In this document: positions 1 through 64,000 of the stretch, one piece after another
Layout: every line of letters begins with the position of its first letter
Position numbering within the stretch: the stretch's first letter is position 1
Source of the DNA: an uncultured Gammaproteobacteria bacterium
GTDB lineage: Bacteria; Patescibacteriota; Patescibacteriia; UBA9934; GWF2-40-263
DNA length: 64,000 nt
Reading direction: 5' to 3'
NCBI GenBank assembly: GCA_964402425.1
Contig: CAYOCD010000004.1
Location: 3,318 to 67,317, forward strand
Program-made: the position numbers and the translations under genes
Notes under the pieces: generated by a model
Told to the model about the DNA's origin: nothing
What the model saw: the letters and a program-made list of their open reading frames with translations, nothing else
Database searches by the model: none

Positions 1-1176
1 ATCATTCACTCGAGAAAGAATCGGATTCTGAAAATCCTTTTCGCGAGGCTCTTGAGTGAAATCATCATCTCCACGAATCGCATGCTGGATCCAGAAAGGA
101 AAATCAGAGAGAATCTCAAGTTGTTCATTTGTTGGAAGAACCTTGCTGTGGTAGTAGTTCGAGACCGCCGCAAGAAACTCTTGAATGAGACGAGCCTTTT
201 GTAAAATGACGAGCGAGCGATATGCACGATGCACAAACGACTTTGCTGCATGCATTTTGATAGGATCGCGATCGTAAGCCGCTTTATCCATAAGGTCTAC
301 CGCTTGAGACAAATCTTCGCCCACATGCTTGAAGACATGTGCGAACGGACGCGCTGTCAGATTACCGAGCGGTTTCACACTCATGCGAATGCGAGCTGCC
401 GCCATACGAACTTTGCGCGGTGTGCAACCTGTCCCAAACACCCCTTCTGGTCGCAGCAATTGCTGGAGGTCGTTCATCGAGGTGCTCACAGCTGTTGTGT
501 AAGCATCAATGAACAACTGAAGCATCATCGCACGATGATCCATGCGTTCGCCAATATGGCTCACTTCTTGAATCCGTGTCCAGAGTGCCAGATCTACGGT
601 CAGATACATAAGCGGAAGCCGGCCAGGATTAATTCGCCCACGGCGATCCTTTACCTGCATAGCTTCCACAGACTTCTCGAGCGCACGCGACTTGTGCTCA
701 TTACGCACATTCTTGTGGGGACCAATCGCCCGCCATGCGCGCGCCGTATATTCGAGCTGTCCATCAACGAGCCTAACCTCGCGCGTCCATGTGATCTTCG
801 TGAGTTCATCACCTTCTGCACGCCACGCCTCCATGGCCGGAATCTCCTCCGCCTTATAGCGCGGATTAAGACGGCCCATCGCACGCAAGGCGTCAAACAA
901 ATTGTCGTAGACGATGAAGAGTTCATTCTCGGATTTAAGACGCCGCGAGAGTTCCAGATTGCGAACAAGGACTTGTCCCACCTTTATTCTGAAGTCATGA
1001 ACAAGCGGCAAGCTAGAAATAATGTAGAGCGAGTTCGGAATTAAAACGGCCGCTTCGAGTTTAATGACCTGCTCGTCTTCGCCACTCCTACGAATGTGGT
1101 AGACCCGGTGTTCATAGTTCAGCCTATGAAGATCGATGTTCAAAAGAGCACCTGTTCTTTCTGCCAATTTCGACAT
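1..1176 (-). CDS. hypothetical protein, partial (C-terminus lies beyond the window start)
   Basis: Hand translation from the ATG at about 1176 stays open to position 1 (MSKLAERTGALLNIDLHRLNYEHRVYHIRRSGEDEQVIKLEAAV...). It is missing from the ORF track, which lists only ORFs with an in-window stop. The region is GC-richer than the rest and shows multi-frame ORFs. I found no recognisable family. Confidence 0.5.
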   Translation of the reverse strand, partial: MSKLAERTGALLNIDLHRLNYEHRVYHIRRSGEDEQVIKLEAAVLIPNSLYIISSLPLVHDFRIKVGQVLVRNLELSRRLKSENELFIVYDNLFDALRAMGRLNPRYKAEEIPAMEAWRAEGDELTKITWTREVRLVDGQLEYTARAWRAIGPHKNVRNEHKSRALEKSVEAMQVKDRRGRINPGRLPLMYLTVDLALWTRIQEVSHIGERMDHRAMMLQLFIDAYTTAVSTSMNDLQQLLRPEGVFGTGCTPRKVRMAAARIRMSVKPLGNLTARPFAHVFKHVGEDLSQAVDLMDKAAYDRDPIKMHAAKSFVHRAYRSLVILQKARLIQEFLAAVSNYYHSKVLPTNEQLEILSDFPFWIQHAIRGDDDFTQEPREKDFQNPILSRVND

Positions 1177-1218
1177 ACAACACCTCCTTATGTTTGGTTG
1201 AGTCGAAGCGAAAAGGTA

Positions 1219-1254
1219 ACAAAAAAAGAAGGGAGTGTCAACCCTTCTTTTATC
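1219..1254 (-). terminator. rho-independent terminator downstream of mltG (hairpin agaagggagtgtcaacccttct with flanking A/T runs)
   Basis: Inverted repeat with a T-run on the minus-strand reading; position approximate. Confidence 0.5.
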
Positions 1255-2184
1255 TTATCGTAGGTATTTTTGCTTATTTGCTACGTGCTGATCATGTGTT
1301 TGTGCGTAAATAACCGTATTGTCCTTTGTAGTCAAAAAGTAGAAGTCTTTGGACGGGGTTGGGTTTAGCACAGCAAGAATCGCATTGATTCCTGGATTAC
1401 AAATCGGAGTTGGCGGAAGCCCTTTACGCGTATACGTATTATACGGGGAATCCGTTTTCAGATCTGCCGATGTGAGTGTCGCACTCGTTTTTTGATTGAT
1501 ATAGGTAAGAGTGGAATCCACCTGAAGCGGCATACCGATCTTCATCCGATTAAATAAAATTCCCGCAACACGTTTCATATCTTCCGGAGTCTGTACTTCT
1601 TTTTCAATGATCGAGGCCATGATCAGGGTATCATTAGAAATTTCCACAAGGCCTTTTTCTGCCAATCGACGATCAAGCGTTGAGCGCATTTTTTGAACAA
1701 TCTCATCTACACTTACCGTTTTTGAAAATCGATACGTATCTGGAAAAAGAGACCCTTCAAGATTTTTTGTTTGTTTGTCCCAAGCAACTTGATCAAAATC
1801 CGGAAAAGCATCGACAAGTCTCACTTTGATCTGATCGTTTGTGAATCCCTCCGGGATGGTCACCTGAACCTCTGATGTCCGAACATTTGATAAAAGCAAA
1901 ACAAGTGAAGCGATGGAAGTGCCTGGTGTAAGAGAAAAAGTTCCTGCTTGAAGTTTGGTTTGTGTTTGTGAAAGCTCGACGAACAATTTAAAGAAAAGAG
2001 GATGTGCAACAAGACCAGCTTTTTCTAAGTGAGAAGTAATCGCTTGCACCGAATCCCCTTGTTCAATCACGATCTCGACAGGCTTTACATCTTTTTTCGG
2101 CGAAACCAAAAATACATCATAGACAAATACACCTCCCACCACAACAACACACAAGAGGAACAGCCAAATTATTTTTCTCATCAT
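1255..2184 (-). CDS. mltG: endolytic murein transglycosylase MltG (YceG-like)
   Basis: N-terminal TM anchor and a YceG-family core including the GLPPTPICNPG motif. Confidence 0.85.
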   Translation of the reverse strand: MMRKIIWLFLLCVVVVGGVFVYDVFLVSPKKDVKPVEIVIEQGDSVQAITSHLEKAGLVAHPLFFKLFVELSQTQTKLQAGTFSLTPGTSIASLVLLLSNVRTSEVQVTIPEGFTNDQIKVRLVDAFPDFDQVAWDKQTKNLEGSLFPDTYRFSKTVSVDEIVQKMRSTLDRRLAEKGLVEISNDTLIMASIIEKEVQTPEDMKRVAGILFNRMKIGMPLQVDSTLTYINQKTSATLTSADLKTDSPYNTYTRKGLPPTPICNPGINAILAVLNPTPSKDFYFLTTKDNTVIYAQTHDQHVANKQKYLR

Positions 2185-2675
2185 ACGTTCGTTTTTTTAC
2201 CATGACAGTCAATGTATTGTTCACCCGAACCACAAAAACAAATCTTCGTGTCACGATCTTTTGCGGTCAACCATGAACTCGACTGCACTTTTCCTCCACG
2301 TCCGATTCCAAACACAAGTTCGATTCCAAGTTCCTTCGCTAAAATCGCTTCTGGAATATTATCCGCAAATCGATCGCCGCCATTTGCAAAAATATCTGGA
2401 TGAATTTCGCGCAGTGATTCACACACACTTCTGTCAGGATCATTTTCAGCATGCTTTGTAAGGACCACTCTCGAGACACCCTCAAGCGCCTCAATGATTT
2501 CTTGCCGCTCTGCTTCTGGCATAAAGACAAAACCCTTTTTTGCCATGAGCCAATTGTCGTTGTTAAGAATTACAACAAGTTCATCGCCAAGAGCTCTCGC
2601 TTCGCGAATCATACGAACGTGGCCAATATGAATGGGGTCGAATCCGCCAGAGACCGCGACGAGCTTATGAGGCAT
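2181..2675 (-). CDS. cytidylyl/adenylyl-transferase-like protein (RfaE domain II / TagD-like) with a C-terminal SEC-C motif
   Basis: SGGFDPIHIGH nucleotidyltransferase (HxGH) motif; the C-terminus CFCGSGEQYIDCHGK matches the SEC-C metal-binding consensus; 4-nt overlap with mltG. Confidence 0.7.
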   Translation of the reverse strand: MPHKLVAVSGGFDPIHIGHVRMIREARALGDELVVILNNDNWLMAKKGFVFMPEAERQEIIEALEGVSRVVLTKHAENDPDRSVCESLREIHPDIFANGGDRFADNIPEAILAKELGIELVFGIGRGGKVQSSSWLTAKDRDTKICFCGSGEQYIDCHGKKTNV

Positions 2676-2717
2676 AGAGAAATTTGAAATGTCGGAAATA
2701 TTTGAAAAGTAAATCGA

Positions 2718-3293
2718 TTAACTTCCGTAGGTATAGGCAAGAGCGATCAAGACCCATGGCAAAAAAAATCCGAGCACAGCACCAACAATCACGTCTGAAA
2801 AATAATGAACTCCAACAGCAACACGAGAAAGAGCAACCCAAGCTGCGTAGAAGAAAAATAAAATAACTCCTATCAAGGCTGTTGTTTGTGAAATATGTGA
2901 AATGCTAGATGTCCACCAAGACAAACTTGTGATCGCGAGAAATACGAGCGCAAATGAGAGAGATGTATGTGCTGAAGGAAATGACGGAGTCTTGCACATG
3001 AGTGGAATACGCGCCTCGTAAAGTTTACATTCAAATGGGCGTTTGCGACGAACAAGAAGCTGCAAAAGAAATGTGATAAACCAAACCATTCCTATCATTT
3101 GTACAAACCCAAATATTTGACCATTCGAAATAGGCGTACATAATGGAAAAACGTCTGGCGTGATCAGTACGGTCATGAATCCTAAAACATAAATCGCATA
3201 TCTTGCTCCCACCACAGAAAAAAATAAAAATACAGGCGTTGCATGCGCACGATCGTAAATCCATTTTGAAATAGTATGATCTAGATTTTTCAT
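2718..3293 (-). CDS. PAP2-family phosphatase (undecaprenyl-diphosphatase / PgpB-like membrane protein)
   Basis: KX6RP (RRKRPFE), PSGH-like (SFPSAHTS) and SRX5HX3D (SRVAVGVHYFSDV) motifs; multiple TM segments. Confidence 0.75.
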   Translation of the reverse strand: MKNLDHTISKWIYDRAHATPVFLFFSVVGARYAIYVLGFMTVLITPDVFPLCTPISNGQIFGFVQMIGMVWFITFLLQLLVRRKRPFECKLYEARIPLMCKTPSFPSAHTSLSFALVFLAITSLSWWTSSISHISQTTALIGVILFFFYAAWVALSRVAVGVHYFSDVIVGAVLGFFLPWVLIALAYTYGS

Positions 3294-4003
3294 GTAGCTT
3301 TTTCACGCAATGTTTCCAAAACAGTTTCTCTTCGATCGATATCTGCAAGAATCTCCTCTGCATTTTTTGGCAACACCAAATTCTTTTTCTTAAACGCACA
3401 CGGTTCGCGAACCGGACACGCCCAACAACGCGGGGATCGGATACAAATATATCTTCCAAGTTTTACGAAGACTCGATTCACTGTTTGATGATACCGCGAC
3501 GGAACAAGATCGAGAAGTTTCTGCTCCGCTTCTTCAACTGTTTTCGATCGAACCCAGCCGAGTCGGTTCGTCACACGAAATACGTGCGTATCGACCGCAA
3601 TCGCGGTTTTATCGAACGAACACACAAGCACCACACTCGCCGTTTTTCGTCCGACACCTGCGAGCGTAACAAGCTCGTCCATCGTCGATGGAATCTTTCC
3701 GTCGAACTTTTCCACAACATCCGTCGCCATCTTTTTCAAATTCTTTGCTTTCTGTTTATACATTCCAATCGTGTTGATCTTCGATTCAATCTCGCTCGTC
3801 GTCGCCTTCGACAATTTCTCCACACTCGAAAACGCGTTCCAGAAACCCGGAAGCAACTTCAGAACCTGCTCATCTCGCGTCCGCGCCGACAACATCACAG
3901 CAACAAGATTCTGATACGGACTCCCAAGCTCCATCGCACCCGGATTTGGAAACTGTTTTTTGAGGATTTTAAGCGTGGAGATGATTTGATTCATAGTTGT
4001 CAT
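3290..4003 (-). CDS. nth: endonuclease III (HhH-GPD base-excision glycosylase with a 4Fe-4S cluster)
   Basis: HhH-GPD motif LVTLAGVGRKTASVV and C-X6-C-X2-C-X5-C (CIRSPRCWACPVREPC). The track start ATG is donated by the repeat-element end TGTCAT; the true start may be the internal MNQIIS. Confidence 0.9.
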   Translation of the reverse strand: MTTMNQIISTLKILKKQFPNPGAMELGSPYQNLVAVMLSARTRDEQVLKLLPGFWNAFSSVEKLSKATTSEIESKINTIGMYKQKAKNLKKMATDVVEKFDGKIPSTMDELVTLAGVGRKTASVVLVCSFDKTAIAVDTHVFRVTNRLGWVRSKTVEEAEQKLLDLVPSRYHQTVNRVFVKLGRYICIRSPRCWACPVREPCAFKKKNLVLPKNAEEILADIDRRETVLETLREKAT

Positions 4004-4091
4004 TGCGAGGAGTTCGACGACGAAGCAATCTTGTGTCGATCATGAGAGAAACGCAAAGACGGCTTCGCTTCGCTCGCAATGACACAATTCC

Positions 4092-5672
4092 CTAAACAAG
4101 CGGCTGCCCGGTCATCAGCTCTGGTTGCGGAATACCAAGCACCGTCAAAATGGTTGGCGCGACGTCTGCGAGCATGCCAACCGGTGTCATGAGGGAGAGA
4201 TCGCCATCTGGAACTTCGCCTGCAATACTTGGCTGGCCTTCGAATTGTTTTCCGATAATGATAAACGGAACGGGATTCGTTGCATGTTCTTTATCAATGT
4301 CCCCTGTTCGTAAATTTTTGAGTTCTTCTGCATTTCCGTGATCTGCCGTAATAAACACATACCCTTCACGTGAAAGCGCTGCGTCAACAATCTTTCCAAC
4401 ACACTCATCAATCACTTCAACCGCTTTTTGCGTTGCTGCCATATTTCCTGTATGAGCCACCATATCTGGATTCGCAAAATTCATGGCAATAAAGTCATAG
4501 GCATTTGACTGAATAGCTTTCACCACACGATCTGTCACCTCACGCGCACTCATTTCTGGCGCAAGGTCATAAGACGCAACTTTTGGTGATGGAACAATTT
4601 GTCTGTCTTCTCCTGGAAAAGGTTCTTCCCGCGTACCATTTAAAAAAAATGTAACGTGTGCATACTTCTCTGTTTCTGCAATGTGTAACTGTGTCATGCC
4701 CTTTTCCGAAAACACCTGAGCAAGACATTGCTCGATTTTCTCCGGCGGATAGACAACCTCAACAGGCAAACCACTTTCATACTCCGCCATCGTCACCACA
4801 AACAAATTCTCAACCTGTGTTCGCACAAACGAATCGAACGTCGGCACTACAAAAGCTTTCGTTATTTCACGCATGCGATCCGGACGGAAATTGAAAAAGA
4901 TCACCGCATCATTCTCCGCAACCGTCGCGATAGGTTTTCCATTCTCCGTCATCACGGTTGGAACAAACTGTTCGTCATACACTTCTTTTTGATAAGACAC
5001 TTTCAGGGCATCAAGCGGATCTGCTGCCATTTCTCCTGTCCCGAGCACTATTGCGTTATACGCTTTTTCAATGCGATCCCAACGGTTATCACGATCCATC
5101 GCAAAATACCGACCGCTCATGGAAGCAATCTTTCCGGCACCAATCTCTTTTATTTTATTTTGCAGATTTCCAATGAAATCTATTCCGGCATTATAAATTG
5201 TGTCGCGACCATCCACGATCGCCTGAACATAAACATCTACGATCCCTTGTTGCTTTGCGAACTCTAAAAGCGCATAACAATGTTCATCCATCGCATGAAT
5301 TCCACCCGGACTGATTTGGCCAATTAAATGCAGCTTACTGTTGTGTTTCTTCACATGCTCTGCCGCATCGAGAAGGGCTTGTTTCTGGAAAAAATCTCCC
5401 GCAAGAATATCCCGATTGATACGTGGAAACAATTGATAATACACACGCCCTGCTCCAATCGCGAGATGTCCTACTTCTGAATTTCCCATCTCTCCCCACG
5501 ACAAACCAACTTCTTCCCCAGAAGCTTTAAGCGTCATTGTTGGATACATCCGAATATACGTACGCATATTCGGCATGTCTGCCTGCACGATTGGATTTCC
5601 GTCTGAAGCCGGCGCAACACCAAATCCATCAAGGATCATGAGCACGGTTGGTTTTTTTATTGCGTCAGACAT
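4092..5672 (-). CDS. gpmI: 2,3-bisphosphoglycerate-independent phosphoglycerate mutase
   Basis: Full-length iPGM homology (ADHGNAE motif). The track ORF starts at a TTG at 5708 inside a repeat element; the likely true start is MSDAIKKPTVLMILDG at 5672. Confidence 0.9.
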   Translation of the reverse strand: MSDAIKKPTVLMILDGFGVAPASDGNPIVQADMPNMRTYIRMYPTMTLKASGEEVGLSWGEMGNSEVGHLAIGAGRVYYQLFPRINRDILAGDFFQKQALLDAAEHVKKHNSKLHLIGQISPGGIHAMDEHCYALLEFAKQQGIVDVYVQAIVDGRDTIYNAGIDFIGNLQNKIKEIGAGKIASMSGRYFAMDRDNRWDRIEKAYNAIVLGTGEMAADPLDALKVSYQKEVYDEQFVPTVMTENGKPIATVAENDAVIFFNFRPDRMREITKAFVVPTFDSFVRTQVENLFVVTMAEYESGLPVEVVYPPEKIEQCLAQVFSEKGMTQLHIAETEKYAHVTFFLNGTREEPFPGEDRQIVPSPKVASYDLAPEMSAREVTDRVVKAIQSNAYDFIAMNFANPDMVAHTGNMAATQKAVEVIDECVGKIVDAALSREGYVFITADHGNAEELKNLRTGDIDKEHATNPVPFIIIGKQFEGQPSIAGEVPDGDLSLMTPVGMLADVAPTILTVLGIPQPELMTGQPLV

Positions 5673-5811
5673 ATTGTTTATTTTATAGTGTGTCACCCCA
5701 CACTTCAAAGCAGCCCCCCACGACCGCTACCTGTTTAGTCGAAGGATCTCACGTTGATCATGTGATTCGATGGAAAACTCGAGATTCTTCGCTTCGCTCA
5801 GAATGACACAA

Positions 5812-7071
5812 TTAAGAAACCTCCTCTTCAATCTCCATGACGCGATTATATTTTTCGAGACGTTCTGATCGGGACAATGAACCTGTCTTGATGTAATCCG
5901 CATTCACCGCAACAGCGAGATCCGCAATGGTTGTGTCCGCTGTTTCTCCTGAACGATGCGAAACAGAAACTTTATAACCGTATTGTTGCGCAAGCAAAAT
6001 CGTATCGATTGTTTCTGACAATGATCCAATCTGATTCAATTTGATCAAAATCGCATTCGCTGCCTTCTTCTCAATACCATCCGCAAGACGATTTGCGTTT
6101 GTGACAAAGAAATCATCACCCACAAGAACGGTTTTCTTTCCAAGGAGCTCTGTCATCTCTGTCCAACCCGTCCAGTCATCTTGATCAAGTCCGTCTTCAA
6201 GTGAAATGATGGGATATTTTGCAAGCCACTTTTTCCACATGGCAATCATGTCTTTTGATGTGTTGGATTTTTTGTCGACACGAAGCGTGTAGCGCTTTGA
6301 TTTTGCATCGTAAAGTTCAGAGACGGCCGGATCCATCGCAAGGAACACATCCTTACCTGCTGTATATCCGGCAAGTTTAATCGCTTGCATGATCGCAACA
6401 AATGCATCTTCGTTTTTTTTGAACGGAACCGCATATCCTCCTTCATCTCCCTTCAATGTTGAGAAACCCTTCTTCTTCAATAATCCGCCGAGGGTATGAA
6501 AAATCTCTGCTCCGCAACGAACACGTTCTTTAAATTTCTTTTGGGTTGGAACAATCATGAACTCCTGAAAATCCAAAATCCATCCCGCGTGCGCCCCGCC
6601 ATTCAAGACGTTCATGGTTGGGATTGGCATGCGAAATGTTTTGTATTTGAGATCGAAAGCTTGTCGAAGATATACGTAAAGTGGCAACTTCTTTGATCGC
6701 GCCGCTGCATGCGCACACGCAAGCGAAACACCAAGAATAGCGTTTGCTCCGAGCTTCGATTTGTTCTGTGTTCCGTCGAGAGCAATCATGGTCGCATCAA
6801 TCTTGCGTTGATCTGTCACATCCATTCCAACAAGAGCTTTTGCAATGGGACCATTCACATGCTTCACCGCTTTCAACACCCCTTGTCCGCCATAGCGTTT
6901 TGCATCCCCATCACGCAACTCGAGGGCTTCATGAATCCCTGTCGACGCACCGCTTGGAACCGAAGCAGAGCCGCTCGTTCCATCCCCAAGGAGGACCGTA
7001 ACGTTCACGGTTGGATTTCCGCGTGAATCAAGAACCTCATGCGCATGAATGGATTCAATGTGAAACGACAT
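5812..7071 (-). CDS. eno: enolase
   Basis: MSFHIESIHAHEVLDSRGNPTV N-terminus; enolase signature throughout. Confidence 0.95.
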   Translation of the reverse strand: MSFHIESIHAHEVLDSRGNPTVNVTVLLGDGTSGSASVPSGASTGIHEALELRDGDAKRYGGQGVLKAVKHVNGPIAKALVGMDVTDQRKIDATMIALDGTQNKSKLGANAILGVSLACAHAAARSKKLPLYVYLRQAFDLKYKTFRMPIPTMNVLNGGAHAGWILDFQEFMIVPTQKKFKERVRCGAEIFHTLGGLLKKKGFSTLKGDEGGYAVPFKKNEDAFVAIMQAIKLAGYTAGKDVFLAMDPAVSELYDAKSKRYTLRVDKKSNTSKDMIAMWKKWLAKYPIISLEDGLDQDDWTGWTEMTELLGKKTVLVGDDFFVTNANRLADGIEKKAANAILIKLNQIGSLSETIDTILLAQQYGYKVSVSHRSGETADTTIADLAVAVNADYIKTGSLSRSERLEKYNRVMEIEEEVS

Positions 7072-7078
7072 AAAAAAA

Positions 7079-7336
7079 TTACTTCATTTTTAATTGTAAA
7101 ACGGAAATAGCTTTTCCAATACGATGCGTGATTACCACAACAAGAATCGTGATGAAAACCGCATACGAAAATTTTGCGATGAGCGAATTTTGATCTGGAA
7201 AAAGTGAATTGAACAAATCTTGAATCGCGGTATTCCACGCGAGGGCAGCAACAAGTCCAAGACCAGCTGTAACAAGGGCTTGTATTTGTTCAAGGACGGC
7301 AAGACGAAAGGAAAATTGTTCTTGTTGTGTAGACAT
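7079..7336 (-). CDS. small hypothetical membrane protein (85 aa) inside the glycolytic operon
   Basis: Two hydrophobic helices, tightly packed between pgk and eno; function unknown. Confidence 0.5.
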   Translation of the reverse strand: MSTQQEQFSFRLAVLEQIQALVTAGLGLVAALAWNTAIQDLFNSLFPDQNSLIAKFSYAVFITILVVVITHRIGKAISVLQLKMK

Positions 7337-7338
7337 AA

Positions 7339-8526
7339 TTATTCTGTTTCTAAGACTTCAAGTCCGGGCAGTTTTTTTCCTCCAAGAAATTCAAGAAGGG
7401 CTCCACCACCGGTTGATAAAAGGGTAAATTTATCAGCGAGATGTGCGGATTCCAATACAGGAACGGTATCTCCCCCACCAACAATCGTTGTTGCGGATCC
7501 GGTTCGCTCCGCAATCGCTTTTGCCACAACAAGTGTTCCATGACAAAACTTTGGAATCTCTGTCATGCCAAGCGGACCATTCCACACAACCGTTTTTGCG
7601 TTTTCAAGCTCATCTTCAAATCGTGCAAGAGTCTTTTTCCCAAGATCAACAATTCGGTCACTGGATTTAACCGCATCAATTGAAACACAACGTGTTTGCG
7701 CGTCTTTGCGTACAGAGCTTGAAACAATGACATCCACAGGTAGAACAAGTTTGTCTTTTGCTTTTGCAAGAAGAGCTTTTGCCTCTTTTACTCCATCCAC
7801 ATCATACACAGATTTTCCAACCGTAAATCCTTGCGCAACCAAAAACGTGGTTGCAAGAGCACCCCCAATTAAAATTTTTTCCGCGGACGTCAAGAAACGT
7901 TCAATGACCGGAAGTTTTGTTTCAATTTTGAGTCCGCCCATGACAAGAACAAACGGGTGTTTCATTCCTTTATCGAGTTTTGAGAGAACGGTAATTTCAT
8001 TTTCAAGAAGCGGCCCAGCAAATGACGGAAGGTCAGATGTAATCGCATCAACAGACGCATGTGCGCGATGAGAAACAGCGAACGCGTCATTCACATAGAT
8101 ATCTCCGAGTGACGCAAGAGCTTGTGCAAACGAAGGGGCGTTCGTTTCTTCACGTGCATCAAATCGTAAATTCTCGAGCAAAAGAACATCTCCGTTTTTC
8201 ATTTGTTCGATTAATTTTACCACTTTCGGTCCAACGATTTCTTTACTCAATGTCACACGAGATTTCAAAAGACCTCCCAAACGTTTTGCAACAGGTTTCA
8301 GCGAACAAGACGCAACACGTTTTCCGTTTGGTCTTCCTAAATGTGAAAGCACAATCACTTTTGCCCCACGCTGACTTAACCAATCAATATCAACAGCAGA
8401 ACGCGCAATGCGTCCGTGTGGGCCATCCACAGCTTTTCCTTTTTGGATTGGAACATTTCCGTCAATGCGAATAAGCACACGCTTTCCCGCAAAATCCACA
8501 TCTGATTTAAGTTTTCGAAGCTTCAT
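7339..8526 (-). CDS. pgk: phosphoglycerate kinase
   Basis: MKLRKLKSDVDFAGKRVLIRIDGNVP is a canonical PGK N-terminus; the track ORF extends to 8559, and I chose the internal Met. Confidence 0.93.
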   Translation of the reverse strand: MKLRKLKSDVDFAGKRVLIRIDGNVPIQKGKAVDGPHGRIARSAVDIDWLSQRGAKVIVLSHLGRPNGKRVASCSLKPVAKRLGGLLKSRVTLSKEIVGPKVVKLIEQMKNGDVLLLENLRFDAREETNAPSFAQALASLGDIYVNDAFAVSHRAHASVDAITSDLPSFAGPLLENEITVLSKLDKGMKHPFVLVMGGLKIETKLPVIERFLTSAEKILIGGALATTFLVAQGFTVGKSVYDVDGVKEAKALLAKAKDKLVLPVDVIVSSSVRKDAQTRCVSIDAVKSSDRIVDLGKKTLARFEDELENAKTVVWNGPLGMTEIPKFCHGTLVVAKAIAERTGSATTIVGGGDTVPVLESAHLADKFTLLSTGGGALLEFLGGKKLPGLEVLETE

Positions 8527-8537
8527 AACACCCATTC

Positions 8538-9035
8538 CTAAAACAATTTCAAAAGCCATGATCGTGACTGAACAACCTTCAAACGAGAAACAAAGAAATC
8601 AAGTCCAAACCAATGACCGAATTCACCAAATAAAAATAATCCGGAAACAAGCGCGTAAATAATATGTTCGTCAACAAATCCATGAGCTGTATTCATGGTC
8701 CAACCAGACACATAAAATAACAACATCATGATCACATTGAAAAACGCTGCAGGCTTTATAAACAATCCTGTTAAAAACGCAAGACCGATCAAAAGCTGAC
8801 CATACATCACAAGACTGTCAACGACAGGATTTCCTCCCAAAGATTGAAACCATACAGAAAACGGACCACTTGCATACTGCAAATACCCTACCGCACTCCA
8901 ATCAGGCACACTCATTTTTGCCCATGCTGCATTCAACATGAGAAACGCCATAGCAAAACGCAACAAGACGCACAGAACAATGAACCCTTTTGCATCCGCT
9001 GCGCGAGCCAAACGATCAAATGATGAGGTTTTCAT
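8538..9035 (-). CDS. DoxX-family membrane protein
   Basis: Four-TM DoxX-like hydrophobic profile (about 165 aa), sitting between gap and pgk. Confidence 0.65.
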   Translation of the reverse strand: MKTSSFDRLARAADAKGFIVLCVLLRFAMAFLMLNAAWAKMSVPDWSAVGYLQYASGPFSVWFQSLGGNPVVDSLVMYGQLLIGLAFLTGLFIKPAAFFNVIMMLLFYVSGWTMNTAHGFVDEHIIYALVSGLFLFGEFGHWFGLDFFVSRLKVVQSRSWLLKLF

Positions 9036-9039
9036 AAAA

Positions 9040-10050
9040 TTACTTTATCTTGCCAACATATTGAACAAGATCGAGGAGTCTTTGTGTATATCCCCATTCG
9101 TTGTCATACCACGCAAGCACCTTCACTAAATCTCCATCTACAACGCGTGTCATTTGCAAATCTACGACAGAACCAAAAGACGTTTGGATGAAATCTGTTG
9201 AAACAAGAGGTTCTTCTGTCACTCCCAAAATCCCTTTCCATCGAGCTGATTTTGCCGCATCTTTAAAGATTTTATTGACTTCTTCTTTTGTTGTTTTCTT
9301 TCCAACCAAGAACGTAAAGTCTGTAAGAGAAACATCAATGGACGGCACACGAATTGCAATTCCATCAAACTTATCTTTAAGTGTTGTCACAACCTCCGTT
9401 GTTGCTTTCGCAGCACCTGTTGATGTTGGAACGATATTAATGAGAGCAGAACGAGCGCGACGTAAATCTGGATGACGCGCAGGCGGAAGACCATCGACAA
9501 GATTTTGTTCTGCAGTAACCGAGTGAATGGTTGTAAGCATGGCTTTTTTCACTCCAAGCGTTTCCGTCATGATTTGCACAGCCGGACCAACAGAGTTCGT
9601 GGTACAGGATGCATTATTTACAATTGTATCTGTTTTTTTACAAAGTTTATGATTTACTCCCATGAGGTATGTTGGGGCGTCTTCAGATGGAGCCGAAATA
9701 ACAACCCGCTTTGCGCCGGCTGTAATGTGCTTTCCCGCATCCTCTTTCTTTGTGAAACGTCCTGTTGATTCGATTACAACATCCACTTTCAAATCTTTCC
9801 ATGGCAACAAGGCTGGATCCATAGCTGTCAGAACCGGAATTTTTACTCCATCAATCATCAAATGATCCTTTCCCGCTTTCACATCATGTGCCCATACACG
9901 AAACGTTGAATCATACTTCAACAAATGAGCAAGAATTGCTGGTTCCGTAAGATCATTTATAGCAACAATCTGAAGATCTTTGCGCTCATACGCCGCACGA
10001 AGCGCCACGCGACCAATGCGACCAAACCCATTAATAGCAACTCGAAGCAT
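9040..10050 (-). CDS. gap: glyceraldehyde-3-phosphate dehydrogenase
   Basis: NGFGRIGR Rossmann motif and catalytic SCTTN region. Confidence 0.95.
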   Translation of the reverse strand: MLRVAINGFGRIGRVALRAAYERKDLQIVAINDLTEPAILAHLLKYDSTFRVWAHDVKAGKDHLMIDGVKIPVLTAMDPALLPWKDLKVDVVIESTGRFTKKEDAGKHITAGAKRVVISAPSEDAPTYLMGVNHKLCKKTDTIVNNASCTTNSVGPAVQIMTETLGVKKAMLTTIHSVTAEQNLVDGLPPARHPDLRRARSALINIVPTSTGAAKATTEVVTTLKDKFDGIAIRVPSIDVSLTDFTFLVGKKTTKEEVNKIFKDAAKSARWKGILGVTEEPLVSTDFIQTSFGSVVDLQMTRVVDGDLVKVLAWYDNEWGYTQRLLDLVQYVGKIK

Positions 10051-10192
10051 AGAAAAAATCGATTACAAATGAAGGTATTACCAACACTCAAAAATAAGCA
10101 AAGGAGTGGTGGATAAGTTTAGACCAGTTTAGCATTTTTCGAAAAAAATCAAAAGAAAAAGCCGTGGATAAAGCCTATTCCCAGTTGACAAT

Positions 10193-11899
10193 TTGGCAAA
10201 AATAGATCTAAATAGCGTTACACCAACGTTTGGTGCTTTGCTCCCTACAATCGAAGGAGACCTCATGGCACAAGCCAATCTTGGACAACAAATCGGCTAT
10301 CAACTGAGGGGTGAGTATCTCAATCGAATGGATTTATACGTTTCGCAAGGAATCATTGCGGGAAACATTGAATCTATTGAAGAAACGGCTCAAATCTGGC
10401 GGATCAGAGATCACGAACAATATGTTACTCTTGTGCAACAAATGGAAAGACTTGGTGAACGTGCAAACGCACAAACCATCAATCTGACGAATGCCACAGA
10501 ACGACAAACGCAAGCTGTACATGATTTAAAGAATCGGCTCAATGACGTTGGAGAGAATATTCTCGATAGCATGAGTCAGATTCAAAAACAATTGGCGTCT
10601 TGTGAAAACACTATTCAAAACGGCTTCAACCTTACAATTGAAGCGATTGAAAATTTTCACAAAGAAATTACGAGCCTCCTAAGAAAGCCGCAGGCTACGC
10701 GCGCTCATGAGCTTGTTGATCTTGCAAAAAAACGATTGGCAAACTCTATCGCCAACCCACGACACGAAAAACAAGATGTTGAACTTGCAGAGCGCTTAAT
10801 CAACGAAGCCCTTGAGACACCTGTTGGACAAACGATTTCTCAAGCATGGTATCTTCGTGGATGGCTTGAATTAAATACCTTTAATGAACCATTAAAGGCG
10901 ATTACTTCATTTGAAAACGCACGACGCGTTGCAGAAAAAAAGGTAGAAAACCTCATTGCATACCTTTACTGCTGCAAAGCAATGAAAGCGGCTGGGGATC
11001 CTACCGGTCGACTCATTCATGAGAGTATGGAATGTCTTTACCTGGCAACATTCTGTCTGCCTCTGCGTGAGGAAGTGAGTATTGAAACACTTTCGATTGT
11101 TTTTGATGCTATCAAGACGAAAAAGATCCCGCCCAAAAATATGGAGGATTTGCGTGAAAGAATCGACTTAGATCTTGGTAAGATCCTGTTTCATTCACCA
11201 CACCTCCTCCCACGACTCTTCGCGAATGCGGATTCGGAATCAAAAAACACTCTTTTGCGTCTATATAATGATTTATGTGACAACGCAAGAAACGAGTGTC
11301 AAAAGATCATTGATGCAGCCGAGTCGATACTTGATTTCATAAAAAAACTCCACCGAAACACATCAAGTGATTTCACCCATGAAATCAATGCAATGAATCG
11401 ACACAAACAAGATGCCTGCCACATACTTCCAGGAAGAGAGTCGGATTGGAAGAGCTTGTTCAGGAACACATTGTCCCAAATCAATACCAAACTCGCAGGA
11501 GTAATCACTCTTCTTCAAAGAGAAAAAACCACTGCCGAAAATCGTATTCAAGCGATTAAAACGCAATACGAAACGGAGTGCGAAAAAAAAATCGACATTT
11601 TCAATGAAACTGCTTACGCTATATTCGGTCAAGGAGGAGTAATCGCGTGTTTTGTGTACGGTATTTGGATAAGAAACTATCATTTTGCGTTTATTTCACC
11701 TATCGTATACATTTTTCTCATTCTTACATTAGTAATTGGTACAAACTCATACCTGGAGAGCCAAGCAAAAACAGATGCGAGAATCAAATACAATAGGTCT
11801 ATGGCAAACGTAAAACATCCAAAGAATCTTGAAAACGAAATAGGAGAAATCGAACAATCACGTTCACGCATTCATTCCTTCCTCGCCAAACACTTCTAA
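10193..11899 (+). CDS. hypothetical 568-aa protein, predicted largely alpha-helical, with a C-terminal double-TM anchor
   Basis: Long ORF with balanced composition and two hydrophobic segments near the C-terminus (GGVIACFVYGIWI... and ISPIVYIFLILTLVIG). Its own terminator follows. No family recognised. Confidence 0.6.
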   Translation: MAKIDLNSVTPTFGALLPTIEGDLMAQANLGQQIGYQLRGEYLNRMDLYVSQGIIAGNIESIEETAQIWRIRDHEQYVTLVQQMERLGERANAQTINLTNATERQTQAVHDLKNRLNDVGENILDSMSQIQKQLASCENTIQNGFNLTIEAIENFHKEITSLLRKPQATRAHELVDLAKKRLANSIANPRHEKQDVELAERLINEALETPVGQTISQAWYLRGWLELNTFNEPLKAITSFENARRVAEKKVENLIAYLYCCKAMKAAGDPTGRLIHESMECLYLATFCLPLREEVSIETLSIVFDAIKTKKIPPKNMEDLRERIDLDLGKILFHSPHLLPRLFANADSESKNTLLRLYNDLCDNARNECQKIIDAAESILDFIKKLHRNTSSDFTHEINAMNRHKQDACHILPGRESDWKSLFRNTLSQINTKLAGVITLLQREKTTAENRIQAIKTQYETECEKKIDIFNETAYAIFGQGGVIACFVYGIWIRNYHFAFISPIVYIFLILTLVIGTNSYLESQAKTDARIKYNRSMANVKHPKNLENEIGEIEQSRSRIHSFLAKHF

Positions 11900-11923
11900 G
11901 CCCCCCCCAAAAAAAACCACTCA

Positions 11924-11955
11924 ACGAACGATTCAATCGTTCGTTTTTTCTTTTT
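11924..11955 (+). terminator. rho-independent terminator (aacgaacgattcaatcgttcgtt followed by a T-run)
   Basis: Perfect 9-bp stem followed by TTTTTTCTTTTT. Confidence 0.8.
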
Positions 11956-11960
11956 CAAAT

Positions 11961-11996
11961 CAAAAACCCGGTCATGTGGATGAACCGGGTTTTTCT
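11961..11996. terminator. bidirectional terminator (aacccggtcatgtggatgaaccgggtt) serving tsf on the minus strand
   Basis: GC-rich stem with an A-run upstream and a T-run downstream. Confidence 0.75.
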
Positions 11997-11998
11997 GA

Positions 11999-12649
11999 TT
12001 AGAAGATGAATCGTGCAAAACGCTTCACCTGCATGTTTTCTCCGAGGGTAGAAATTTTCTCTTTCAAAAAATCTTCTACGGTTTTTGTATCATCTTTGAT
12101 GAACGCTTGTTCCATGAGAACGGTTTCTGAAAACCACTTGTTCATCTTTCCTTCCATAATCTTCTCAATAACGTCCGCTGGTTTGTTTTGTGCGGCAAGT
12201 TCTCCACGTGTGAGCTCTTGTTCCTTTGCAACAATCTCTGCGGGAACATCTGCACGTGTAAGATACATTGGATCCATGGCACTCACGTGAATAGCAATAT
12301 CGTTACACATTTCAATAAACGCATCGGTACGCGCAACGAAATCTGTTTCACAGAGCACTTGAACCATTGCTCCAAGCTTTGCATTTGAGTGGATGTACGC
12401 ATGCACACGACCTTCATGTGTTTCGCGATCAGATTTCTTACCCGCTTTTGCAATCCCCTTTTTACGAAGATCTTCTGCGGCTTTTTCCATATCACCGTTT
12501 GTTTCTTCAAGAGCACGCTTTGCATCCATGAGTCCGGCTCCTGTTTTTTCACGAAGCTCTGCAACTTGACTTGCTGTAATGGACATATCTTTTTTGGCGT
12601 CATCCCGAACGAAGTGAGAGGTCTTCCTCTTTATCGATCGATCAGACAA
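11999..12649 (-). CDS. tsf: elongation factor Ts (short form)
   Basis: SITASQVAELREKTGAGLMDAKRALEE UBA-like N-terminus; the true start may be the internal MSITAS at about 12586. Confidence 0.9.
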   Translation of the reverse strand: MSDRSIKRKTSHFVRDDAKKDMSITASQVAELREKTGAGLMDAKRALEETNGDMEKAAEDLRKKGIAKAGKKSDRETHEGRVHAYIHSNAKLGAMVQVLCETDFVARTDAFIEMCNDIAIHVSAMDPMYLTRADVPAEIVAKEQELTRGELAAQNKPADVIEKIMEGKMNKWFSETVLMEQAFIKDDTKTVEDFLKEKISTLGENMQVKRFARFIF

Positions 12650-12674
12650 TCAATAATTGTTTATTTGATCTTGT

Positions 12675-13436
12675 TTAAGCAGCCGTTTCTGTTACAGCCT
12701 CTTTTACAGATGCTTTGTCAGCCGCAGCCTTATCTGCAACAATCTTTGCTGCACTTGCTTTTCCTTCTTTAATCGCTTCGCATGCAAGCTTACAAACAAG
12801 TTCGATTGATTTTACCGCATCATCATTTCCTGGAATAACAGCATCCACACCTTTTGGATTTACGTTTGTGTCGCAAAGAGCGATCACTTTTGTACGTGTT
12901 ACTTGTGCTTCTTGCACAGCTGTTTTTTCATTACGAACATCGATGACAAAGATTGCGTCTGGAACTTTTGTAATGTGTTGAATTCCACCAATCTTTACTT
13001 CCATTTCTTCAATTTCACGAGAAAGCAACAATTGTTCTTTCTTTGTATATTTTTTCAATTCTCCTTTTTCACGTTGATCCTTCAACATCTTCAAACGCTT
13101 CAAAGTTTCTTTCAATTGTTGAAAGTTTGTGAGTGTTCCACCCAACCAACGTTCTGTAACGAAAGGCATTCCACAGCTTTCTGCATATTTTTGAACGATT
13201 CCTTTTGCTTGAACTTTTGTTCCAACAAACAAAATCACTCCTCCACGAGATGCGATTTCTTTTAATTGTCCAAGGGCGCTCTCTAATTGAACTTGTGTTT
13301 TTTCAAGATCAATAATGTGAATTCCGCTCTTTTCTGCGTAAATAAATGGTCCCATTTTTGGGTGCCAGTGTGAGGCACCGTGGCCGTAATGCATTCCCGC
13401 TTGAAGCATTTCGACCAAATTTGGCAATTTTGGCAT
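12675..13436 (-). CDS. rpsB: 30S ribosomal protein S2
   Basis: MLQAGMHYGH...GTLTNF S2 signature. Confidence 0.95.
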   Translation of the reverse strand: MPKLPNLVEMLQAGMHYGHGASHWHPKMGPFIYAEKSGIHIIDLEKTQVQLESALGQLKEIASRGGVILFVGTKVQAKGIVQKYAESCGMPFVTERWLGGTLTNFQQLKETLKRLKMLKDQREKGELKKYTKKEQLLLSREIEEMEVKIGGIQHITKVPDAIFVIDVRNEKTAVQEAQVTRTKVIALCDTNVNPKGVDAVIPGNDDAVKSIELVCKLACEAIKEGKASAAKIVADKAAADKASVKEAVTETAA

Positions 13437-13561
13437 ATTCCTTTTGTTCGTCGATGGACAATCATGGGCCCGCGAGCCAATCTCGGGGGAGGATCCAGAA
13501 TCGCTTAACCCATCTGATGTTATAAATTATGTCGGGAGTATAGGGAAAATATGGGAAAGCG

Positions 13562-14437
13562 TCAAGAATCCTTGAGATTTTTGCACCACTTCTCTAAAAG
13601 GCCTGAAAAATCGACCTTTGCCTGTTTGAGCATTTTTGGAATAAGTGATGTGTCTGTCAGTCCAGGAATTGTATTGATTTCGAGAAAATAGATCTCGTCT
13701 GCATCGGTCACGATGAAATCCGATCGCGAGATATGCGATGCACCCATCAGGGTATGTGCAGCGATCGCCGCTTCTTGTAGCCTTCTCGAGAGCGCACCTT
13801 CGATCCGCGCTGGGCAAATCTCATTCGCGAGATGATCGGCGTCGTACTTGCTTTCGTAATCGAAAAACTTGTTCTTCGACACAATCTCGATCACAGGCAA
13901 CGCTTCTGGATCACCCGGATTCTGTTCCACAACACCAACCGTAAATTCACGTCCACTCACCGCCTCTTCGATCATCATCTCTTCCGCGACGTTCTCGAGA
14001 AACTTCTCGAGCACTTCCGCACTCTCGATGCGTGCCGTATGCACAGACGATCCGCCAAAACGTGGCTTTACGAAGACGGGAAAGACTGCGCTGCTTCTTG
14101 AAAAACGTTTCGCGGTCTTGATTCCCGCGCGCTCCACAAATTCTTTTGTGAGCACTTTATCGATACCGATCTTGTGAGCCTCAATCGGCGAAAACAAAAA
14201 CGGAAGACCGAGCGATTCGCAAAGTTGTTGTACCTCACCATCTTCCCCACCCCTACCATGGATCACAGGAATGACCAGATCGAACATTGACGCACTCTTA
14301 AGAAACTTCGAACGATCTTCCGGAAACACAAACATCTCATGTTCCGCGAATAAAATCGCGCTCGCAACATTTTTTGCGGACGCAATCGAAACTTCACGTT
14401 CGCCTGTTTCTCCACCGGTGATGATGGCGATGCGCAT
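13562..14437 (-). CDS. ddl: D-alanine--D-alanine ligase
   Basis: ATP-grasp Ddl homology (VFVKPRFGGSSVHT..., EINTIPGLT). Confidence 0.85.
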   Translation of the reverse strand: MRIAIITGGETGEREVSIASAKNVASAILFAEHEMFVFPEDRSKFLKSASMFDLVIPVIHGRGGEDGEVQQLCESLGLPFLFSPIEAHKIGIDKVLTKEFVERAGIKTAKRFSRSSAVFPVFVKPRFGGSSVHTARIESAEVLEKFLENVAEEMMIEEAVSGREFTVGVVEQNPGDPEALPVIEIVSKNKFFDYESKYDADHLANEICPARIEGALSRRLQEAAIAAHTLMGASHISRSDFIVTDADEIYFLEINTIPGLTDTSLIPKMLKQAKVDFSGLLEKWCKNLKDS

Positions 14438-14441
14438 ACAT

Positions 14442-15212
14442 TTACGATTTCAATCCGTATCCTTTTTTGACCAAATGGAGATCAATCATGATCGCTCCGA
14501 CGGCAACAAACGTTAAAATGATCGCACTTGTTAAAACGGATGTACTCGACACACCCGAGAATCCATAACGGAATCCGTCAATCATGTACACGATAGGATT
14601 TGCGTAACTCACCATTCTCCAAAACGGCGGAAGAAGGGTGATGCTGTAAAACACTCCGCCGAGATATGTAAGAGGTGTGAGAACGAATGTTGGAATAAGC
14701 CCGACATCATCAAACTTTTTTGCAAACATTCCATTAAAAAATCCGAGTGCGGAAAAAATCACACACGTAATCAACAGAAAATAAAAAAACAAAAATGGAT
14801 GATCAATGTGTACAGGTGTAAAAAATGCAGAGACGAGAAACACAGCAAACCCAACAACCATTCCGCGCACAACTCCCCCGCTCAAATATCCAGTGAGAAT
14901 CGCCCATGGTTTCATGGGCGAGACAAGAATTTCTTCAATCGATCTTTGAAACTTTGCCCCAAAGAACGAACTCGCAACATTTGAAAACGCATTTGTAATA
15001 GCAGACATCATCACAAGTCCAGGAACAAGAAAAACGATGTAACTTGTTCCACCAACATTTCCAATTTGAGAACCAATCAACCCACCAAAAATAATAAAAT
15101 AAAGCGACTGTGTCATCACGGACGGCAAAATGGTTTGTGTCCAAATACGAAAAATGCGATGTGTTTCTTTTCGGATAATCGTTTGAATTCCAATAATGTC
15201 TGCACGTGTCAT
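14442..15212 (-). CDS. ABC-2 type transporter permease
   Basis: Six-TM ABC-2 permease profile; overlaps the upstream ATPase gene by 4 nt. Confidence 0.75.
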   Translation of the reverse strand: MTRADIIGIQTIIRKETHRIFRIWTQTILPSVMTQSLYFIIFGGLIGSQIGNVGGTSYIVFLVPGLVMMSAITNAFSNVASSFFGAKFQRSIEEILVSPMKPWAILTGYLSGGVVRGMVVGFAVFLVSAFFTPVHIDHPFLFFYFLLITCVIFSALGFFNGMFAKKFDDVGLIPTFVLTPLTYLGGVFYSITLLPPFWRMVSYANPIVYMIDGFRYGFSGVSSTSVLTSAIILTFVAVGAIMIDLHLVKKGYGLKS

Positions 15213-15940
15213 ACGCGTTTATTTACATGCAAATAAAAATCCTCGAGTGTATGCGCTCCTGTTTTAATCATTAACTCTTTGATATCCCCTTGCTCCGCAA
15301 CAATTCCCTCCTTGATCAAAACAACATTTTTGCACAAACGTTCTGCTTCTTCAAGGTAATGTGTGGTGAGAACAACCGTTGTCCCTGCAGCGTTTAATTT
15401 TTGTACAAACTCCCACATCTCGCGACGCAGCTCAACATCCACGCCCGCTGATGGCTCATCAAGAAGCAATAATTTTGGTTGGTGTACAAGGGCGCGCGCA
15501 ATGAGTAAGCGACGCTTCATTCCTCCTGAAAGCGTTCGTGAAATGGCGTTGCGCTTTTCAAAAAGTCCAAGATCTTTCAAAATTTGTTCTGCACGATGAA
15601 CAGCTTCACTCCGAGGGATCCCGTAATACCCCGCCGCATCAACAACAATATCAAGGACTTTTTCAAAAATACTAAAATTGAACTCTTGTGGAACAACCCC
15701 GATCATACTTCTGACTTTTTCCGGTTCTTTATCAAGATCAATTCCAAACACCGTTACGCTTCCGCTCGTTTTCTTTACAAGTCCTGTCAGAATTCCAATA
15801 AGCGTTGTCTTTCCCGCACCGTTTGCGCCAAGCAAGGCAAACAGTTCCCCCTCCGCCACATCAAACGAAACGCCTTTCAGCGCTTTTGTTCCGGTTGCGT
15901 AGGTTTTTTCAATAGAGTTAATAGATAATGCGAAAGCCAT
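15209..15940 (-). CDS. ABC transporter ATP-binding protein
   Basis: Walker A GANGAGKTT, ABC signature LSGGMKRRL, Walker B LLLDEPSAGVD. Confidence 0.9.
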   Translation of the reverse strand: MAFALSINSIEKTYATGTKALKGVSFDVAEGELFALLGANGAGKTTLIGILTGLVKKTSGSVTVFGIDLDKEPEKVRSMIGVVPQEFNFSIFEKVLDIVVDAAGYYGIPRSEAVHRAEQILKDLGLFEKRNAISRTLSGGMKRRLLIARALVHQPKLLLLDEPSAGVDVELRREMWEFVQKLNAAGTTVVLTTHYLEEAERLCKNVVLIKEGIVAEQGDIKELMIKTGAHTLEDFYLHVNKRV

Positions 15941-15985
15941 AGTAACAATACATGTAATAAAGACCGAACAAAGAACGAAAATTTA

Positions 15986-16612
15986 ATGGATCAGATAACT
16001 AGTGTACGGGAAGATGCGCACACGAGCAATTCACTCTCTTCCATATTTGACACCATTATTATTTCAGATAAGGATACAAATACACTCGTTCTTTCGATGA
16101 GAGGAATCATGTTTGATACTATCGAAGCTTTTATAAACGCGGCAAAACCCAACATTGAGCAATTCGATCGCTGGGTCCACAAACATCATTTTGTAGCTCT
16201 CGCCGATCACATCGGGTACAAATGTGTCTCATCACAAGAGTTTGAGCATATTCGTCACCTCTTTGAGAGGCCTGATGTATTTATATACCAATCGTTCATT
16301 TCCGGTCGTCGTGTTGCCATTATCAAGCTTCCGTCTGCTATTCAAACGTACTTTAACGATATTTCGTATCTTGAACTTTCAGACCAAAAACCTGATGGGA
16401 GCCAAGAAAGCGGATTCGATCACATCGAAATCTACCCCGCCTTCTCCACTGTGGGAGATACGATCAAACTTATCGAACAAAGCGGAATACGTTTTACTCC
16501 AAGTGGTCACGCGCACCACAACACCTTTGACATCTTGCTCGAAAACGGATTCAAGGTGCGCCTTGAACCAGAACCTCTCATCAAGAAAATCATTCGTGAT
16601 GAAATGAAATAA
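15986..16612 (+). CDS. hypothetical protein (histidine-rich putative metal-binding sites, possibly VOC/YecM-like)
   Basis: HIGY..., FEHIRH, FDHIEIYP and SGHAHH motifs; the family assignment is a guess. Confidence 0.5.
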   Translation: MDQITSVREDAHTSNSLSSIFDTIIISDKDTNTLVLSMRGIMFDTIEAFINAAKPNIEQFDRWVHKHHFVALADHIGYKCVSSQEFEHIRHLFERPDVFIYQSFISGRRVAIIKLPSAIQTYFNDISYLELSDQKPDGSQESGFDHIEIYPAFSTVGDTIKLIEQSGIRFTPSGHAHHNTFDILLENGFKVRLEPEPLIKKIIRDEMK

Positions 16613-16686
16613 CTTCTTACAGAACAACTAGTTCTGTTTTTTAATAAAAACGCTATACTGTAGAAGTAATCCTTATTATCAAACCT

Positions 16687-17259
16687 ATGAACGAACGCGG
16701 ATTTCGTCCCGAGCAAGGACGTGCAGAAACAAAAATTTCAAGTCCAGCAGAAGTAAAAGCATTTCTTACACAAAAAATGACCCAAGGAGAAACAATTACC
16801 GTTGGAAGAAGCGATGGATCAAAGAGTGAAGGAATCATTTATAACATCGATCGAGAGACAGGCGATATCATGGCTTCTTTCGAAGAAAACGGGAGAGTAA
16901 AATATAAAAAAGTAGACCTTGTCACTTTTCTCAAATGGCAAGGAATATCGATTGAAATACCTAAGGTCAAAGAAGAACTTCCTGAACCTCCAGATGCAAA
17001 GAATAAAATTCTTTCTGCTGGTGGACTCTTGGCACTTGGAGCTCTTTCCACATACGCAACAGCAAAACTTGAAGGATTCTTCTATCCAAATCTACTAGAA
17101 ACATACAATGACACAAATACGTTTTTAGAAGATATGGCCGTTTTTGTTGCGCACCATTTTGAAAAAAATCCAACCACAACCATGCTTGTAGGATCGTGTA
17201 TTGCAGCAATCCATATCGCTCTGGAAAAAAGAAAAGCTGCTCAGCGAAAATCCTCCTAA
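16687..17259 (+). CDS. hypothetical protein with a C-terminal hydrophobic region
   Basis: ORF with reasonable composition; no family recognised. Confidence 0.5.
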   Translation: MNERGFRPEQGRAETKISSPAEVKAFLTQKMTQGETITVGRSDGSKSEGIIYNIDRETGDIMASFEENGRVKYKKVDLVTFLKWQGISIEIPKVKEELPEPPDAKNKILSAGGLLALGALSTYATAKLEGFFYPNLLETYNDTNTFLEDMAVFVAHHFEKNPTTTMLVGSCIAAIHIALEKRKAAQRKSS

Positions 17260-17276
17260 CTCTCAAATCATCTCTT

Positions 17277-17585
17277 ATGCAAAACGCTATTGAACTGGCA
17301 GCAGAACACATTCTCTCTGTTGCAACAGAAAGAACCCCTATTTCAGAGCACGATTACCCTCTTTTGAAACAAAAATTCATAGATCAACTCATGGAAACAA
17401 TTGGAGCAGCCGCCCTTGCACACATTCCAGCAGACAAACATCCTGAACTTCTCCAAAAATTAAGCACGGGGACAGAAGCGGATTTGACCACACTTTTTGG
17501 GAACTATATTCCAGAAATCGAAACCTTCATGCAAGAAGAAATACAAAAATACACAGAGGAGATTATAAAAAATCTCGCGGAATAA
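17277..17585 (+). CDS. hypothetical small protein (102 aa)
   Basis: The ATG at 17277 lies 18 nt after the upstream stop and a strong terminator follows; acidic helical protein. Confidence 0.45.
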   Translation: MQNAIELAAEHILSVATERTPISEHDYPLLKQKFIDQLMETIGAAALAHIPADKHPELLQKLSTGTEADLTTLFGNYIPEIETFMQEEIQKYTEEIIKNLAE

Positions 17586-17620
17586 AAAACAGGGGTACAT
17601 AGTGACCCCTGTTTTTTTAT
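17585..17620. terminator. bidirectional rho-independent terminator (caggggtacatagtgacccctg)
   Basis: 9-bp GC stem flanked by an A-run and a T-run; the queA stop codon sits in the T-run. Confidence 0.85.
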
Positions 17621-18708
17621 TCGCCTTTTTCACCCTCTTCGCCCCCTCCGCCTTTTCCGCCTTTTCGAATAAACATCGCATCTCCAAAAGAAAAAAATCG
17701 ATACTTCTCGCGCACCGCTTCTTCGTATGCGTGCAAAATATGTTCTCGACCAGCAAGTGCACTAACCAATACAAGCAACGTTGATTTTGGTAAATGAAAA
17801 TTTGTGATGAGGGCATCAATTACACGAAACTCAAATCCGGGTTTGATAAACATATTAACGTCGCCAGAAAATTCCTCTGGAAGTTTTCCACCTGATAACA
17901 TGGCAGCTCCCTCAAGACTTCTGACCGTTGTTGTTCCAACCGCAACGACACGTCTTCCCTCTTTTTTTGCTCGATTGATTTGTGTAGCTGTCTCTTTTGT
18001 GATCGTTACAAATTCAGCATGCATCTGATGTTCTTCGATCGTCTCTGTTTGCACAGGTCGAAACGTTCCAATTCCAACATGGAGCGTGACGAATGCGAGT
18101 TCGACACCTTTTGCTTTTATATTTTCCAAAAGCTTATTTGTAAAATGGAATCCTGCCGTTGGTGCCGCAACAGACCCAACTTCACGTGCATAAACGGTTT
18201 GATATTGCTCAATCGATGCTGGTTTCTCGTCTACATACGGCGGAGTTGGAATTTCGCCATGCATGTCTGTGAACAAAAGAACGGCGGATTCATCAACAGG
18301 AACCTCAAGAAGTGCAATACCATCTTCCTGTTTTTCACGAACAACCACTTCAAGGCCATCAATCACAATAACATCCCCAATCAAAATTTTTTTACCAGGA
18401 CGAAGAAGAGCCTTCCAAAAACTTCTCAACATCTTCTCTTCTTTTACACATCGCAACAAAAAAACCTCTACATCAATCACCCCCTCCTTCTTTCCTTCTA
18501 ATCGCGCCCGAAATACTTTCGTATCATTAAAAACCAAAACATCACCCGAATCCAATTCATCAAGAATATCGTAAAAATGTTTGTGCTGTATCTCACCTGT
18601 TTCACGATCAAGTAGCATCAACCTTGAAGAATCACGCGGTTCAACTGAGTGCTGGGCGATCAGTTCTTTTGGGAGATCGTACGTGAATTGGGAGATGGGT
18701 GTAGACAT
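17617..18708 (-). CDS. queA: S-adenosylmethionine:tRNA ribosyltransferase-isomerase
   Basis: Full-length QueA homology; unusual Gly/Glu-rich C-terminal tail KGGKGGGGEEGEKGE. Confidence 0.9.
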   Translation of the reverse strand: MSTPISQFTYDLPKELIAQHSVEPRDSSRLMLLDRETGEIQHKHFYDILDELDSGDVLVFNDTKVFRARLEGKKEGVIDVEVFLLRCVKEEKMLRSFWKALLRPGKKILIGDVIVIDGLEVVVREKQEDGIALLEVPVDESAVLLFTDMHGEIPTPPYVDEKPASIEQYQTVYAREVGSVAAPTAGFHFTNKLLENIKAKGVELAFVTLHVGIGTFRPVQTETIEEHQMHAEFVTITKETATQINRAKKEGRRVVAVGTTTVRSLEGAAMLSGGKLPEEFSGDVNMFIKPGFEFRVIDALITNFHLPKSTLLVLVSALAGREHILHAYEEAVREKYRFFSFGDAMFIRKGGKGGGGEEGEKGE

Positions 18709-18731
18709 AACCCAAGAAACATAGCGTATTC

Positions 18732-18760
18732 TTGACCTATTTTCAAGTCTTTGCTACACT
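18732..18760 (+). promoter_or_regulatory. sigma70-like promoter for rpmE (TTGACC -35, 17-nt spacer, TACACT -10)
   Basis: Read directly from the sequence; spacing is canonical. Confidence 0.5.
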
Positions 18761-18802
18761 CCCGCCATCTAATTACGGGCATATACAAAGTGTCCTATCC
18801 AT

Positions 18803-19090
18803 ATGAAAAAAGAAATTCACCCAGATTATTTCCCAAACGCGACCATCACTTGTTCTTGTGGGGCTATTTATAAAATTGGCTCTACAAAAGAAGAGATCAA
18901 CGTCGAATCTTGCGCAGCGTGTCACCCATTCTATACAGGTAAGCAAAAGATGATGGACACAGCTCGTCGTGTAGAAAAGTATACAGAACGCGCTTCACAA
19001 AAAGCAGAAAAAGTAACTACCGGAAAGAAAGTGAAAGCACAAAAGCGCGCAGCTCAAAAGAAAACAAAAGAAGAAAAAACAAAGATTTAG
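18803..19090 (+). CDS. rpmE: 50S ribosomal protein L31 with a Lys-rich C-terminal extension
   Basis: MKKEIHPDY...CSCG...CHPFYTG zinc-ribbon L31 signature. Confidence 0.9.
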
Positions 19091-19145
19091 CTTTGCATGA
19101 TAAGCGGGGTCCTCTGACCTCGCTTTTGTGTTACAATCCCCCCAT

Positions 19146-20249
19146 ATGGAACTCTTGACCCAATTCAAACTTAAACGTGATGAATTTCACAAACTCGAAA
19201 CAAAACTCGGTGACCCCGAGGTGCTTTCAAGTCCAAAACTCATGAAAGAGGTTGGAAGTGCGTATGCGCGCATGAAAGAGTTGATGGGTATTGGAACAGA
19301 ATATGAAAACGCGCTTAAAAACCTTGAAAGCGCAAAACACGCTCTTGCAGAATCAGACGATGCAGACATGAAAGCATTTATGCAAGAAGAAGTAGAACTT
19401 CTTGAAACATCCGTTCCTGTCCTTGAGAAAAAACTTCTCGTTGCCCTTTTGCCACAAGATCCAATGGATGCAAAAGATGTCATCGTGGAAATCCGTGCAG
19501 GTGCTGGAGGAGATGAGTCGGCGATTTTCGCAGGCGAGCTTATGCGCATGTACAGCATGTACGCAGAACAAGAGCGATGGAAAATTGAACACATTTCTGC
19601 AAGCAGAAATGAAATCGGCGGGTTTAAAGAAGTTGTTTTTGGAATAAAAGGAGAAAATGTTTACAGCAAACTCAAATTTGAAAGTGGCGTTCATCGTGTT
19701 CAACGTGTACCAGAAACAGAAAAACAAGGACGCGTTCACACATCCACCGCAACGGTCGCCATTCTTCCTGAACTTGAAGAAGTTGATTTTGAAATCGACA
19801 TGAAGGATTTGCGTATTGAAGCAACAACCTCAACAGGAGCGGGTGGACAGAGCGTGAACACAACGTATTCTGCCATTCGCATCATGCATATTCCAACCGG
19901 ACTCATTGTTTACTGTCAGGATGAACGCTCACAAAAACAAAACAAAGAGCGCGCAATGAGCATCATGCGCGCACGACTTTACGAACAAGAACAAGAGCGC
20001 CAACGCAAAGAACGTGAAGATAATCGCCGCGGACAAATCGGAACAGGAGATCGCTCTGAAAAAATTCGTACTTACAACTTTCCACAAGATCGCGTCACTG
20101 ATCACCGCATTCACAAAAACTACCACAATATTCCAGGCATCATGAACGGAGGTCTTGCACCACTCATCGAGGATCTCAAGCAAGCAGAAATCCGTTCACT
20201 GCTCGGTGAAGCTCCTGTTGAAACAGAAGATGAGGATAATGAAGATTAG
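19146..20249 (+). CDS. prfA: peptide chain release factor 1
   Basis: GGQ motif (AGGQSVNTT) and a PxT-type tripeptide region (RVPET). The track ORF starts at a GTG at 19128; I chose the ATG at 19146. Confidence 0.9.
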
Positions 20250-20250
20250 T

Positions 20251-20931
20251 ATGCAAGCTGTCATTCTTTGTGCTGGACTTGGCACACGTCTTCGACCACT
20301 CACCCTCACAACTCCAAAAGCTTTGATTCCGATCGGAAACAAAACACTCATCGAACACACGCTTGATGCACTTCCTGATACCATCAATGAAATTTTTCTT
20401 GTTGTGAATTATTTAGGCGATCAAATCAAAGCAAACATTGGCGATACGTATCAAGGAATTCCAATTCGATACGTCACACAAAACCTTCTCAATGGAACAG
20501 GTGGAGCAATAATGTTGCTTCAAAAGCAGTTGCATGATCGATTTTTAGTTGTAAACGGTGATGATTTATATTCTCGAGCAGCCCTCAACGAAATGCTGAC
20601 ACACCCAACCTGCATCATGCTCTGTCCAACAGATACACATCTTCTGAATGGAGGTAACCTCGATGTAAATGGAAAATTTATCGGCCTAATAGAGTCGGCG
20701 GACACAGAAAGCTATCGTATATGTGGTGCATATGTTCTCGATGAGACCTATTTCAAAATTAAACCCGTAAAAATCCAAGGAAGTGAACATGAAGAGTATG
20801 GGTTACCACAGACCATTGCTGTTCAAGCAACAAAATTTCCAATCAATGTTGTTCTCACACATGAATGGTATCCGGTCGGAACTCCGGAAGAGTTAAAATT
20901 CGTACAAGAAAAATTACATTTCAATCAGTAA
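20251..20931 (+). CDS. sugar-phosphate nucleotidyltransferase (NTP_transferase / GlmU-N / RmlA-like)
   Basis: ILCAGLGTRLRPLT glycine-rich loop; the ATG lies 1 nt after the prfA stop. Confidence 0.8.
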   Translation: MQAVILCAGLGTRLRPLTLTTPKALIPIGNKTLIEHTLDALPDTINEIFLVVNYLGDQIKANIGDTYQGIPIRYVTQNLLNGTGGAIMLLQKQLHDRFLVVNGDDLYSRAALNEMLTHPTCIMLCPTDTHLLNGGNLDVNGKFIGLIESADTESYRICGAYVLDETYFKIKPVKIQGSEHEEYGLPQTIAVQATKFPINVVLTHEWYPVGTPEELKFVQEKLHFNQ

Positions 20932-20950
20932 CGGCAAAATAAAGTTATCC

Positions 20951-20980
20951 ACAGACAGCGCTTGACGCTGTCTTTTTATT
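20951..20980 (+). terminator. rho-independent terminator (acagacagcgcttgacgctgtct followed by TTTTTATTT)
   Basis: Perfect stem followed by a T-run. Confidence 0.8.
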
Positions 20981-20983
20981 TCA

Positions 20984-21379
20984 TTACCATATCAAAACCT
21001 TCAGCTGACGTTCGCAAGAACAAATGCCAAGTGATTCAAACGACTTCGGTCGTCTGAATCGGGAGATTACTCCCAATGCAATTGAGCTCGCTCGTTGCAT
21101 GGTCTTCAATGACCTATTTGCTTTCAGCTTGGTGACCCGGTAGTCCTGTTGAACAGAGCGCAAGCTCAGATTCTCGTCTTTGGTCTCGTACCAACTATCG
21201 ATTGAATCGTTCAGCATGATTATCAAATTCCAAAGTGGAACTTCTGTAATACAAGCGTGAAAAACTTGTTGAAACAATGACCGAGCTTGCTCAGTCAATC
21301 CACTTTCTCGATGATCCGCCCTCAGAAGCAAAATTGTCGAGTTGCAGTCCAGAGAGTTCTCTGTGTTGCGTGTGCCCAA
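20984..21379 (-). CDS. doubtful ORF (131 aa, TTG start) within an otherwise non-coding stretch
   Basis: It is the only ORF in about 700 nt. It starts at a TTG, has no RBS and matches no family; it may not be a real gene. Confidence 0.2.
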   Translation of the reverse strand: MGTRNTENSLDCNSTILLLRADHRESGLTEQARSLFQQVFHACITEVPLWNLIIMLNDSIDSWYETKDENLSLRSVQQDYRVTKLKANRSLKTMQRASSIALGVISRFRRPKSFESLGICSCERQLKVLIW

Positions 21380-21514
21380 ATCTTGATCGCCAAAACAAAG
21401 CTAAAGACGAAAGTCTAAACGCCTCACGTCTGTCTTTCTGACAGTTAATCTCGATCAAGCCACCACCACTTTGAACTCTCTGGGCTCGCAGGAACCCTTT
21501 TCACCTCTCTTCTC

Positions 21515-21544
21515 GAGACTCCTTGCGGGTCTCTCTTTTTTTAT
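21515..21544 (+). terminator. rho-independent terminator (gagactccttgcgggtctc followed by TCTTTTTTT) ending an unidentified plus-strand transcript
   Basis: Stem-loop plus T-run; no plus-strand CDS lies upstream of it. Confidence 0.65.
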
Positions 21545-21650
21545 TTAAAAAACATAAATAGATGTGTATTACGAGTGAAAATCCAACCACCGACTTTCCG
21601 AATATCTCTATCTGTACTAATCTGTAATCAATATCATACGCATTCCCAGC

Positions 21651-22559
21651 ATGACCATCCTCGAAGCTCTTCAATGGGCAAATAATAAGCTAAAGAAAAC
21701 AGGGGTTGAATCCCCCATGCTCGACGCGGAAATTTTACTTGCGTCTGTTTTGGATGTTCCAAAATCATGGTTATTCGGCCACATCACAGACACGCTTAAA
21801 CCACACCAAGAAGAAAAATTCTTCACACTCATCGATCGTCGGTTTAAACATGAGCCTGTCGCATATCTCATCAACCGAAAAGGATTTTATGGCCGTGATT
21901 TTTTTGTAGATCCATCTGTTCTTATCCCACGCCCAGCAACTGAATCAATGATCGAACACGCTCTTGAGGTGTTCTCAACATGCGATCGTGAAAAAACATT
22001 GTTTGTGGATATCGGAACAGGTTCAGGTGCTATTGCTGTAACACTCGCTGCTGAAACACAAACTCCAGTTCTTGCCATCGATGTAGATCCATCTGCGCTC
22101 GTCATTGCAAAACGAAACGCGCAAACAATCAATGTCGAAGAACACATCGATTTCCAACACGGCTCCTTGCTTGAGCCCGTCCTCCAACTCTTTGAAACCA
22201 TTCGAGCATCTGGCAATCCAAATATTTCGTCTGTTTATCCGTTCAAGAATTTAATCATTTGCGCCAACCTCCCCTATCTCACGACAGCACAGATGGACTC
22301 TCTTGATCCAGACGTCCGTTTTGAGCCCGTACGTGCACTCGTGGCAGGAGTCGATGGATTAGACGCCTATTGGGATTTATTTCGACAATGCAAAAAACAA
22401 CGAGACATTCTCCCGCGACATATCACTATCCTTATCGAAATTGATCCAGAACAAACAGAACGATCTATCAAACTCATTCGACACTATTTTCCAGAATCAA
22501 CCACTCGCATTGAAAAAGATCTTCAAAAAAATGATCGCATTGTTATTACGGAAATATAA
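21651..22559 (+). CDS. prmC: release factor glutamine N5-methyltransferase PrmC/HemK
   Basis: SAM-binding VDIGTGSGAIA and an NPPY-like NLPY motif; functionally linked to prfA. Confidence 0.85.
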   Translation: MTILEALQWANNKLKKTGVESPMLDAEILLASVLDVPKSWLFGHITDTLKPHQEEKFFTLIDRRFKHEPVAYLINRKGFYGRDFFVDPSVLIPRPATESMIEHALEVFSTCDREKTLFVDIGTGSGAIAVTLAAETQTPVLAIDVDPSALVIAKRNAQTINVEEHIDFQHGSLLEPVLQLFETIRASGNPNISSVYPFKNLIICANLPYLTTAQMDSLDPDVRFEPVRALVAGVDGLDAYWDLFRQCKKQRDILPRHITILIEIDPEQTERSIKLIRHYFPESTTRIEKDLQKNDRIVITEI

Positions 22560-22591
22560 AACCGTCATCCAGCATAAGGTGACGGTTTTAT

Positions 22592-23668
22592 TTATGATTG
22601 AACAACAAGTTGCGTGTTATTTTCAATAACTTCAATCCACGTTTTTCCTGGGTTCATTTCTATCTCACTTCCCTCCTTCGTAAAAAATCGAAGGCGCTCC
22701 GATGCAGTCGGTTTTTTCCAAACGGCTTGCATCTTTTTTCCATCTTGGAAAACGTATGCCTCCCCTTCTCCTGTTGTACGAACAGACCTTCGACCAATAG
22801 CATCCAACACTTCTACTTCTGTTATGACGACAGCAATATTATCTGCATGAATTTCATTTCCTTCTTTTGTTTTTACAGGTTGATCATCTTCCATGCGGAC
22901 ATAAACCTTATCCGCAACACTGTACACCCAAGAAAAAACATAATCTGGTGCAAGATAACGAATAGAGAAACGCTGTGGAAACACAGATTCAGACGCAACC
23001 GCTTTAAACTTCCATACTCCGTACAATGGACTTGTTGTGCGACCAGATGTTTGTTTTTTTTCTACAAATGTACGAAGTAATTCTGTGGATGTGTACGTAT
23101 TATGCGGAGCAAGACGATCCGTTGCCCGCCAAAACTGAGGACCATTCCAAAATTCATTCAGATCAAACGTAGCTCCGTTTTTAATCTTTTCAAGCGCCTC
23201 ATTAGATCCGCCAACATGTGTGTAAAGTGCATCAAATTCAAGCGCCCAATCAATAAAATACGGTCTTGCAGATCGTACAGGCCCGATTTTTTCCACAGAC
23301 TGATCTTCCGAAAAAAAAGCGAGTAGCCGTGGAATCCCAGCTTCAACAGGAGCTTCGATCACCAAAAACGCTTGATCAATTCCGCTTTGTGGACGAGCAT
23401 CTCTGTTTTCATCAATCATCACACCATACACCTGTTGATTGGCATGAACTTGTTCAACGCGCAGACCCGTAAGCGGATCTTGAAATTCTGAACCTGCAGA
23501 TACAGGTATGTTTACTGATGTTTCTGGCGCATCTTTTTGAGATCCAACGACAAACCAAACGGTAAGCGCAATCAAAAACACAAGCGCAATTCCTACACCG
23601 ATACGAAGCCAGAATTGTTTCTGACTCGCGTGTGTGTGATCGCGCTTGTGTGTTGTTTTTTGAAACAT
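22592..23668 (-). CDS. DUF3048-like secreted/lipoprotein (YerB-like)
   Basis: N-terminal TM/signal region, then a domain resembling the DUF3048 N/C domains. Strong RBS AAGGAGGAG ahead of the MFQKTT start at 23668. Confidence 0.55.
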   Translation of the reverse strand: MFQKTTHKRDHTHASQKQFWLRIGVGIALVFLIALTVWFVVGSQKDAPETSVNIPVSAGSEFQDPLTGLRVEQVHANQQVYGVMIDENRDARPQSGIDQAFLVIEAPVEAGIPRLLAFFSEDQSVEKIGPVRSARPYFIDWALEFDALYTHVGGSNEALEKIKNGATFDLNEFWNGPQFWRATDRLAPHNTYTSTELLRTFVEKKQTSGRTTSPLYGVWKFKAVASESVFPQRFSIRYLAPDYVFSWVYSVADKVYVRMEDDQPVKTKEGNEIHADNIAVVITEVEVLDAIGRRSVRTTGEGEAYVFQDGKKMQAVWKKPTASERLRFFTKEGSEIEMNPGKTWIEVIENNTQLVVQS

Positions 23669-23695
23669 GTTCTCCTCCTTTAACACGTTAACAAA

Positions 23696-24367
23696 TTATT
23701 TTTTTGCTTCTGTTGCCGCAGCATCAGCATCTTCCTTCGCCTTCTTTTCAACCTCTACGGCGGTGACATCAAGTTCAAGCGCTTTGTCCAAGCCAGCCAT
23801 TTCTTCTTCAGAACGTGGAGCTTGTACTGCTGCGAGTGTTGTGTTTGCATCGTCTTCAATCGTCATTCCTTCTGGAATAGTGATATCAGAGATACGGATT
23901 ACATCATCAAACGACTTGAGAATAGAAATATCGATTGTAAGCTTACGAACGAGTTTTGAAGGCAAACACTTAACGAGCACGGAATCCTTGGAAGGAACGA
24001 AGGTTCCACCAAGTGCTTTGACTGCCATAGATTCACCAACGAATTCAAGTTCCACTTCTGCTTCAATTTCCTTTGTCATGTCAACAGAACGGAAATCGAT
24101 GTGTGTCACTTCATCACGAAGTGCATCCAATTGAAAATCTTGGATAAGCACGTGAAGTGGGCTTCCGCCATTTACGGCGAGCTCGACAATCGTACTTTCA
24201 CCAGCATCTTTATATGTTTTTACAAATTGGTTGCGATCCACAGTGATCATTTTTGGCTCTATTCCAGAACCATAAACAACAGCCGGGACTTTTCCTTCTT
24301 CACGAAGCTTGCTGGTTTTACGACCAACGAGCGTTCGAATTTCTGCGGCGAGGGTAAATGTAGACAT
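23696..24367 (-). CDS. rplY: 50S ribosomal protein L25 / general stress protein Ctc
   Basis: L25 beta-barrel N-domain (LREEGKVPAVVYG) plus a Ctc-type C-terminal domain and an acidic tail. Confidence 0.9.
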   Translation of the reverse strand: MSTFTLAAEIRTLVGRKTSKLREEGKVPAVVYGSGIEPKMITVDRNQFVKTYKDAGESTIVELAVNGGSPLHVLIQDFQLDALRDEVTHIDFRSVDMTKEIEAEVELEFVGESMAVKALGGTFVPSKDSVLVKCLPSKLVRKLTIDISILKSFDDVIRISDITIPEGMTIEDDANTTLAAVQAPRSEEEMAGLDKALELDVTAVEVEKKAKEDADAAATEAKK

Positions 24368-24390
24368 AGGTAATAATTATAGGGCGGGTG

Positions 24391-24503
24391 GAAGGCTATA
24401 AAGGCGACAAATGCGATAAAGGCTTCTGAAAACGTACATTCTTTTGCGTTTCCCTTCTGCCTTTATTGCCTTTATAGCCTCTATCGCTTCTATAGCCTCT
24501 TCA
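24391..24503. repeat. cluster of GGCTATAAAGGCGA / GCCTTTAT(C/T)GCC motif repeats in inverted arrangement (family 3)
   Basis: Units ggctataaaggcgac, gcgataaaggc, then inverted gcctttattgcc, cctttatagcctc, cttctatagcctc; they lie upstream of rplY. Confidence 0.7.
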
Positions 24504-24532
24504 ATGAAATATGGCCGTATTGTGCGGAATCT

Positions 24533-24585
24533 GTCAAAAAAAGTCAACCCCGTAAGATGCGAACGTGCTTACGGGGTTTTTTTAT
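24533..24585. terminator. bidirectional terminator (accccgtaagatgcgaacgtgcttacggggt flanked by an A-run and a T-run)
   Basis: 10-bp stem; terminates the 131-aa Zn-ribbon gene on the minus strand. Confidence 0.75.
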
Positions 24586-24586
24586 A

Positions 24587-24982
24587 CTATTTCCCAAGTT
24601 TTTTTCGAGGGTGTTTCTCGGGTATTTTGGTAATTTTCTTTCCTTTTCTTTCAAAAGATAACTGAAAAAGTCCTTGCTCAAGTTGTTTATGAATATTAAT
24701 CACATCATTCACACTCACGTTTTGATTTGATCGAAAACGGACAACGTCTTCATACCCAAGATCTGTGAGAACCCCTACGGAACTTGCCCCAACCTGACTC
24801 ACAAGAACAAACGTCAAAAAGGCGTTCTGGCATTTGTGGCATTGAATATGCATGAGTTTTGTCTCTCCCGTTGCGGCGAGTGTGCGCGCATGCATGGATT
24901 TTGAACGAATTTCACAAACCGGACAATAAGAAACAAGCCGAAGACTTTGTGTTGTTTTATCTAATTTATTTGGAGTAGGCAT
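24587..24982 (-). CDS. hypothetical Zn-ribbon protein (CxxC-x22-CxxC)
   Basis: N-terminal CPVC...CHKC; lies upstream of and co-directional with the SEDS gene. Confidence 0.5.
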   Translation of the reverse strand: MPTPNKLDKTTQSLRLVSYCPVCEIRSKSMHARTLAATGETKLMHIQCHKCQNAFLTFVLVSQVGASSVGVLTDLGYEDVVRFRSNQNVSVNDVINIHKQLEQGLFQLSFERKGKKITKIPEKHPRKKLGK

Positions 24983-25049
24983 AAAGGAAGAAAAACAGCC
25001 GATTACAATTCAACCATATCATGTTTAAAAACGTTTTCAAATCATTCAC

Positions 25050-26177
25050 TCAATACAACGCCCGCACAGTTCGAATGGCAATACTTTGAATCACCCCGAC
25101 AAAAAACAAGAAAAAGATAAGTGAACTTCCTCCATAACTTACAAACGGAAGTCCAAGTCCGGTCACAGGAAACACACCCAGATTCATCCCAACATTCACG
25201 AGAACTTGTAAAAAAACAACAGCCGAGACTCCAAGCAAAAGATACGTTGTAAAATTATCTCTCGACAATCGAACAAGACGCGATATGCGCAGAAAAAAGA
25301 CCGCGAACGCTCCAAGCAAAAGTGTCACTCCAAAAAACCCAAGTTCTTCTGCGATCACGGCAAAAATAAAGTCTGTCTGACTTTCCGGAAGGAATTTTAA
25401 TTGACTCTGCGTTCCAAACCCAAGCCCGCGACCAAATCCTCCTCCTGCCCCAATTGCAATCACAGCTTGAGCAACGTTATAACCTTGTCCGAGCGGATCT
25501 TCTGTTGGATTTAAGAATGTGGCAATACGTGCTTTTTGATAAGGGGCAAACAACACAAACCAAGCAAACACAAACGCAACAATTCCACACAAAATCAACA
25601 TACCTAATGTACGCATCGGCATGCCAGCAAACAACGCAAGAATAAACCAGATCCCCATCAAAACAGCTGCAGAACCAAAATCTGGCTGAAGTAGAACCAC
25701 AAAAATCGGAAGAAGAACGATTGCGAAACTTTCAAAGAGTTCTCGCAAACCAAAATATCTCCGAGCTCGTCTACTAAAATAACTGGCGAGCATGACAATG
25801 ACTCCCGCTTTCATGAATTCAACAGGTTGAAAACTAACATTTCCAAATGCATACCAACCACGCGCACCGCGAATGGTGTCCCCTAAAAACAAAACACCCA
25901 CAAGCAGCAAAATACCTAATACATACATCCACACGCGGTAGTGTTCTAAAAATTGATAATTTGAATACGTCACAAACAATGCAATGACGCATGCAAGCAA
26001 AAGCGCAATGCATTGTTTTTTGACGTTCGTAAGATCTGTTGTGTCACGCGAAAGATCAACAGAATAAATGGCGGCCATTCCTAAAAATAGCAAAACGAGT
26101 ACGGAGAAAAACAAAATCCAATCCATGGATCGCATACGTGCAGCCATTTCTCGAATCGTATGAGTCACGGAAAACAT
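25050..26177 (-). CDS. SEDS-family peptidoglycan glycosyltransferase FtsW/RodA
   Basis: Ten-TM SEDS profile with a conserved C-terminal region (PFVSYGGSS). Confidence 0.85.
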   Translation of the reverse strand: MFSVTHTIREMAARMRSMDWILFFSVLVLLFLGMAAIYSVDLSRDTTDLTNVKKQCIALLLACVIALFVTYSNYQFLEHYRVWMYVLGILLLVGVLFLGDTIRGARGWYAFGNVSFQPVEFMKAGVIVMLASYFSRRARRYFGLRELFESFAIVLLPIFVVLLQPDFGSAAVLMGIWFILALFAGMPMRTLGMLILCGIVAFVFAWFVLFAPYQKARIATFLNPTEDPLGQGYNVAQAVIAIGAGGGFGRGLGFGTQSQLKFLPESQTDFIFAVIAEELGFFGVTLLLGAFAVFFLRISRLVRLSRDNFTTYLLLGVSAVVFLQVLVNVGMNLGVFPVTGLGLPFVSYGGSSLIFFLFFVGVIQSIAIRTVRALY

Positions 26178-26186
26178 AAAGAAAAA

Positions 26187-27098
26187 TTAACGCGTATCGA
26201 TTGTAGCTGATCCAACAAGAGGTTTATACAGTGTTGGATCAAACAAATTGAGATCAGGAATAATTTCCACCTGATCAGCAGACGGTACGGTTCCAAACCA
26301 ATTCACAACAATCTCTTGTGACTCTCCAGGCACAAGCGATTGTAAAGTTGTTTTATTTACAGCAACGACGGATGACCCGCGTTTTAACAAAAGATGAAAC
26401 GTTGGATTGTAATAACTATATGCTGTGCCATTACGAATGGTGAATGCTGTCCGAAACAATCCACCGGGATCTATTGTTGTATCTTGTGTAATGGTGGGGT
26501 TTTGAATTTCAAGACCGAGTCGATCTTGTGACCATTTCACATAATCAGGAATAGCGTGTCGATCAATGCGGTGCCAAGAAACATCCAAAAATTGAAAACG
26601 AGGATCTGTCATCCCTGTTGTAGATACAAATGCGAGTTCTGTCACAGGTTTTGCACTCTCTGGCAAAATAAATCCACGTCTCACTTCTGTTGTCCCTGTG
26701 TCAAAAACAAATTGATAATCATACTCTGCCCACCAATCCTTATTCTCATTTTGCAAAACCGCATAAAAATCGTACGTATTTTCCTTTGAAACAAACACTT
26801 GTGTATTTGGTGCGGAAAGAGGTGACGCAGAACGTGCAACAGAATACGCGCGCAAGTCTTCTTGATTCAACAAAACAGAATCAATCACCGCACGACGCTC
26901 AGGCGAGGCACTCAATACAAAAGCATCTAGCATACTCCACGACACAAACAATACAAGACAAACATCAAAAATAATCAAAGAAAGAACACTGATCTTTCCT
27001 AATCGCCCACGATTCTCAACCCACCACAGAGTTCTGCGATACTGCTTGGAGTCTTGTTTTTCTTCTTGTAAAAGAATGTTGTTGTTTGCATCTGACAT
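26187..27098 (-). CDS. hypothetical membrane-anchored protein (N-terminal TM, extracytoplasmic domain)
   Basis: Upstream of the SEDS gene; the likely start is MSDANNN; no family recognised. Confidence 0.5.
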   Translation of the reverse strand: MSDANNNILLQEEKQDSKQYRRTLWWVENRGRLGKISVLSLIIFDVCLVLFVSWSMLDAFVLSASPERRAVIDSVLLNQEDLRAYSVARSASPLSAPNTQVFVSKENTYDFYAVLQNENKDWWAEYDYQFVFDTGTTEVRRGFILPESAKPVTELAFVSTTGMTDPRFQFLDVSWHRIDRHAIPDYVKWSQDRLGLEIQNPTITQDTTIDPGGLFRTAFTIRNGTAYSYYNPTFHLLLKRGSSVVAVNKTTLQSLVPGESQEIVVNWFGTVPSADQVEIIPDLNLFDPTLYKPLVGSATIDTR

Positions 27099-27185
27099 AG
27101 ATGTCAAAATTATAACACAAAAGACATGAGGGAGTCGCAGGGATTGACTCTTTAACATACTCGACTCTTTGACTCCTGAATTTTG

Positions 27186-27194
27186 TGCTATACT
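27186..27194 (+). promoter_or_regulatory. extended -10 promoter element TGcTATACT upstream of gyrB
   Basis: TGnTATACT lies 36 nt upstream of the gyrB ATG. Confidence 0.4.
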
Positions 27195-27214
27195 CTCCCC
27201 ATCAACTTATCTGA

Positions 27215-29314
<2,100 letters not shown>

Positions 29315-29318
29315 AAGA

Positions 29319-29350
29319 AAACCCTGGACTTTTTCCAGGGTTTTTTATTT
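29319..29350 (+). terminator. rho-independent terminator (ccctggactttttccaggg followed by TTTTTTATTT)
   Basis: Perfect stem followed by a T-run. Confidence 0.85.
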
Positions 29351-29422
29351 GACGAAATCACAAAGAGTCTGTATAGTCTCTTTATTAATGACCTGCCGGA
29401 GGTCATTTTAAAATACAAAATT

Positions 29423-29650
29423 ATGTCTGATACACATGCACACACCAAGAAAAACCCAGTTACATGGCTTATTCAATACATTCGTGAATCTGTAGAAGAA
29501 ATCCGAAAAGTAACCTGGCCAAGTAAGCAAGACACATTTAAATATTCTTTAATTGTGATCGGACTTTGTGTGATTCTCGCCGCATTCTTTGTTGGCCTGG
29601 ATTGGGTCCTTGCCCTTGGTATTCAAAAACTCATCGCAATTAAGCAATAA
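29423..29650 (+). CDS. secE: preprotein translocase subunit SecE
   Basis: Single C-terminal TM; conserved position ahead of nusG. Confidence 0.85.
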   Translation: MSDTHAHTKKNPVTWLIQYIRESVEEIRKVTWPSKQDTFKYSLIVIGLCVILAAFFVGLDWVLALGIQKLIAIKQ

Positions 29651-29666
29651 TAAAGTTCTTTAATAA

Positions 29667-29766
29667 GGCCATAGAGGCAATAAAGGCGATAGATGCGATA
29701 AAGGCCGAAGGGGTACTAAGCGCATTCTAAAGCCTCTGTAGCCTTTATCGCCTCTCTAGCCTTCCC
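29667..29766. repeat. family 3 repeat cluster (GGCAATAAAGGCGATAGATGCGATAAAGGCC ... AGCCTCTGTAGCCTTTATCGCCTCTCTAGCC) in inverted arrangement
   Basis: Same motif family as 24391-24503; sits in the secE-nusG intergenic region. Confidence 0.7.
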
Positions 29767-29770
29767 CAAT

Positions 29771-30316
29771 ATGGCCAAACAGATAGCAAACCAAGGTCGT
29801 CGATGGTACGCCATCCACACATACTCAGGGTATGAAGAAAACGTGGCTCAAAACTTGAACCAACGTATTGAGACCATGGACATGACAGACAAAATCTTTC
29901 ACGTCCTTGTTCCAAAAGAAATGAAAGTCAAAATCAAAAACGGAAAGCGCAAAACCACAGAAGAAAAGATCTTTCCGGGTTATGTGCTCGTTGAAATGAT
30001 CGTGTCAGACGATTCTTGGTACGTTGTCCGAAACACACCAAACGTAACCGGATTCATTGGAACCGGAACAACCCCTACCCCAATCCAACAAGAAGAAATC
30101 GACGCACTCCAGAAACGCATGGGTGTTGCAGAGCCAGAACTCAAGCTCGATATCGAAGTTGGTTCTACTGTTCAAATCACAGATGGTCCATTTAAAGGAC
30201 AAGAAGGAAAAGCTTCTGAAATTGACGTCGAACGCGGCAAAATCAAGGTTCTCGTTTCCCTCTTTGGTCGCGAAACCCCAGTTGAGCTCGATTTCTTGCA
30301 AGTTAAGAAGGTTTAG
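29771..30316 (+). CDS. nusG: transcription termination/antitermination factor NusG
   Basis: NGN domain (RRWYAIHTYSGYE) and KOW (FKGQEGK). Confidence 0.92.
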   Translation: MAKQIANQGRRWYAIHTYSGYEENVAQNLNQRIETMDMTDKIFHVLVPKEMKVKIKNGKRKTTEEKIFPGYVLVEMIVSDDSWYVVRNTPNVTGFIGTGTTPTPIQQEEIDALQKRMGVAEPELKLDIEVGSTVQITDGPFKGQEGKASEIDVERGKIKVLVSLFGRETPVELDFLQVKKV

Positions 30317-30393
30317 GCTATTATTTCGCCACTTATTCATAGTTGGTCGCCAGCGTTTTATAAATCGCTGGAATCCAATAACCAAATCATTCT

Positions 30394-30816
30394 ATGGCAA
30401 AAAAGTTGCTTACACAGGTTAAACTGCAAATCCAAGGAGGCGCAGCAACACCTGCACCACCAGTCGGTCCAGCGCTCGGTCAACACGGGTTGCCAATCGG
30501 AGAATTCGTTAAACAATTCAATGATGCAACACAAGACCGCCGCGGAGAAGTCGTTCCAGTTGTGATCAATGTTTATGATGATCGTTCGTTTACCTTCATC
30601 ACAAAAATTGCTCCAGCATCAGAACTCATCAAAAAAGTTGCAGGCATCAAGTCTGGATCTGGAAAGCCACTTACAGACAAAGTTGCAACCATTACACGCG
30701 CTCAGTTGAAAGAGGTCGCCATCAAAAAGATGCCTGACTTGAACACAACAGACGTTGAGGCTGCAATGAAGATTATCGAAGGAACCTGTCGTCAGATGGG
30801 AGTGGACGTAAAGTAA
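30394..30816 (+). CDS. rplK: 50S ribosomal protein L11
   Basis: [32 protein letters not shown] signature. Confidence 0.95.
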
Positions 30817-30833
30817 TCTAAAAAAATATTCAT

Positions 30834-30874
30834 CGAGCTTGTCGAGATGCCGTAAAGGGTTCTCGACAAGCTCG
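30834..30874. repeat. perfect 14-bp hairpin CGAGCTTGTCGAGA-n13-TCTCGACAAGCTCG (repeat family 2; alternatively an L1 autoregulatory leader structure)
   Basis: Inverted repeat in the rplK-rplA intergenic region; the same arms recur at 60856-60905, 62345-62390, 63907-63920 and 42489-42506. Confidence 0.7.
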
Positions 30875-30931
30875 AACAATAAAAAATACGTGGGAGCATC
30901 TTCTTGATGCGTTCGTACCACACAAAACATT

Positions 30932-31612
30932 ATGCCAACAAGCAAACGTTACGGCGTGGCAAAAAGCCTCGTTCAAAAATCAAAGACCTATTCCATCGAC
31001 GAAGCGGTTGGCCTTATCAAAAAGACCGCAACCGCAAAGTATGATGAATCTGTAGAACTTCACATCAAGCTTGGAATCGACGCAACAAAATCTGATCAAC
31101 AAATTCGCGGAACCATCGCTCTTCCACATGGAGTTGGAAAGTCCAAAAAAGTGATCGCGTTCGTTGAAGCAGAAAAAGAAGCAGAAGCAAAAGCAGCGGG
31201 TGCGGACATTGTTGGAGGAGAAGAACTTGTCAACGAAATCGCAGCATCTGGAAACTTGAACTTCGACGTCGCTGTTGCAACCCCGGCCATGATGCCTAAG
31301 ATCGCAAAACTCGCGCGTATCCTCGGACCACGCGGAATGATGCCAAACCCAAAGACAGATACCGTTTCTCCAAACGTTACAAAAATGATTTCTGAACAAA
31401 AGGCTGGTAAACAAAGTTTTAAGAACGATCCAACCGGAAACGTTCACCAAATCTTTGGCCGTGCTTCGTTCTCAGAAGAACAACTCAAAGAAAACCTTAT
31501 TGCTCTTCTCGACGCCATTCGCAAATTGAAACCATCTTCCTCAAAAGGAATCTTCATGCGCAACGTCGTGATTGCATCAACGGTTGGTCCTGGAATCAAG
31601 ATCCAAGCATAA
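30932..31612 (+). CDS. rplA: 50S ribosomal protein L1
   Basis: Full-length L1 homology. Confidence 0.95.
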   Translation: MPTSKRYGVAKSLVQKSKTYSIDEAVGLIKKTATAKYDESVELHIKLGIDATKSDQQIRGTIALPHGVGKSKKVIAFVEAEKEAEAKAAGADIVGGEELVNEIAASGNLNFDVAVATPAMMPKIAKLARILGPRGMMPNPKTDTVSPNVTKMISEQKAGKQSFKNDPTGNVHQIFGRASFSEEQLKENLIALLDAIRKLKPSSSKGIFMRNVVIASTVGPGIKIQA

Positions 31613-31619
31613 AAAAAAT

Positions 31620-31656
31620 AAAACATCTCGCATAAAAATCGAGATGTTTTTTATTT
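31620..31656 (+). terminator. rho-independent terminator (aacatctcgcataaaaatcgagatgtt followed by a T-run)
   Basis: Stem plus TTTTTTATTT. Confidence 0.8.
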
Positions 31657-31721
31657 GACAGAAGTATTCTTTGCTACTAATTTGTATTCATCATTCGTTT
31701 GACCCTCACAGTAGGTAAACC

Positions 31722-31943
31722 ATGAGATTCTTCCCAAAAGACCCTCACCTCCACATCATCTTCGCCGGCATGCTCACATATGCATTCGTCACAGAATCCG
31801 GACGGATTGTTCTTGGTCCGATCGTGTATGTGACATCTTCCGCTTGGAACATCATTACAAATATTTCTATGTTTGTCTTTGGATGCTCTGTGTGTCTGTC
31901 CGCAATCGTCTACGCAAAGTACCTCGACTTCAAATACAAATAA
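31722..31943 (+). CDS. small hypothetical membrane protein (73 aa)
   Basis: Two hydrophobic segments; weak start context. Confidence 0.3.
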   Translation: MRFFPKDPHLHIIFAGMLTYAFVTESGRIVLGPIVYVTSSAWNIITNISMFVFGCSVCLSAIVYAKYLDFKYK

Positions 31944-32033
31944 GCCTTTCTGCACTCATCTGAGTGCTTTTTCTTTTCAGCTACTTATGGTAAATATAAG
32001 TTGGTTATTCAAAAATCTTTACGTGAGGTTCCT

Positions 32034-32750
32034 ATGCACAACGGCGCATTTATCCTGATCGATGGTATTGCGGGCAGCGGAAAAACCACCGTCATTCAAG
32101 CTATGCACGACGCGCTTGTTGCGCAAGGTCTGCATTGTTTCCGCTTGCACGATTGGCAGGAAAATCACCCGCCAACATTTGAAGAAATTCCAGACTTTGA
32201 TGTGTACTTCACACTCGAGCCCACACGCCAATGGGTTGGCGCAGCTATCCGATTAGAAATGTCGCAGAAAGAACATCCATATGGAGGCAAAGAACTTGCG
32301 CATGCGTTCGCCATTGATCGTGAGATCATGTATCGACGTTTAATTATACCTGCCCTCAAGGCAGGCAAGACGATTGTGCAAGATCGTGGTGTTTCAACAT
32401 CCATCATCTATCAACCGATCCAGTTGAATAGCCTGTCTCTCGAGGAGATCTTAGATCTCCCGGGAAACAAACTCGCCCTGCAGATTGCACCATCACATCT
32501 CGTTCTCACCTCAACTCCCGTCGAGAAGATCATAGACCGCATTCGCAATCGTCCCGCATCACAAGGTGCGGCCGGGGTGTTTGCAGATGTAGAACTTGCG
32601 CGTCGCGTAGATACACGCTATCGCGAACCATGGTTTCGCGACCTGTTTGAATCGCGCGGAACACACATTCACACACTCGATACGAGCGGCACACTTGCAG
32701 AATCGCAAACAAATGCCGTGTCACTCATCACTCAACTGTTGGGGACATAG
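32034..32750 (+). CDS. dTMP-kinase-like (d)NMP kinase
   Basis: P-loop IDGIAGSGKTT, EPT motif and DRG(V)STS (DRY-like); GAGG RBS 6 nt upstream. The track ORF starts at a TTG at 32001. Confidence 0.65.
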   Translation: MHNGAFILIDGIAGSGKTTVIQAMHDALVAQGLHCFRLHDWQENHPPTFEEIPDFDVYFTLEPTRQWVGAAIRLEMSQKEHPYGGKELAHAFAIDREIMYRRLIIPALKAGKTIVQDRGVSTSIIYQPIQLNSLSLEEILDLPGNKLALQIAPSHLVLTSTPVEKIIDRIRNRPASQGAAGVFADVELARRVDTRYREPWFRDLFESRGTHIHTLDTSGTLAESQTNAVSLITQLLGT

Positions 32751-32753
32751 GTC

Positions 32754-32966
32754 ATGTCAAAGAAGCGGAAACAAACCCAAACTCTTGTTCAATCCCCGCC
32801 CACGCCTCGTGAATACAAAGACCAACCGCTTGATGGCGGATGGAACGTATTCATCCCGGGAACAGGCATTTCTTATGCGAACGTTCTTCCAAAAGAAGAA
32901 CGACAAAAGCGCCTTGAACATTGCTCTGTCCCAAATCCCAAACCCGAAGATTCTGTCCCCAACTAA
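32754..32966 (+). CDS. small hypothetical protein (70 aa)
   Basis: The ATG lies 4 nt after the upstream stop; no family recognised. Confidence 0.3.
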   Translation: MSKKRKQTQTLVQSPPTPREYKDQPLDGGWNVFIPGTGISYANVLPKEERQKRLEHCSVPNPKPEDSVPN

Positions 32967-33006
32967 CACTCGCAAGAGTGTTTTTTCTTTGCTATCCTGC
33001 CCGCAT

Positions 33007-33663
33007 ATGTCTGTGCTCACCCGCCATGAAATCCTGAACTCGATCGAAAAACAAGAGATCGCCTTTGATCCCAAAATTGACGCGTTTCAACTCCAGCCGC
33101 ACGCAGTCGATCTTCGCCTCGGCTACAAGTTTCTCATACCAAAAAATTGGGTGATTGATGATTCTGGCCGACGTGCCATCAACATCTCGATTGACGACAC
33201 TGAACGTCAACGTGAACAATTCGAGGAAGTCATTTTAAAACCCGGTCAGTTCTTCGAGCTGCTCCCAAACGAATTCGTAATCGGCACCTCGCTCGAGTCC
33301 GTCGAGATCAACGCACCAAACCTGATGGCGATTCTTTTTCCAAGAACATCGACAAACCGACGAGGAATCGATCTTTCGCTCTCAGGAATCATCGACAACG
33401 GCTACAAAGGTCATTTGATTTTTCCCATGAAAAACGAAGCGGGCAACCAAGTGATCCGCATGTACCCCGGTGAGCGCGTCTGTCAGGTCATCTTCGAAGA
33501 ACTCAGTTCCCCGCTCACTATTGAAGAAGCAAACTTGCATGGCGTGAGCGCGGCAAAGTATACGAATTCAGATTCGAGTACGTACCGTCTCGATAAAGAT
33601 GAAGAGCGAACACATTTAATCGCAGGAACACTTGAAGAGATGAAAAAAAAATTTACATTATAG
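33007..33663 (+). CDS. dcd: dCTP deaminase (dUTPase superfamily)
   Basis: MSVLTRHEILNSIEKQEIAFDP N-terminus typical of Dcd; the track ORF (32647) is extended upstream through other frames' genes. Confidence 0.8.
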   Translation: MSVLTRHEILNSIEKQEIAFDPKIDAFQLQPHAVDLRLGYKFLIPKNWVIDDSGRRAINISIDDTERQREQFEEVILKPGQFFELLPNEFVIGTSLESVEINAPNLMAILFPRTSTNRRGIDLSLSGIIDNGYKGHLIFPMKNEAGNQVIRMYPGERVCQVIFEELSSPLTIEEANLHGVSAAKYTNSDSSTYRLDKDEERTHLIAGTLEEMKKKFTL

Positions 33664-33697
33664 AAAAAAACGACCCTGTATGGGTCGTTTTGGTTTA
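33662..33697. terminator. bidirectional terminator (acgaccctgtatgggtcgt)
   Basis: Stem with flanking A- and T-runs between convergent genes. Confidence 0.75.
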
Positions 33698-34318
33698 CAG
33701 CTGTTTTCTCACATTCTCAAATCGTCGCAGAGCCAGTTCATCCGAATCCGCTTCGAATGTGAATACGGGTTCGACAGATTCAGGAACGAACACACGATAC
33801 ATTGCGCCGTCTTGTTCGAGTCGAAGATCTGTTCGTGATCCTGTAAGGGTTTCTGCGAACACACGATCGCGAGAAAAACGTTCATGTGCATCATCGAGAA
33901 CGCACACATCTCGGACTCCCGCGTCGATCATCGCTTTCCAACATGGCTCGCAACACCACCAATGGCCGAACATATAAACGTCACAATCCGCAGGATCGAT
34001 TCCTTGATCGTGAGCGACTTGCATGAGCATGGTTTCTGCGTGGCCTATTGAATCATGAAGTGCACAAAGGTCGTAACCTGTTCCGCTTGGACAATCGAGA
34101 ACAACACGCGGACAAATATGTTTTGTTCCGCTTCCGCGATTAAATCCGTTTCCGGCGCGTGCAAGCACTTCGTCATCTCTGACAAGAACGACACCAACCG
34201 GATACAAAGAATCGCCCGCACATTCGCGACGCGCGACTTCTGCAGCCATCATGTGTGGATCACTCAAAGGAACAAACTTGAATCCGCGATTCGGCGGAAG
34301 ATATGGATAGGTGATCAT
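33695..34318 (-). CDS. CMP/dCMP deaminase zinc-binding family protein (dCMP deaminase-like)
   Basis: HAE (GHAETMLM) and PCxxC (CEPCWKAM) motifs; a long C-terminal extension. Confidence 0.7.
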   Translation of the reverse strand: MITYPYLPPNRGFKFVPLSDPHMMAAEVARRECAGDSLYPVGVVLVRDDEVLARAGNGFNRGSGTKHICPRVVLDCPSGTGYDLCALHDSIGHAETMLMQVAHDQGIDPADCDVYMFGHWWCCEPCWKAMIDAGVRDVCVLDDAHERFSRDRVFAETLTGSRTDLRLEQDGAMYRVFVPESVEPVFTFEADSDELALRRFENVRKQL

Positions 34319-34337
34319 ACAATCTCCTTTATTATTC

Positions 34338-34440
34338 TGTCATCCTGAGGAAGTTCGACGACCGAAGGATCTCGCGTTTATAAGTGCTTTATTAACGCGA
34401 GATCCTTCGGCTAAACCTGAAACGGTCGCTCAGGATGACA
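34338..34440. mobile_element. MITE-like palindromic element, family 1 (TIRs TGTCATCCTGAGG / GCTCAGGATGACA)
   Basis: 103 nt with terminal inverted repeats and an internal palindrome gaaggatctcgcgtt...aacgcgagatccttc; it supplies the last codons and stop of folA. Confidence 0.8.
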
Positions 34441-34957
34441 CAGAGTAATGTAAAAGAACTGTTTGTTCGCCGAGCATTTTTGATTCAACGAGTTTGAGCT
34501 TAACATCTCCAAACGATTCCGCAAGCGAAATTCCCTCACCAAACAAAATAGGTTCAATGGTAAGAAAAACATCTGTCACGAGTTGCTCTCGAAGAAACGA
34601 AGAATACACAAAAGAGCCACCACCGATCACAACAGATGTGACTCCCTCTGATTCCAGTCGACGAATCAAATCCACAGGAGCCTCTTCGACAAACTCGAGT
34701 CTTGTTCCGTTTCCATCAGGCGGAACATTCTTTTCCTTCATGGAAGCGTCAAGCGTAAGTACGATCAGTCTTCGACCCTTAAGGGGTTTTCCGATCGTGT
34801 CGAATGTCCGCTGACCCATAATCACCGTCCCTGACTCTTTTGTTTTCTCGATAAAAAATGCCGTGTCTTCTTTTGAAGTCCATTCAAGCGAAGATTGATT
34901 TCGTGATTGTGCGATTTTGCCATTGAGAGATATGGCAGCGATAAGATTGATCTTCAT
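34430..34957 (-). CDS. folA: dihydrofolate reductase
   Basis: DHFR-fold family (MKINLIAAISLNGKIA...), overlaps thyA by 4 nt. Confidence 0.75.
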   Translation of the reverse strand: MKINLIAAISLNGKIAQSRNQSSLEWTSKEDTAFFIEKTKESGTVIMGQRTFDTIGKPLKGRRLIVLTLDASMKEKNVPPDGNGTRLEFVEEAPVDLIRRLESEGVTSVVIGGGSFVYSSFLREQLVTDVFLTIEPILFGEGISLAESFGDVKLKLVESKMLGEQTVLLHYSVSS

Positions 34958-35820
34958 ACAGCGATCTCAAATTTAATACTCGGCGCAGGATGATAATTTT
35001 CGATCGTTGTGTCTGTGTGTTTCCAATCAAAGATCGATGTAAAATGGTCCGTTCGAACGTGCGGTAAATCAACAGGCTCTCGAGAAAGCTGCTGGCGAAG
35101 TCCGTCAATGTGATTTGCATACACATGAGCATCACCCAAAAACGCAACGAGTCTTCCCTCTTTCAATCCCGCTTCTTTCGCAAGCAAATGTAAGAGTAAC
35201 CCGTGAGCAACAATATCAAATGGTAACCCGATCGCAACATCCACAGAACGTTGATTCCACATCAAATTCAATCGCCCATTTAAAACCGTTACTTGAAATC
35301 CGTAATAACACGGCGGAAGCGCCATCTGATGCAGCATAGTTGGATTCCATGCACTTACAATCATACGACGATCATAGGGATCGCGCTTGAGTGTTTCGAC
35401 AAGTTTTGCAATCTGATCAACACCCTGTCCTGAGTAGTCCGTTGTATAATCTACATAATCCGCACCAAAATGTCGCCACTGAAATCCGTAAATAGGTCCA
35501 AGTTCACGCTCTTCACGCATACGTGCTTTTGTTTCTGCATCATGTCCATATGGCACAATGTGAGGCGCGCACCATTCATCCCAAATATGATTGTTCCGTT
35601 CTTGAAGCCAAGCCTTATCTGTTTTTCCATTCAAAAAAAATTCAAGCTCAATAGCCGGTAAACGCAAAGGAACTTTCTTGGTTGTGAGCATCGGAAAACC
35701 ATCTTGCATGTCGTGTTCAAACATCGCACCCGCAATCGCAACCGTATCAATCCCCGTCCGATTCGGCTTCATGATTCCCGTATCGAGAACCTTATTCACA
35801 AGATCGAGATATGCTTTCAT
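34954..35820 (-). CDS. thyA: thymidylate synthase
   Basis: ThyA signature including the active-site PPC region and the DVAIGLPFD/IVAHG...LL segment. Confidence 0.92.
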   Translation of the reverse strand: MKAYLDLVNKVLDTGIMKPNRTGIDTVAIAGAMFEHDMQDGFPMLTTKKVPLRLPAIELEFFLNGKTDKAWLQERNNHIWDEWCAPHIVPYGHDAETKARMREERELGPIYGFQWRHFGADYVDYTTDYSGQGVDQIAKLVETLKRDPYDRRMIVSAWNPTMLHQMALPPCYYGFQVTVLNGRLNLMWNQRSVDVAIGLPFDIVAHGLLLHLLAKEAGLKEGRLVAFLGDAHVYANHIDGLRQQLSREPVDLPHVRTDHFTSIFDWKHTDTTIENYHPAPSIKFEIAV

Positions 35821-35886
35821 ATGCTCCTCATGCTATCAAACCTAACTAGATGTCGCCATGTTAATAATTTGATAGAATAGGCGGGT

Positions 35887-36357
35887 ATGAATACCCCTGT
35901 GGACATCTTTCGCAAGCATCCGGATGCGCTTTTACCAGAATACAAATCCCCTGGTGCGTGTGCCTTTGATTTAGCCCCAATAGAAGACACCGTCATTGAA
36001 CCTGGTCAAATTGTTCGATTAAAAACCGGACTCATTATTTGTGTTCCTGTAGGCTACACCCTCCTCATCGCAGCCAGATCATCTCTCCCAAAAAAATTCG
36101 GCCTTTGTATTCCCCAAGGCTTTGGAATTGTTGATCAAGACTATTGCGGACCGGACGATGAACTATTACTGCAACTTTTAAACTTCACAGATGAACCAGT
36201 CACGGTCAAAGCAGGCGATCGCCTTGCGCAAGGCATGTTTGTCCCGATCATGAAATGCACATTTAACGAAGTGAGTGAATTAACGAATGCAAGCCGAGGT
36301 GGATTCGGATCCACAGGACACGAATCTCTAGCCCCCCACCCCTCACCCCTGCTATAA
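35887..36357 (+). CDS. dut: dUTP diphosphatase
   Basis: dUTPase motifs (GIVDQDYCG, RGGFGSTG). Confidence 0.85.
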   Translation: MNTPVDIFRKHPDALLPEYKSPGACAFDLAPIEDTVIEPGQIVRLKTGLIICVPVGYTLLIAARSSLPKKFGLCIPQGFGIVDQDYCGPDDELLLQLLNFTDEPVTVKAGDRLAQGMFVPIMKCTFNEVSELTNASRGGFGSTGHESLAPHPSPLL

Positions 36358-36374
36358 TGCCCACATCATCTTCG

Positions 36375-36409
36375 GCCACTCAAGCCTTTATTGCCTCTCA
36401 AGCCTTCCT
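36375..36409. repeat. family 3 repeat fragment (ccactcaagcctttattgcctctcaagccttcc)
   Basis: GCCTTTATTGCCTC unit as in the 24391 and 29667 clusters. Confidence 0.5.
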
Positions 36410-36411
36410 CT

Positions 36412-37305
36412 ATGAAACCCCTCATTTCCATCGGTGACCTTATTGATCAGTCGTGGAACAAGTACCGCTCAAACATCCCGTTCTTTTTACAACTATCCGG
36501 CTGGCTTGTTCTGGTTGCCCTCTTAAATACCATCGCCTTTTTACTATACCCAAACGCAGGAGCCATTGCCTATCACGCAAAGTTTACGGCAAGTGAAATT
36601 GCAGGAGTTGTTCTATACGCTTTTTCAAATCTCCTTCTCTCTCCACTGCTTGGATTTTGGGTATTTATTTCACTTGCACTCGGTGCTAAGTCTGTCATCA
36701 GTGGTGAACGTGCAAGTATTGCCAGTATCATGCAAGAAACAAAAAAACGTTATTTTTCAACGTTTGCTGTTGCCATCTTGGTTGGACTCACTATTTTACT
36801 CGCACAAATCATCACCCTCGGTCCTTCCATTTTACTTGGCACCATTGGATTTTTAATGCAAAACGCATGGATTCTGGGAATTGCAAATGGACTCTTGTTT
36901 ATTGGACTCATTGTCAGTTTGATTTTGACAACACGCTGGACATTGTATTATATGCTCGCACCGTATGCAGCTATACTCGATCGAGCAAAAAACAAACAAG
37001 CTCTGAAAAAAAGCCGCGCGTTAACAGAGGGAAAATTCTGGAGTGTTCTTGCTCGTATACTTCTCCCAAAATTTGTGTTCCTTCTGTTTGGTGTTTTGAT
37101 TACCATGCTTCTAAGCCTTGTCATTAATATTTTCCTTATAGGATCAACCGGTCTTAATATAGATGTTCAATTGCGTATCACAGAACTCACAGAAGCAGTT
37201 CTCCCAATGCTCATTCTGATTTTTCTCAATCCACTCATCTTCTTATCTGATGTTCTCCTTTATCAAAACCTTACGGAACAAACTGGCGCATCTTCCGACA
37301 AATAA
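36412..37305 (+). CDS. hypothetical polytopic membrane protein (paralog A)
   Basis: Multi-TM; its N-terminal region is similar to the next gene. The track ORF starts at a TTG at 36391. Confidence 0.6.
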   Translation: MKPLISIGDLIDQSWNKYRSNIPFFLQLSGWLVLVALLNTIAFLLYPNAGAIAYHAKFTASEIAGVVLYAFSNLLLSPLLGFWVFISLALGAKSVISGERASIASIMQETKKRYFSTFAVAILVGLTILLAQIITLGPSILLGTIGFLMQNAWILGIANGLLFIGLIVSLILTTRWTLYYMLAPYAAILDRAKNKQALKKSRALTEGKFWSVLARILLPKFVFLLFGVLITMLLSLVINIFLIGSTGLNIDVQLRITELTEAVLPMLILIFLNPLIFLSDVLLYQNLTEQTGASSDK

Positions 37306-38065
37306 AAATAGTCGTCCGCTCCATTCCTCCCTTGAACTTGTTTTACAGAGTCTTCATTTGTATCGCTCAAATTTTTGGCTCATGGTTGGGTATGCAGCAT
37401 GGCTCTTGTTCCCATTCAGTGGATATTTTTTGTTAAGTTTTTTTCCAGAAAAAAACCCAATTGTTATTGGGTTTGGTATTGTATTTTCCATAGTAGAATT
37501 CATGATCACCTTTTGGATAGGCATTGTTTTCATTCTTATTGTCAATACCCTTGTTGAGAAACGTCCATTTGATACCACTGGATTAAAAAGAGTTTCCATC
37601 TCCTTTTTGCAACCAACCGCTCTTGTTTTCATTTTACACATCCTGCTCACCTTCCTTGGTTTTATTTTCCTTGTCATTCCGGGTTTTGTAGCGATTGTTT
37701 GGTTCGCTTTTGCACAAACTTCTGTCGTCCTTGATGGCAAACGTGGGAAAGAAGCTCTCTCTTTCAGTAGAAGTCTTTCACAAGGTCGATTCTTCCGAGT
37801 TTTATATCGCCTCATTGGCGGACCTATTCTTATTAGTTTTGTTTATTTTCTGTTCGTTGCTGTTCTTATCTCCATTGTAGGTGGAATTTCTGGATTTGAC
37901 CCAACGCAAACAACACAATCCCCTCAATCTCCGGCATGGGTCGATCTCTTAGAATCAACGATTGGAATCTTTGTCATTCCTTTGCTTGCCACGTACATGA
38001 CGCTGCTGTATAAACACTTAAAAGAGACACGATACGTCCAAAAGATTGAACAAATTGAAACATAA
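37250..38065 (+). CDS. hypothetical polytopic membrane protein (paralog B), overlapping the upstream gene by 56 nt
   Basis: Shares the ...LxLxxQSxxxYRSN... block and the TM layout with paralog A. Confidence 0.55.
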   Translation: MFSFIKTLRNKLAHLPTNKNSRPLHSSLELVLQSLHLYRSNFWLMVGYAAWLLFPFSGYFLLSFFPEKNPIVIGFGIVFSIVEFMITFWIGIVFILIVNTLVEKRPFDTTGLKRVSISFLQPTALVFILHILLTFLGFIFLVIPGFVAIVWFAFAQTSVVLDGKRGKEALSFSRSLSQGRFFRVLYRLIGGPILISFVYFLFVAVLISIVGGISGFDPTQTTQSPQSPAWVDLLESTIGIFVIPLLATYMTLLYKHLKETRYVQKIEQIET

Positions 38066-38068
38066 CTT

Positions 38069-39586
38069 ATGTTAATTCCTGTTATTGGACTCGAAATCCA
38101 TCTCCAGTTGAAAACCAAATCCAAAATGTTTTGTGCGTGTCCGGCGCATGATGTTGGCGCATCTCCAAATACAAATGTGTGTGCGATCTGTCTTGGAAAT
38201 CCAGGAACGCTTCCGGTTCCAAACGAACAAGCGGTCCGATTCGGCACCATGATGGGTCTCGCCCTTAATTGTTCCATCGCCTCACATTCAAAATTCGATC
38301 GCAAAAACTATTTTTACCCAGACTCTCCAAAGGCGTATCAAATTTCTCAATTCGATTTACCGATTGCCTCAAACGGATATTTAGAAGTTGATGTTTCAGA
38401 TTCTGAGCGCGAACATGTTCGTATCGGAATTACACGCGCGCACCTTGAGGAAGACGCGGCAAAGAACACGCACGGAGTCGATGGAAAAACACTCGTGGAT
38501 TTTAATCGCTGCGGAACACCTCTTATTGAAATCGTCACAGAGCCAGATTTTAAAAATGCAAAAGAGGCAAAAGCATTCTTACATGAACTCCAACGCATCG
38601 CGCGCTATCTTGACGTTTCAAGCGCAGACATGGAAAAAGGCAATATGCGTTGTGACGCCAACATCTCGCTTCGCGAGGTTGATGCAAATGGTCAAATCGT
38701 TGGCGCAAGATTCAATCCAAAAACAGAAATCAAAAACTTGAACTCGTTTCGCCATGTAGAGCGCGCGCTCGAGTTTGAAATTAAACGTCAAACAAAACTC
38801 TGGGAGGAAGGAACACCTGTGATCATTTCTACAACACGTGGATGGAACGATGTAAAAGGCATCACAGAACTCCAACGTTCAAAAGAAGATTCAGCAGATT
38901 ACCGCTACTTCCCGGAACCAGATATTCCACCTTTAAACCTTGCTGATCTCGCGGAAGAACTCAAAGGCCGCATGCCAGAACTTCCAGCCGCGCGCCGCAT
39001 ACGCTTCGTTGAGGAATACGGATTAAAACCATCTGACGCCGCACAAATGTGTGATGACCCCGTCCTTGCAGACTTTGCGGAACACACATTCTCTGAACTT
39101 CAAGAATGGCTTGGTTCACAAGAAGGCAACCTTGACTGGGAGGCGGAAAAACCAAAAATGGCTCGTCTTGTCTCCGGATGGCTCCTGTCAAAACTCGGCG
39201 GACTCATGACAGAACGCAGTATCGATATCCGCATCTGTAAAATCACTCCAGAAAACTTTGCGGAATTCATCTCCCTCATTGCAACGACAAAATTAAACGG
39301 TACAGCAGGACTCAAAGTTTTAAACGCCATGCTAGATGACGGCAGAGACCCGTCACATCTCATGGAAGATTTAAAACTCGGAACGATGGAAGACGTCGGC
39401 GCACTCGCAGATATTATTGACCGCGCTCTTGCAAGTAATCCAGAAGAAGTCATGCGCTACAAAGCAGGCGAAGAAAAACTCCTTCCATTCTTTGTCGGGC
39501 TCGTCATGAAAGAAACACAAGGAACAGCAGATCCAGGAGTCACAAGAAACATGTTGATTGTGAAATTGAAGGGCGGAAATGGCTGA
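38069..39586 (+). CDS. gatB: Asp-tRNA(Asn)/Glu-tRNA(Gln) amidotransferase subunit B
   Basis: VIGLEIHLQLKT...FCACP N-terminus and a GatB/YqeY C-terminal domain. Confidence 0.93.
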   Translation: MLIPVIGLEIHLQLKTKSKMFCACPAHDVGASPNTNVCAICLGNPGTLPVPNEQAVRFGTMMGLALNCSIASHSKFDRKNYFYPDSPKAYQISQFDLPIASNGYLEVDVSDSEREHVRIGITRAHLEEDAAKNTHGVDGKTLVDFNRCGTPLIEIVTEPDFKNAKEAKAFLHELQRIARYLDVSSADMEKGNMRCDANISLREVDANGQIVGARFNPKTEIKNLNSFRHVERALEFEIKRQTKLWEEGTPVIISTTRGWNDVKGITELQRSKEDSADYRYFPEPDIPPLNLADLAEELKGRMPELPAARRIRFVEEYGLKPSDAAQMCDDPVLADFAEHTFSELQEWLGSQEGNLDWEAEKPKMARLVSGWLLSKLGGLMTERSIDIRICKITPENFAEFISLIATTKLNGTAGLKVLNAMLDDGRDPSHLMEDLKLGTMEDVGALADIIDRALASNPEEVMRYKAGEEKLLPFFVGLVMKETQGTADPGVTRNMLIVKLKGGNG

Positions 39587-39769
39587 AAAGGCGGAAGAGG
39601 CAAAAAGGAACAGAAAAACCGCCCATTCGATTCATTCGGGGCGGTTTTATGGTTGACAGAAATACTGATTACGGATATCGTCCCCTCTCCAAACATGCCA
39701 AAAGAACGGGAAAGATGTTCTTTCTCAAGAAATTGGCTCGGTTCCACGTGAACCAGGAGAATGTGCCAC

Positions 39770-40447
39770 ATGCTCGAAAGGATCAAGATTTTCAGTGCCG
39801 AACAGGCTGCGGAACTCAAGTCGTTCGAAGAGCGGCAATGGACACTCAAGTCCCGTGCATCTCAGATCGAGGATCGTCGCGGAGAGGGTCTGAGAGCCAA
39901 TGCTGATCGTAAAATTGGGCAATGTGCGTCAAGGATCAAAGATATCGAACGGTCGCAAAATCCAAGTGATGACTACTACATCATCAATGATGCAGACCGT
40001 GCCGCAAATCTCGAACGCAAGGCTCCCCTCGAAGCTGAGCGCGACCAAGCTCAAGCCGAAGTCGACGCACTCAAGCTCGAACAGAAGGAAATCGAAAAAC
40101 AACTCAATGAACTCGACGCGGAGAGAGCTCCACTCGAAGTTCTGAAGGAGATTCAGGACAAGCTCAACAAGAACTGGCCCATGATTGTGGCCAGCGAAAG
40201 CATCCTCAAGATCGCGGCCGAGATCGGTCCAGATCTGATCGTTGCAGCCATCGCTCCGCTGTTTGACGCCTACATGGACAGCATCGACAAATTGGAGCCG
40301 CAGCTCGCACGCCAGCGCAAGCAGAACACCAAGGCGTTCAAGGCCGACTTCGATGCGTTCATGGAAGCAGGCTTCACTTCGGCCAAGCCATGGACATCGT
40401 GCTCGCACGCGCCAAGACAGATACCCTCACGACGATTATGTCTATGA
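39770..40447 (+). CDS. hypothetical coiled-coil protein in a GC-richer islet
   Basis: AGGAGA RBS 9 nt upstream; heptad-like charged repeats; the C-terminal 20 aa look frame-noisy; local GC is higher than surrounding. Confidence 0.45.
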   Translation: MLERIKIFSAEQAAELKSFEERQWTLKSRASQIEDRRGEGLRANADRKIGQCASRIKDIERSQNPSDDYYIINDADRAANLERKAPLEAERDQAQAEVDALKLEQKEIEKQLNELDAERAPLEVLKEIQDKLNKNWPMIVASESILKIAAEIGPDLIVAAIAPLFDAYMDSIDKLEPQLARQRKQNTKAFKADFDAFMEAGFTSAKPWTSCSHAPRQIPSRRLCL

Positions 40448-40652
40448 TAGCCGCTTCGTACGGAAAATAGTTCGACCCCCCCCTTCCTCATCCTCACGAA
40501 CACATCGTGGGGATTTTCTTTTTAAAAGACTTGTAGTAAAGTCCCCCTTTACACCTTGACTTTCCGTCTATTTTTTGGTGTAATCCCTCGTCGTTTGGAT
40601 AAATCAAATCGACACCCCCTCTTAAAGGCTTCGTGCCTAAAGGACCAACCTC

Positions 40653-41471
40653 ATGGGCAACCAATCAGAACTCGCCATGACATTTTCACGTGAAGGTGAA
40701 GTGATCATTACATTCCCAGACGGACTTCGACACCCAACGGGTCTGTTTCCAAATCCATCCGATCAAGAAGTAACACGCGCTTTTTTTGACACGACCATCG
40801 GTAAAACAATTATCATGCAACTACGAGCACGAGAAATTCACGACAAAAAAACACGCCTTCTTCTTCAAGAACCTGCGCGTTCCATCATCGAACAAAATAT
40901 TGCTCGACTCAGTGAAATGAAATTTGATGGGGTTGTGTCCGTTCTTATGTTGGACCTCGATCATTTTGGTCGCGTCAACAAAAAGCATGGGCAAGATGCT
41001 GGTGACCAAGTTCTCCGATGGTTTGGTGACATCCTGCGTCGATCTACGCGCAACAACGATGTCCTGGCACGTTGGGGTGGCGAAGAATTCGTGGTTTTCG
41101 CCGCTGCAAATAAACCATCAGAAACACAAACCAATCGCCATCGCGATCGTCCTTGGTCTGAAACAGCGCGAATCGCAACAGGAACAACCTTGTCAAACCC
41201 GGATCAGTTGATGAGTAACGGAAAACTGATTGGTTCACGCATTCACACAACCACAGAAACAACCGCATGCCAAATCGGCAACATCTCGATCAAACAAACC
41301 GTAACAATCGGTGTTGCAAGCGCCTATCTCAAACCAGATTCAGACATCGACAGATTGTTTGATCGGCTCTTTCTCCTTGCAAGCGAAACCATGTACAGAG
41401 GTAAGCAAGAAGATCGTCGCAACCACGTTCATGTGGCACCAATGATCTATGTAAACCCAAAAACCTTCTAG
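40653..41471 (+). CDS. GGDEF-domain diguanylate cyclase
   Basis: LDLDHFGRVNKKHG ... RWGGEEFVVF (GGEEF active site); short N-terminal region without an obvious sensor domain. Confidence 0.8.
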   Translation: MGNQSELAMTFSREGEVIITFPDGLRHPTGLFPNPSDQEVTRAFFDTTIGKTIIMQLRAREIHDKKTRLLLQEPARSIIEQNIARLSEMKFDGVVSVLMLDLDHFGRVNKKHGQDAGDQVLRWFGDILRRSTRNNDVLARWGGEEFVVFAAANKPSETQTNRHRDRPWSETARIATGTTLSNPDQLMSNGKLIGSRIHTTTETTACQIGNISIKQTVTIGVASAYLKPDSDIDRLFDRLFLLASETMYRGKQEDRRNHVHVAPMIYVNPKTF

Positions 41472-41500
41472 TCTCCCCTTTGTGGAGACTTTTTTATTTC
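41472..41500. terminator. rho-independent terminator (gtctcccctttgtggagac followed by TTTTTTATTT)
   Basis: Stem plus T-run; convergent with the miaA end. Confidence 0.8.
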
Positions 41501-42450
41501 AAAAATAATTCAACGTGTTTAACAGCATCTTTTGGTTGCACCACCCACTCAATACGTTCATCTCGCTTAAACCACGTCATTTGTCGTTTAGCATAGTGTC
41601 GCGTATCTTTTTTTATTTCCTCAATCGCCTCTTTCAATGAAGATCGTCCTTCAAGAAATTCACAAACTTGTCGATAGCCGATTCCGGTCATGCTTTCAAT
41701 AGCACAACTATATTTCTGTTTAAGCGATCGCACTTCTGTTACAAGCTCATGTGCAATCATCTCATCTACACGATCATTGATACGCTCATACAAAACATTG
41801 CGCTCAACAGACAACCCAATTTGCAAAACGTTGTACTTCGAGACACCGCGTGTTTGTAATTGTGAAAATGGTTTGCCTGTGAGAAGTGTTACTTCGAGCG
41901 CGCGCACCAAACGACGTTTGTTGTCGCGATCAATTTGTTCCGCGCCAATCGGATCCAACTTTTTATATTCATGAAATAAATCTCCAAGAGATTTTTCTTC
42001 GAGCTCGGCTCGAAGCTTCTCATCTGCTGGCGTTGAAGAAAGATCGAGGTTATCGATCACGGCCGAAAGCCACAAACCTGTTCCACCAACAAGGATTGGC
42101 ACATGTTTACGCTTCACAATCTCCGCAATCTTTTTCTCTGCGTAGGCTTTAAATTGGGCGACAGAATAGTCTTGATCTGGATCAACAAGATCAATTCCCC
42201 AGTGCGGAACCCCTTCCACAAAAAACTCTTTACGGGCACCAAACAACTGATCGATGCGCCCACCCATCTCAATCTCTCCTATTTTCCATTCTCCTTCCGG
42301 CTTAGCTGTTCCAACATCCATCCCTTTATAAATCATCCGAGAATCCACAGAAATCACCTCGCCACCAAATTGTTTTGCAATCTCAATTCCAAGCGCAGTT
42401 TTCCCGCTCGCGGTTGGTCCCAAAATGGCGATGAGTTTTGGTAATGGCAT
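41494..42450 (-). CDS. miaA: tRNA dimethylallyltransferase
   Basis: P-loop GPTASGKT and full MiaA homology. The track ORF extends to 42534 through a family-2 repeat fragment; start chosen at MPLPKL. Confidence 0.9.
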   Translation of the reverse strand: MPLPKLIAILGPTASGKTALGIEIAKQFGGEVISVDSRMIYKGMDVGTAKPEGEWKIGEIEMGGRIDQLFGARKEFFVEGVPHWGIDLVDPDQDYSVAQFKAYAEKKIAEIVKRKHVPILVGGTGLWLSAVIDNLDLSSTPADEKLRAELEEKSLGDLFHEYKKLDPIGAEQIDRDNKRRLVRALEVTLLTGKPFSQLQTRGVSKYNVLQIGLSVERNVLYERINDRVDEMIAHELVTEVRSLKQKYSCAIESMTGIGYRQVCEFLEGRSSLKEAIEEIKKDTRHYAKRQMTWFKRDERIEWVVQPKDAVKHVELFLK

Positions 42451-42500
42451 ACGTTTATTTCTCGACCTTGTAGAGAGACTCTTGTAGGCTTTCGACAAGC

Positions 42501-43988
42501 TCAAGCAATAGATATTTGTCCTTCCAATATCCACGTTTCTGCTTTTGTTATTTTAACATTCACGATCTCTCCCACCAATTCTTTTCCCCCAACAAATGTC
42601 ACAAGTTTCATTTCGCGAGAGTTTCCAAAACACATTCCAGGCTGTTTCTTAAGCGTCTCTTGAATCTTTTCCGGCATCTTAAGCATTTCATCCGTAATCT
42701 TTGGCGCCTCATGTCTTTCGACAAGCACACTCACAATCTCGCCCACATACTGTTGATTTTTTTTACGTACAACATCTTCCATCACGGCTTGTAATTCATT
42801 CCAACGGCGTTTCTTTTCTTCTTGTGTGACATCATCTTTAAACGCACGCTTTGCCGCTGTGCCTGATCGTTCAGAATAGCGCGCATTGTAGCCGATATCG
42901 AATTTGATATCTCGATACATATCGATCGTCTTTTGAAATTGCTCTGGTGATTCGCCTGAGAATCCAACAATGATGTCCGTACCAATCGCGAGGTTTGGAA
43001 TTTTTGCTCGCAGTCGATCAACAACTTCATGAAACTGTTCGATGGTGTAACGACGATTCATGCGGCGAAGAACTTCATTGTCACCTGCCTGAACCGGAAG
43101 ATGAATAAAGTTTACGTGTGCAGGAAGCGTCATTGCATCAATCACTTCATCTGTCATGTGAAGCGGATGTGGTGCGGTAAAGTGTAGTCGTTTGATTTCT
43201 GGAATCTGGTTTACTTCCCAAAGCAATGCGGCAAAGTGGTTTTCTTTCTGGTCATTGCGAGGAGGAGTCATCGACGACGAAGCAATCTTCGCGTTCGCGG
43301 GGAAAGATTGCTTCGCTGCGCTCGCAATGACAAAAGGATTCCCCACCGAAAAATTCTCCGCATCAGGTGCAAGATAACTATTCACCGTTTGTCCAAGCAA
43401 TGTCACTTCAATACATCCATGTGCGGCAAGATCACGAACCTCATCGAGAATATCTTTCACAGATCGGTTCTTCTCAAGCCCACGCGCAAATGGAACAACA
43501 CAATACGTACAAAACTTATTGCATCCGGTCTGGATAGAGACAAACGCCTGACGAACAGATCGGCGCTCTGGATTAATTTTGAGATAGTCTTCAATCAAAT
43601 CCGTACTGTTCACAAGGTCAGGACGAAGTTCCCCAATCCATCGAGGCAACTGCCCCATATCTGCTGTTGGGAAATACAAATCCACACTCGGAATCTTTTT
43701 ACGAATCACACCATCGCGATCCCGCCCCGCCATGCAACCTGTAATACCAAGAATGAGCTTTGGATTTGTTTCCTTAAGCGCTTCGAATTCATGAACTTTT
43801 CCGAACACACGGTCTTCCGCCTGTTGGCGAACCGAGCATGTATTGATCAAAATCAAATCTGCCTCGGCCGGCATATCGGTCGACACAAACCCAAGCCCAT
43901 GAAGTAAAGCTTCCATGCGCTCCGAATCATTTTTGTTCATCTGACAACCAAATGTGAGGAGATGATATTTTGGTTTTGTATCCAACAT
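42501..43988 (-). CDS. miaB: tRNA-2-methylthio-N6-dimethylallyladenosine synthase (radical-SAM methylthiotransferase) carrying an in-frame repeat-element insertion
   Basis: MTTase N-domain LLTFGCQMN, radical-SAM CNKFCTYC, TRAM C-terminus. There are about 35 extra residues (…FVIASAAKQSFPANAKIASSSMTPPRND…) between the GQTVNSY motif and the next conserved block. Confidence 0.88.
   Translation of the reverse strand: MLDTKPKYHLLTFGCQMNKNDSERMEALLHGLGFVSTDMPAEADLILINTCSVRQQAEDRVFGKVHEFEALKETNPKLILGITGCMAGRDRDGVIRKKIPSVDLYFPTADMGQLPRWIGELRPDLVNSTDLIEDYLKINPERRSVRQAFVSIQTGCNKFCTYCVVPFARGLEKNRSVKDILDEVRDLAAHGCIEVTLLGQTVNSYLAPDAENFSVGNPFVIASAAKQSFPANAKIASSSMTPPRNDQKENHFAALLWEVNQIPEIKRLHFTAPHPLHMTDEVIDAMTLPAHVNFIHLPVQAGDNEVLRRMNRRYTIEQFHEVVDRLRAKIPNLAIGTDIIVGFSGESPEQFQKTIDMYRDIKFDIGYNARYSERSGTAAKRAFKDDVTQEEKKRRWNELQAVMEDVVRKKNQQYVGEIVSVLVERHEAPKITDEMLKMPEKIQETLKKQPGMCFGNSREMKLVTFVGGKELVGEIVNVKITKAETWILEGQISIA
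43251..43332. mobile_element. family 1 palindromic element copy (GTCATTGCGAGG ... GCTCGCAATGACA) inside the miaB reading frame
   Basis: Same TIRs and core as the intergenic copies; on the coding strand it translates in-frame to VIASAAKQSFPANAKIASSSMTPPRND. Confidence 0.8.
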
Positions 43989-44021
43989 AACGATGGGAAG
44001 ATTAACAGAAAAGGCTTATTT

Positions 44022-44034
44022 TGTCATTGCGAAG
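44022..44034. repeat. solo family 1 TIR fragment (TGTCATTGCGAAG)
   Basis: Matches the element terminus; no partner end found nearby. Confidence 0.4.
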
Positions 44035-44099
44035 AACGAAACGGTAAAGTGATCTTTTAGACAAATCGACCAATAAAAAAGACCCCCGAGTAAGGAGTC

Positions 44100-44954
44100 T
44101 TAGGCATGGATCGAAATGCGAGCGATGTGCATGGTATAGCACACAAACTCGAAGCGGAGCGCTATTTCTTCCGTATACATGAGACGGAGCGCATGGGCCG
44201 AAGCCGCCGCCTTAGCAGCATTCTTCGGAAATTTCTCACGATAACGATCGATGCTGTGACGAAGTGCTTCAAGCTCAATATTCTCGAGGTATCCAACCTT
44301 GTCGAACAAGCGGCGAGCTTCATCGCACCGATCTATCGTCCATTTTGTACGTGGCGAAGGAAGCACGCCTTTAACAGCATCGATGTAACTCCGCCGTGTC
44401 AGAAGCTTCTTCTCTACGAGCTCATAGAGGAGCTTATCGATGTCGGGTTTATCAACTGCGGAAGGATCAAGTTGCCTGTACTCACTGTCATTCAGATGAT
44501 CCAACAACTCAGGCTTGTCGCGTGCCGCAACGTAAACAAAGTAAACAAGATCAAGGTGATCACGCACTTGCGCGGGTGTTTTTTTGTCATCCGGATCAGC
44601 GGAGCCGACAACGACAGAAACAAAATCGATCGTTGTCTGAAAGAAGCTCTTCTCTTTATGGAACTCAGCACGAGCTGCATTCAAGAAGACTTGCTCAGAC
44701 TCCCCAAACTTACCATGCTCTATCACAAGGCGAAGCGCACACGCAACACGATCGGCAAGAGCTTCGTCGAACTCAGCCTTTTCAAAAAACTCATCAGCCC
44801 AATCAATCCCATTCGAAAAAGCTTTTGGGAACTGCCCCCAAAATGGATGCTCGAGAACAGCATTGAGAGCTGCGTTTGTCCTATGCTTTCCTTTCTTGAA
44901 GCGACTCGCAGGACTTTCTTTCCGACCACGACTGTATTCTGAATTGCTTGTCAT
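44100..44954 (-). CDS. hypothetical protein (284 aa), function unknown; possible Rx4H (HEPN-like) motif
   Basis: Globular-looking composition and higher GC than the flanks; RLVIEH fits an Rx4H pattern but that is weak evidence. The track ORF (to 45137) has a junk N-terminal extension. Confidence 0.55.
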   Translation of the reverse strand: MTSNSEYSRGRKESPASRFKKGKHRTNAALNAVLEHPFWGQFPKAFSNGIDWADEFFEKAEFDEALADRVACALRLVIEHGKFGESEQVFLNAARAEFHKEKSFFQTTIDFVSVVVGSADPDDKKTPAQVRDHLDLVYFVYVAARDKPELLDHLNDSEYRQLDPSAVDKPDIDKLLYELVEKKLLTRRSYIDAVKGVLPSPRTKWTIDRCDEARRLFDKVGYLENIELEALRHSIDRYREKFPKNAAKAAASAHALRLMYTEEIALRFEFVCYTMHIARISIHA

Positions 44955-45063
44955 TGCCCATTCCTCCCATCTGTTGAACGGCGGCAAAACCGTACTCGAA
45001 ATGAAGCATTTTGTCAATCCAAGCAGAAAGAAAAAAGAACCCTTCTGATAGAGTCCTTGAGAA

Positions 45064-45492
45064 TTACGAGGCTTGTGCACATGGATCTTTTGTTGATTCT
45101 GTGAGCATTGCACAGGCACAAACAAATAAAAGAACATATGCTCTGGATTTGGATTTTGTCAGTACGACCGAAGGAACGTGCTGATTGAGCGTCTGTAAAA
45201 AAAACAGGTTTGCAAACGATTGGCGAAGTTTTTCCTCAAACGAGAGATTACTCGACAATCGCCAAACAGACTCACGTTTTAAATCGCATCCCAATCTTTT
45301 GACAGATTCATCTGAGACAAAATGAGGCTGTTGGTTTGGTACATACGCCAACAACGCACAACTTAGCCATCTAGCAAACTCAAGGGTTCCGCCAAGAGCA
45401 ATCGTGCGCCGTTCTAAGTAATCTACAAAAGCGGGCGCAGCAGAAAAGTGTTTCAGATACTCTCGCCGCACAAGAGATGTCATCGTCCCCAT
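45064..45492 (-). CDS. hypothetical protein (about 140 aa) upstream of the 284-aa gene
   Basis: Co-directional with the 284-aa gene and likely co-transcribed with it; no family recognised. Confidence 0.4.
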   Translation of the reverse strand: MGTMTSLVRREYLKHFSAAPAFVDYLERRTIALGGTLEFARWLSCALLAYVPNQQPHFVSDESVKRLGCDLKRESVWRLSSNLSFEEKLRQSFANLFFLQTLNQHVPSVVLTKSKSRAYVLLFVCACAMLTESTKDPCAQAS

Positions 45493-45575
45493 GATAAACC
45501 CCCTTTGATAGGAACATCGCAGCTTAGCATGGTTTTTGAATTTGTCAACATATCATGCTCAACACCCATGAATTA

Positions 45576-45584
45576 TGGTATAAT
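45576..45584 (+). promoter_or_regulatory. extended -10 promoter TGgTATAAT for the 770-aa gene
   Basis: TGnTATAAT sits 29 nt upstream of the ATG at 45613. Confidence 0.5.
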
Positions 45585-45612
45585 TTTTACAATTCAATCT
45601 AAACACAACTTT

Positions 45613-47925
45613 ATGCCATCAAGCGCCCGACGAGAGCAAGGGGTATACGCTCCAGAACATGAAAACCTTGCTTCTGTTGAAGATCAAAATGCAAGTAAAG
45701 AGCTTGCAAAAATGCAAAAGAAACAAGAAAAAGAACAAACGGCAAACTACGACAAATTCGCTGAGGCGAGTGTTGCACAACTTTCACCAGAAGATCCAGA
45801 TAGAAAAAAAATCTTACAGATGTTTTCAGAACCTTCTGTCAAACAAGAGGTTTTAAAACGTGCCATGCAGATGATTGAAAAGAATCCAAATGCCCTGAAC
45901 GCAATCGTTCAGGAATTATTGGAAAATAAAGATGTTATTTCTGCAAAAATAAATGAACAAAAGAAATCCATCAGAAGTCTTAAAGGTGAAAAAGCCTACT
46001 GGACAGGACAACTGAATAAATTGCCAATGACATCTGAAATCGGTACCAAGATCAAACAAATCGGCAGAAACATCCGAGCCCTCGAACGACAAATTCGCAA
46101 TGTAGAAAAAACACCATTCGATATTGAAAGTAAACTCATAGATGGAACAACCATTTCTAGTTTAGAAGTGCTCCACGCACCAGCATCCAACAGAGACGAT
46201 GACGAAGAGTTTGATGCAGGATCAATGGATATAAAAGATGCAACCCCCGTTCCATTATCTGAAATGCGTGGCACTCCAACAATTCTTGCAACAGATGAGC
46301 TGTCAGATTCTGTAAGCAATAACGTGTTTGAAACGATTAACGAAATGCCAACAACATCAGAACTGAAAGCAGCAAAGGTGACAGACGAGGAACAAGACGT
46401 TGATTCTAGCAAACAAACAGCCATAGAAAAAACCAAGCTGAGCAAACCTTCTCTTTCTACATCTAGAGTAGAATCGATAACACTCCAAGAAGCGGCAATA
46501 GCCCGTGTGGCAGCACGTAGAGAAAATCAAACAAACCACGCACGTGAAATGGACACAATTGCACCACCTGATATCGCCGGTGCAGGAATGCAGCCTTCAA
46601 AAGGACAAGAACGTGTTGATATGCCGGTTATAACGCCGGACATGCTTGCGAATCCAGAAGCTGCTGAAAATGAACAAGCACGACTCTTTAAGGAATATCT
46701 AAGCACGCTCACAGATGAGGAACATGGCAGACAATGGATAAATCGTGATGAAAGTGGTTATGAAGCTTGGCTTAAACAAAGAAAAGCCGTCAATAATCCA
46801 ACAGATGCATCACAACGTCGTGTTGAGATGCCGGTAGTAACGCCAGACATGCTTGCAGATCAGTCAGACCAACAGCCACCCACTTCAGAAAACAACGTGC
46901 GTGAAATGCCGATCATAAAATCATCGTATGAAGCGCCACTCATTCAACGTGATGCAAACGTTGAGCGCACCCAATTTCTTGAACGTAAAGCAAATGTGGG
47001 AGGCGTAAAACTTGAGGTGTATAGAACAGATGGACAATACGTGATTGAACTTTCTGATGGCACAAAAGTCGATGTTGGGGACAACAAAGAATTCGCAGAA
47101 GAAATGTTCAATTTTGCAATGGTTCAAGCAGGTGTTCCAGAACTCAGAAACCCAAGCAAACTCGCAGAAGTTTTGGACTTTTATGTTGAAAAAGAACAAA
47201 ATACAAAGAATGATGTACGTGAGATGCCGATCATTCAACCAATAAGTCGTTTTGGGGACATGCCCAAGTTTGGTGAATGGATTGCGGGTGGAGAAAAACC
47301 AGGGGCGAAAGAACTCTCTATCGAAGAACACACCCAAAAAATCATGGATGAAAAAGCGGAAGCGGGCAAACCTTTTTCCTTCATAGATGCACAGAACCAA
47401 GCAAGAGCGGAAGGCTTAGGAGACCTGAAAAGAGAATTAGGAATCGATCGTCCGAAAGATGAAATGGTCGCTCCTGAGTTACCTCTCCCTGGATCTGAAT
47501 CATGGAACCAACCAGGCGCAGATCAAATGACACAAAATACAGAATTCTCACGTCAAATTGACACAATCGCTTCGGAAACTTCAACAATTGATCTCGCGCG
47601 AGAAATCGGAGATCCGATGCACACAGCAGAAACGATCGCGTTCAACAAAGCAATTTTCAACGGACTTTCTGCTGAAAATCGATTAAGTAACGGACTTCCG
47701 GCAACATGGGAAGAAGTTACAAATCCAAAAATTGGATTCCTTAGTCGTCTTACGGGCGGAAAAAATCGTACACGAAAAGATTTATTGGATAAAATCAATA
47801 AACTCCAAGGTCAATTTGTAACAACAGGAAAAGAAGGAGCAAGAACGGTAAGTAATGCAGCTGATACAGCAAGAACACGTACAGAAAAAGCCTATCAAGA
47901 CAAAGGACCACAAGGTTTGGTTTAA
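45613..47925 (+). CDS. large acidic hypothetical protein (770 aa) with internal R(V/E)(D/E)MP(V/I)(I/V)TPDMLA-like repeats
   Basis: Start chosen at MPSSARREQ. The repeats are QERVDMPVITPDMLANPEAAENEQ, QRRVEMPVVTPDMLADQSDQQ, NVREMPIIKSSYEAP, NDVREMPIIQPISRFGDMPKF and REMDTIAPPDIA. No TM or signal peptide; no family recognised. Confidence 0.65.
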   Translation: MPSSARREQGVYAPEHENLASVEDQNASKELAKMQKKQEKEQTANYDKFAEASVAQLSPEDPDRKKILQMFSEPSVKQEVLKRAMQMIEKNPNALNAIVQELLENKDVISAKINEQKKSIRSLKGEKAYWTGQLNKLPMTSEIGTKIKQIGRNIRALERQIRNVEKTPFDIESKLIDGTTISSLEVLHAPASNRDDDEEFDAGSMDIKDATPVPLSEMRGTPTILATDELSDSVSNNVFETINEMPTTSELKAAKVTDEEQDVDSSKQTAIEKTKLSKPSLSTSRVESITLQEAAIARVAARRENQTNHAREMDTIAPPDIAGAGMQPSKGQERVDMPVITPDMLANPEAAENEQARLFKEYLSTLTDEEHGRQWINRDESGYEAWLKQRKAVNNPTDASQRRVEMPVVTPDMLADQSDQQPPTSENNVREMPIIKSSYEAPLIQRDANVERTQFLERKANVGGVKLEVYRTDGQYVIELSDGTKVDVGDNKEFAEEMFNFAMVQAGVPELRNPSKLAEVLDFYVEKEQNTKNDVREMPIIQPISRFGDMPKFGEWIAGGEKPGAKELSIEEHTQKIMDEKAEAGKPFSFIDAQNQARAEGLGDLKRELGIDRPKDEMVAPELPLPGSESWNQPGADQMTQNTEFSRQIDTIASETSTIDLAREIGDPMHTAETIAFNKAIFNGLSAENRLSNGLPATWEEVTNPKIGFLSRLTGGKNRTRKDLLDKINKLQGQFVTTGKEGARTVSNAADTARTRTEKAYQDKGPQGLV

Positions 47926-47962
47926 ATAAAAAATACACCCACTTGGGTGTATTTTTTATTTA
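47926..47962. terminator. bidirectional terminator (aatacacccacttgggtgtatt)
   Basis: Stem with flanking A- and T-runs between convergent genes. Confidence 0.8.
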
Positions 47963-49705
47963 AACGATTGGAAACTTTGACGCATCAACAGCCTTTGCAA
48001 TAAGTTCGCTTGCGGCAATCATAATGTCTTCTGTTTGTCCGAAGACGTTTACTTTGAAGTCTCCCCCGTCCACTTCTTTCTGTCCGATCACGATCGTCCA
48101 TGGCACTTTCATGGTTGCAGCATCGCGAATTTTCTTTCCGACTTTCTCATTTGAGTCGTCGAGCTCGGCGCGTACTCCGGCTTCGACAAGCTCAGCCAGT
48201 ATTGTTTCCGCGAACGGAATGAATGCTTCACTTACAGTTGCGATGCGCACTTGCGCAGGTGCGAGCCAGAACGGAAAGGCACCGGCGTAATGTTCGATGA
48301 GAACTCCCATGAATCGTTCGACACTTCCGAGAATGGCGCGGTGAATCATGACTGGGCGCTTGATTTGGCCATCTGCATCATGGAACTCTAATTCAAAGCG
48401 CTCTGGAAGGTTAAAATCGAGCTGAACCGTTGCTAATTGCCAATCTCGTCCGATTGCATCTGTTGCAATAAAATCGATCTTTGGTCCATAAAACGCTGCT
48501 TCACCAACACCGAGTTCAAAGTCGCGACCAAGCTCGGTCAACATGTCTTTGAGTGCTGCCACCGCTTTTGTCCAAACCTCTGCCCCACCAAGATATTTCT
48601 CTGGATGTTCTGGATCATCGACGGATAAACGGATGCGAAGTGGCATGCCGAATGCTGCGTAAAATTTTGTGATGATGTCGTAGATCTTCAATACTTCTTC
48701 TTTCACTTGATCTGGGCGAGCAAATACGTGTGCATCGTCCTGTGTGATGGATCGAACACGTGTGAGGCCGGCGAGTTGTCCTGTGTTCTCATCGCGATAC
48801 ACCGTTGTTGCCTCCGCGAAGCGCAACGGCAAATCGCGATAGCTGCGCATCTTGGACGCATAAATTTGCGTGTGATGCGGACAATTCATTGGCTTTAAGA
48901 CAAATTGATCATCGGTCTTTTTACTTGTGACATGAAAAATATCGTCCGCAAATTTGTCCCAGTGACCAGATGTTTTGTAGAGATCGGATTTTGCGATGTG
49001 CGGAATCCACACACGAGAATATTTGTGCGGTTTCATGAGCGCAGTCACAAATCCGGTGAGTGCCTCACGCATGGCGGTTCCGCGCGGAGTGAACATCGGG
49101 AGTCCGGATCCGACGAGCGGTGAATAGGTAAAGAGTTCGAGCTCAGCTCCCAATTTGCGATGATCACGCTTCTTTGCTTCTTCAAGCATCAAAAGGTGCG
49201 CATCGAGTTCCTCTTTCGTTGCAAAAGCCAAACCGTAAATACGTGTCAGCATTTGATTCTTCTCATCTCCGCGCCAATACGCCCCTGCAACTTTCGACAA
49301 TTGAAACGACTCAGGATCCACATCAGAAATTCCTTCATCATGCCCACCACGACAAAGATCTTTAAATGAACCGGATTTGTAGAATGTAAGCGTTTGCCCT
49401 TCTCCAGAAAATTGTTCGATGAGTTCGAGCTTGTATGGATTTGATGAAAACACATTCTTTGCTTCATCCACAGAAACTTCTTCACGATCAAATTTATTCC
49501 ATGATGGAAGAATCTCTCTCATCTTTGTTTGAATCTTTGGAAGATCTTCTTCTGTGATTTGTTTTGAAAATTCGAAATCATAATAAAACCCATCATCAAT
49601 GGCTGGACCAATGGTGCGTTTGGTATCTGGCCAAAGCTCCATAACGGCTGCCGCAAGCAAGTGCGCAAGCGAATGCCTGCGATGTTCTAGTTGATCTTGT
49701 GTCAT
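47960..49705 (-). CDS. thrS: threonyl-tRNA synthetase
   Basis: Class II aaRS core plus anticodon-binding domain. The track start (49720, MTQT...) lies in the repeat TIR; the likely true start is MTQDQLEH at 49705. Confidence 0.9.
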   Translation of the reverse strand: MTQDQLEHRRHSLAHLLAAAVMELWPDTKRTIGPAIDDGFYYDFEFSKQITEEDLPKIQTKMREILPSWNKFDREEVSVDEAKNVFSSNPYKLELIEQFSGEGQTLTFYKSGSFKDLCRGGHDEGISDVDPESFQLSKVAGAYWRGDEKNQMLTRIYGLAFATKEELDAHLLMLEEAKKRDHRKLGAELELFTYSPLVGSGLPMFTPRGTAMREALTGFVTALMKPHKYSRVWIPHIAKSDLYKTSGHWDKFADDIFHVTSKKTDDQFVLKPMNCPHHTQIYASKMRSYRDLPLRFAEATTVYRDENTGQLAGLTRVRSITQDDAHVFARPDQVKEEVLKIYDIITKFYAAFGMPLRIRLSVDDPEHPEKYLGGAEVWTKAVAALKDMLTELGRDFELGVGEAAFYGPKIDFIATDAIGRDWQLATVQLDFNLPERFELEFHDADGQIKRPVMIHRAILGSVERFMGVLIEHYAGAFPFWLAPAQVRIATVSEAFIPFAETILAELVEAGVRAELDDSNEKVGKKIRDAATMKVPWTIVIGQKEVDGGDFKVNVFGQTEDIMIAASELIAKAVDASKFPIV

Positions 49706-49713
49706 ATGCGTTT

Positions 49714-49782
49714 GTGTCATCCTGAGCAGAGCGAAGGATCTCGTGTTAAAAGAAGAGATTCTTCACTGCGTTCAGAATGACA
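49714..49782. mobile_element. family 1 palindromic element (TGTCATCCTGAGC ... GTTCAGAATGACA)
   Basis: TIRs plus a cgaaggatctcgtgtt core; abuts the thrS start. Confidence 0.75.
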
Positions 49783-49784
49783 GG

Positions 49785-49825
49785 AAATAAAAAACCCGAT
49801 TCATCTTAATTAAGTTGAATCGGGA
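49785..49825 (-). terminator. rho-independent terminator (cccgattcatcttaattaagttgaatcggg with a T-run on the minus reading)
   Basis: 10-bp stem; it lies about 200 nt downstream of the 406-aa gene's stop. Confidence 0.65.
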
Positions 49826-50042
49826 TCCATGCAAAAATTGACGGACGGTTCCACCCGAATTGTTGATGCGTTTTCTCTCGCGATCAACCGCTCTTTTGAA
49901 TCAGGATGCTCCAAAGGTTGTACATGTTTATTTGTTGCCTCGAGAACTCACAGCCAAGGTTCTCAATCTCTTTTGGGCAAAGAAACACGCGTGTCCTTCT
50001 TCATTGCCTTTTAAGAATAACTTCCCTGCCATGATCCGTCAA

Positions 50043-51263
50043 CTAATCAAATTCAATGTAAATATGGTCTTTCAGACGCGGAATCTTGTTAAGCCAAAAC
50101 GGAAAGAAATCAACTTTAACAGATTCGGCCACACCGCTTCCTACAAGCGTTTTTGAGACATCATCTGCACTCATTCCCACAAATCGACCAACGTCCAATA
50201 CTTTATTTGTACGAGTAATAATCATCTTTCCGTCCAAGTGCGCACGCAAACTTGCAACTTTTTGGGTAGAATCATATTGTTCGATCGTCACTTCCATGTT
50301 TTCTACGTTTGTTCCAAAAAAATCTTGCCCTTGTCCCAATCCTTCATACAAATGCGATGAGAACAATTGTTTAAATGCGGAACGATCGTAAAAAACTCCT
50401 ATGACAGTAACCGTAAGGGTTACATCATACTCTTTAGATTCTGTGTCTGGTTGAATGCTTGTTTTTTGCTGTTTAACATCTGCAGTAAAGACCTCGCCAT
50501 CAAATCCACTTCCTACCTGTGCGCGCAGCATTTCTTTTGCGTCTGTCATCATTTCTTCTTTCAAGACGTCAACAGATTTTTGCAATTCTTCTTTTGAAAC
50601 AACGGCTACGGTTTGAACACCTCCCGTAAACGCCGTTTTGCTGTCCGCATAAATCTGTGTTTGTTTTGTTTCATTCAGTCCAGGAATGATGAAATGTCCC
50701 GGTGCAACATCTCCTGTTGCTCCTGGTTTATCTGCATGGACCGTTGCATCAACAGTGCCGCCCACTGGTACAACAACGTTTTTATCAAGGCGGAACAACA
50801 CATTTCCCGTTGAGAGCAGTCGTGTTGTCGCAACAAGAGCTTGAGGGGCGTTTGATTTATTGGTGATTGTGACGGTTCCCGCAGCCTTTCCTTCTATTTG
50901 TTTTGCCCCCTCTCCGCTTGGCTTGAAGGATTTTGTTTTATTCATGCTTCCAGAGAGCACTGTCCCACGAATATCTGTTTCATCGAGTGGAATCATGGCA
51001 GTGTGAGCAATCAGATCAGAAGAAAAATCTTTTGCAACCGGCTTAATGCGAATCACGGCTTGCATGGTTGATAAATACATCACAACAAGCAGAACGGCCG
51101 CAACAATCACAATAAATGCAAGGGCAATGCGTCTGTATAACATGAGCGGAACTGCATTTGCGTGCGAGCGCGATACAGGTCTTTCTGTTTCCTCTTTTTC
51201 AGCAACACGAATCACGCGTTTCACGGGAACACGCTTGCGTGTTGCAACTTTTTTTGTGGCCAT
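50043..51263 (-). CDS. hypothetical membrane-anchored protein (N-terminal basic tail plus one TM, large extracytoplasmic domain)
   Basis: 406 aa, Thr/Val/Gly-rich beta-like domain; no family recognised; downstream of dnaE. Confidence 0.55.
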   Translation of the reverse strand: MATKKVATRKRVPVKRVIRVAEKEETERPVSRSHANAVPLMLYRRIALAFIVIVAAVLLVVMYLSTMQAVIRIKPVAKDFSSDLIAHTAMIPLDETDIRGTVLSGSMNKTKSFKPSGEGAKQIEGKAAGTVTITNKSNAPQALVATTRLLSTGNVLFRLDKNVVVPVGGTVDATVHADKPGATGDVAPGHFIIPGLNETKQTQIYADSKTAFTGGVQTVAVVSKEELQKSVDVLKEEMMTDAKEMLRAQVGSGFDGEVFTADVKQQKTSIQPDTESKEYDVTLTVTVIGVFYDRSAFKQLFSSHLYEGLGQGQDFFGTNVENMEVTIEQYDSTQKVASLRAHLDGKMIITRTNKVLDVGRFVGMSADDVSKTLVGSGVAESVKVDFFPFWLNKIPRLKDHIYIEFD

Positions 51264-51305
51264 ATGAGGTTATTATAGCACGAAAGAAGTCAAGGAGTAA
51301 GTAAT

Positions 51306-51435
51306 TGTATCATTGCAAGGAATTCGACGACAAAGCAATCTTTTTTCCGATATCTCGTGGCTTAAAATAAAAGAAGTCACAGACAAAGAAGCGCAAAGAT
51401 TGCTTCGTCGTCGATGACTCCTTCTCGCAATGACA
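51306..51435. mobile_element. family 1 palindromic element, long form (TGTATCATTGCAAGG ... CTCGCAATGACAC)
   Basis: 130 nt with an internal palindrome gaattcgacgacaaagcaatcttt...aaagattgcttcgtcgtcgatgac; sits between the dnaE stop and the next gene's start. Confidence 0.8.
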
Positions 51436-51436
51436 C

Positions 51437-54400
51437 TTACTTCTCTAATTCCACATTCTGTGCACCAACAATACTCGACAACTCTCTCACCAAACTCTCT
51501 GTTGGACTCACGCGATATTCTGTTTCAATACGACGCAGACTTCCACCAGATTCAACAAGCAAACAGACAGGTGTTGCACCAGGTTTTGATTGCAACAAAG
51601 ATCGAACCGCGTCCACCATTTCTGGCGTCGGCTTGCCTTGTAGTTTGATATTCAATGTTTCCTTTTTCTTTTCCAATATTTCCTTTCCGCCTTCTCCGCC
51701 CTTTCCACCATTCCCCGTCACCAAATCCGGATAGGCGAGCCACTGCTCTTTCTTCAGCATCTCAAGAATAACAGACATGTTTTCCTCGCTCACAATCATA
51801 AAACTATTCGCGAGAAGCTTTGCTTCCTCCCCTTCGCGCTTCGAGACCTTTGCGCTCACAAGACAAATCTGCCCCTCGACCATGACATCTTTCACTGTTG
51901 CGAATGTTTTTGGGAACACAATCACCTCTTGTTTGCCGGTCATATCCTCAAGTCCAATGAACGCCATTGGATCTCCTTTTTTTGTAACAATCGTTTTTGG
52001 CAGAAGAATAATTCCACCGGCATACACAAACGACCCATCTTTCTGCGCAGGCAAATCTTTCATATGCATGAGCGTGCCGTCGAGGAATTCGTGAATCTTT
52101 TGATACGGATGACCCGACACATACAATCCGAGCAATTCTTTTTCCCACGCAAGTTGTGTATTCAACTTTGCAGGCTCTGCCGCGCGAAGTGAGATTGTTT
52201 GAGGAATGGTCGACGCAGCGGTCGAGAACAAGCTTGGCTGATTCGTTGTCTTTTCTTTTTGGACGCTCTTGTTGTGCAACAATAAGCGATCAAGGTTTTC
52301 GAGAAGTTGATTGCGTTCTGCAAATCTGTCGAGAGCCCCCGTCTTAATGAGAGCTTCGAGTGACTTCTTGTTAAATGCCCGATGCGCAACACGCGCAACG
52401 AAGTCCGCAAGATCTTTAAAGTCTCCGCCCGCTTTTCGCTCTGAGAGAATCGATTCAATAACTTCTTCTCCCAAGTTCTTAATCACGAGCAATCCAAAGC
52501 GAATATGGTGGTCGTCGAGATAAGTAAAGTTCTTGAGCGATTCATTGATGTCCGGAGGCAAAACTTCAATTTCCATGCGGCGACACTCCGCCACCGCTTC
52601 TGCAATCTTTTCAAGGTCTCCGGATTCCGCGGTCATAAGCGCGGTCATATACTCTGCTGGAAAATTTGCCTTCATGTACGCCGTTTCATACGCAACCATT
52701 CCATAACTTGCGGCGTGTGCTTTGTTGAATCCGTAGGCTGCAAACGGTTCAATCAAATTCCAAAGTTCTTTTGCCTTCTTCTCCGACATTCCGTGCTTCA
52801 ACAATCCTTCATGCAATTTAATTTTTTGCTTTGCCATTTCTTCCGGAATCTTTTTTCCCATGGCCTTGCGCAGCTTGTCCGCCTCGAGCCAGGAATATCC
52901 TCCAAGATGAATCGCAATCAACATGACGTCGTCTTGATAAACAATGACGCCATACGACATGGAAAGGAGATCCTTCATGCGCGGATCCAAAAAATGGATG
53001 AGCGAAGGATCATGTTTGCGTTTGATGTATTCCGGAATGGATTCAATCGGACCAGGACGATACAGCGCAACCATCGCCATGATGTCTTCAATACGTTCTG
53101 GTTTCAGTTCCATGAGATACTTTGTCATTCCGTCTCCATTCAACTGAAACACACCCATCGTTTTTCCGGTTGCAAGCAGTTCAAATGTTTTTTTATCATC
53201 TGTTGGCAGACGATCAATCACCACATCAACCCCTTTTGTTTTTTTCACAAGATGAACCGCATCTCCCAAAATCGACAAGTTGCGAATTCCAAGAAAGTCC
53301 ATTTTGACAAGCCCTGCCGCTTCCACAGCTTTCATTTCATACTGCGTGATCATCTTTCCTTCTTTTGTATCGATTTGTAGAGGGGTAAAATCTGTCAGTT
53401 CTGTTGGAGAGATAACGGTTCCGGCTGCGTGAACAGAAACGTGGCGTGCACATCCTTCAATTTGTTTCGCAAGATCAATCATGCGACGAACGTTTGCGTC
53501 CGTGTCATACATCTTTTTCAAATCTGGCGATTCCTCGAGCGCGCGCGTGAGGGTCATCGGAAATCCTTGCGAACCCATCGGAACAAGTTTGGCCACTACA
53601 TCAACCATACCGTACGGAAAACCAAGAGCACGTCCGACATCACGAACCGAACCGCGCGCAAGCATGGTTCCAAACGTACAGATCTGTGCCACTTTCTCTG
53701 CTCCGTATTTTGAACGCACGTAATCGAGCACTTCATCGCGTCTGTTATCGGCAAAGTCTGCGTCGATATCAGGAGCAGATGGACGCTCTGGATTCAAGAA
53801 ACGTTCGAATGGCAATTTGTAATAAAGCGGATCGATTGCAGAAATATCTGTTGCGTATGCAACAATGGAACCCGCGGCAGATCCACGCGTTGTTGTCACG
53901 ATTCCGTTCTCACGCGACCAACTCAAAAAATCAGACACGATTAAGAAGTACGGACAAAATCCTTTTTGATCAATAATTTCAAGCTCGTAGTTGATGCGAT
54001 CAATCTGCACTTGGGATAATTCCCCACCAACTTTTTCTTTGAGTCCATCGAACGCACGCTCGGTTAACACTCCACGAAACGTCTTCCCTTCTGGAATTTC
54101 AAACTTTGGAAAGTTCCACTTTCCAAGATCAAGTGTAACGTTGCAGCGATCCGCAATCTTGCGCGTATTCTCAATTGCCTCCGGCACGTCCGAGAATCGC
54201 TCAATCATGTACTCCGCAGAAACCATGGACGCGTCAAAGTCAAACTGCGCCATGCGCTCATATTGCTCAAGTGTTTTTTGTCCTTTAATACAATTCAAAA
54301 TTTTCCACGCTTCCACATCACCCGGTTTGAGAAAAAACGTATTCTTTGTCGCGACAACCGGAACATTCATTTCTTTTCCAAGCGCGATCAACTTTGCATT

Positions 54401-54964
54401 CATCGCTTCTTGTTCCGCAATCTCCGGTCGATCAACAAGCTCAAGAAAATAATTCCCTTCGCCAAAAATTTCAACATACTCCCGAATCGCCGCCTTCGCC
54501 TCGTCCATACGATCGAGGTGTAAAAACTCATCAATCTCCCCCATGTGTCCACCCGAGAGTGCAATCAATCCTTTTGCATGTTGTCGCAACACTTCCTTAT
54601 CGATACGTGGCTTATAGTAGAAGCCTTCAAGAAATCCAACAGACGAAAGTTTAATCAAGTTCTGATACCCTTCGTTCGTTTCTGCAAGACAGACGAGTCG
54701 TTGCGGGCGTGTATCGATGCGTGCACGCTTCAACAATCGACCGTCTTGAGCAACGTAAAAATCCACACCGATAATCGGTTTTACTTCTGCATCCACCGCC
54801 TTCTGATAAAACTCAATCGCCCCATACATGGTGCCATTGTCTGTGATGGCGACCGTATCCATCTCCATTCCTTTTATATGTTTCAAAATCTCTTTTGTTT
54901 TGGGCAATGCTTCAAGAAGAGAATAATGCGAATGAACGTGCAGGTGAACAAAAGGAGATGGCAT
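51437..54964 (-). CDS. dnaE: DNA polymerase III subunit alpha
   Basis: PHP domain N-terminus (LHVHSHYSLLE), polymerase core and OB fold; 1175 aa. Confidence 0.95.
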   Translation of the reverse strand: MPSPFVHLHVHSHYSLLEALPKTKEILKHIKGMEMDTVAITDNGTMYGAIEFYQKAVDAEVKPIIGVDFYVAQDGRLLKRARIDTRPQRLVCLAETNEGYQNLIKLSSVGFLEGFYYKPRIDKEVLRQHAKGLIALSGGHMGEIDEFLHLDRMDEAKAAIREYVEIFGEGNYFLELVDRPEIAEQEAMNAKLIALGKEMNVPVVATKNTFFLKPGDVEAWKILNCIKGQKTLEQYERMAQFDFDASMVSAEYMIERFSDVPEAIENTRKIADRCNVTLDLGKWNFPKFEIPEGKTFRGVLTERAFDGLKEKVGGELSQVQIDRINYELEIIDQKGFCPYFLIVSDFLSWSRENGIVTTTRGSAAGSIVAYATDISAIDPLYYKLPFERFLNPERPSAPDIDADFADNRRDEVLDYVRSKYGAEKVAQICTFGTMLARGSVRDVGRALGFPYGMVDVVAKLVPMGSQGFPMTLTRALEESPDLKKMYDTDANVRRMIDLAKQIEGCARHVSVHAAGTVISPTELTDFTPLQIDTKEGKMITQYEMKAVEAAGLVKMDFLGIRNLSILGDAVHLVKKTKGVDVVIDRLPTDDKKTFELLATGKTMGVFQLNGDGMTKYLMELKPERIEDIMAMVALYRPGPIESIPEYIKRKHDPSLIHFLDPRMKDLLSMSYGVIVYQDDVMLIAIHLGGYSWLEADKLRKAMGKKIPEEMAKQKIKLHEGLLKHGMSEKKAKELWNLIEPFAAYGFNKAHAASYGMVAYETAYMKANFPAEYMTALMTAESGDLEKIAEAVAECRRMEIEVLPPDINESLKNFTYLDDHHIRFGLLVIKNLGEEVIESILSERKAGGDFKDLADFVARVAHRAFNKKSLEALIKTGALDRFAERNQLLENLDRLLLHNKSVQKEKTTNQPSLFSTAASTIPQTISLRAAEPAKLNTQLAWEKELLGLYVSGHPYQKIHEFLDGTLMHMKDLPAQKDGSFVYAGGIILLPKTIVTKKGDPMAFIGLEDMTGKQEVIVFPKTFATVKDVMVEGQICLVSAKVSKREGEEAKLLANSFMIVSEENMSVILEMLKKEQWLAYPDLVTGNGGKGGEGGKEILEKKKETLNIKLQGKPTPEMVDAVRSLLQSKPGATPVCLLVESGGSLRRIETEYRVSPTESLVRELSSIVGAQNVELEK

Positions 54965-55117
54965 AGCGTGGGGGCTCGATTAACGAGCAATAAGTCTTTT
55001 ATTGGTGAGAGATTACCACGTCACAACAACCCAGGCAACGCATGAGAAAAAGCGTTTTTTCTTGACACAAGACATGTCCCCTCTTACACTCCCCTTACAA
55101 CATTAAGGATTCCCAAA

Positions 55118-55327
55118 ATGAAACTTATCCTTCTTGTGTCTGTTCTTTGTGCCCTTATCATAATCCTTAGTCTTTGGCGCTTTCACCGTAGATATGGCAC
55201 CCGAGCAGAACGCAAAGTACTCGAGGACAAACTCCACAAAGACCTCATGTACTTGCACAGCGATCCATTCACAAGCGCAAAATCTGTCACGCAAACCACA
55301 GAGAATCCTCAAAGCAACACCCCCTAA
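55118..55327 (+). CDS. small hypothetical membrane protein (69 aa)
   Basis: Single N-terminal TM; followed by tandem terminators. Confidence 0.35.
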   Translation: MKLILLVSVLCALIIILSLWRFHRRYGTRAERKVLEDKLHKDLMYLHSDPFTSAKSVTQTTENPQSNTP

Positions 55328-55353
55328 CAAACACCAATCAAGACAACTTCCTC

Positions 55354-55420
55354 AAAGCGCCCTCCGCGCTTTTTTCTTTTTCAAAAAGACCCCCGACAAG
55401 CGGAGGTCTTTTTTTATTTT
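55354..55420. terminator. two tandem hairpin terminators (aagcgccctccgcgctt followed by a T-run; agacccccgacaagcggaggtct followed by a T-run), bidirectional
   Basis: They lie between convergent genes; the second also has an A-run upstream for the minus strand. Confidence 0.7.
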
Positions 55421-55782
55421 TTTGATTTTTTCTTAAAGGCTGGTTTACGTGATGGTGGTTCATAATCATCTTCATCTTCCTGATGTTCTTCTCTTCTTCT
55501 TTTTTTCTCCACCTCTTTCTTTTTTTCCATCACATACTCCACAGCCTTTGCTGCTGTGTTTGCCCCCAGGCCCATAAGACTAGAAGCGCGATCAAATTTT
55601 TCACGAATACCAGAAAGTGCTTGTTCGATTTTTTGCATTTTATCGCGTGCATCAGAAATAGTGTCATTCACATTTTTCAAAATGGTTGCGAGCTGCCACA
55701 AAAACCAGAACACGGCAGCAGTAAACCACAACACACAAAATGAGAGAACGATATAAAGAATCTCGAGAGGTGTGAAAGACAT
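55414..55782 (-). CDS. DUF948-like membrane-anchored coiled-coil protein with a Lys/Glu-rich tail
   Basis: N-terminal TM, central helical region, basic/acidic low-complexity C-terminus. Confidence 0.5.
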   Translation of the reverse strand: MSFTPLEILYIVLSFCVLWFTAAVFWFLWQLATILKNVNDTISDARDKMQKIEQALSGIREKFDRASSLMGLGANTAAKAVEYVMEKKKEVEKKRRREEHQEDEDDYEPPSRKPAFKKKSKK

Positions 55783-55879
55783 ATTCCTCCATGTCTTTGC
55801 AAAGATGTTCGATATCTGAAGCCGTCTTTTTGAAAAGACACTTTCAGAACAAACGCTTTACAGCGACAAATATTACTTT

Positions 55880-58273
55880 TTACATTCTCATGATACCACC
55901 AAAATCATTTTCAATCATCTTTTTTATTTTCTCCATCCACACATCCACCTCTTTTGATTCAAGTGTTCGATCTGCAGCACGGAATTCTACACGCACACCA
56001 AGAGATTTCTTTCCCGGATCAATGCCTTTTCCACGATACGTATCGAAGAGTTCAACAGAGACGATCGACGAATCGATTTTCTCGATTGCGCGCTCGATGC
56101 TTGCATATTCTGTGCGATCCGCAAGGACAAACGCGAGATCGCGTTTGACGGATGGAAACTGTGGAAGCGGAACAAATGTTTTTGCTGTTGAAAAATGTTC
56201 AAGGAGTGCTTCAAAATCAAGTTCAAGAATAATCACATTCACATCAAGACCAAATGAGAACTCAACAGAGCGACTCACTTGCCCGATCGTTCCGACTGGT
56301 TTGCTCTCGAGAAGCACGCGCGCCGAACGTCCGGCATGGAAGCGAGACGAATCGACAATGCGATCAAGTTCGATACCCGATACGCCCGTCTCATCAAAAA
56401 GACGCGTGAGAATTCCCTTTGCACGCAAGAATAATTTTTCTGCGTCCGCTTTTCCGTAAACCGCAACGACAAGTCGAAGCGGCTGTTCTGGAAGTTCGTT
56501 AGCGCGTGGAAGATACACCGGCGCGATTTCAAACAAATCCGCTTCCGGAAACACGGCTTGATTCTCGACGATATTCGTCAGCATCGTTGGGACAAGCGAT
56601 GGGCGCATGTACGCCTGGTCGATGCTGAGTGGATTTTTTAAGTGAATTGCATCCTCCGTTTTAAATCCATAATTCGCAAGCTGCTTCTCGGAAACGAAAC
56701 TATAACTATATGTTTCAACAAGCCCCGCACCTTTCAACAATTCCTTTACGCGTGCTTGCCAGACCAATGCACGATCAGACTCGCGAACAGGCGGCGCGCC
56801 GAGTGGAAGGACAGATGGAAAACGATCGTATCCATACACACGAGCAATCTCTTCGACAAAGTCGACCGAAGCCTCAATGTCATGATCGCGCCAGTACGGA
56901 ACGGTGATGTTGTAAGTGTCGCGATGTTTTTTCGCATCGAATCCTAAACGCTCGAGCGTCGCAATCATTTCATCTGCTTCCATTTCAATCCCCATCAAAG
57001 CATTTGCTTTTGTTGGATCGAACGGAAACACACGAGGCTCATACTCGTTTGCTTCAATCATCTCGACAGACGAAACAGCTTTTGGAAATGCAATTTCAGA
57101 CACAAGTTCAATCGCGCGCGCGATTGCAGCGTCTGTGCTCTGCGTCGAGAGCCCCTTCTCGAAGAGCAGCTGCGAATCTGAATACAAGTTCAATGCACGC
57201 GCAGTTCGGCGAACAGACACCGGATTAAACGTTGCAGACTCAATAATAATATTTGTGGTCGATTCCGTCGCACCAGTTTCCTCGCCTCCCATAACTCCCG
57301 CAATCGCGACGGGTTTCGTTGCGTCCGCAATCACAAGCATGTCGGATGTAAGTTTGTACTCTTTTCCATCGAGCGCTTTCATCACTTCCCCTTCAGCTGC
57401 GCGACGAACAACAATCACGCCACCGTCGAGCTTATCCGCATCAAACACATGCAACGGATGTCCGTACTCGTGCAAAACGTAATTTGTAATATCGACAACA
57501 TTGTTGATCGGTTTCAATCCCGCAAGAATCAACTTCTTTTGCAACCACCAAGGTGATGGACCAACGGTAATTCCCTCAAGACGCACGGCGGAATATTTTG
57601 GACAGAGTTCCTTGTCGAGAACACTCACGCGAGGAGCAGGAATCATTCCTTTCCAACCTTTCAAGCTCTTTAATTCTCTGAGTGAACTTCCAACAACGGC
57701 AGCACCTTCTCGAGCTTGACCGATAACAGACATACAGTCCGGACGGTTCGATGTGACTTCAATATCCATCACAACGTCGTCGAGATCAAGCGCCTTCGCG
57801 AGTGAAGTTCCAGCTGGCGCATCTGTGAGTTCTGTCAGATCCCAAATTTCTTTTTCTGCGTGTGGAATCGTCTCGAAACCAACTTCATCCACTCCGCAAA
57901 TCATTCCAAAACTTTTCACGCCACGAAGTGTAGATTCGGTAATCTCAACAAGATCCCCTTCTCCGTGCCAGCGCACTTTCGCGCCTGGCAACGCGACCAC
58001 AACTTTGTGGCCTTCAATCAAGTTTGATCCCCCACACACAATCTCCACAACCGTCTCACCAATATTTACTTCGCACACACGAAGCTTATCCGCATTTGGA
58101 TGCGGCTTCACAACGTTAATCTCGCCGACAACAATATGTGCAAGCATCTTTGCATAATCATGCATGCGCTCCACAGAGTTCCCGGAGTTCGTCGTCTTCT
58201 GCGCAAATTCCTCCACGGTTAAATCCATGTCGAGATATTCTTTGAGCCAATTATAGGAAATGAGGATGTTCAT
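55880..58273 (-). CDS. pheT: phenylalanyl-tRNA synthetase beta subunit
   Basis: MNILISYNWLKEY canonical start, B3/4, B5 and anticodon-binding domains. The track start (58294, MTQEANV) is donated by the repeat TIR. Confidence 0.93.
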   Translation of the reverse strand: MNILISYNWLKEYLDMDLTVEEFAQKTTNSGNSVERMHDYAKMLAHIVVGEINVVKPHPNADKLRVCEVNIGETVVEIVCGGSNLIEGHKVVVALPGAKVRWHGEGDLVEITESTLRGVKSFGMICGVDEVGFETIPHAEKEIWDLTELTDAPAGTSLAKALDLDDVVMDIEVTSNRPDCMSVIGQAREGAAVVGSSLRELKSLKGWKGMIPAPRVSVLDKELCPKYSAVRLEGITVGPSPWWLQKKLILAGLKPINNVVDITNYVLHEYGHPLHVFDADKLDGGVIVVRRAAEGEVMKALDGKEYKLTSDMLVIADATKPVAIAGVMGGEETGATESTTNIIIESATFNPVSVRRTARALNLYSDSQLLFEKGLSTQSTDAAIARAIELVSEIAFPKAVSSVEMIEANEYEPRVFPFDPTKANALMGIEMEADEMIATLERLGFDAKKHRDTYNITVPYWRDHDIEASVDFVEEIARVYGYDRFPSVLPLGAPPVRESDRALVWQARVKELLKGAGLVETYSYSFVSEKQLANYGFKTEDAIHLKNPLSIDQAYMRPSLVPTMLTNIVENQAVFPEADLFEIAPVYLPRANELPEQPLRLVVAVYGKADAEKLFLRAKGILTRLFDETGVSGIELDRIVDSSRFHAGRSARVLLESKPVGTIGQVSRSVEFSFGLDVNVIILELDFEALLEHFSTAKTFVPLPQFPSVKRDLAFVLADRTEYASIERAIEKIDSSIVSVELFDTYRGKGIDPGKKSLGVRVEFRAADRTLESKEVDVWMEKIKKMIENDFGGIMRM

Positions 58274-58286
58274 AACATTTGCTTCT

Positions 58287-58659
58287 TGTGTCATCTCGAG
58301 CGGAGCCGAGAGATCTCACGTTTATAAGTCCATTGCCAAATCCTTTCGTTCTGGATTTATTTCATCAATCAAAAACTCTTTCTTCGCGCGATTCCATTTC
58401 TTTAATTGCTTCTCACGTTCAAGTGCTGAAACCACTTCATTCGTCTGTTCGTAATATACGAGTTTGTTGCAGTTATACTTCGCTGTAAATCCTTCGATCA
58501 TCTTCTCTTTATGTTCAAACACTCTTCTCTGAAGATTATTTGTGACACCGATGTACAAAACCGTATTAACAGGATTAGACATGATGTAAATGAAGTAAGA
58601 ACGTTCGGACATATAAATGTGAGATCCCTCGGCTGCGCTGCGCTTCGCTCGGGATGACA
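58287..58659. mobile_element. composite family 1 element carrying a GIY-YIG nuclease ORF (TIRs TGTGTCATCTCGAGC ... GCTCGGGATGACA), inserted between pheS and pheT
   Basis: The same TIR and core sequences as the short copies (…gagatctcacgtttataag … gagatccctcggctgcgctgcgcttcgctcgggatgaca) bracket a GIY-YIG ORF. Confidence 0.75.
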
Positions 58660-58660
58660 C
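58322..58660 (-). CDS. GIY-YIG nuclease family protein (COG2827/UPF0213-like)
   Basis: YIGVTNNLQRRVFEH GIY-YIG motif. The N-terminal 16 aa (MSSRAKRSAAEGSHIY) are translated from the element TIR; the likely real start is MSERSYFIYIM at about 58612. Confidence 0.8.
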   Translation of the reverse strand: MSSRAKRSAAEGSHIYMSERSYFIYIMSNPVNTVLYIGVTNNLQRRVFEHKEKMIEGFTAKYNCNKLVYYEQTNEVVSALEREKQLKKWNRAKKEFLIDEINPERKDLAMDL

Positions 58661-58667
58661 GGGGAAA

Positions 58668-59714
58668 CTAGAACTGTTTCACAAACCTCAAATCATTCTT
58701 ATACAGCACGCGAATGTCATCAATATTCATTCCTTCTTTCATCATCATGGTGCGCTCCACTCCCCAACCGAAGGCGAATCCGGAGAATTCTTCTGAATCG
58801 AGGCCGCCGGATTTCAAGACGTTTGGATGAACCATTCCGGCTCCCCCGAGTTCCATCCATCCTTCTTTGCACAATCGACAATTCACAGACGGATCTGCAT
58901 TACAGACACCGCAACTAATATCGATCTCAAAACTTGGTTCGGTAAAACGAAAATGGTGTGGGCGCAACCGTGTTGTACGCTCAGGGCCAAAATACGTTTT
59001 CGCAAAATAATCGATCGTTCCTTTTAAGTTTGCGATCGTCATGCCGCGATCAATCACTAATCCCTCAAACTGATGGAACATGGAAAGATGACGTGTATCA
59101 GATTGACGACGATACGTTCTGTTGATGTTGATCATGCGAATCGGTGGTTTTTGTGTTTCCATGATGCGCACCTGAGAGTTTGATGTGTGCGGTGTGAGAA
59201 CAAGTTTTCCTTTTGCCCCTTCTGGCACATCCACAAAAAACGTCTCCCAATCATCGCGCGCTGGGTGATCGCCCGGCATGTTCAATGCCTCAAACACATA
59301 ATAGTCCCAGTCAATTTCTGGAACGCGTGCGCTTGTGAATCCGATTTTTTTGAACGTGTCTTCAATCTCCGCAATTGTTTGCGTTACAGGATGCAAATGC
59401 CCCGTGTTCGAAAAATCACCCGGTGCCGTAACATCAATCCATTCGTCTTCTGCGCGGCGCAATTCTTCTTGTTCAAAAAGCGATCGCTCTTTATCTCCAA
59501 ACGCCCTTTCAATGGAACTTTTCAGTTCATTCGCAAATTGTCCGATGACTTTTCGTTCATCATCTGCAAGGCTCATCATTTCTTTCATGAGCTCGTTTAA
59601 CTTTCCTTTGCGACCAAGAACGTCTGTTTTAAGTGCCTCAAGATTCTCGCGATCTGTGATCTTCTCAAGAAGAGCGAGGGCATCTTGTTTTAATTGTTCA
59701 ATTTTTGATTTCAT
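58668..59714 (-). CDS. pheS: phenylalanyl-tRNA synthetase alpha subunit
   Basis: Class II core motifs (FRxE..., GLGxER). Confidence 0.93.
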   Translation of the reverse strand: MKSKIEQLKQDALALLEKITDRENLEALKTDVLGRKGKLNELMKEMMSLADDERKVIGQFANELKSSIERAFGDKERSLFEQEELRRAEDEWIDVTAPGDFSNTGHLHPVTQTIAEIEDTFKKIGFTSARVPEIDWDYYVFEALNMPGDHPARDDWETFFVDVPEGAKGKLVLTPHTSNSQVRIMETQKPPIRMININRTYRRQSDTRHLSMFHQFEGLVIDRGMTIANLKGTIDYFAKTYFGPERTTRLRPHHFRFTEPSFEIDISCGVCNADPSVNCRLCKEGWMELGGAGMVHPNVLKSGGLDSEEFSGFAFGWGVERTMMMKEGMNIDDIRVLYKNDLRFVKQF

Positions 59715-59715
59715 A

Positions 59716-60798
59716 TTAGGTAAACAAATGCATCACATCTTTTACGGTCACAAAGACGATAAGCGCCATAAGAAAAAGAAACCCGATATTGTTCACAACG
59801 ATTTCCAAACGTTCATTCACCGCTTTGCCACGCAATTTTTCAATGATCAAGAAAAGGATACGACCGCCATCAAGGGCAGGAAACGGTAAGACGTTAATGA
59901 CCCCAAGGTTGATGGAAAGAATCGCGGCAAATTGCAACAGATACACAATTCCCATAGCAGCCACCTCACCGGTCATCACGGCAATTCCCACTGGACCAGA
60001 AAGAGACGCGTCGATAGGTTGTCCGCTAAACAAGCCTATGATCAATCCAGAAAACGCATGGAGAATATCTCCTGTCATGCGAACCGTTGCTGTGAAACCT
60101 CTTACAATCGCTAAATGAAATGGATACGAGACGAATCCGGTTCTCACAAAGCCAACACCGATTCCAACCATCTCGGTTCCTTTCAATGGTTCCGCAACGA
60201 CACGCACCATCTTTTGCGTTGTGTCTCTTTTTTGAATCACGAGATCTACCCCTTCTTCTGTACGACGCATGAGGTATTCGCGCGCTTGGTTCGCATCCTC
60301 AATCACATGTCCATCAAACATCGCAATCGAATCCCCTCGTTCAACTCCTGCGCGTGCGGCTGGAGAATCTGCAACAACTTCCATGATGGCGATACGACTA
60401 TGAGCGATTGTTGCTTGAGATGGAACATCAGAACCAATCTCTGATGGAAGCCCCACCATAAACCCAATGGAAAGCAACACGATCGCGAGCAAAAAGTTCA
60501 TGGTCACTCCGGCAATAAGCACCAAGAATCGTTGCCAAGGTTTTTTGGAAGAAAAACTGTCATGGTCTGATTTGTCATTCCCATTCTCACCCTTAATACG
60601 AACAAATCCTCCAATCGGAATCCAATTGATGGAATACAATGTTTTCCCTCTGCGAATACCAAACGCTCGCGGCGGAAATCCAAACCCAAATTCTTCCACA
60701 TGCATTCCACACGCTCGAGCAACCAAAAAATGCCCCAGTTCATGCACAAAAACCAGCACGGAAAGGATCAGAACAAATAGAAGGACAGTCAATATCAT
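59716..60798 (-). CDS. rseP: RIP zinc metalloprotease RseP (site-2 protease) with a PDZ domain
   Basis: HELGHFLVA HExxH motif, PDZ, C-terminal LDGG motif. Confidence 0.88.
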   Translation of the reverse strand: MILTVLLFVLILSVLVFVHELGHFLVARACGMHVEEFGFGFPPRAFGIRRGKTLYSINWIPIGGFVRIKGENGNDKSDHDSFSSKKPWQRFLVLIAGVTMNFLLAIVLLSIGFMVGLPSEIGSDVPSQATIAHSRIAIMEVVADSPAARAGVERGDSIAMFDGHVIEDANQAREYLMRRTEEGVDLVIQKRDTTQKMVRVVAEPLKGTEMVGIGVGFVRTGFVSYPFHLAIVRGFTATVRMTGDILHAFSGLIIGLFSGQPIDASLSGPVGIAVMTGEVAAMGIVYLLQFAAILSINLGVINVLPFPALDGGRILFLIIEKLRGKAVNERLEIVVNNIGFLFLMALIVFVTVKDVMHLFT

Positions 60799-60855
60799 AG
60801 TGCGGAAATCATATCGGTTTTTGATGGTCTAGGCAAACGATTCCCCTGTTATTTC

Positions 60856-60905
60856 TTGAGCGTGTCGAGGGCCAACACATGACAGCTGTTCGACAAGCTC
60901 GAAGC
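60856..60905. repeat. family 2 hairpin repeat (cttgagcgtgtcgagg ... gttcgacaagctcgaagc)
   Basis: The arms match the rplK-rplA hairpin arms. Confidence 0.6.
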
Positions 60906-60916
60906 ATAAAATAGAT

Positions 60917-61483
60917 TCAAAGTGCGAGAGACTCTTTTTTAAGCATACGGCGCAACTCCTTATGTTCCGGAAACGTCTCAGCAACGAGTTTCCAGAAGCG
61001 GGGTGAGTGGTTCATTTCGCGAAGATGACAGATCTCGTGGACAATAATGTAGTCCGCAAGATGTGGCGGGAGAAGCGCGATCTTTACATTGAAATTCAAA
61101 TTCCCTTGGCGTGAACAACTTCCCCATCGCGTTTTTTGATTGCGGATAGAAACGTTGTGATACGTGAATTGGTAAACGTCGTTGAAATATTCAAGGCGTC
61201 TATGAACAAGTTCAAGGGCGACAACTTTCAATCGCTTAAGTTCAAGTTTCGAGATCGGCTGTTTTTCGACGGGCACTTTCTTTTTCATGGCGTCGATCTT
61301 CATCAAGATCCAATCCGCTTTTTCGAGGAGGAACTTGTCGACATGCCGCTCGTCCATCCGTTTCGGAATCGACACAACAAAACGCCCGCCGGGATAAACG
61401 GCGAGGCGCATGCGCCGAGAACGTAAACTGGTTTTCAGTTCGTACTCGACCGGTTGATTCCGGAGAATAATGGTTCGTTGCAT
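60917..61483 (-). CDS. YgjP/DUF45-family (SprT-like, M48-related) metal-dependent hydrolase
   Basis: HEICHLREMNHSPRFW motif typical of DUF45/YgjP. Confidence 0.75.
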   Translation of the reverse strand: MQRTIILRNQPVEYELKTSLRSRRMRLAVYPGGRFVVSIPKRMDERHVDKFLLEKADWILMKIDAMKKKVPVEKQPISKLELKRLKVVALELVHRRLEYFNDVYQFTYHNVSIRNQKTRWGSCSRQGNLNFNVKIALLPPHLADYIIVHEICHLREMNHSPRFWKLVAETFPEHKELRRMLKKESLAL

Positions 61484-61560
61484 ATCCTTCCCCCTTTCTA
61501 CTTTCCTACTCTCCTACTTTACTACTTTCCCCTTACTTCTTCTTATCCTTCTTTGGTTTC
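61484..61560. repeat. polypyrimidine low-complexity tract (CTACTTT-type units; purine-rich on the minus strand)
   Basis: tatccttccccctttctactttcctactctcctactttactactttccccttacttcttcttatcc; lies in the 5' leader of the YgjP-like gene. Confidence 0.6.
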
Positions 61561-61607
61561 TTTACATTTTTATTCTTGGACTGTGCGTTGTTTCCTTTTG
61601 CCATACA

Positions 61608-62054
61608 TTATTTCTGATTATGAATAAGTTGTTGAATGTGTGAAATAGCCTCTTCAACCGATCCATCGTTCACAATCACATGTGAAAACGATTTTGCTTG
61701 TTCCTGAAACGATGCGTATTTATACTCAATCCCTCCTTGTCCTTGTTTATCGATTTGTTCCGCATCTCGTTTTTCTAATCGATCTTTATAGACATCGAAC
61801 GAAGGAAGGATCATCACGCGCGTTGATTCAGGCGGAAACACATCGGGATCCACATCTGCCATCCCAATCAATGCAACACCTTCCTTAGGACACGTTCTCA
61901 CAAGCTCTTCTGCTTTTGCCTTTCGTTTTTCAAATCCCGTTGCACCATGTCCATACTCTTCCAAATCATAGGCCTCAATCCCATCTTGTTTCAAAGAACG
62001 AATAATGGTTGATTTTCCTGATCCTGGTGGACCGAGTAATAAAATAAAATGCAT
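61608..62054 (-). CDS. P-loop kinase-like protein (AAA / shikimate-adenylate kinase fold)
   Basis: Walker A LLGPPGSGKST; 148 aa; substrate unknown. Confidence 0.6.
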   Translation of the reverse strand: MHFILLLGPPGSGKSTIIRSLKQDGIEAYDLEEYGHGATGFEKRKAKAEELVRTCPKEGVALIGMADVDPDVFPPESTRVMILPSFDVYKDRLEKRDAEQIDKQGQGGIEYKYASFQEQAKSFSHVIVNDGSVEEAISHIQQLIHNQK

Positions 62055-62071
62055 AGTGTGCGTATATTATA

Positions 62072-62329
62072 TCACATGCTTTTCAAAAACGTTGCGATCA
62101 AATCCATTTTTTCGATACGCGACAAACATTTCATCTTCGCCTCCGCCTTTAACGCAGTCGAACGATCACGATACTTCTTTGAATAAACAAGCCTCACAGG
62201 CCGACGAGCGCGAGTGTATTTTGCTCCCCGATCGGATGTGTTGTGTTCAAGAATACGACGATCAAGATCTGTGGTGATGCCGGTATAGAGCGTTTGGTCG
62301 GTACACTCAAGGATGTAGAGAAAATACAT
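62072..62329 (-). CDS. GIY-YIG nuclease family protein (COG2827/UPF0213)
   Basis: YILECTDQTLYTGITTDLDRRILEHN GIY-YIG motif; 85 aa. Confidence 0.8.
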   Translation of the reverse strand: MYFLYILECTDQTLYTGITTDLDRRILEHNTSDRGAKYTRARRPVRLVYSKKYRDRSTALKAEAKMKCLSRIEKMDLIATFLKSM

Positions 62330-62344
62330 ATGCCGTTACTCACT

Positions 62345-62390
62345 GAGCTTGTCGAAGTGCCATAATACATCACAGACCTTCGACAACCTC
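62345..62390. repeat. family 2 hairpin repeat (gagcttgtcgaag-n20-cttcgacaacctc)
   Basis: The arms match the other family 2 copies; it is immediately adjacent to the second GIY-YIG gene. Confidence 0.6.
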
Positions 62391-62398
62391 AGGTAATA

Positions 62399-63886
62399 TT
62401 AGACGAGCTTCTTCAAGAACCGATAAATCTCCACCATGGCGAATGTATCCATTTTACAGTACTCGAGTAAATCTTTTGCGATCTGATCTTTTTCTTTTTG
62501 TGGCGTCTCGACATTGATCAACTTCTCCCAGCGTTCAATCGCTTGATCGCCTTTTTGCACGTTCAATGTTTTGTAACTCAGTTCCGGCACAATCACTGGC
62601 AACACTTTTTTGATACTCGCACTTCCTTTGAACTTTGCATCCACATAGAAGTTGCGTGAGAAGATGGTCATGAGGTCGAACATGTTGTCGTTGATTGCTT
62701 CGAGGAACGCCGCGTGTTCCGGATGAAGCTCGGCGAGTTTCACGTTGCGTTGCGATTCATATCCTTTGAACCACACAACCACCGTTCCGTTTGGATCAAG
62801 ATCGAGTTTCATGCGATCGACAAGCGCGCGAGTGAGATCTCCTTCGGGTTCCGTGATGAGAAATTCTCTATGCTCGATTGAACCATCCACCTGCATGATA
62901 TGCAACGAATACTGAAATGGAACTTGTTCATACGCGCCGAATCCATCGAACTTTGGAATCGCACTTGAGTAGCCTTCGTAGTCGAAGAACTGCAAAGGAA
63001 ACACGAGTGTATCGAGCTCTGCTTTGATCGCCATGTTGTCGACAATCGGTCGGCCGAGTGTATACGCATTGTATTGCGCAAGCTTCGCGCCTTCGAGACT
63101 CTCGGGGTGGTCAATGTCATCGATCGCAAAAATCCCGCGATCAATCCAATCATTCAATCGCTTCTTACTCGCCCCAATCCGATTCATATCATGCACCGAA
63201 TACTCCGGCACCTCCGGATTCGAATACGCGAATGTTGTGCATTGATTCGATCGCCCACGATATAAACATTCACACCCTTTTTCTTCCGGCGCATCCAGAT
63301 ATTCCTGCATGTCCACCATCTGCGTCTCCACCGCTTCCTGCGCGTCGATCACTTCATCGGTCAAATCCTCGATGATAAATAATTCACGATAATTAATCGC
63401 GCCCTGTTTGCGATATTCGCCATTCAAATGGATAACACCGGTTTTTACAATGCGCATTCCATCGCCCTCAAGAACGGTTTTCTGAAACGCGAGGTCGTTG
63501 ACGTGATGATGCGGAATGGTCCGACTCACCTCGTTTGTCGCTTTCACCTCATAAAGTTCCCAGCCGAGGAGTTCTTCATTCCAGTGGAGAATGTCGGCTT
63601 GGACAAAGAAGCCGTCGAAAAGAAACGCGCCTTGGAAAAGTGTTTTGATGCGAGTCAATAAAACATTCGACGTCGCGGCGACGGCGTTGGTTCCAACAAT
63701 GTCGATCGTGGTGCCGCCTGGAAAAAGGTGGCGAGCGTCGGCATCGGCGGCGTTTCCTTCTTCAATAATCTTTTTCTCGAACTCAGAGAGCTCGACACCG
63801 TCAAAGAGTTGAGGTTTGTGTTTTTTCAGCCACAGGTTTTTCCGGCAGTAGGTGTATTCGAGGTAGTCGGTTTTGGAGATGGGCAT
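62399..63886 (-). CDS. DUF2779-like protein (putative RecB-family nuclease fold)
   Basis: N-terminus MPISKTDYLEYTYCRKNLWL resembles the DUF2779 start (LSKSDY..GLQCPK.LWL). The track ORF extends to 63925 across a family 2 repeat fragment. Confidence 0.55.
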   Translation of the reverse strand: MPISKTDYLEYTYCRKNLWLKKHKPQLFDGVELSEFEKKIIEEGNAADADARHLFPGGTTIDIVGTNAVAATSNVLLTRIKTLFQGAFLFDGFFVQADILHWNEELLGWELYEVKATNEVSRTIPHHHVNDLAFQKTVLEGDGMRIVKTGVIHLNGEYRKQGAINYRELFIIEDLTDEVIDAQEAVETQMVDMQEYLDAPEEKGCECLYRGRSNQCTTFAYSNPEVPEYSVHDMNRIGASKKRLNDWIDRGIFAIDDIDHPESLEGAKLAQYNAYTLGRPIVDNMAIKAELDTLVFPLQFFDYEGYSSAIPKFDGFGAYEQVPFQYSLHIMQVDGSIEHREFLITEPEGDLTRALVDRMKLDLDPNGTVVVWFKGYESQRNVKLAELHPEHAAFLEAINDNMFDLMTIFSRNFYVDAKFKGSASIKKVLPVIVPELSYKTLNVQKGDQAIERWEKLINVETPQKEKDQIAKDLLEYCKMDTFAMVEIYRFLKKLV

Positions 63887-64000
63887 AATTCCTATTAATA
63901 TTGTTTGAGCTTGTCGAAAACCCATATTAAACTTCTATTCAGATCTTACACGGAACAACGCACTTGTGCATCTTCTCGCATCTGTTATCATTCCCCTACA

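What the first reader, a model, noticed from the sequence alone, without database searches (positions are those of the whole stretch)
43251..43332. In-frame insertion of the palindromic element inside miaB, adding about 30-35 residues to a radical-SAM tRNA methylthiotransferase
The miaB ORF stays open across a copy of the family 1 element. On the coding strand the copy translates to VIASAAKQSFPANAKIASSSMTPPRND. It lies between the conserved GQTVNSY motif and the next conserved block, where canonical MiaB proteins have only about 10 residues. This parallels Rickettsia palindromic elements that insert in-frame into essential genes. Either MiaB tolerates a surface loop encoded by a selfish element, or the gene is functionally compromised.
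Basis: partly seen in the sequence, partly recalled or inferred. Interest (0 to 1): 0.8.

Follow-up and report, generated by a model that had tools for sequence, protein, structure and literature searches.

The report
Selfish hairpin repeat inside miaB gene
An 81-base palindromic repeat has landed in frame inside the essential-type tRNA-modification gene miaB of an uncultured Uhrbacteria bacterium. The same two-codon spot of this gene has collected different such repeats again and again in related species. The repeats belong with a newly described class of small single-strand DNA nucleases (Ssn).

Summary
Window 43251-43331 is an 81-nt imperfect palindrome lying in frame and stop-free inside a 495-aa MiaB ORF (42501-43988, minus strand).

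- **Recent insertion, not a native loop.** The nearest orthologs (93-95% aa identity) lack it and read NPY|QNHF. Its arms are 88-95% identical to intergenic copies in the same window.
- **Not an assembly artefact.** Two other metagenome assemblies carry identical DNA.
- **Gene looks functional.** All six cluster cysteines are present. Pairwise dN/dS is 0.03-0.05. An AlphaFold model places the insert as a disordered loop between two confident secondary-structure elements.

Two points go beyond the finding.

- **Hot spot.** About one fifth of close Uhrbacteria MiaB clusters carry unrelated inserts at this same junction. The tree implies about 19 gain or loss events.
- **Ssn link.** The repeats are inverted pairs of GTCAT arms. 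The same arms flank a 96-aa GIY-YIG gene in the window that is 49% identical to the NTS-flanked Neisseria gonorrhoeae Ssn homolog.

This is a Rickettsia-palindromic-element-like phenomenon in a CPR bacterium, tied to Ssn-related repeats. Mobilisation by Ssn and site targeting are inferred, not shown.

The parts
42501..43988 (-). miaB ORF, 495 aa, encoding tRNA i6A37 methylthiotransferase. The auxiliary-cluster Cys are C15, C51 and C85. The radical-SAM Cys are C156, C160 and C163.
   Evidence: ORF listing. Pfam UPF0004, Radical_SAM and TRAM. Matches PDB MiaB 7MJZ at E=3.5e-74. Best fold matches are MiaB structures. Cysteines are invariant in alignment A1.
43251..43331 (-). 81-nt palindromic repeat inserted in frame. 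It encodes MiaB residues 220-246 (VIASAAKQSFPANAKIASSSMTPPRND).
   Evidence: Absent from the nearest orthologs L081 and L082.
43303..43331 (-). 5' arm on the coding strand, short type: GTCATTGCGAGCGCAGCGAAGCAATCT.
   Evidence: nhmmer arm model, E=8.8e-08. Matches the published SRM pattern with 2 mismatches.
43251..43292 (+). 3' arm on the coding strand, long type. Read on the + strand it is GTCATTGCGAGGAGGAGTCATCGACGACGAAGCAATCT.
   Evidence: 95% complementary to 51392-51434. nhmmer E=1.4e-4.
43242..43250 (-). Junction codons Q-K-E after the repeat. Six of these nine bases are extra relative to empty orthologs, and their origin is unclear. No target-site duplication can be recognised.
   Evidence: Comparison of filled and empty sites. 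Similar K/E/Q-rich extra codons occur in L001, L083 and L166.
41494..42450 (-). miaA (tRNA isopentenyltransferase) immediately downstream. It makes the i6A substrate of MiaB.
   Evidence: ORF. The syntenic gene in L081 and L084 carries PF01715 IPPT. L084 is 100% identical to the window.
3998..4084 (.). Intergenic copy of the same repeat family (GTCATTGCGAG arms).
51309..51435 (.). Intergenic copy of the same family. It is the closest relative of the long arm of the miaB copy.
49715..49782 (.). Intergenic copy of the sister sub-family (GTCATCCTGAGC...GAAGGATCTC arms).
34335..34442 (.). Intergenic copy of the sister sub-family.
5690..5808 (.). Intergenic copy of the sister sub-family, with one degenerate arm.
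58288..58660 (-). Repeat arm, then GIY-YIG gene, then repeat arm. The arms are 58288-58321 and 58620-58660, in inverted orientation, enclosing ORF 58322-58612.
58322..58612 (-). 96-aa single-domain GIY-YIG nuclease, an Ssn-family homolog.
   Evidence: Pfam PF01541, E=1e-16. 49% identity over 89 ungapped residues to the N. gonorrhoeae homolog, which is flanked by exact NTS repeats.
44022..44040 (+). Weak solo arm (GTCATTGCGAAG...) just upstream of the miaB start.
   Evidence: 1 mismatch. nhmmer E=0.48, so weak.

Best explanation
A short non-autonomous hairpin repeat was inserted into miaB. It consists of two inverted 'GTCAT...ATCT' arms around a 14-nt centre. The insertion point is the two-residue linker between the conserved NPY motif and the next helix of the radical-SAM domain. 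The event happened after this lineage split from its closest sampled relatives. The insertion adds 87 nt (29 codons) without a stop. It is therefore transcribed and translated as part of MiaB, where it forms a flexible loop that the enzyme tolerates. The repeat belongs to a family dispersed through this genome: seven pair-type copies in 64 kb, six of them intergenic. The arms of this family also flank a 96-aa GIY-YIG gene homologous to Neisseria SsnA, a hairpin-specific single-strand DNA nuclease. The most likely source of mobility is therefore cleavage and re-joining of the single-stranded hairpin form by this Ssn-type nuclease acting in trans, analogous to REP repeats and their RAYT transposases. 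The same junction of miaB carries unrelated inserts in many other Uhrbacteria. The simplest reading is that hairpin repeats hit genes often, and this is the one place in MiaB where an in-frame insert survives selection.

Shown here: the insertion, its family membership, its absence from close orthologs, its recurrence at the site, and the Ssn homology. Inferred: translation, tolerance, mobilisation by Ssn, and the reason for the hot spot.
For: - **Insertion and family.**
- **Empty site.** The nearest orthologs read GGGAATCCGTAT|CAAAACCAT (L081) and GAGAATTCTTAT|CAAAATCAT (L082).
- **Timing.** dS to those orthologs is 0.74-1.2, while the repeat arms are 95% identical to another copy in the genome. 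This suggests the insertion is younger than the split.
- **Assembly support.** DNA is identical in two other assemblies, L084 and L085.
- **Function retained.** Domain architecture and cysteines are intact. Pairwise dN/dS is 0.03-0.05. The window's terminal branch has 39 synonymous and 16 non-synonymous changes.
- **Structure.** In the AlphaFold model, residues 222-247 have pLDDT below 50, while the flanking blocks score 90 and 93. The fold matches MiaB 7MJZ. No terminator-like site lies at the repeat.
- **In-frame retention.** All 8 species-representative genomes with at least 13 extra residues at this junction have them in frame and stop-free.
- **Hot spot.** 22 of 117 close protein clusters carry inserts. 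The neighbour-joining tree with parsimony gives 19 changes and an empty root. 9 of about 21 internal insertions of 6 or more aa across 73 MiaB sequences lie at this junction. A scan with the element's terminal 11-mer put 7 independent element hits inside miaB, all at this site, against 1 convincing hit in other ORFs across 829 kb.
- **Ssn link.** See, and Chenal et al. 2025 (PMC11893778).
Against: - No expression, proteomic or activity data exist, so translation and tolerance are inferred.
- The window branch has a somewhat higher non-synonymous share (16 of 55) than its relatives (1-6 of 18-53). That would fit mild relaxation of selection.
The insert lies in a strand-to-helix connection, which in radical-SAM barrels is on the catalytic face.
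- The arms do not match the published SRM search pattern exactly: 0 hits in the window.
- No target-site duplication or clean junction can be reconstructed.
- Ssn proteins have been shown to cut ssDNA, not to transpose anything (PMC11893778).
Confidence: 0.75

Rival explanations
1. The hot spot reflects targeting, not only tolerance. The Ssn-type system, or whatever moves these hairpins, integrates preferentially at this miaB sequence in one orientation. That would make the site a homing-like 'safe harbour' inside a conserved gene.
For: All element-derived inserts in miaB lie at one junction. All four full elements have the short arm 5' on the coding strand, and about 12 solo-arm inserts keep only the 3' arm, read ...[RQH][ND]D. 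The arms are stop-free in all frames, so stops do not force this polarity. The residue after NPY is I or V in 19 of 25 inserts. miaB is enriched about 16-fold over other coding DNA in the same loci. NTS recognition by SsnA is strand-specific (PMC11893778).
Against: Unrelated insert types also sit there: 9-nt tandem repeats in P0002 and P0003, and other hairpin families in L002 and L054. That fits a permissive site better than one nuclease's specificity. The target codons (AAYCCNTAY AAR GAY) do not differ visibly between filled and empty orthologs. The intergenic copies share no flank resembling the miaB site. The insert-bearing tips are not statistically independent.
Confidence: 0.25
2. An ancient insertion at this junction in an Uhrbacteria ancestor has since been lost precisely in most lineages and remodelled in others through internal deletion or replacement by recombination with other copies. 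On this view the pattern is mostly loss, not repeated gain.
For: Many inserts are half elements of 12-16 aa with the same polarity and frame, which looks like decay products. WIN and L004 (70% aa identity) both carry the same long arm in the same orientation. Palindromes are prone to slippage deletion, which is general knowledge.
Against: The parsimony root is empty and 95 of 117 clusters have the canonical 31-residue spacing. Outgroup Patescibacteria also have 31-32 residues. At least five non-homologous insert types are present, which requires several gains anyway. The window's copy is 95% identical to another genomic copy, although dS to empty relatives is 0.74.
Confidence: 0.15
3. The insertion has inactivated or crippled MiaB, and the gene is on its way to becoming a pseudogene.
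For: The insert sits in the radical-SAM core domain, in a strand-to-helix connection next to highly conserved motifs. The non-synonymous share on the window branch is slightly raised. CPR genomes are known to lose functions.
Against: There is no frameshift or stop and all catalytic cysteines are kept. dN/dS is far below 1. miaA is retained next to it. Dozens of orthologs keep in-frame inserts, some evidently old and decayed in multiples of three, which requires continued selection for the reading frame.
Confidence: 0.08
4. The extra 29 residues are a native lineage-specific loop, or the stretch is an assembly chimera.
For: Uhrbacteria MiaB does have one genuine clade-specific 21-residue segment elsewhere (PPKITDEMLxMPEKIQE, consensus position 403). 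Repeats can also mislead assemblers.
Against: The position-403 segment is conserved in sequence across the clade, whereas hot-spot inserts differ between sister sequences. The insert shows nucleotide identity to intergenic repeats. The sequence is identical in three assemblies. Comparable inserts occur in independent genomes.
Confidence: 0.02

Closest known systems
Rickettsia palindromic elements (RPE; Ogata et al. 2000, as summarised in PMC10969869)
   Same: Both are short palindromic repeats dispersed in a small genome of a host-dependent bacterium. In both, copies are inserted in frame in housekeeping genes, translated as extra peptide segments, and apparently compatible with protein fold.
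   Different: RPEs are about 100-150 bp, occur in Rickettsia, and have no identified mobilising enzyme. Here the element is 81 nt, the host is a CPR (Uhrbacteria) bacterium, and only 1 of 7 pair-type copies in the window is genic. The same codon junction is hit repeatedly by different families in different species. Sequence relatedness to RPE consensus sequences was not tested. Chenal et al. list Rickettsia among genomes with more than 300 Ssn-related motifs, so a deeper link is possible.
Ssn nucleases and their NTS/SRM hairpin repeats (Chenal et al. 2025, Nat Commun, PMC11893778)
   Same: The window has a single-domain GIY-YIG protein of about 95 aa that is 49% identical to the gonococcal homolog. 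Its gene is flanked on both sides by repeats that start with GTCAT and end with ATC. The repeats are multi-copy and mostly intergenic. In Neisseria they also occur as inverted pairs of about 109 nt.
   Different: The CPR arms fail the published SRM pattern, being 2 mismatches off. Each arm alone forms at best a weak hairpin, and the strong hairpin comes from the arm pair. NTS repeats are rarely in genes (2%), and in-frame insertions or hot spots were not reported. The proposed Neisseria role, modulating transformation, need not apply here.
REP/BIME repeats with RAYT (IS200/IS605-like) transposases
   Same: Both involve hairpin repeats dispersed intergenically, with a small nuclease gene itself flanked by the repeats. 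Both plausibly use single-strand DNA chemistry.
   Different: The enzyme class differs: an HUH Y1 transposase there, a GIY-YIG nuclease here. REPs are extragenic by definition.
Bacterial MITEs (Correia, ERIC, Nezha and others)
   Same: Both are short, have terminal inverted repeats, lack coding capacity and are multi-copy. MITEs occasionally form in-frame fusions (PMC10969869).
   Different: No DDE-transposase parent and no recognisable target-site duplication were found here.

Membership tests
MiaB (tRNA-i6A37 methylthiotransferase) | UPF0004 N-terminal domain, radical-SAM core and TRAM domain | tested here: met
   Pfam E-values are 7.7e-26, 2.5e-26 and 3.1e-07. PDB MiaB 7MJZ matches at E=3.5e-74. 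The top fold hits are MiaB.
MiaB (tRNA-i6A37 methylthiotransferase) | Three Cys for the auxiliary cluster and CxxxCxxC for the radical-SAM cluster | tested here: met
   C15, C51, C85, C156, C160 and C163 are present. C51, C85, C156, C160 and C163 are invariant in A1.
MiaB (tRNA-i6A37 methylthiotransferase) | ms2i6A-forming activity | not testable with these tools
   Only context is available: miaA lies directly downstream.
Rickettsia palindromic elements (RPE) | Palindromic multi-copy repeat found in frame inside protein-coding genes | tested here: met
Rickettsia palindromic elements (RPE) | Sequence homology to RPE-1 to RPE-10 consensus sequences; Rickettsia host | not tested
The host here is Candidatus Uhrbacteria, so it is not a member in the taxonomic sense.
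Ssn-related motif (SRM/NTS) repeats | Match to HGTCWYN(0-2)YYVSBRHN(0-5)WNVSBRGN(0-2)RNCYNB | tested here: not met
   There are 0 exact matches in the window. As a positive control, the same script finds 8 in the gonococcal locus. The arms match with 2 mismatches, but at that stringency the window total (50) is not above chance (57.8).
Ssn-related motif (SRM/NTS) repeats | Repeats flank an ssn homolog on both sides | tested here: met
   Seen in the window at 58288-58660 and in L042 at 5546-5821, in both of the two close homologs available.
Ssn-related motif (SRM/NTS) repeats | Many copies per genome, mostly intergenic | tested here: met
   The window holds 7 paired copies and 2 solo arms in 64 kb, and only the miaB copy is genic. 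The whole-genome count is unknown.
Ssn nuclease family (cd10448) | Single-domain GIY-YIG protein of about 90-100 aa | tested here: met
   The protein is 96 aa and PF01541 covers residues 6-78.
Ssn nuclease family (cd10448) | Homology to Neisseria SsnA (the paper's criterion is tblastn E<1e-10) | tested here: met
   tblastn E=3e-21 to N. gonorrhoeae. BLASTP gives 49% identity over 89 aa with no gaps, E=2e-31. That gene is flanked by exact NTS repeats. The Y/Y/E spacing (Y9, Y20, E67) equals that of Nm SsnA (Y6, Y17, E64).
Ssn nuclease family (cd10448) | CDD cd10448 assignment; site-specific ssDNA cleavage next to its repeat | not testable with these tools
   CDD was not available, and the activity needs biochemistry.
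MITE | Terminal inverted repeats and target-site duplication | tested here: inconclusive
   TIRs are clear. No duplication could be identified at the miaB junctions or at intergenic copies. The nearest empty site is too diverged (dS 0.74).
Intein or intron | Self-splicing domain or ribozyme; no requirement for the reading frame | tested here: not met
   No Rfam family was found in the window. The insert is 27 codons with no intein-sized domain. All 8 inserts of at least 13 residues in unbiased genomes are in frame, which argues for read-through translation.

The most novel reading that the evidence does not exclude
Ssn-type GIY-YIG nucleases and their hairpin repeats are true mobile elements. 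In Uhrbacteria they integrate in a strand- and site-specific way at one codon junction of miaB. This would be a homing-like 'safe harbour' inside a conserved gene that works without an intron or intein, because the payload is simply translated as a loop. It would give Ssn repeats a transposition mechanism and a defined natural target, and might unify them with Rickettsia palindromic elements.
Probability: 0.2. Interest if true: 0.8.

Novelty: new variant of a known kind. Interest (0 to 1): 0.6.

Why it matters
In-frame selfish palindromes in housekeeping genes have been a Rickettsia curiosity for 25 years, with no known enzyme behind them. This case extends the phenomenon to the Candidate Phyla Radiation. 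It also links the repeats, by sequence and gene architecture, to the recently described Ssn single-strand nucleases. Finally, it offers a natural experiment: one defined junction in one conserved enzyme has accepted many independent inserts. That makes two open questions directly testable. How do such hairpin repeats move? How much foreign peptide can a radical-SAM core tolerate? It also matters for annotation, because repeat-derived peptides such as VIASEAKQS, RLLRxARND and CHPERSEGS inflate and distort CPR protein families.

Tried and rejected
1. **Rfam scan of the whole window.** No family was found.
2. **Exact SRM pattern.** It gave 0 hits. Relaxing to 1-2 mismatches is uninformative, because the counts equal chance.
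3. **Gapless-arm and blastn-short palindrome scans of all loci.** They were too insensitive and missed even the window's own copies. I replaced them with a terminal 11-mer scan.
4. **Arm HMM on other genomes.** The nhmmer model built from this window finds few copies elsewhere because arms diverge by lineage.
5. **Metagenome scan for closer relatives.** It returned only orthologs of 76% identity or less, so the empty site could not be reconstructed at near-identity. DNA for the P0008/P0010 sister pair was unavailable.
6. **Insert peptide against 1.84 billion representative proteins.** There was one hit, P0121, a spurious 'protein' that is a translated tandem array of the same kind of repeat. 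No other host proteins were found at this sensitivity.
7. **MiaB structure paper.** It was not in the library and model coordinates are not exposed. The distance from the insert to the Fe-S clusters and the tRNA could therefore not be measured.
8. **Target mimicry.** I looked for a resemblance between the target (GAAGGGAATCC) and the arm ends. Filled and empty orthologs do not differ there, so I dropped the idea.
9. **NCBIfam and PDB sequence searches with the GIY-YIG protein.** They gave nothing specific.
Full report
**1. The observation**

The window carries a 495-aa ORF on the minus strand (42501-43988). It has the three MiaB domains: UPF0004, Radical_SAM and TRAM. It matches the solved Bacteroides uniformis MiaB structure 7MJZ at E=3.5e-74. 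Homologs identify the organism as a Candidatus Uhrbacteria bacterium, a member of the Patescibacteria or CPR.

Bases 43251-43331 (81 nt) are an imperfect palindrome. The RNA fold is -39.3 kcal/mol (z = -5.8) and the DNA fold is -25.1 kcal/mol (z = -5.65). None of 200 shuffles folds as well in either case.

The palindrome belongs to a repeat family.
- One arm is 95% complementary to 51392-51434.
- The other arm is 88-92% identical to 4055-4087.
- An alignment with the intergenic copies shows conserved arms and a variable centre. The miaB copy has the shortest centre.

**2. Is it an insertion?**

Yes. In an alignment of 27 orthologs, the closest relatives read ...NPY|QNHF... with nothing in between. 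These are P0007 (95% aa identity), P0004 (93%), P0005, P0006, P0010 and P0011. I fetched their DNA.
- Empty sites: GGGAATCCGTAT|CAAAACCAT (L081) and GAGAATTCTTAT|CAAAATCAT (L082).
- Filled site in the window: GGGAATCCTTTT-[81-nt palindrome]-CAGAAAGAAAACCAC.

The net gain is 87 nt, or 29 codons. The usual spacing from GQTVNSY to LLWE is 31 residues in 61 of 72 species-representative Patescibacteria genomes and in 95 of 117 close protein clusters.

It is not met.

The sequence is not an assembly artefact. Two contigs from other JGI metagenomes (3300034120 and 3300044645) are 100% identical to the window over 4165 and 1637 bases, including the repeat.

**3. Is the gene still a gene?**

Several lines say it is.
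- All six cluster-binding cysteines are present.
- Pairwise dN/dS against five relatives is 0.03-0.05.
- The window's own branch has 39 synonymous and 16 non-synonymous changes. That is a somewhat higher non-synonymous share than in its relatives, but far from neutral.
- dS to the nearest empty ortholog is 0.74, while the repeat is 95% identical to another copy in the same genome. The insertion is therefore probably much younger than the split.
- miaA lies directly downstream, as in the relatives.

An AlphaFold2 model (mean pLDDT 78.9) gives pLDDT below 50 for residues 222-247. The preceding NPF-containing segment scores about 90 and the following helix 251-260 scores about 93. The strand before the insert is 194-198. 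The model's best structural matches are the MiaB crystal structures.

The insert is thus modelled as a disordered excursion from a two-residue linker between two well-defined elements of the radical-SAM domain. I could not obtain coordinates, so its distance from the clusters and the tRNA path is not measured. No terminator-like site coincides with the hairpin.

The element is stop-free in 3 of 6 frames. An in-frame, open insertion is therefore roughly a one-in-six outcome of a random hit. That is unremarkable once selection removes the rest.

**4. The junction is a hot spot**

This was not part of the finding. Inserts at exactly this junction occur in other Uhrbacteria, and their sequences are unrelated between sister lineages. 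Examples:
- IVSSRPTEGGGEILSGTREIPRLVDDLPAGRQGSSLGMTQKKR (L001)
- VSLCHPERSEGSRVDIDVSHARDSSVVELPQNDT... (P0009, L166)
- ISVRHPDDRRDLPTEAEMRGRSLAALEMTQ... (P0008)
- a compound 50-residue insert (L011)
- many 12-16-residue pieces such as ISRLLRSARNDKE

At the DNA level these are palindromic repeats with GTCAT...ATGAC ends, or single arms of them.

The counts are as follows.
- 22 of 117 close clusters carry an insert.
- 8 of 72 species representatives carry at least 13 extra residues, all in frame.
- A neighbour-joining tree built without the insert region places insert-bearing sequences next to empty ones: P0008 with P0010, P0009 with P0011, and P0003 with P0007. Parsimony needs 19 changes from an empty root.
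- Among 73 MiaB sequences, 9 of about 21 internal insertions of 6 or more residues fall at this junction.

The only other recurrent position (consensus position 403) is a genuine clade-specific 21-residue segment that is conserved in sequence. It is a useful contrast for what a native loop looks like.

A scan of 829 kb of unbiased loci with the element's terminal 11-mer gave these results.
- 29 intergenic hits.
- 7 independent element hits inside miaB, all at the hot spot.
- 1 convincing hit in any other ORF: a solo arm in frame in gatB of L057.

**5. What the repeat is**

Each element is an inverted pair of arms of the form (T)GTCAT-YYY-GAGCG-n-AGCGAAG-nnATCT. There are two sub-families in the window, GTCATTGCGAG... 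and GTCATCCTGAGC.... An arm model finds seven paired copies (3998-4084, 5690-5808, 34335-34442, 43251-43331, 49715-49782, 51309-51435 and 58288-58660) and two weak solo arms. Only the miaB copy is inside a gene.

The copy at 58288-58660 encloses a 96-aa ORF with a GIY-YIG domain (PF01541, E=1e-16). A 57%-identical homolog in another Uhrbacteria genome (L042) is enclosed in the same way.

A literature search led to Chenal et al. 2025 (PMC11893778). They describe Ssn, a family of single-domain GIY-YIG nucleases of about 94 aa.
- Ssn proteins cut single-stranded DNA next to a hairpin repeat. In Neisseria this is NTS (CGTCATTCCCGCGMAVGCGGGAATCYRG). More generally the repeats are called Ssn-related motifs, or SRM.
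- ssn genes are typically flanked by those repeats.
- The authors note the resemblance to insertion sequences and to REP/RAYT systems.
- They list Rickettsia and Wolbachia among SRM-rich genomes.
- They report that NTS repeats are rarely inside genes, 2% of them.

By chance, the plasmid collection holds gonococcal chromosomes. The window's protein hits one at E=3e-21. BLASTP gives 49% identity over 89 ungapped residues. That gene is surrounded by exact NTS repeats, several of them as inverted pairs of about 109 nt. This is the same architecture as the CPR palindromes.

The window's ORF is therefore an Ssn-family homolog, and the repeats are its cognate-type repeats in design. However, they do not satisfy the published SRM search pattern. 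There are 0 exact hits, and arms are two mismatches away at a stringency that is not above chance. I therefore describe them as Ssn-associated, SRM-like repeats, not as SRM members.

**6. Mechanism**

- **Shown:** insertion of a resident repeat into a coding linker, retention of frame, and recurrence at this site.
- **Inferred with good support:** the insert is translated and tolerated as a loop.
- **Inferred with moderate support:** the repeats are moved in trans by the Ssn-type nuclease acting on the single-stranded hairpin form. No transposition activity has been demonstrated for any Ssn.

For the hot spot I favour a selection filter. Insertions are frequent, and this is the one permissive place in MiaB. 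The reason is that unrelated insert types also sit there: 9-nt tandem repeats in P0002 and P0003, and other hairpin families in L002 and L054.

Three observations are not explained by that view and keep a targeting model alive.
- Every full element in miaB has the same polarity, and about a dozen half elements all retain the same arm in the same frame.
- The residue after NPY is I or V in 19 of 25 inserts.
- 2-7 extra K/E/Q/R-rich codons always separate the ATGAC end from the resumption of MiaB. No target-site duplication is visible.

An ancient insertion followed by many precise losses is a third possibility. It is less parsimonious given empty outgroups and at least five non-homologous insert types.

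**7. Comparison with known systems, and verdict**

Functionally this works like the Rickettsia palindromic elements: in-frame selfish palindromes in housekeeping genes (PMC10969869). It is not a member of that family by host, and its sequence relation to RPE was not tested. It is linked to the Ssn system by protein homology and gene architecture, but it fails the strict motif definition. It resembles REP/RAYT in logic and MITEs in form, but has neither a Y1 or DDE enzyme nor a visible target-site duplication.

I found no report of such repeats in CPR proteins, or of a recurrent in-frame insertion site. The library is incomplete, so this absence is weak evidence.

I rate it a new variant of a known kind, of moderate to high interest (0.6). 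The finding itself is correct. The added value lies in the hot spot and the Ssn connection, both of which are directly testable.

Noticed in passing
window 58288-58660: A 96-aa GIY-YIG ORF (58322-58612, minus strand) is enclosed by inverted arms of the same repeat superfamily. It is 49% identical to the NTS-flanked N. gonorrhoeae Ssn homolog, so it is a likely Ssn-family ssDNA nuclease in a CPR genome.
   Followed up: yes
window 62096-62326; also 30827-30881, 42456-42510, 62337-62365, 63899-63927: A second, distant GIY-YIG-like ORF (32% identity to the first) is flanked by a different palindrome family (…CTCGACAAGCTCGAAC…). A copy of that family also sits between the miaB stop and the miaA start. 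This may be a second nuclease/repeat pair.
   Followed up: partly
window 4001-4003, 49718-49720, 58292-58294, 34955-34957: The repeat terminus TGTCAT reads ATGACA on the other strand. It supplies the first ATG of the longest ORF of the adjacent genes: the gene at 3290-4003 starts MTTMNQ, the gene at 47960-49720 (thrS-like, by my reading of the translation) starts MTQTHMTQ, the gene at 55880-58294 (pheT-like, same basis) starts MTQEANVMNIL, and the ORF at 34430-34957 is also affected. These are probably annotation-extending artefacts, or possibly donated start codons.
   Followed up: no
L057 163-195 (gatB): A solo arm, CGTCATCCTGAGCATCGCGAAGGATCC, lies in frame inside a GatB ortholog (…HQVRHPEHREGSPAQKGG ITLVDFNRAGTPLME…). 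It is the only convincing in-gene copy outside miaB in 829 kb of related loci.
   Followed up: partly
L083 (P0003) and P0002, at the miaB hot spot; window 24393-24423 and 29666-29705: Two close orthologs carry 9-nt tandem repeats (GTGACAAAG-like, VTKATEVTK…) at the same junction instead of a palindrome. Similar 9-nt repeats (GGCGATAAA-like) occur elsewhere in the window.
   Followed up: no
P0121 (439 aa, from the representative protein library): This 'protein' is a translated tandem array of the same kind of repeat (VIASEARQSIP…CHGLRPRNDA, repeated about 12 times). It shows that such repeats can form long arrays that gene callers turn into ORFs.
   Followed up: partly
P0008 and P0010 (JGI sample 3300059473): A filled and an empty miaB allele from sister lineages (about 88% aa identity to each other's clade) come from the same metagenome sample. 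DNA was not retrievable.
   Followed up: no
MiaB residues about 428-448 (window about 42645-42707): A 21-residue segment, PPKITDEMLxMPEKIQE, is specific to and conserved within the Uhrbacteria clade. It lies between the radical-SAM and TRAM domains and is a true native insertion, unlike the hot-spot inserts.
   Followed up: partly
L168 (NZ_CP119142.1): The PLSDB plasmid collection holds 2.17-Mb Neisseria gonorrhoeae chromosomes labelled as plasmids. This was useful here but is a database mislabel.
   Followed up: no
window 45448-47925: An 825-aa ORF with no recognised domains contains internal direct repeats (46605/46812 and 46886/47204, encoding …VEMPVVTPDMLA… and …NVREMPII…). It lies two ORFs upstream of miaB and was not examined.
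   Followed up: no

What the first reader, a model, noticed from the sequence alone, without database searches (positions are those of the whole stretch)
49703..49720. Element termini supply start and stop codons to host genes (thrS, pheT, nth, gpmI starts; folA stop)
The reverse complement of the TIR end TGTCAT is ATGACA (Met-Thr). The longest ORFs of thrS (MTQTHMTQDQ...), pheT (MTQEANVMNILISYNWL...) and nth (MTTMNQ...) all begin with an M-T codon pair read from an element end. A conserved, more plausible start follows 4-7 codons downstream. The gpmI longest ORF starts at a TTG inside element 5691-5808, and its true start is probably MSDAIKK. At folA the last three codons (…SVSS) and the TGA stop are encoded by element 34338-34440. 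The elements therefore sit flush against gene boundaries and create annotation artefacts or short terminal extensions.
Basis: seen in the sequence. Interest (0 to 1): 0.55.

Follow-up and report, generated by a model that had tools for sequence, protein, structure and literature searches.

The report
Repeat ends mimic gene start codons
Short hairpin repeats tied to a small ssDNA nuclease (Ssn) fill the tiny gaps between genes in this Uhrbacteria genome; their conserved GTCAT end reads ATGAC on the other strand, giving gene callers false early start codons, and in one gene (folA) the repeat really supplies the last codons and the stop.

Summary
The longest ORFs of thrS, pheT and nth begin at an ATGACA that is the reverse complement of an element end. 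The gpmI longest ORF begins at a TTG inside an element. folA ends …SVSS-TGA inside an element.

Element-free relatives show that the true starts are the downstream ATGs: 49705 (thrS), 58273 (pheT), 3994 (nth) and 5672 (gpmI). One 93% relative carries the same element at thrS but has TAA directly after the element ATG. The folA case is real: the insertion cut off the native …EVV-TGA, which overlapped the next gene's ATG, and replaced it with SVSS-TGA.

The "TIRs" are variant Ssn-related motifs (GTCAT plus hairpin). One copy (58289-58659) carries a 96-aa GIY-YIG ssnA homologue, the SRM–ssnA–SRM architecture described by Chenal et al. 2025. The ATG and TGA are by-products of the conserved GTCAT(CCTGA) motif.

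The elements sit flush with genes because native spacers here run from a 4-nt overlap to 12 nt. The extended forms are present in public gene calls.

This is an ordinary annotation artefact plus one small genuine C-terminal replacement. The in-frame copy inside miaB is the more interesting side observation.

The parts
49703..49720 (-). The finding itself: element-end ATGACA (49720-49715), a 9-nt spacer CAAACGCAT, and the true thrS ATG (49705-49703).
49715..49782 (.). E6, a 68-bp inverted SRM pair lying between the T-box terminator and thrS.
   Evidence: An orthologous copy is present in L010.
47960..49705 (-). thrS CDS from the conserved start (581 aa).
49818..50013 (-). T-box leader of thrS. 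Its terminator hairpin ends about 5 nt before E6.
   Evidence: RF00230, 53.4 bits, E=5e-11, below the gathering score.
58289..58659 (.). E8, a 371-bp SRM-ssnA-SRM element between pheS (stop 58668-58670) and pheT.
58322..58612 (-). ssnA-like GIY-YIG gene (96 aa).
   Evidence: PF01541, 1.5e-16.
55880..58273 (-). pheT CDS from the conserved start MNILISYNWL (797 aa).
3998..4084 (.). E1, an 87-bp SRM pair filling the gpmI (stop 4092-4094) to nth spacer. The gpmI-side arm is partly degenerate.
3290..3994 (-). nth CDS from the conserved start MNQIISTLKIL (234 aa).
5691..5808 (.). E2, 118 bp, between the eno stop (5812-5814) and the gpmI ATG (5672). The gpmI-side arm is degenerate.
4092..5672 (-). 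gpmI CDS from MSDAIKK (526 aa).
34338..34440 (.). E3, a 103-bp SRM pair. It supplies folA's last codons and its TGA (34430-34432), and separates folA from the deaminase-like gene (ATG 34318).
34430..34957 (-). folA (175 aa) with the element-derived C-terminus SVSS*.
43250..43332 (.). E4, an 83-bp SRM pair inserted in frame in miaB (42501-43988, minus strand). It adds 28 aa, VIASAAKQSFPANAKIASSSMTPPRNDQ.
51308..51435 (.). E7, a 128-bp SRM pair 1 nt after the dnaE stop (51437-51439) and upstream of the promoter of the 406-aa gene.
12598..12625 (+). Solo degenerate SRM 11 nt upstream of the tsf ATG (12586). The tsf longest ORF (TTG 12649, 216 aa) reads through it.
44022..44060 (+). Half-element (one SRM arm) upstream of the miaB start (43988).

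Best explanation
The window comes from a Candidatus Uhrbacteria (Patescibacteria) genome. It is colonised by short inverted pairs of Ssn-related motifs (SRM). Each arm is (T)TGTCAT, then a 5-bp stem (ATCCT, ATTGC, ATTCT, ATCTC or ATCCC), an 11-25 nt loop, the complementary stem, and a C. One copy still carries the ~95-aa GIY-YIG ssDNA-nuclease gene ssnA between its arms. The others are gene-less derivatives.

Native intergenic spacers in this compact genome run from a 4-nt overlap to about 12 nt. The only insertions that survive therefore sit exactly at stop/start junctions, or at a tolerated in-frame site as in miaB.

The conserved GTCAT of the motif matters for Ssn cleavage in Neisseria. On the opposite strand it reads ATGAC, so every pair presents an outward-facing ATG at both ends. 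The CCTGAG variant reads TCA TCC TGA in one inward frame.

Where the ATG happens to be in frame with the gene downstream, longest-ORF logic and several public gene callers add 3-7 spurious codons. Translation most probably starts at the conserved downstream ATG, because the element ATG is predicted to be paired at the base of the arm-arm hairpin in the mRNA.

At folA the insertion landed three codons before the native stop. The protein therefore really ends in element-encoded (S)VSS-TGA. The orphaned native codons GAG ATT GTA TGA now serve only as ribosome-binding site, spacer and start for the next gene.

Shown here: the coordinates, the orthologue boundaries, the presence/absence polymorphism and the ssnA association. 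Inferred: which ATG is used in vivo, element mobility, and Ssn being the mobilising enzyme.
For: - Coordinates and ORFs.
- Organism: ThrS hits are named Uhrbacteria.
- thrS: 120 orthologues start at the second ATG. L010, a 93% relative with the same element, has ATGACA-TAA. Relative P0370 has a non-conserved MTHKY spacer.
- pheT: L004 lacks the element and has TAG-T-ATG MNILISYNWL. L007 has the ssnA element plus ~190 nt of other sequence, then the same start.
- nth and gpmI: L015/L020 read TAG-TTT-ATG MSDIVATLKIL, L022 has an ATGA overlap, and L014 has eno TAA + 12 nt + MSDAIKK.
- folA: orthologues end LLHYEVV. Empty site L012 reads CATTAC|GAGGTTGTATGATC. The filled window site retains GAGATTGTATGATC after the element. 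The same insertion occurs in L011.
- RNA folds pair the element AUG with the opposite arm and leave the true AUG unpaired. thrS: -31.5 kcal/mol, z -3.1. nth: z -2.9. folA: z -9.4.
- The GIY-YIG gene matches PF01541 at 1.5e-16.
- Homologues at 51-63% identity across many phyla are flanked by TGTCAT-hairpin inverted repeats, including canonical NTS-like TTGTCATTCCCGCGSAGGCGGGAATCCAG.
- The published description of Ssn, SRM and the NTS-ssnA-NTS architecture is PMC11893778.
- Extended forms exist in public gene calls.
Against: - The window's arms do not match the published degenerate SRM search pattern (0 hits). Their loops are much longer than in NTS.
- No SD motif precedes either candidate start of thrS, pheT or nth, so ribosome-binding-site evidence cannot discriminate between them.
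- The outward ATG/GTG is in frame in 4 of 7 cases. The frame is also kept at nth in L018 (MTKGMKDQ) and at thrS in P0370, which leaves room for some use of the upstream ATG.
- No expression or proteomic data are available.
- Mobility and the role of Ssn are inferred only from presence/absence polymorphism.
Confidence: 0.8

Rival explanations
1. The element-supplied ATG is a genuine or alternative start codon, so ThrS, PheT and Nth really carry short Met-Thr-led N-terminal extensions in this lineage.
For: - The ATG is in frame with no intervening stop in three genes.
- The frame is kept at nth in L018 despite a 3-nt longer spacer, and at thrS in P0370.
- No SD favours the downstream ATG.
- Gene callers chose the long form on most contigs.
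Against: - L010 has a TAA directly after the element ATG at thrS.
- The spacer codons are not conserved: QTH, HKY or stop.
- Element-free relatives start at the downstream ATG.
- The element AUG is predicted to be sequestered in a stable stem.
- In-frame frequency of 4 of 7 is not significant.
Confidence: 0.13
2. The hairpins are not insertions. They are native junction elements (terminators, mRNA stabilisers or processing sites) selected at operon junctions, and the start/stop overlaps reflect co-evolution with gene ends.
For: - Relatives carry other, unrelated palindromes at the same junctions: after dnaE, before thrS, between eno and gpmI.
- The elements fold stably.
- The same insertion at folA persists in a FolA only 66% identical overall.
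Against: - Close relatives (84-93% identity) have clean empty sites with overlapping or 1-12 nt spacers.
- The same repeat family occurs inside miaB and flanks a nuclease gene whose homologues are flanked by such repeats across phyla.
- No T-run follows the hairpins, so they are not intrinsic terminators.
Confidence: 0.07

Closest known systems
Ssn nucleases and their Ssn-related motifs (SRM/NTS, including part of Neisseria dRS3); Chenal et al., Nat Commun 2025, PMC11893778
   Same: - A single-domain ~95-aa GIY-YIG protein, with Tyr-Tyr-Glu spacing as in the N. meningitidis catalytic residues Y6/Y17/E64.
- The gene is flanked on both sides by inverted hairpin repeats that begin HGTCAT and have a C directly after the palindrome.
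- Many gene-less copies are scattered at gene borders.
- Homologues of the window protein in other phyla are flanked by near-canonical NTS.
   Different: - The window arms have 5-bp stems with 11-25 nt loops and fail the published degenerate SRM pattern.
- The copies occur as tight inverted pairs, like MITEs.
- One copy is in frame inside an essential-type gene, whereas NTS are reported to be rarely intragenic.
- The host is a CPR bacterium.
- The paper does not report any start- or stop-codon effects.
Rickettsia palindromic elements (RPE) and other intragenic MITEs (ERIC, BOX, QMITE1), as reviewed in PMC10969869
   Same: Short palindromic repeats that can be read through and make in-frame fusions with host ORFs. 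The miaB copy and the folA C-terminus are of this kind.
   Different: - There is no sequence relationship.
- Most copies here are intergenic at stop/start junctions.
- The elements are associated with a GIY-YIG nuclease.
- RPE are not known to carry a coding partner.
REP/BIME with RAYT (IS200/IS605-like Y1 transposase), e.g. PMC2817692
   Same: Hairpin repeats dispersed in intergenic regions, with a single small nuclease gene flanked by inverted copies of the repeat. No target-site duplication is seen at the empty/filled sites compared here.
   Different: The enzyme is GIY-YIG, not HUH/Y1. Transposition activity has not been demonstrated for Ssn.
Neisseria Correia elements (from memory; not tested here)
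   Same: TIR-bounded ~100-150 bp repeats at gene borders whose ends carry functional-looking signals and alter the annotation or expression of neighbours.
   Different: Correia ends supply promoter boxes and duplicate a TA target. Here the ends supply an ATG and a TGA, and no duplication is evident.

Membership tests
Ssn nuclease / SRM repeat system (cd10448 GIY-YIG) | Single-domain GIY-YIG protein of about 94 aa. | tested here: met
   The ORF 58322-58612(-) is 96 aa. PF01541 matches at 1.5e-16 and covers nearly the whole protein. More than 8000 homologues of 90-100 aa were found.
Ssn nuclease / SRM repeat system (cd10448 GIY-YIG) | Catalytic Tyr, Tyr and Glu (Y6, Y17, E64 in the N. meningitidis enzyme). 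| tested here: inconclusive
   Read from the translation: Y9, Y20 and E67 have the same 11- and 47-residue spacings. No N. meningitidis sequence was available to align, and no CDD model could be run.
Ssn nuclease / SRM repeat system (cd10448 GIY-YIG) | Gene flanked 5' and 3' by inverted hairpin repeats. | tested here: met
   The arms are 58289-58317(+) and 58659-58621(-). The same holds in many of the 80 GTDB homologue loci.
Ssn nuclease / SRM repeat system (cd10448 GIY-YIG) | Repeats match the published degenerate SRM pattern HGTCWYN(0-2)YYVSBRHN(0-5)WNVSBRGN(0-2)RNCYNB. | tested here: not met
   There are 0 matches in the window, while 25 of 80 GTDB ssn loci have at least one. The window loops are 11-25 nt, against 5 nt or fewer allowed by the pattern.
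Ssn nuclease / SRM repeat system (cd10448 GIY-YIG) | Oriented motif: conserved GTCAT upstream of the palindrome, and a C immediately after it. | tested here: met
   Eleven element arms fit TGTCAT + 5-bp stem + loop + complementary stem + C, followed by T then C or T (relaxed scan).
Ssn nuclease / SRM repeat system (cd10448 GIY-YIG) | Site-specific cleavage of ssDNA only, a few nt 5' of the motif. | not testable with these tools
   This is a biochemical assay, reported for four homologues in PMC11893778.
Classical MITE (non-autonomous derivative of a DDE insertion sequence) | Terminal inverted repeats, small size, no coding capacity. | tested here: met
   The elements are 68-128 bp with inverted arms.
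Classical MITE (non-autonomous derivative of a DDE insertion sequence) | Target-site duplication flanking the insertion. | tested here: not met
   Empty/filled comparisons at folA, pheS-pheT, gpmI-nth and eno-gpmI and miaB show no duplication of 2 bp or more.
Classical MITE (non-autonomous derivative of a DDE insertion sequence) | Parent element encoding a transposase with matching TIRs. | tested here: inconclusive
   The matching-end parent encodes a GIY-YIG nuclease (E8), not a known transposase. Mobility is unproven.
RPE-like in-frame palindromic elements | Inserted in frame within protein-coding genes, adding a peptide segment. | tested here: met
   One copy in miaB adds 28 aa. L007 has 43 aa at the same site and L004 has none. 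The other copies are intergenic.

The most novel reading that the evidence does not exclude
SRM pairs and SRM-ssnA-SRM units in CPR bacteria are active, ssDNA-mobilised (IS200/IS605-like, duplication-free) elements. Under this reading they preferentially land just 3' of T-rich TA-containing sites such as TAA/TAG stop codons. Their fixed outward ATG and inward TGA then let them split overlapping gene pairs, or sit inside genes, without killing them, so the codons are part of what makes the element tolerable rather than a pure by-product.
Probability: 0.12. Interest if true: 0.6.

Novelty: new member of a known kind. Interest (0 to 1): 0.3.

Why it matters
There are three practical consequences.

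- Public gene calls for this Uhrbacteria lineage carry wrong N-termini. ThrS is called at 586 instead of 581 aa, PheT at 804 instead of 797, Nth at 237 instead of 234 and Tsf at 216 instead of 195. Any genome rich in GTCAT-type Ssn repeats will show the same bias.
- An Ssn-type repeat can replace the last codons and the stop of an essential gene, and can uncouple an overlapping gene pair (folA and the deaminase-like gene). It can also sit in frame inside miaB.
- These cases extend what is known about where such repeats are tolerated, and they do so in a candidate-phyla-radiation (CPR) bacterium.

None of this opens a long-standing question. The start-codon part is an artefact, which is useful to know but ordinary.

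Tried and rejected
- Rfam at gathering threshold found nothing in the window. Only a sub-threshold T-box appeared, with permissive settings. The element's weak mir-515 hit is noise.
- No tRNA is present.
- A PDB sequence search with the GIY-YIG protein gave no hit.
- The published SRM regular expression gave 0 hits in the window.
- I looked for a conserved insertion target in 33 non-redundant arm flanks. They are T-rich and often end TTG, with a stop codon 1-8 nt away in several cases, but there is no convincing consensus. The TA/stop-codon target idea therefore stays a hypothesis.
- In-frame enrichment of the outward ATG (4 of 7) is not significant.
- FolA P0146, ending …DIPSS*, looked like a second independent SRM-supplied stop. 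Its DNA (CCGTCGTCCTGAGCAACGCG, overlapping a convergent gene) is not a clear SRM. I dropped it.
- DNA for the 91% FolA relative P0122 could not be fetched. Only its gene coordinates were available, and they show a 4-nt overlap and no element.
- A literature search for GIY-YIG together with MITE gave only eukaryotic and viral papers. The relevant paper was found through 'GIY-YIG' plus 'dRS3'.

Full report
**Observation**

The 18 bases 49703-49720 read on the minus strand as ATGACA CAA ACG CAT ATG. The first ATG is the reverse complement of TGTCAT 49715-49720. That hexamer is the left end of a 68-bp inverted-repeat element, 49715-49782.

- thrS: the longest ORF is 47960..49720.
- pheT: the longest ORF is 55880..58294, and TGTCAT 58289-58294 is an element end.
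- nth: the longest ORF is 3290..4003, and TGTCAT 3998-4003 is an element end.
- gpmI: the longest ORF is 4092..5708, and its TTG lies inside element 5691-5808.
- folA: 34430..34957 ends TCT G|TG TCA TCC TGA inside element 34338-34440.

The repeat family is well above chance.
- 43250-43332, inside miaB;
- 51308-51435, 1 nt after the dnaE stop;
- a half-copy at 44022;
- a solo arm at 12598-12625, next to tsf.

**Which starts are real**

ThrS homologues identify the organism as Candidatus Uhrbacteria, a member of the Patescibacteria. Of 120 listed orthologues, almost all are 577-582 aa and begin M-x-x-(x)-[EQ]QLEH. That corresponds to the second ATG at 49705.

A 93% relative (L010) carries the same element at the same place but reads ATGACA TAA ATG CAT ATG ACA CAA, so the extension is closed by a stop codon. 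Another relative reads MTHKY where the window reads MTQTH. The spacer therefore evolves like non-coding DNA.

For pheT, relative L004 has no element. Its pheS TAG is followed by one T and then ATG AAT ATT CTC, which gives MNILISYNWL. L007 has the GIY-YIG element plus about 190 nt of another repeat, then the same start.

For nth, relatives at 92% GpmI identity read gpmI TAG-TTT-ATG, giving MSDIVATLKIL. L022 has an ATGA overlap. The window's true start is therefore ATG 3994, giving MNQIISTLKIL.

For gpmI, L014 has eno TAA, 12 nt, then MSDAIKK.

RNA folding of the minus-strand transcripts pairs the element AUG with the opposite arm at the base of a stable hairpin. The conserved AUG is left unpaired. 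No Shine-Dalgarno motif precedes either candidate start in these genes, so that criterion does not help.

The outward ATG/GTG is in frame in 4 of 7 element-gene junctions. That is not significantly more than one third.

Public gene calls do carry the artefact.

| Protein | Extended form in public calls | Form from the conserved start |
|---|---|---|
| ThrS | 586 aa, on 7 contigs | 581 aa, on 1 contig |
| PheT | 804 aa, the only form on record | 797 aa, not on record |
| Nth | 237 aa, on 2 contigs | 234 aa, on 9 contigs |
| Tsf | 216 aa | 195 aa |
| GpmI | 538 aa, not on record | 526 aa, the only form on record |

**folA is a real case**

Orthologues end …LLHYEVV. Element-free L012 reads CAT TAC GAG GTT GTA TGA TCG, with the folA TGA overlapping the ATG of the next gene, which is deaminase-like. 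The 91% relative P0122 shows the same 4-nt overlap in its gene coordinates.

In the window the sequence is CAT TAC TCT G, then the element, then GAATAATAAAG GAG ATT GTA TGA TC. The element was therefore inserted between TAC and GAG. As a result:
- folA now terminates at the element's TGA as …HYSVSS;
- the old terminal codons survive downstream, where they act only as SD (AAAGGAG), spacer and start for the next gene.

The same insertion, with a near-identical gene-proximal arm, is present in L011 (HYTVSS) and presumably in P0124. The tail after LLHY is variable in length and sequence among orthologues, so the change is probably neutral.

**What the elements are**

The copy between pheS and pheT (58289-58659) contains a 96-aa GIY-YIG ORF (PF01541, E=1.5e-16). 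Its homologues number in the thousands, at 51-70% identity across many phyla.

In many of 80 GTDB loci the gene is flanked by inverted repeats that begin (T)TGTCAT and are followed by a short hairpin. These include TTGTCATTCCCGCGSAGGCGGGAATCCAG.

This is the Ssn/SRM system described by Chenal et al. 2025 (PMC11893778). Its features are:
- SsnA is a ~94-aa GIY-YIG enzyme that binds the oriented hairpin motif NTS (CGTCATTCCCGCGMAVGCGGGAATCYRG) only as ssDNA, and cuts a few nucleotides upstream of it.
- The bases just 5' of the palindrome govern cleavage.
- The C just 3' of the palindrome governs binding.
- The NTS-ssnA-NTS layout resembles an insertion sequence.

Every intact arm in the window has the form TGTC-AT(xxx)-loop-(xxx)AT-C. 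However, the loops are 11-25 nt and the published degenerate pattern finds none of them. I therefore treat them as a long-loop SRM variant, not as proven members.

**Why the elements are flush with genes**

Empty sites in relatives have spacers ranging from a 4-nt overlap to 12 nt. Any surviving insertion must therefore abut a stop and a start.

No target-site duplication is visible at five empty/filled comparisons. Flanks are T-rich and often end TTG, and several lie 1-8 nt from a TAA or TAG. Thirty-three non-redundant flanks gave no firm target consensus.

**Context at thrS**

Reading along the minus strand, the order is:
- a promoter-like site at 50042-50014;
- a T-box leader at 49818-50013 (53.4 bits, E=5e-11, below Rfam's gathering score);
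- the leader's terminator hairpin;
- the element;
- thrS.

Relative L007 has an unrelated ~160-bp palindrome at the same spot. L004 has neither a leader nor an element.

**Verdict**

The ATG and TGA are by-products of a conserved nuclease-recognition motif. The start-codon cases are annotation artefacts, and the folA stop is a genuine but minor C-terminal replacement.

The element type was published in 2025, so this is a new member, or a long-loop variant, in a CPR host. The more notable side finding is the in-frame 28-aa copy inside miaB. L007 has a 43-aa copy of another variant at the same site, and L004 has none.

Noticed in passing
window 43250-43332 (within miaB 42501-43988, minus strand); L007 17573-17685: An SRM pair is inserted in frame in MiaB. 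It adds 28 aa (VIASAAKQSFPANAKIASSSMTPPRNDQ) between the two halves of the radical-SAM region. Relative L007 has a 43-aa insert from a different SRM variant at the same codon position, and L004/L005 have none.
   Followed up: partly
window 12598-12625 and tsf 11999-12586 (minus strand): A solo degenerate SRM arm (CGTCATCCCGAACGAAGTGAGAGGTC) lies 11 nt upstream of the tsf ATG. The longest ORF (TTG 12649, 216 aa) reads through it, and a spurious out-of-frame ORF (12283-12603) starts at its ATGACG. Both the 216-aa and the 195-aa forms are in public gene calls.
   Followed up: yes
window 49818-50013 (minus strand): A T-box leader lies upstream of thrS, scoring 53.4 bits (E=5e-11) against Rfam's gathering score of 93. 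The terminator hairpin CCCGATTCA…TGAATCGGG(T)6 follows at about 49787-49826. The leader is conserved in L007 and absent in L004.
   Followed up: partly
window 49697-49705 and 49712-49720: The 9-mer TTGTGTCAT occurs twice, 6 nt apart. The true thrS start ATGACACAA is identical to the extended element end. This could be chance, a relic of an earlier arm, or microhomology at the insertion site; I did not resolve which.
   Followed up: partly
window 24393-24498 and 29665-29763: A second type of intergenic palindrome, built from 9-mer units (ATAAAGGCG/ATAGAGGCA) in inverted arrays, lies just upstream of gene starts. One example sits between secE and nusG.
   Followed up: no
L004 8558-8698; L015 about 2380-2490; L007 205-392 and 9830-9990: Relatives carry other, unrelated palindromic repeats at exactly the junctions where the window has SRM pairs (dnaE downstream, eno-gpmI, pheS-pheT, thrS leader). 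The types are AAGTGAAAG-unit hairpins, GTCACAAATTGTGAC units and a TTGTAAAAACGCATCGAC-TIR element. These junctions are hot spots for several repeat families.
   Followed up: partly
window 51261-51300 (minus strand): The 406-aa gene (50043-51263) has TTGACT-17 nt-TATAAT ending 8 nt before its ATG. The -10 box and ATG spacing are conserved in L004 and L007, which looks like a leaderless transcript.
   Followed up: no
L011 532-1128 versus window 34338-34957: FolA in L011 is only 66% identical overall to the window protein, but about 90% identical in the last 40 residues, and it shares the same element insertion. This suggests recombination that transferred the 3' end of folA together with the element between lineages.
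   Followed up: no
window 58322-58660; L007 1-162: The ssnA gene suffers the same artefact as its neighbours. Its longest ORF starts at a GTG in its own upstream SRM (112 aa in the window, called as 118 aa in relatives), whereas the conserved protein is 96 aa.
   Followed up: partly
L060 about 1644-1670; L067 235-328: Near-canonical NTS-type motifs (CGTCATTCCCGCGAAGGCGGGAATCCA) occur in other Patescibacteria contigs fetched through gpmI. Both NTS-like and long-loop variants therefore exist in CPR genomes.
   Followed up: no

What the first reader, a model, noticed from the sequence alone, without database searches (positions are those of the whole stretch)
58287..58659. Palindromic element with TGTCAT/ATGACA-type ends: one GIY-YIG-carrying copy, six short copies and one solo end
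At least seven full copies share 12-15-bp terminal inverted repeats of the form TGTCAT(T/C)(G/C)(C/T)GAG(G/C) ... (G/C)CTC(G/A)(C/G)(A/G)ATGACA and a conserved internal palindrome (gaaggatctcgcg... / ...gaagcaatctt). They lie at 3998-4084, 5691-5808, 34338-34440, 43251-43332, 49714-49782, 51306-51435 and 58287-58659, with a solo end at 44022-44034. Six are short (70-130 nt) and non-coding. The seventh has the same ends but encloses a GIY-YIG nuclease ORF (58322-58660) and sits exactly between pheS and pheT, which are normally adjacent. This looks like a mobile family with a nuclease-bearing member and MITE-like derivatives. I am not aware of this architecture being an established element class.
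Basis: partly seen in the sequence, partly recalled or inferred. Interest (0 to 1): 0.85.

Follow-up and report, generated by a model that had tools for sequence, protein, structure and literature searches.

The report
Ssn nuclease gene with hairpin repeats
A small single-strand-DNA nuclease gene of the Ssn family (described in 2025), bracketed by its own hairpin repeats, sits between two essential genes of a groundwater Uhrbacteria genome, with gene-less pairs of the same hairpins nearby; the kind of system is known, but here the units visibly come and go between close relatives, even inside genes.

Summary
Seven palindromic elements plus one solo arm share TGTCAT-type ends (17 motif hits against 3 expected). 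One encloses a 96-aa GIY-YIG gene lying exactly between pheS and pheT.

It is not an unrecognised class. The protein is 49% identical over its full length to Neisseria SsnA, and the catalytic Y, Y and E residues are conserved. SsnA is the founding member of the Ssn family of ssDNA-specific nucleases, whose genes are flanked by hairpin repeats (NTS/SRM; Chenal et al. 2025).

Each arm has NTS geometry: GTC, a covarying 5-bp stem, then C. The loops are longer, so the published SRM pattern misses them. The short copies are tail-to-tail doublets of two such hairpins, like REPINs or Neisseria NIMEs.

New here:
- Relatives with 94% identical pheS have an empty site (TAGTATG), and there is no target duplication.
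- Two other copies are absent from close relatives.
- One "non-coding" copy is in frame inside MiaB, at a site that is empty or differently filled in orthologues.
- The nuclease is under strong purifying selection (dN/dS 0.05-0.08).

Verdict: a new member of a known kind. A classical transposon/MITE reading is not supported.

The parts
58274..58667 (-). Whole insert between the pheS stop codon and the pheT start codon: 394 nt, where empty alleles have a single T.
   Evidence: Empty alleles L007-9, L011, L013, L014 and L018 read TAG-T-ATG. The window reads TAG-TTTCCCCG-[TGTCAT...ATGACA]-CAAGAAGCAAATGTT-ATG.
58620..58660 (-). Arm upstream of the nuclease gene: TGTC-ATCCC-loop-GGGAT-CTCACA. The GTCAT end faces outward.
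   Evidence: It is identical over ~40 nt in L136, although the gene's dS there is 0.45.
58322..58612 (-). Ssn-family GIY-YIG nuclease gene, 96 aa.
   Evidence: PF01541 E = 1.5e-16. 49% identity, E = 2e-31, to the Neisseria gonorrhoeae SsnA orthologue. Y9, Y20 and E67 correspond to SsnA Y6, Y17 and E64. dN/dS 0.05-0.08.
58286..58319 (+). Arm downstream of the gene: TGTC-ATCTC-loop-GAGAT-CTCACG. The GTCAT end faces outward and its ATG overlaps an in-frame upstream start of pheT.
3998..4084 (.). Gene-less doublet of two inverted arms, between an HhH-GPD glycosylase gene and iPGM. The right arm is partly degenerate.
   Evidence: z = -3.65.
5691..5808 (.). Doublet between iPGM and enolase. The right arm (5780-5811) is intact; the left outer end is degenerate.
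34338..34440 (.). Best-preserved doublet. Its centre, TTTATAAGT...TTATTAA, matches the sequences that abut the start and stop codons of the nuclease gene.
   Evidence: z = -9.63.
43250..43332 (-). Doublet inserted in frame in the radical-SAM domain of MiaB. It adds VIASAAKQSFPANAKIASSSMTPPRND.
44020..44056 (+). Solo, degenerate arm upstream of MiaB.
   Evidence: nhmmer E = 0.0022 and 0.07 in the leave-out model. The local stem is not intact.
49715..49782 (.). Doublet upstream of thrS. Its two arms have different stems (ATCCT and ATTCT), each paired locally. It is absent from L001 and L003.
51306..51435 (.). Doublet between dnaE and the next gene. It is absent from L001 and L002, which carry an unrelated palindrome there.
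   Evidence: z = -5.2.

Best explanation
The locus is an Ssn-SRM system in a Candidatus Uhrbacteria (CPR) genome.

Shown:
- The 96-aa protein is a single-domain GIY-YIG nuclease homologous along its whole length to Neisseria SsnA, with the catalytic residues conserved.
- It is bracketed by two inverted hairpin modules. Their invariant features (GTC 5' of a stem, C 3' of it) are the nucleotides that SsnA needs for cleavage and binding.
- The six short elements are tail-to-tail doublets of two such modules without the gene.
- These units are present or absent between close relatives without target duplication, including in frame inside MiaB.
- The gene is under strong purifying selection.

Inferred:
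- The nuclease binds each arm when it is single-stranded (replication, repair or DNA uptake) and nicks a few nucleotides 5' of GTC, at or just outside each outer boundary.
- Host replication and repair, not the nuclease, then copy, delete or homogenise the hairpin units.

On this reading the system behaves like a REPIN-RAYT pair: one maintained nuclease gene and a dispersed population of hairpin doublets. It does not behave like a self-copying transposon with MITEs.
For: Homology:
- tblastn E = 3e-21 and BLASTP 44/89 identities, E = 2e-31, to the only hit in an N. gonorrhoeae chromosome. That hit is surrounded by canonical NTS repeats.
- Its numbering reproduces the published mutants Y6A, Y17A and E64A. 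The equivalent residues are invariant in A1.

Arm structure:
- 94.5% of cells pair in the 5-bp local stem, 14 cells carry double changes, and 0 of 500 shuffles reach this. Slid controls pair 20-47%.
- Five stem variants occur, and the two arms differ in 2 of 7 window elements and 13 of 27 elsewhere.

Association across phyla:
- Of 75 homologues, 45 have an outward-facing unit upstream, 38 downstream and 27 on both sides.
- 72% of nearby TGTCAT sites carry the stem, against 18% of distant ones.
- Unit density is 3.4 per 10 kb, against 0.36 expected.

Polymorphism. In a pheS tree, the empty alleles L007 and L011 nest among filled ones, and the junction filler of the filled alleles is homologous.

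Selection and constraint:
- dN/dS 0.05-0.08, and dS against L001 is 0.88, compared with 0.93 for pheS.
- The arms are identical over ~40 nt at dS 0.45.

Literature: PMC11893778 and PMC3116915 for REPINs.
Against: - The published degenerate SRM pattern finds nothing in the window and only 7, 4 and 3 of the 75 flanks.
- The local arm hairpins are not more stable than shuffles (z = +0.5 to -1.3). The long left-right fold-back is the thermodynamically dominant structure.
- The leave-out profile reaches the gene-flanking arms only weakly.
- In the Neisseria locus the NTS nearest the gene faces inward, the opposite orientation.
- The insert boundaries lie 7-8 and 14-15 nt outside TGTCAT/ATGACA (one T is ambiguous). 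From the published 37-nt and 28-nt substrates I infer a cut about 3 nt upstream of the NTS in N. meningitidis; the paper itself says only "a few nucleotides upstream".
- There is no biochemistry for this protein.
- cd10448 membership could not be run.
- Only 64 kb of the genome was seen, so "single copy" is not established.
Confidence: 0.75

Rival explanations
1. Autonomous IS-like transposon whose transposase is the GIY-YIG protein, with the short copies as its MITEs.
For: - Inverted ends shared by a gene-carrying copy and gene-less copies.
- The centre of copy 34338-34440 keeps the sequences that abut the gene's start and stop, as a deletion derivative would.
- The same element, at 81% and 79% aa identity, lies in unrelated contexts in L137 and L139, with similarity ending at GTCAT/ATGAC.
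- Presence/absence polymorphism.
- GIY-YIG genes are among those reported as exchanged by Patescibacteria (PMC12455944).
Against: - No target-site duplication.
- Only one Ssn-type gene was seen in 64 kb, though no systematic scan for further copies was run.
- dN/dS is 0.05-0.08 and dS equals that of pheS against L001, which fits vertical descent.
- The arms of one element are often of different types.
- At pheS|pheT the filled alleles share homologous filler, so they trace to one insertion rather than repeated hops.
- GIY-YIG enzymes hydrolyse DNA and form no covalent intermediate for strand transfer (general knowledge).
Confidence: 0.17
2. Free-standing homing endonuclease gene, as in the phage seg/mob GIY-YIG genes. 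It would be lodged between two conserved genes and spread by cutting empty pheS|pheT alleles. The short palindromes would be unrelated.
For: - It lies exactly between adjacent essential genes, with empty alleles in relatives.
- Gene identity (88-92%) does not track host divergence (pheS 94%, 83%, 79%).
- A weak match to TIGR01453.
Against: - TIGR01453 scores 24.5 bits against a cut-off of 56.05, and there is no DNA-binding domain.
- Characterised family members cut only ssDNA next to their hairpin.
- The arms are shared with the short copies and with homologues in many phyla at unrelated loci.
- The same element occurs at other loci.
Confidence: 0.04
3. The short palindromes are ordinary host regulatory structures (terminators, mRNA stabilisers or a structured RNA), and their resemblance to the gene's flanks is incidental.
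For: Most lie between co-directional genes and fold strongly.
Against: - No Rfam family matches.
- No T-tract follows the hairpins.
- One copy is translated inside MiaB.
- They are absent from orthologous spacers of close relatives.
- The motif is tied to Ssn-type genes across phyla.
- SsnA does not act on RNA.
Confidence: 0.04

Closest known systems
Ssn nucleases with NTS/SRM repeats (Chenal et al. 2025, Nat Commun, PMC11893778)
   Same: - A single-domain GIY-YIG protein of ~95 aa, homologous to SsnA, with the catalytic Y, Y and E residues conserved.
- Flanked on both sides by hairpin repeats that start with GTCAT and are followed by C.
- The same repeats are dispersed in intergenic DNA.
   Different: - The stem is 5 bp with a 9-30 nt loop (often GA-GC-GNA-GC-GA), instead of an 8-bp stem with a 4-nt loop, so the published SRM pattern misses it.
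- The repeats occur as tail-to-tail doublets with the GTCAT ends outward.
- The host is a CPR bacterium.
- Insertion polymorphism and in-frame insertion in genes are documented here, whereas the paper only raised mobility as a hypothesis.
REPIN-RAYT systems (Bertels and Rainey 2011, PMC3116915; PMC3337134)
   Same: - One nuclease gene flanked by its repeats.
- The dispersed unit is a doublet of two inverted repeats that folds into a long hairpin.
- The gene is maintained by purifying selection and largely vertically inherited.
   Different: The enzyme is a GIY-YIG hydrolase, not an HUH tyrosine transposase, so it cannot itself rejoin DNA.
IS200/IS605 single-strand transposons
   Same: - Hairpins near both ends are recognised as ssDNA.
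- There is no target duplication.
- Empty sites are restored exactly.
   Different: - There is no TnpA.
- The ends are inverted copies rather than distinct left and right ends on one strand.
- Only one gene-carrying copy is seen.
Neisseria dRS3 / NIME arrays
   Same: Pairs of inverted NTS-type repeats, ~80-110 nt apart, occur next to the ssnA locus (L055).
   Different: Different stem and loop. Arrays in Neisseria against isolated doublets here.
Rickettsia palindromic elements (RPE; mentioned in PMC10969869, PMC1166351)
   Same: Small palindromic elements inserted in frame in protein-coding genes.
   Different: No sequence relation was found: the element peptides hit no NCBIfam model. No nuclease link is established for RPEs, to my knowledge.
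UPF0213 / COG2827 (YhbQ-type) GIY-YIG proteins
   Same: Small single-domain GIY-YIG proteins.
   Different: - The flagged ORF has no match to 1ZG2 or 1YWL.
- The window's other GIY-YIG gene (62072-62329) does match them (E ~1e-17), has no arms, and is only 32% identical to the flagged ORF.

Membership tests
Ssn nuclease family (cd10448) | Single-domain GIY-YIG protein of about 90-100 aa | tested here: met
   96 aa. PF01541 covers residues 22-94 of the 112-aa ORF, E = 1.5e-16, and there is no other domain.
Ssn nuclease family (cd10448) | Homology to Neisseria SsnA (the paper's criterion is tblastn E < 1e-10) | tested here: met
   tblastn E = 3e-21. BLASTP 49% identity over 89 aa without gaps, E = 2e-31. 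The target is flanked by canonical NTS repeats and its numbering fits Y6, Y17 and E64.
Ssn nuclease family (cd10448) | Catalytic tyrosines and glutamate (SsnA Y6, Y17, E64) | tested here: met
   Y9, Y20 and E67 are invariant in the 22-sequence alignment A1.
Ssn nuclease family (cd10448) | Assignment to CDD model cd10448 rather than cd10456 or others | not testable with these tools
   No CDD search is available. Indirect evidence: no PDB match to UPF0213 structures, unlike the window's second GIY-YIG gene.
Ssn nuclease family (cd10448) | Gene flanked on both sides by SRM repeats, as defined by the published degenerate pattern | tested here: not met
   0 matches in the window. The positive control on the canonical NTS works.
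Ssn nuclease family (cd10448) | Flanking hairpin with GTC immediately 5' of the stem and C immediately 3' (the nucleotides needed for cleavage and binding) | tested here: met
   T3, C4, A5 and T6 are invariant and C22 is nearly invariant. The stem covaries.
Ssn nuclease family (cd10448) | Cuts ssDNA only, next to its hairpin | not testable with these tools
   Needs purified protein.
Classical IS / MITE | Target-site duplication at filled sites | tested here: not met
   The empty site reads TAG-T-ATG. The filled site has TTTCCCCG on one side and CAAGAAGCAAATGTT on the other. At most one T is shared.
Classical IS / MITE | Terminal inverted repeats shared by autonomous and short copies | tested here: met
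   The leave-out profile is only weak.
REPIN-RAYT | Associated gene is an HUH Y1 transposase | tested here: not met
   The only Pfam match is GIY-YIG.
REPIN-RAYT | The dispersed unit is a doublet of inverted repeats forming a hairpin, and the gene is flanked by them | tested here: met
GIY-YIG homing endonucleases (I-TevI type) | Match to TIGR01453 above its cut-off, plus a DNA-binding domain | tested here: not met
   24.5 bits against a cut-off of 56.05. The protein has a single domain.
UPF0213 / COG2827 | Sequence match to 1ZG2/1YWL-type proteins | tested here: not met
   No PDB match for the flagged ORF.
Rickettsia palindromic elements | Sequence match to RPE domain models | tested here: not met
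   Eight element-encoded peptides give no NCBIfam hit at E <= 10. I did not confirm that the library copy contains RPE domain models.
Any Rfam RNA family | Score at or above the gathering threshold | tested here: not met
   0 matches in the window.

The most novel reading that the evidence does not exclude
SRM-ssn-SRM units and their gene-less doublets could be a genuine class of single-strand-DNA mobile element driven by a GIY-YIG hydrolase rather than an HUH or DDE transposase. The class would insert and excise precisely without target duplication, leave exact empty sites, and be able to colonise surface loops of essential genes in frame, as seen in MiaB here and in pheS in L012.
Probability: 0.3. 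Interest if true: 0.75.

Novelty: new member of a known kind. Interest (0 to 1): 0.42.

Why it matters
The 2025 Ssn paper left open what these nucleases do outside Neisseria, and whether the repeat-gene-repeat unit is mobile.

This locus and its relatives supply natural filled, empty and remnant alleles of the same site. They also give in-frame insertions at one codon of MiaB and a hairpin variant that the published search pattern misses. Surveys based on that pattern probably undercount the system, at least among the nearest homologues of this protein.

The alleles make the mobility question testable by comparative genomics, and with a handful of oligonucleotide cleavage assays. They also offer new nuclease/hairpin pairs for ssDNA tools.

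Tried and rejected
- Rfam at gathering thresholds: no hit in the window.
- PDB sequence search for the flagged ORF: only a spurious primase match.
- NCBIfam for the ORF: nothing above cut-off.
- NCBIfam for element-encoded peptides, as a test of an RPE relation: nothing.
- A loose unit definition (any GTCA plus a 5-mer stem) was useless, with 18 hits against 13 expected. It was replaced by GTCAT-anchored tests.
- Nearest-neighbour folding of single arms as DNA gives energies no better than shuffles. The local hairpin therefore rests on covariation and on the analogy with the NTS, not on energy.
- The leave-out profile was weak.
- Repeated independent insertion at pheS|pheT was considered and set aside, because the junction filler is homologous among filled alleles.
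- A 2026 preprint that mentions Ssn and hairpins (10.64898/2026.09.22.753630) appeared in a search but could not be read.
- Supplementary tables of the Ssn paper are not held.
- No structure prediction was run; the Pfam and SsnA matches made it unnecessary.

Full report

Yes. The eight listed sites are in the sequence as described.
- The end motif TGTCATYSYGAG, allowing one mismatch, occurs 17 times against 3.04 expected. No shuffle out of 100 reached 17.
- A profile built from the arms finds 14 arms at E <= 0.002 and nothing else in the window: 13 arms in seven elements plus the solo arm at 44020-44056.
- The short elements fold as long DNA hairpins far better than shuffles, z = -2.5 to -9.6.
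- The ORF 58322-58660(-) is a GIY-YIG domain protein (PF01541, E = 1.5e-16). It lies between pheS (58668-59714) and pheT.

Three details need correcting.
- The nuclease almost certainly starts at the ATG at 58612 (96 aa), as its homologues do. The upstream 16 codons are a translated arm.
- The left outer end of 5691-5808 is degenerate.
- Copy 43250-43332 is not non-coding (see section 5).

- A profile trained only on the short copies reaches the gene-flanking arms weakly: E = 0.086 and 0.32, over the outer ~16 nt.
- A bipartite pattern that requires both the outer motif and the inner GARNRATCT gives 7 hits against 0.02 expected. The hits include both gene-flanking arms and five short-copy arms.
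- So the similarity does extend beyond the core.

**2. Anatomy**

Each arm reads (T)GTC-A-T-x-y-z ... loop of 9-30 nt ... z'-y'-x'-A-T-C-T-C-(G/A)-C-G.
- The three variable stem bases always match their partner within the same arm: TTGC/GCAA, TCCT/AGGA, TTCT/AGAA, TCTC/GAGA and TCCC/GGGA.
- On an alignment of all 14 arms, 94.5% of cells pair, three of the five pairs change on both sides, and 14 cells carry double changes. No shuffle out of 500 reaches this. Sliding the partner by 1-3 columns drops pairing to 20-47%.
- In two of the seven window elements the two arms have different stems, each paired locally (49715-49782 and the gene-carrying copy). The same is true of 13 of 27 doubly flanked homologues elsewhere.
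- The conserved object is therefore a hairpin module. An "element" is two modules placed tail to tail, often of different loop types.
- A caution: by nearest-neighbour energies the single-arm hairpins are no better than shuffles, and the long left-right fold-back dominates.
- The inverted repeat runs into the first and last codons of the nuclease gene (ACATTTATATGTCC and GGACTTATAAACGT). The best short copy, 34338-34440, keeps this centre (TTTATAAGT...TTATTAA). The gene sits exactly in the loop of a doublet.

**3. What it is**

A literature search found Chenal et al. 2025 (PMC11893778). The paper reports the following.
- SsnA of Neisseria meningitidis is a 94-aa single-domain GIY-YIG protein (CDD cd10448).
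- It binds a hairpin repeat, NTS (CGTCATTCCCGCGMAVGCGGGAATCYRG), only as ssDNA, and cuts a few nucleotides upstream.
- Thousands of homologues exist, and most are flanked by related hairpins (SRM).
- The authors note that NTS-ssnA-NTS looks like an insertion sequence and compare it with REP/RAYT.

By luck, two N. gonorrhoeae chromosomes are filed in the plasmid collection.
- The window protein hits a single place in them: E = 3e-21, and 49% identity over 89 residues without gaps (pairwise E = 2e-31).
- That place is surrounded by canonical NTS repeats.
- Numbering the Neisseria sequence puts tyrosines at 6 and 17 and the REKQ glutamate at 64, exactly the published mutants Y6A, Y17A and E64A.
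- The equivalents in the window protein (Y9, Y20, E67) are invariant in a 22-sequence alignment.

The paper's mutagenesis found that the C right after the palindrome matters most for binding, and the three bases upstream of it matter most for cleavage. These are the near-invariant C and the GTC of the window arms.

The published degenerate SRM pattern nevertheless finds nothing in the window, because it allows only short loops.

**4. How general is this arm type?**

One scan of species-representative genomes returned 80 loci from many phyla.
- Of 75 homologues with enough flank, 45 have an outward-facing GTCAT hairpin within 150 nt upstream, 38 downstream and 27 on both sides. Inward-facing units number 18 and 18.
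- The published pattern catches only 7, 4 and 3 of these.
- Two classes appear: an 8-bp stem with a 4-5 nt loop (NTS-like, for example in a Rickettsiaceae genome), and the 5-bp stem with a longer loop seen here.
- Of the TGTCAT sites just outside these genes, 72% carry the local stem, against 18% of sites more than 2 kb away.
- Units are ten-fold enriched in these loci, 3.4 against 0.36 per 10 kb.

**5. Signs of movement**

The host is a Candidatus Uhrbacteria lineage from groundwater.

*pheS|pheT site.* Metagenome contigs with pheS relatives gave a natural series.
- Filled alleles: L001-L006 and L010 (pheS 94% identical), L136 (83%) and L138 (79%).
- Empty alleles reading TAG-T-ATG: L007-L009 (94%), L011 (86%), and the outgroups L013, L014 and L018.
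- A remnant: L012 (84%) has a doublet plus a solo arm, no gene, and the same right junction as the window.
- There is no target duplication. The insert carries 7-8 nt (TTTCCCCG) and 15 nt (CAAGAAGCAAATGTT) outside the arms.
- These fillers are homologous among the filled alleles, which argues for one insertion.
- In a pheS neighbour-joining tree, the empty L007 is sister to the filled L001, and the empty L011 also nests among filled lineages (a single gene, with no support values).
- So either the insert was lost exactly at least twice, or alleles are exchanged by recombination.

*Other copies.*
- Two other window copies (49715-49782 and 51306-51435) are missing from the orthologous spacers of L001-L003, which hold unrelated palindromes.
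- L001 and L002, otherwise nearly identical, differ in the loop of one arm.
- The same element (81% and 79% aa identity) sits in unrelated contexts in L137 and L139, and similarity ends at GTCAT/ATGAC.

*In frame in MiaB.*
- Copy 43250-43332 is 81 nt in frame in the radical-SAM domain of a MiaB-type gene. It adds VIASAAKQSFPANAKIASSSMTPPRND.
- The closest orthologues (91-93% identical) read NPY|QNHF with no insert.
- Four others carry different hairpin-derived inserts at the same codon.
- L012 has a solo module in frame in pheS.

**6. Is the gene selfish or kept?**

- dN/dS is 0.05-0.08, close to that of pheS (0.04).
- dS against L001 (0.88) equals that of pheS (0.93), as expected for co-descent.
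- Against L136 the gene is closer (dS 0.45) than the host genes suggest. This hints at some exchange.
- The arms of the window and L136 are identical or differ by one base over ~40 nt at that dS, so the arms are constrained, loops included.
- Only one Ssn-type gene was seen in the 64 kb; I did not scan the whole window systematically for further copies.

**7. Most likely mechanism**

- Shown: the family identity, the hairpin module with the SsnA-critical bases, the doublet organisation, the polymorphism without target duplication, and purifying selection.
- Inferred: the nuclease binds each arm in ssDNA and nicks 5' of GTC, at or just beyond each outer boundary on its own strand. Host replication and repair then copy, delete or homogenise the modules.
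- GIY-YIG enzymes hydrolyse DNA and cannot rejoin it (general knowledge), so a cut-and-paste role as a transposase is unlikely.
- The closest working analogy is REPIN-RAYT (PMC3116915). Membership of that family fails, because the enzyme is not an HUH transposase.
- The role shown in Neisseria, restricting incoming ssDNA that carries the repeat, may also apply. CPR bacteria are thought to rely on DNA uptake (my knowledge, not tested here).

**8. Rivals**

An autonomous transposon with MITEs, a homing endonuclease, and ordinary regulatory hairpins or an RNA family are weighed in the rival section. Each fails at least one direct test here.

**9. Novelty and score**

The kind of system is known since 2025, and this is a new member of it, in a CPR genome. 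The additions are:
- a long-loop hairpin variant missed by the published pattern;
- the outward-facing doublet organisation;
- filled, empty and remnant alleles of one site;
- in-frame colonisation of MiaB and pheS.

These additions are modest, but they bear on the question the paper left open. Interest 0.42.

Noticed in passing
window 62072-62329 (-): A second, different GIY-YIG gene of 85 aa, of the UPF0213/YhbQ (COG2827) type. It matches PDB 1ZG2 and 1YWL at E ~1e-17, is 32% identical to the Ssn-type ORF, and has no TGTCAT arms.
   Followed up: yes
window 43250-43332, inside ORF 42501-43988 (-): A doublet is inserted in frame in MiaB, adding 27 aa. The nearest orthologues lack it. P0121, P0128, P0129 and P0141 carry different hairpin-derived inserts at the same codon, and P0122 and P0123 carry an unrelated repeat (GKATEATKVTEAT...) there. 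This codon is an insertion hot spot.
   Followed up: yes
L012 1601-1625; also L136 and L138 pheS: A solo hairpin module lies in frame inside pheS (VSSCHPEQSEGSPL) at the FFVDAP|GK loop. L136 and L138 have other, unrelated inserts at the same loop.
   Followed up: partly
window 49700-49720, 3998-4003, 58289-58294: The element end ATGACA supplies start codons.
- thrS begins ATGACACAAGAT (MTQD), where L001 has ATGCTTACTTCAGAC (MLTSD).
- The HhH-GPD gene 3290-4003 starts in the end of doublet 3998-4084.
- pheT has an in-frame upstream ATG in the arm.
- ATGACACAAGA recurs at two of these sites.
   Followed up: partly
L001 about 8600-8790; L002 5446-5634: Between the element and pheT these relatives carry about 190 nt with four palindromes of the type GTCACAAATTGTGAC. 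These are absent from the window. They may be an operator-like array or another small repeat family.
   Followed up: no
L001 8565-8599 versus L002 5410-5445: These two near-identical contigs differ in the loop of the downstream arm. In L001 the arm is a perfect inverted copy of the upstream arm; L002 has the window-type loop. This suggests arm replacement or homogenisation on a short time scale.
   Followed up: partly
L001 16630-16734 and 18236-18396: Where the window has doublets (after dnaE and before thrS), L001-L003 have unrelated long palindromes. These spacers seem to be recurrently occupied by different palindromic elements.
   Followed up: no
L055 (N. gonorrhoeae NZ_CP119142, 1881719-1881985): Two records filed as plasmids in the collection are whole gonococcal chromosomes. 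In this ssnA orthologue the only ATG (ATGCAC) is out of frame with the conserved reading frame, so the gene may use a non-ATG start or be frameshifted in this strain.
   Followed up: no
arms such as window 5783-5808 (-), 49715-49740 (+): Many loops read GA-GC-GNA-GC-GA. The core GCGAAGC is, to my recollection, a very stable DNA mini-hairpin, and tandem G.A pairs could extend the stem. The inner pairs covary (GC/GC, AC/GT, GG/CC). This would fit a DNA rather than an RNA structure, and the energy model used does not capture it.
   Followed up: partly
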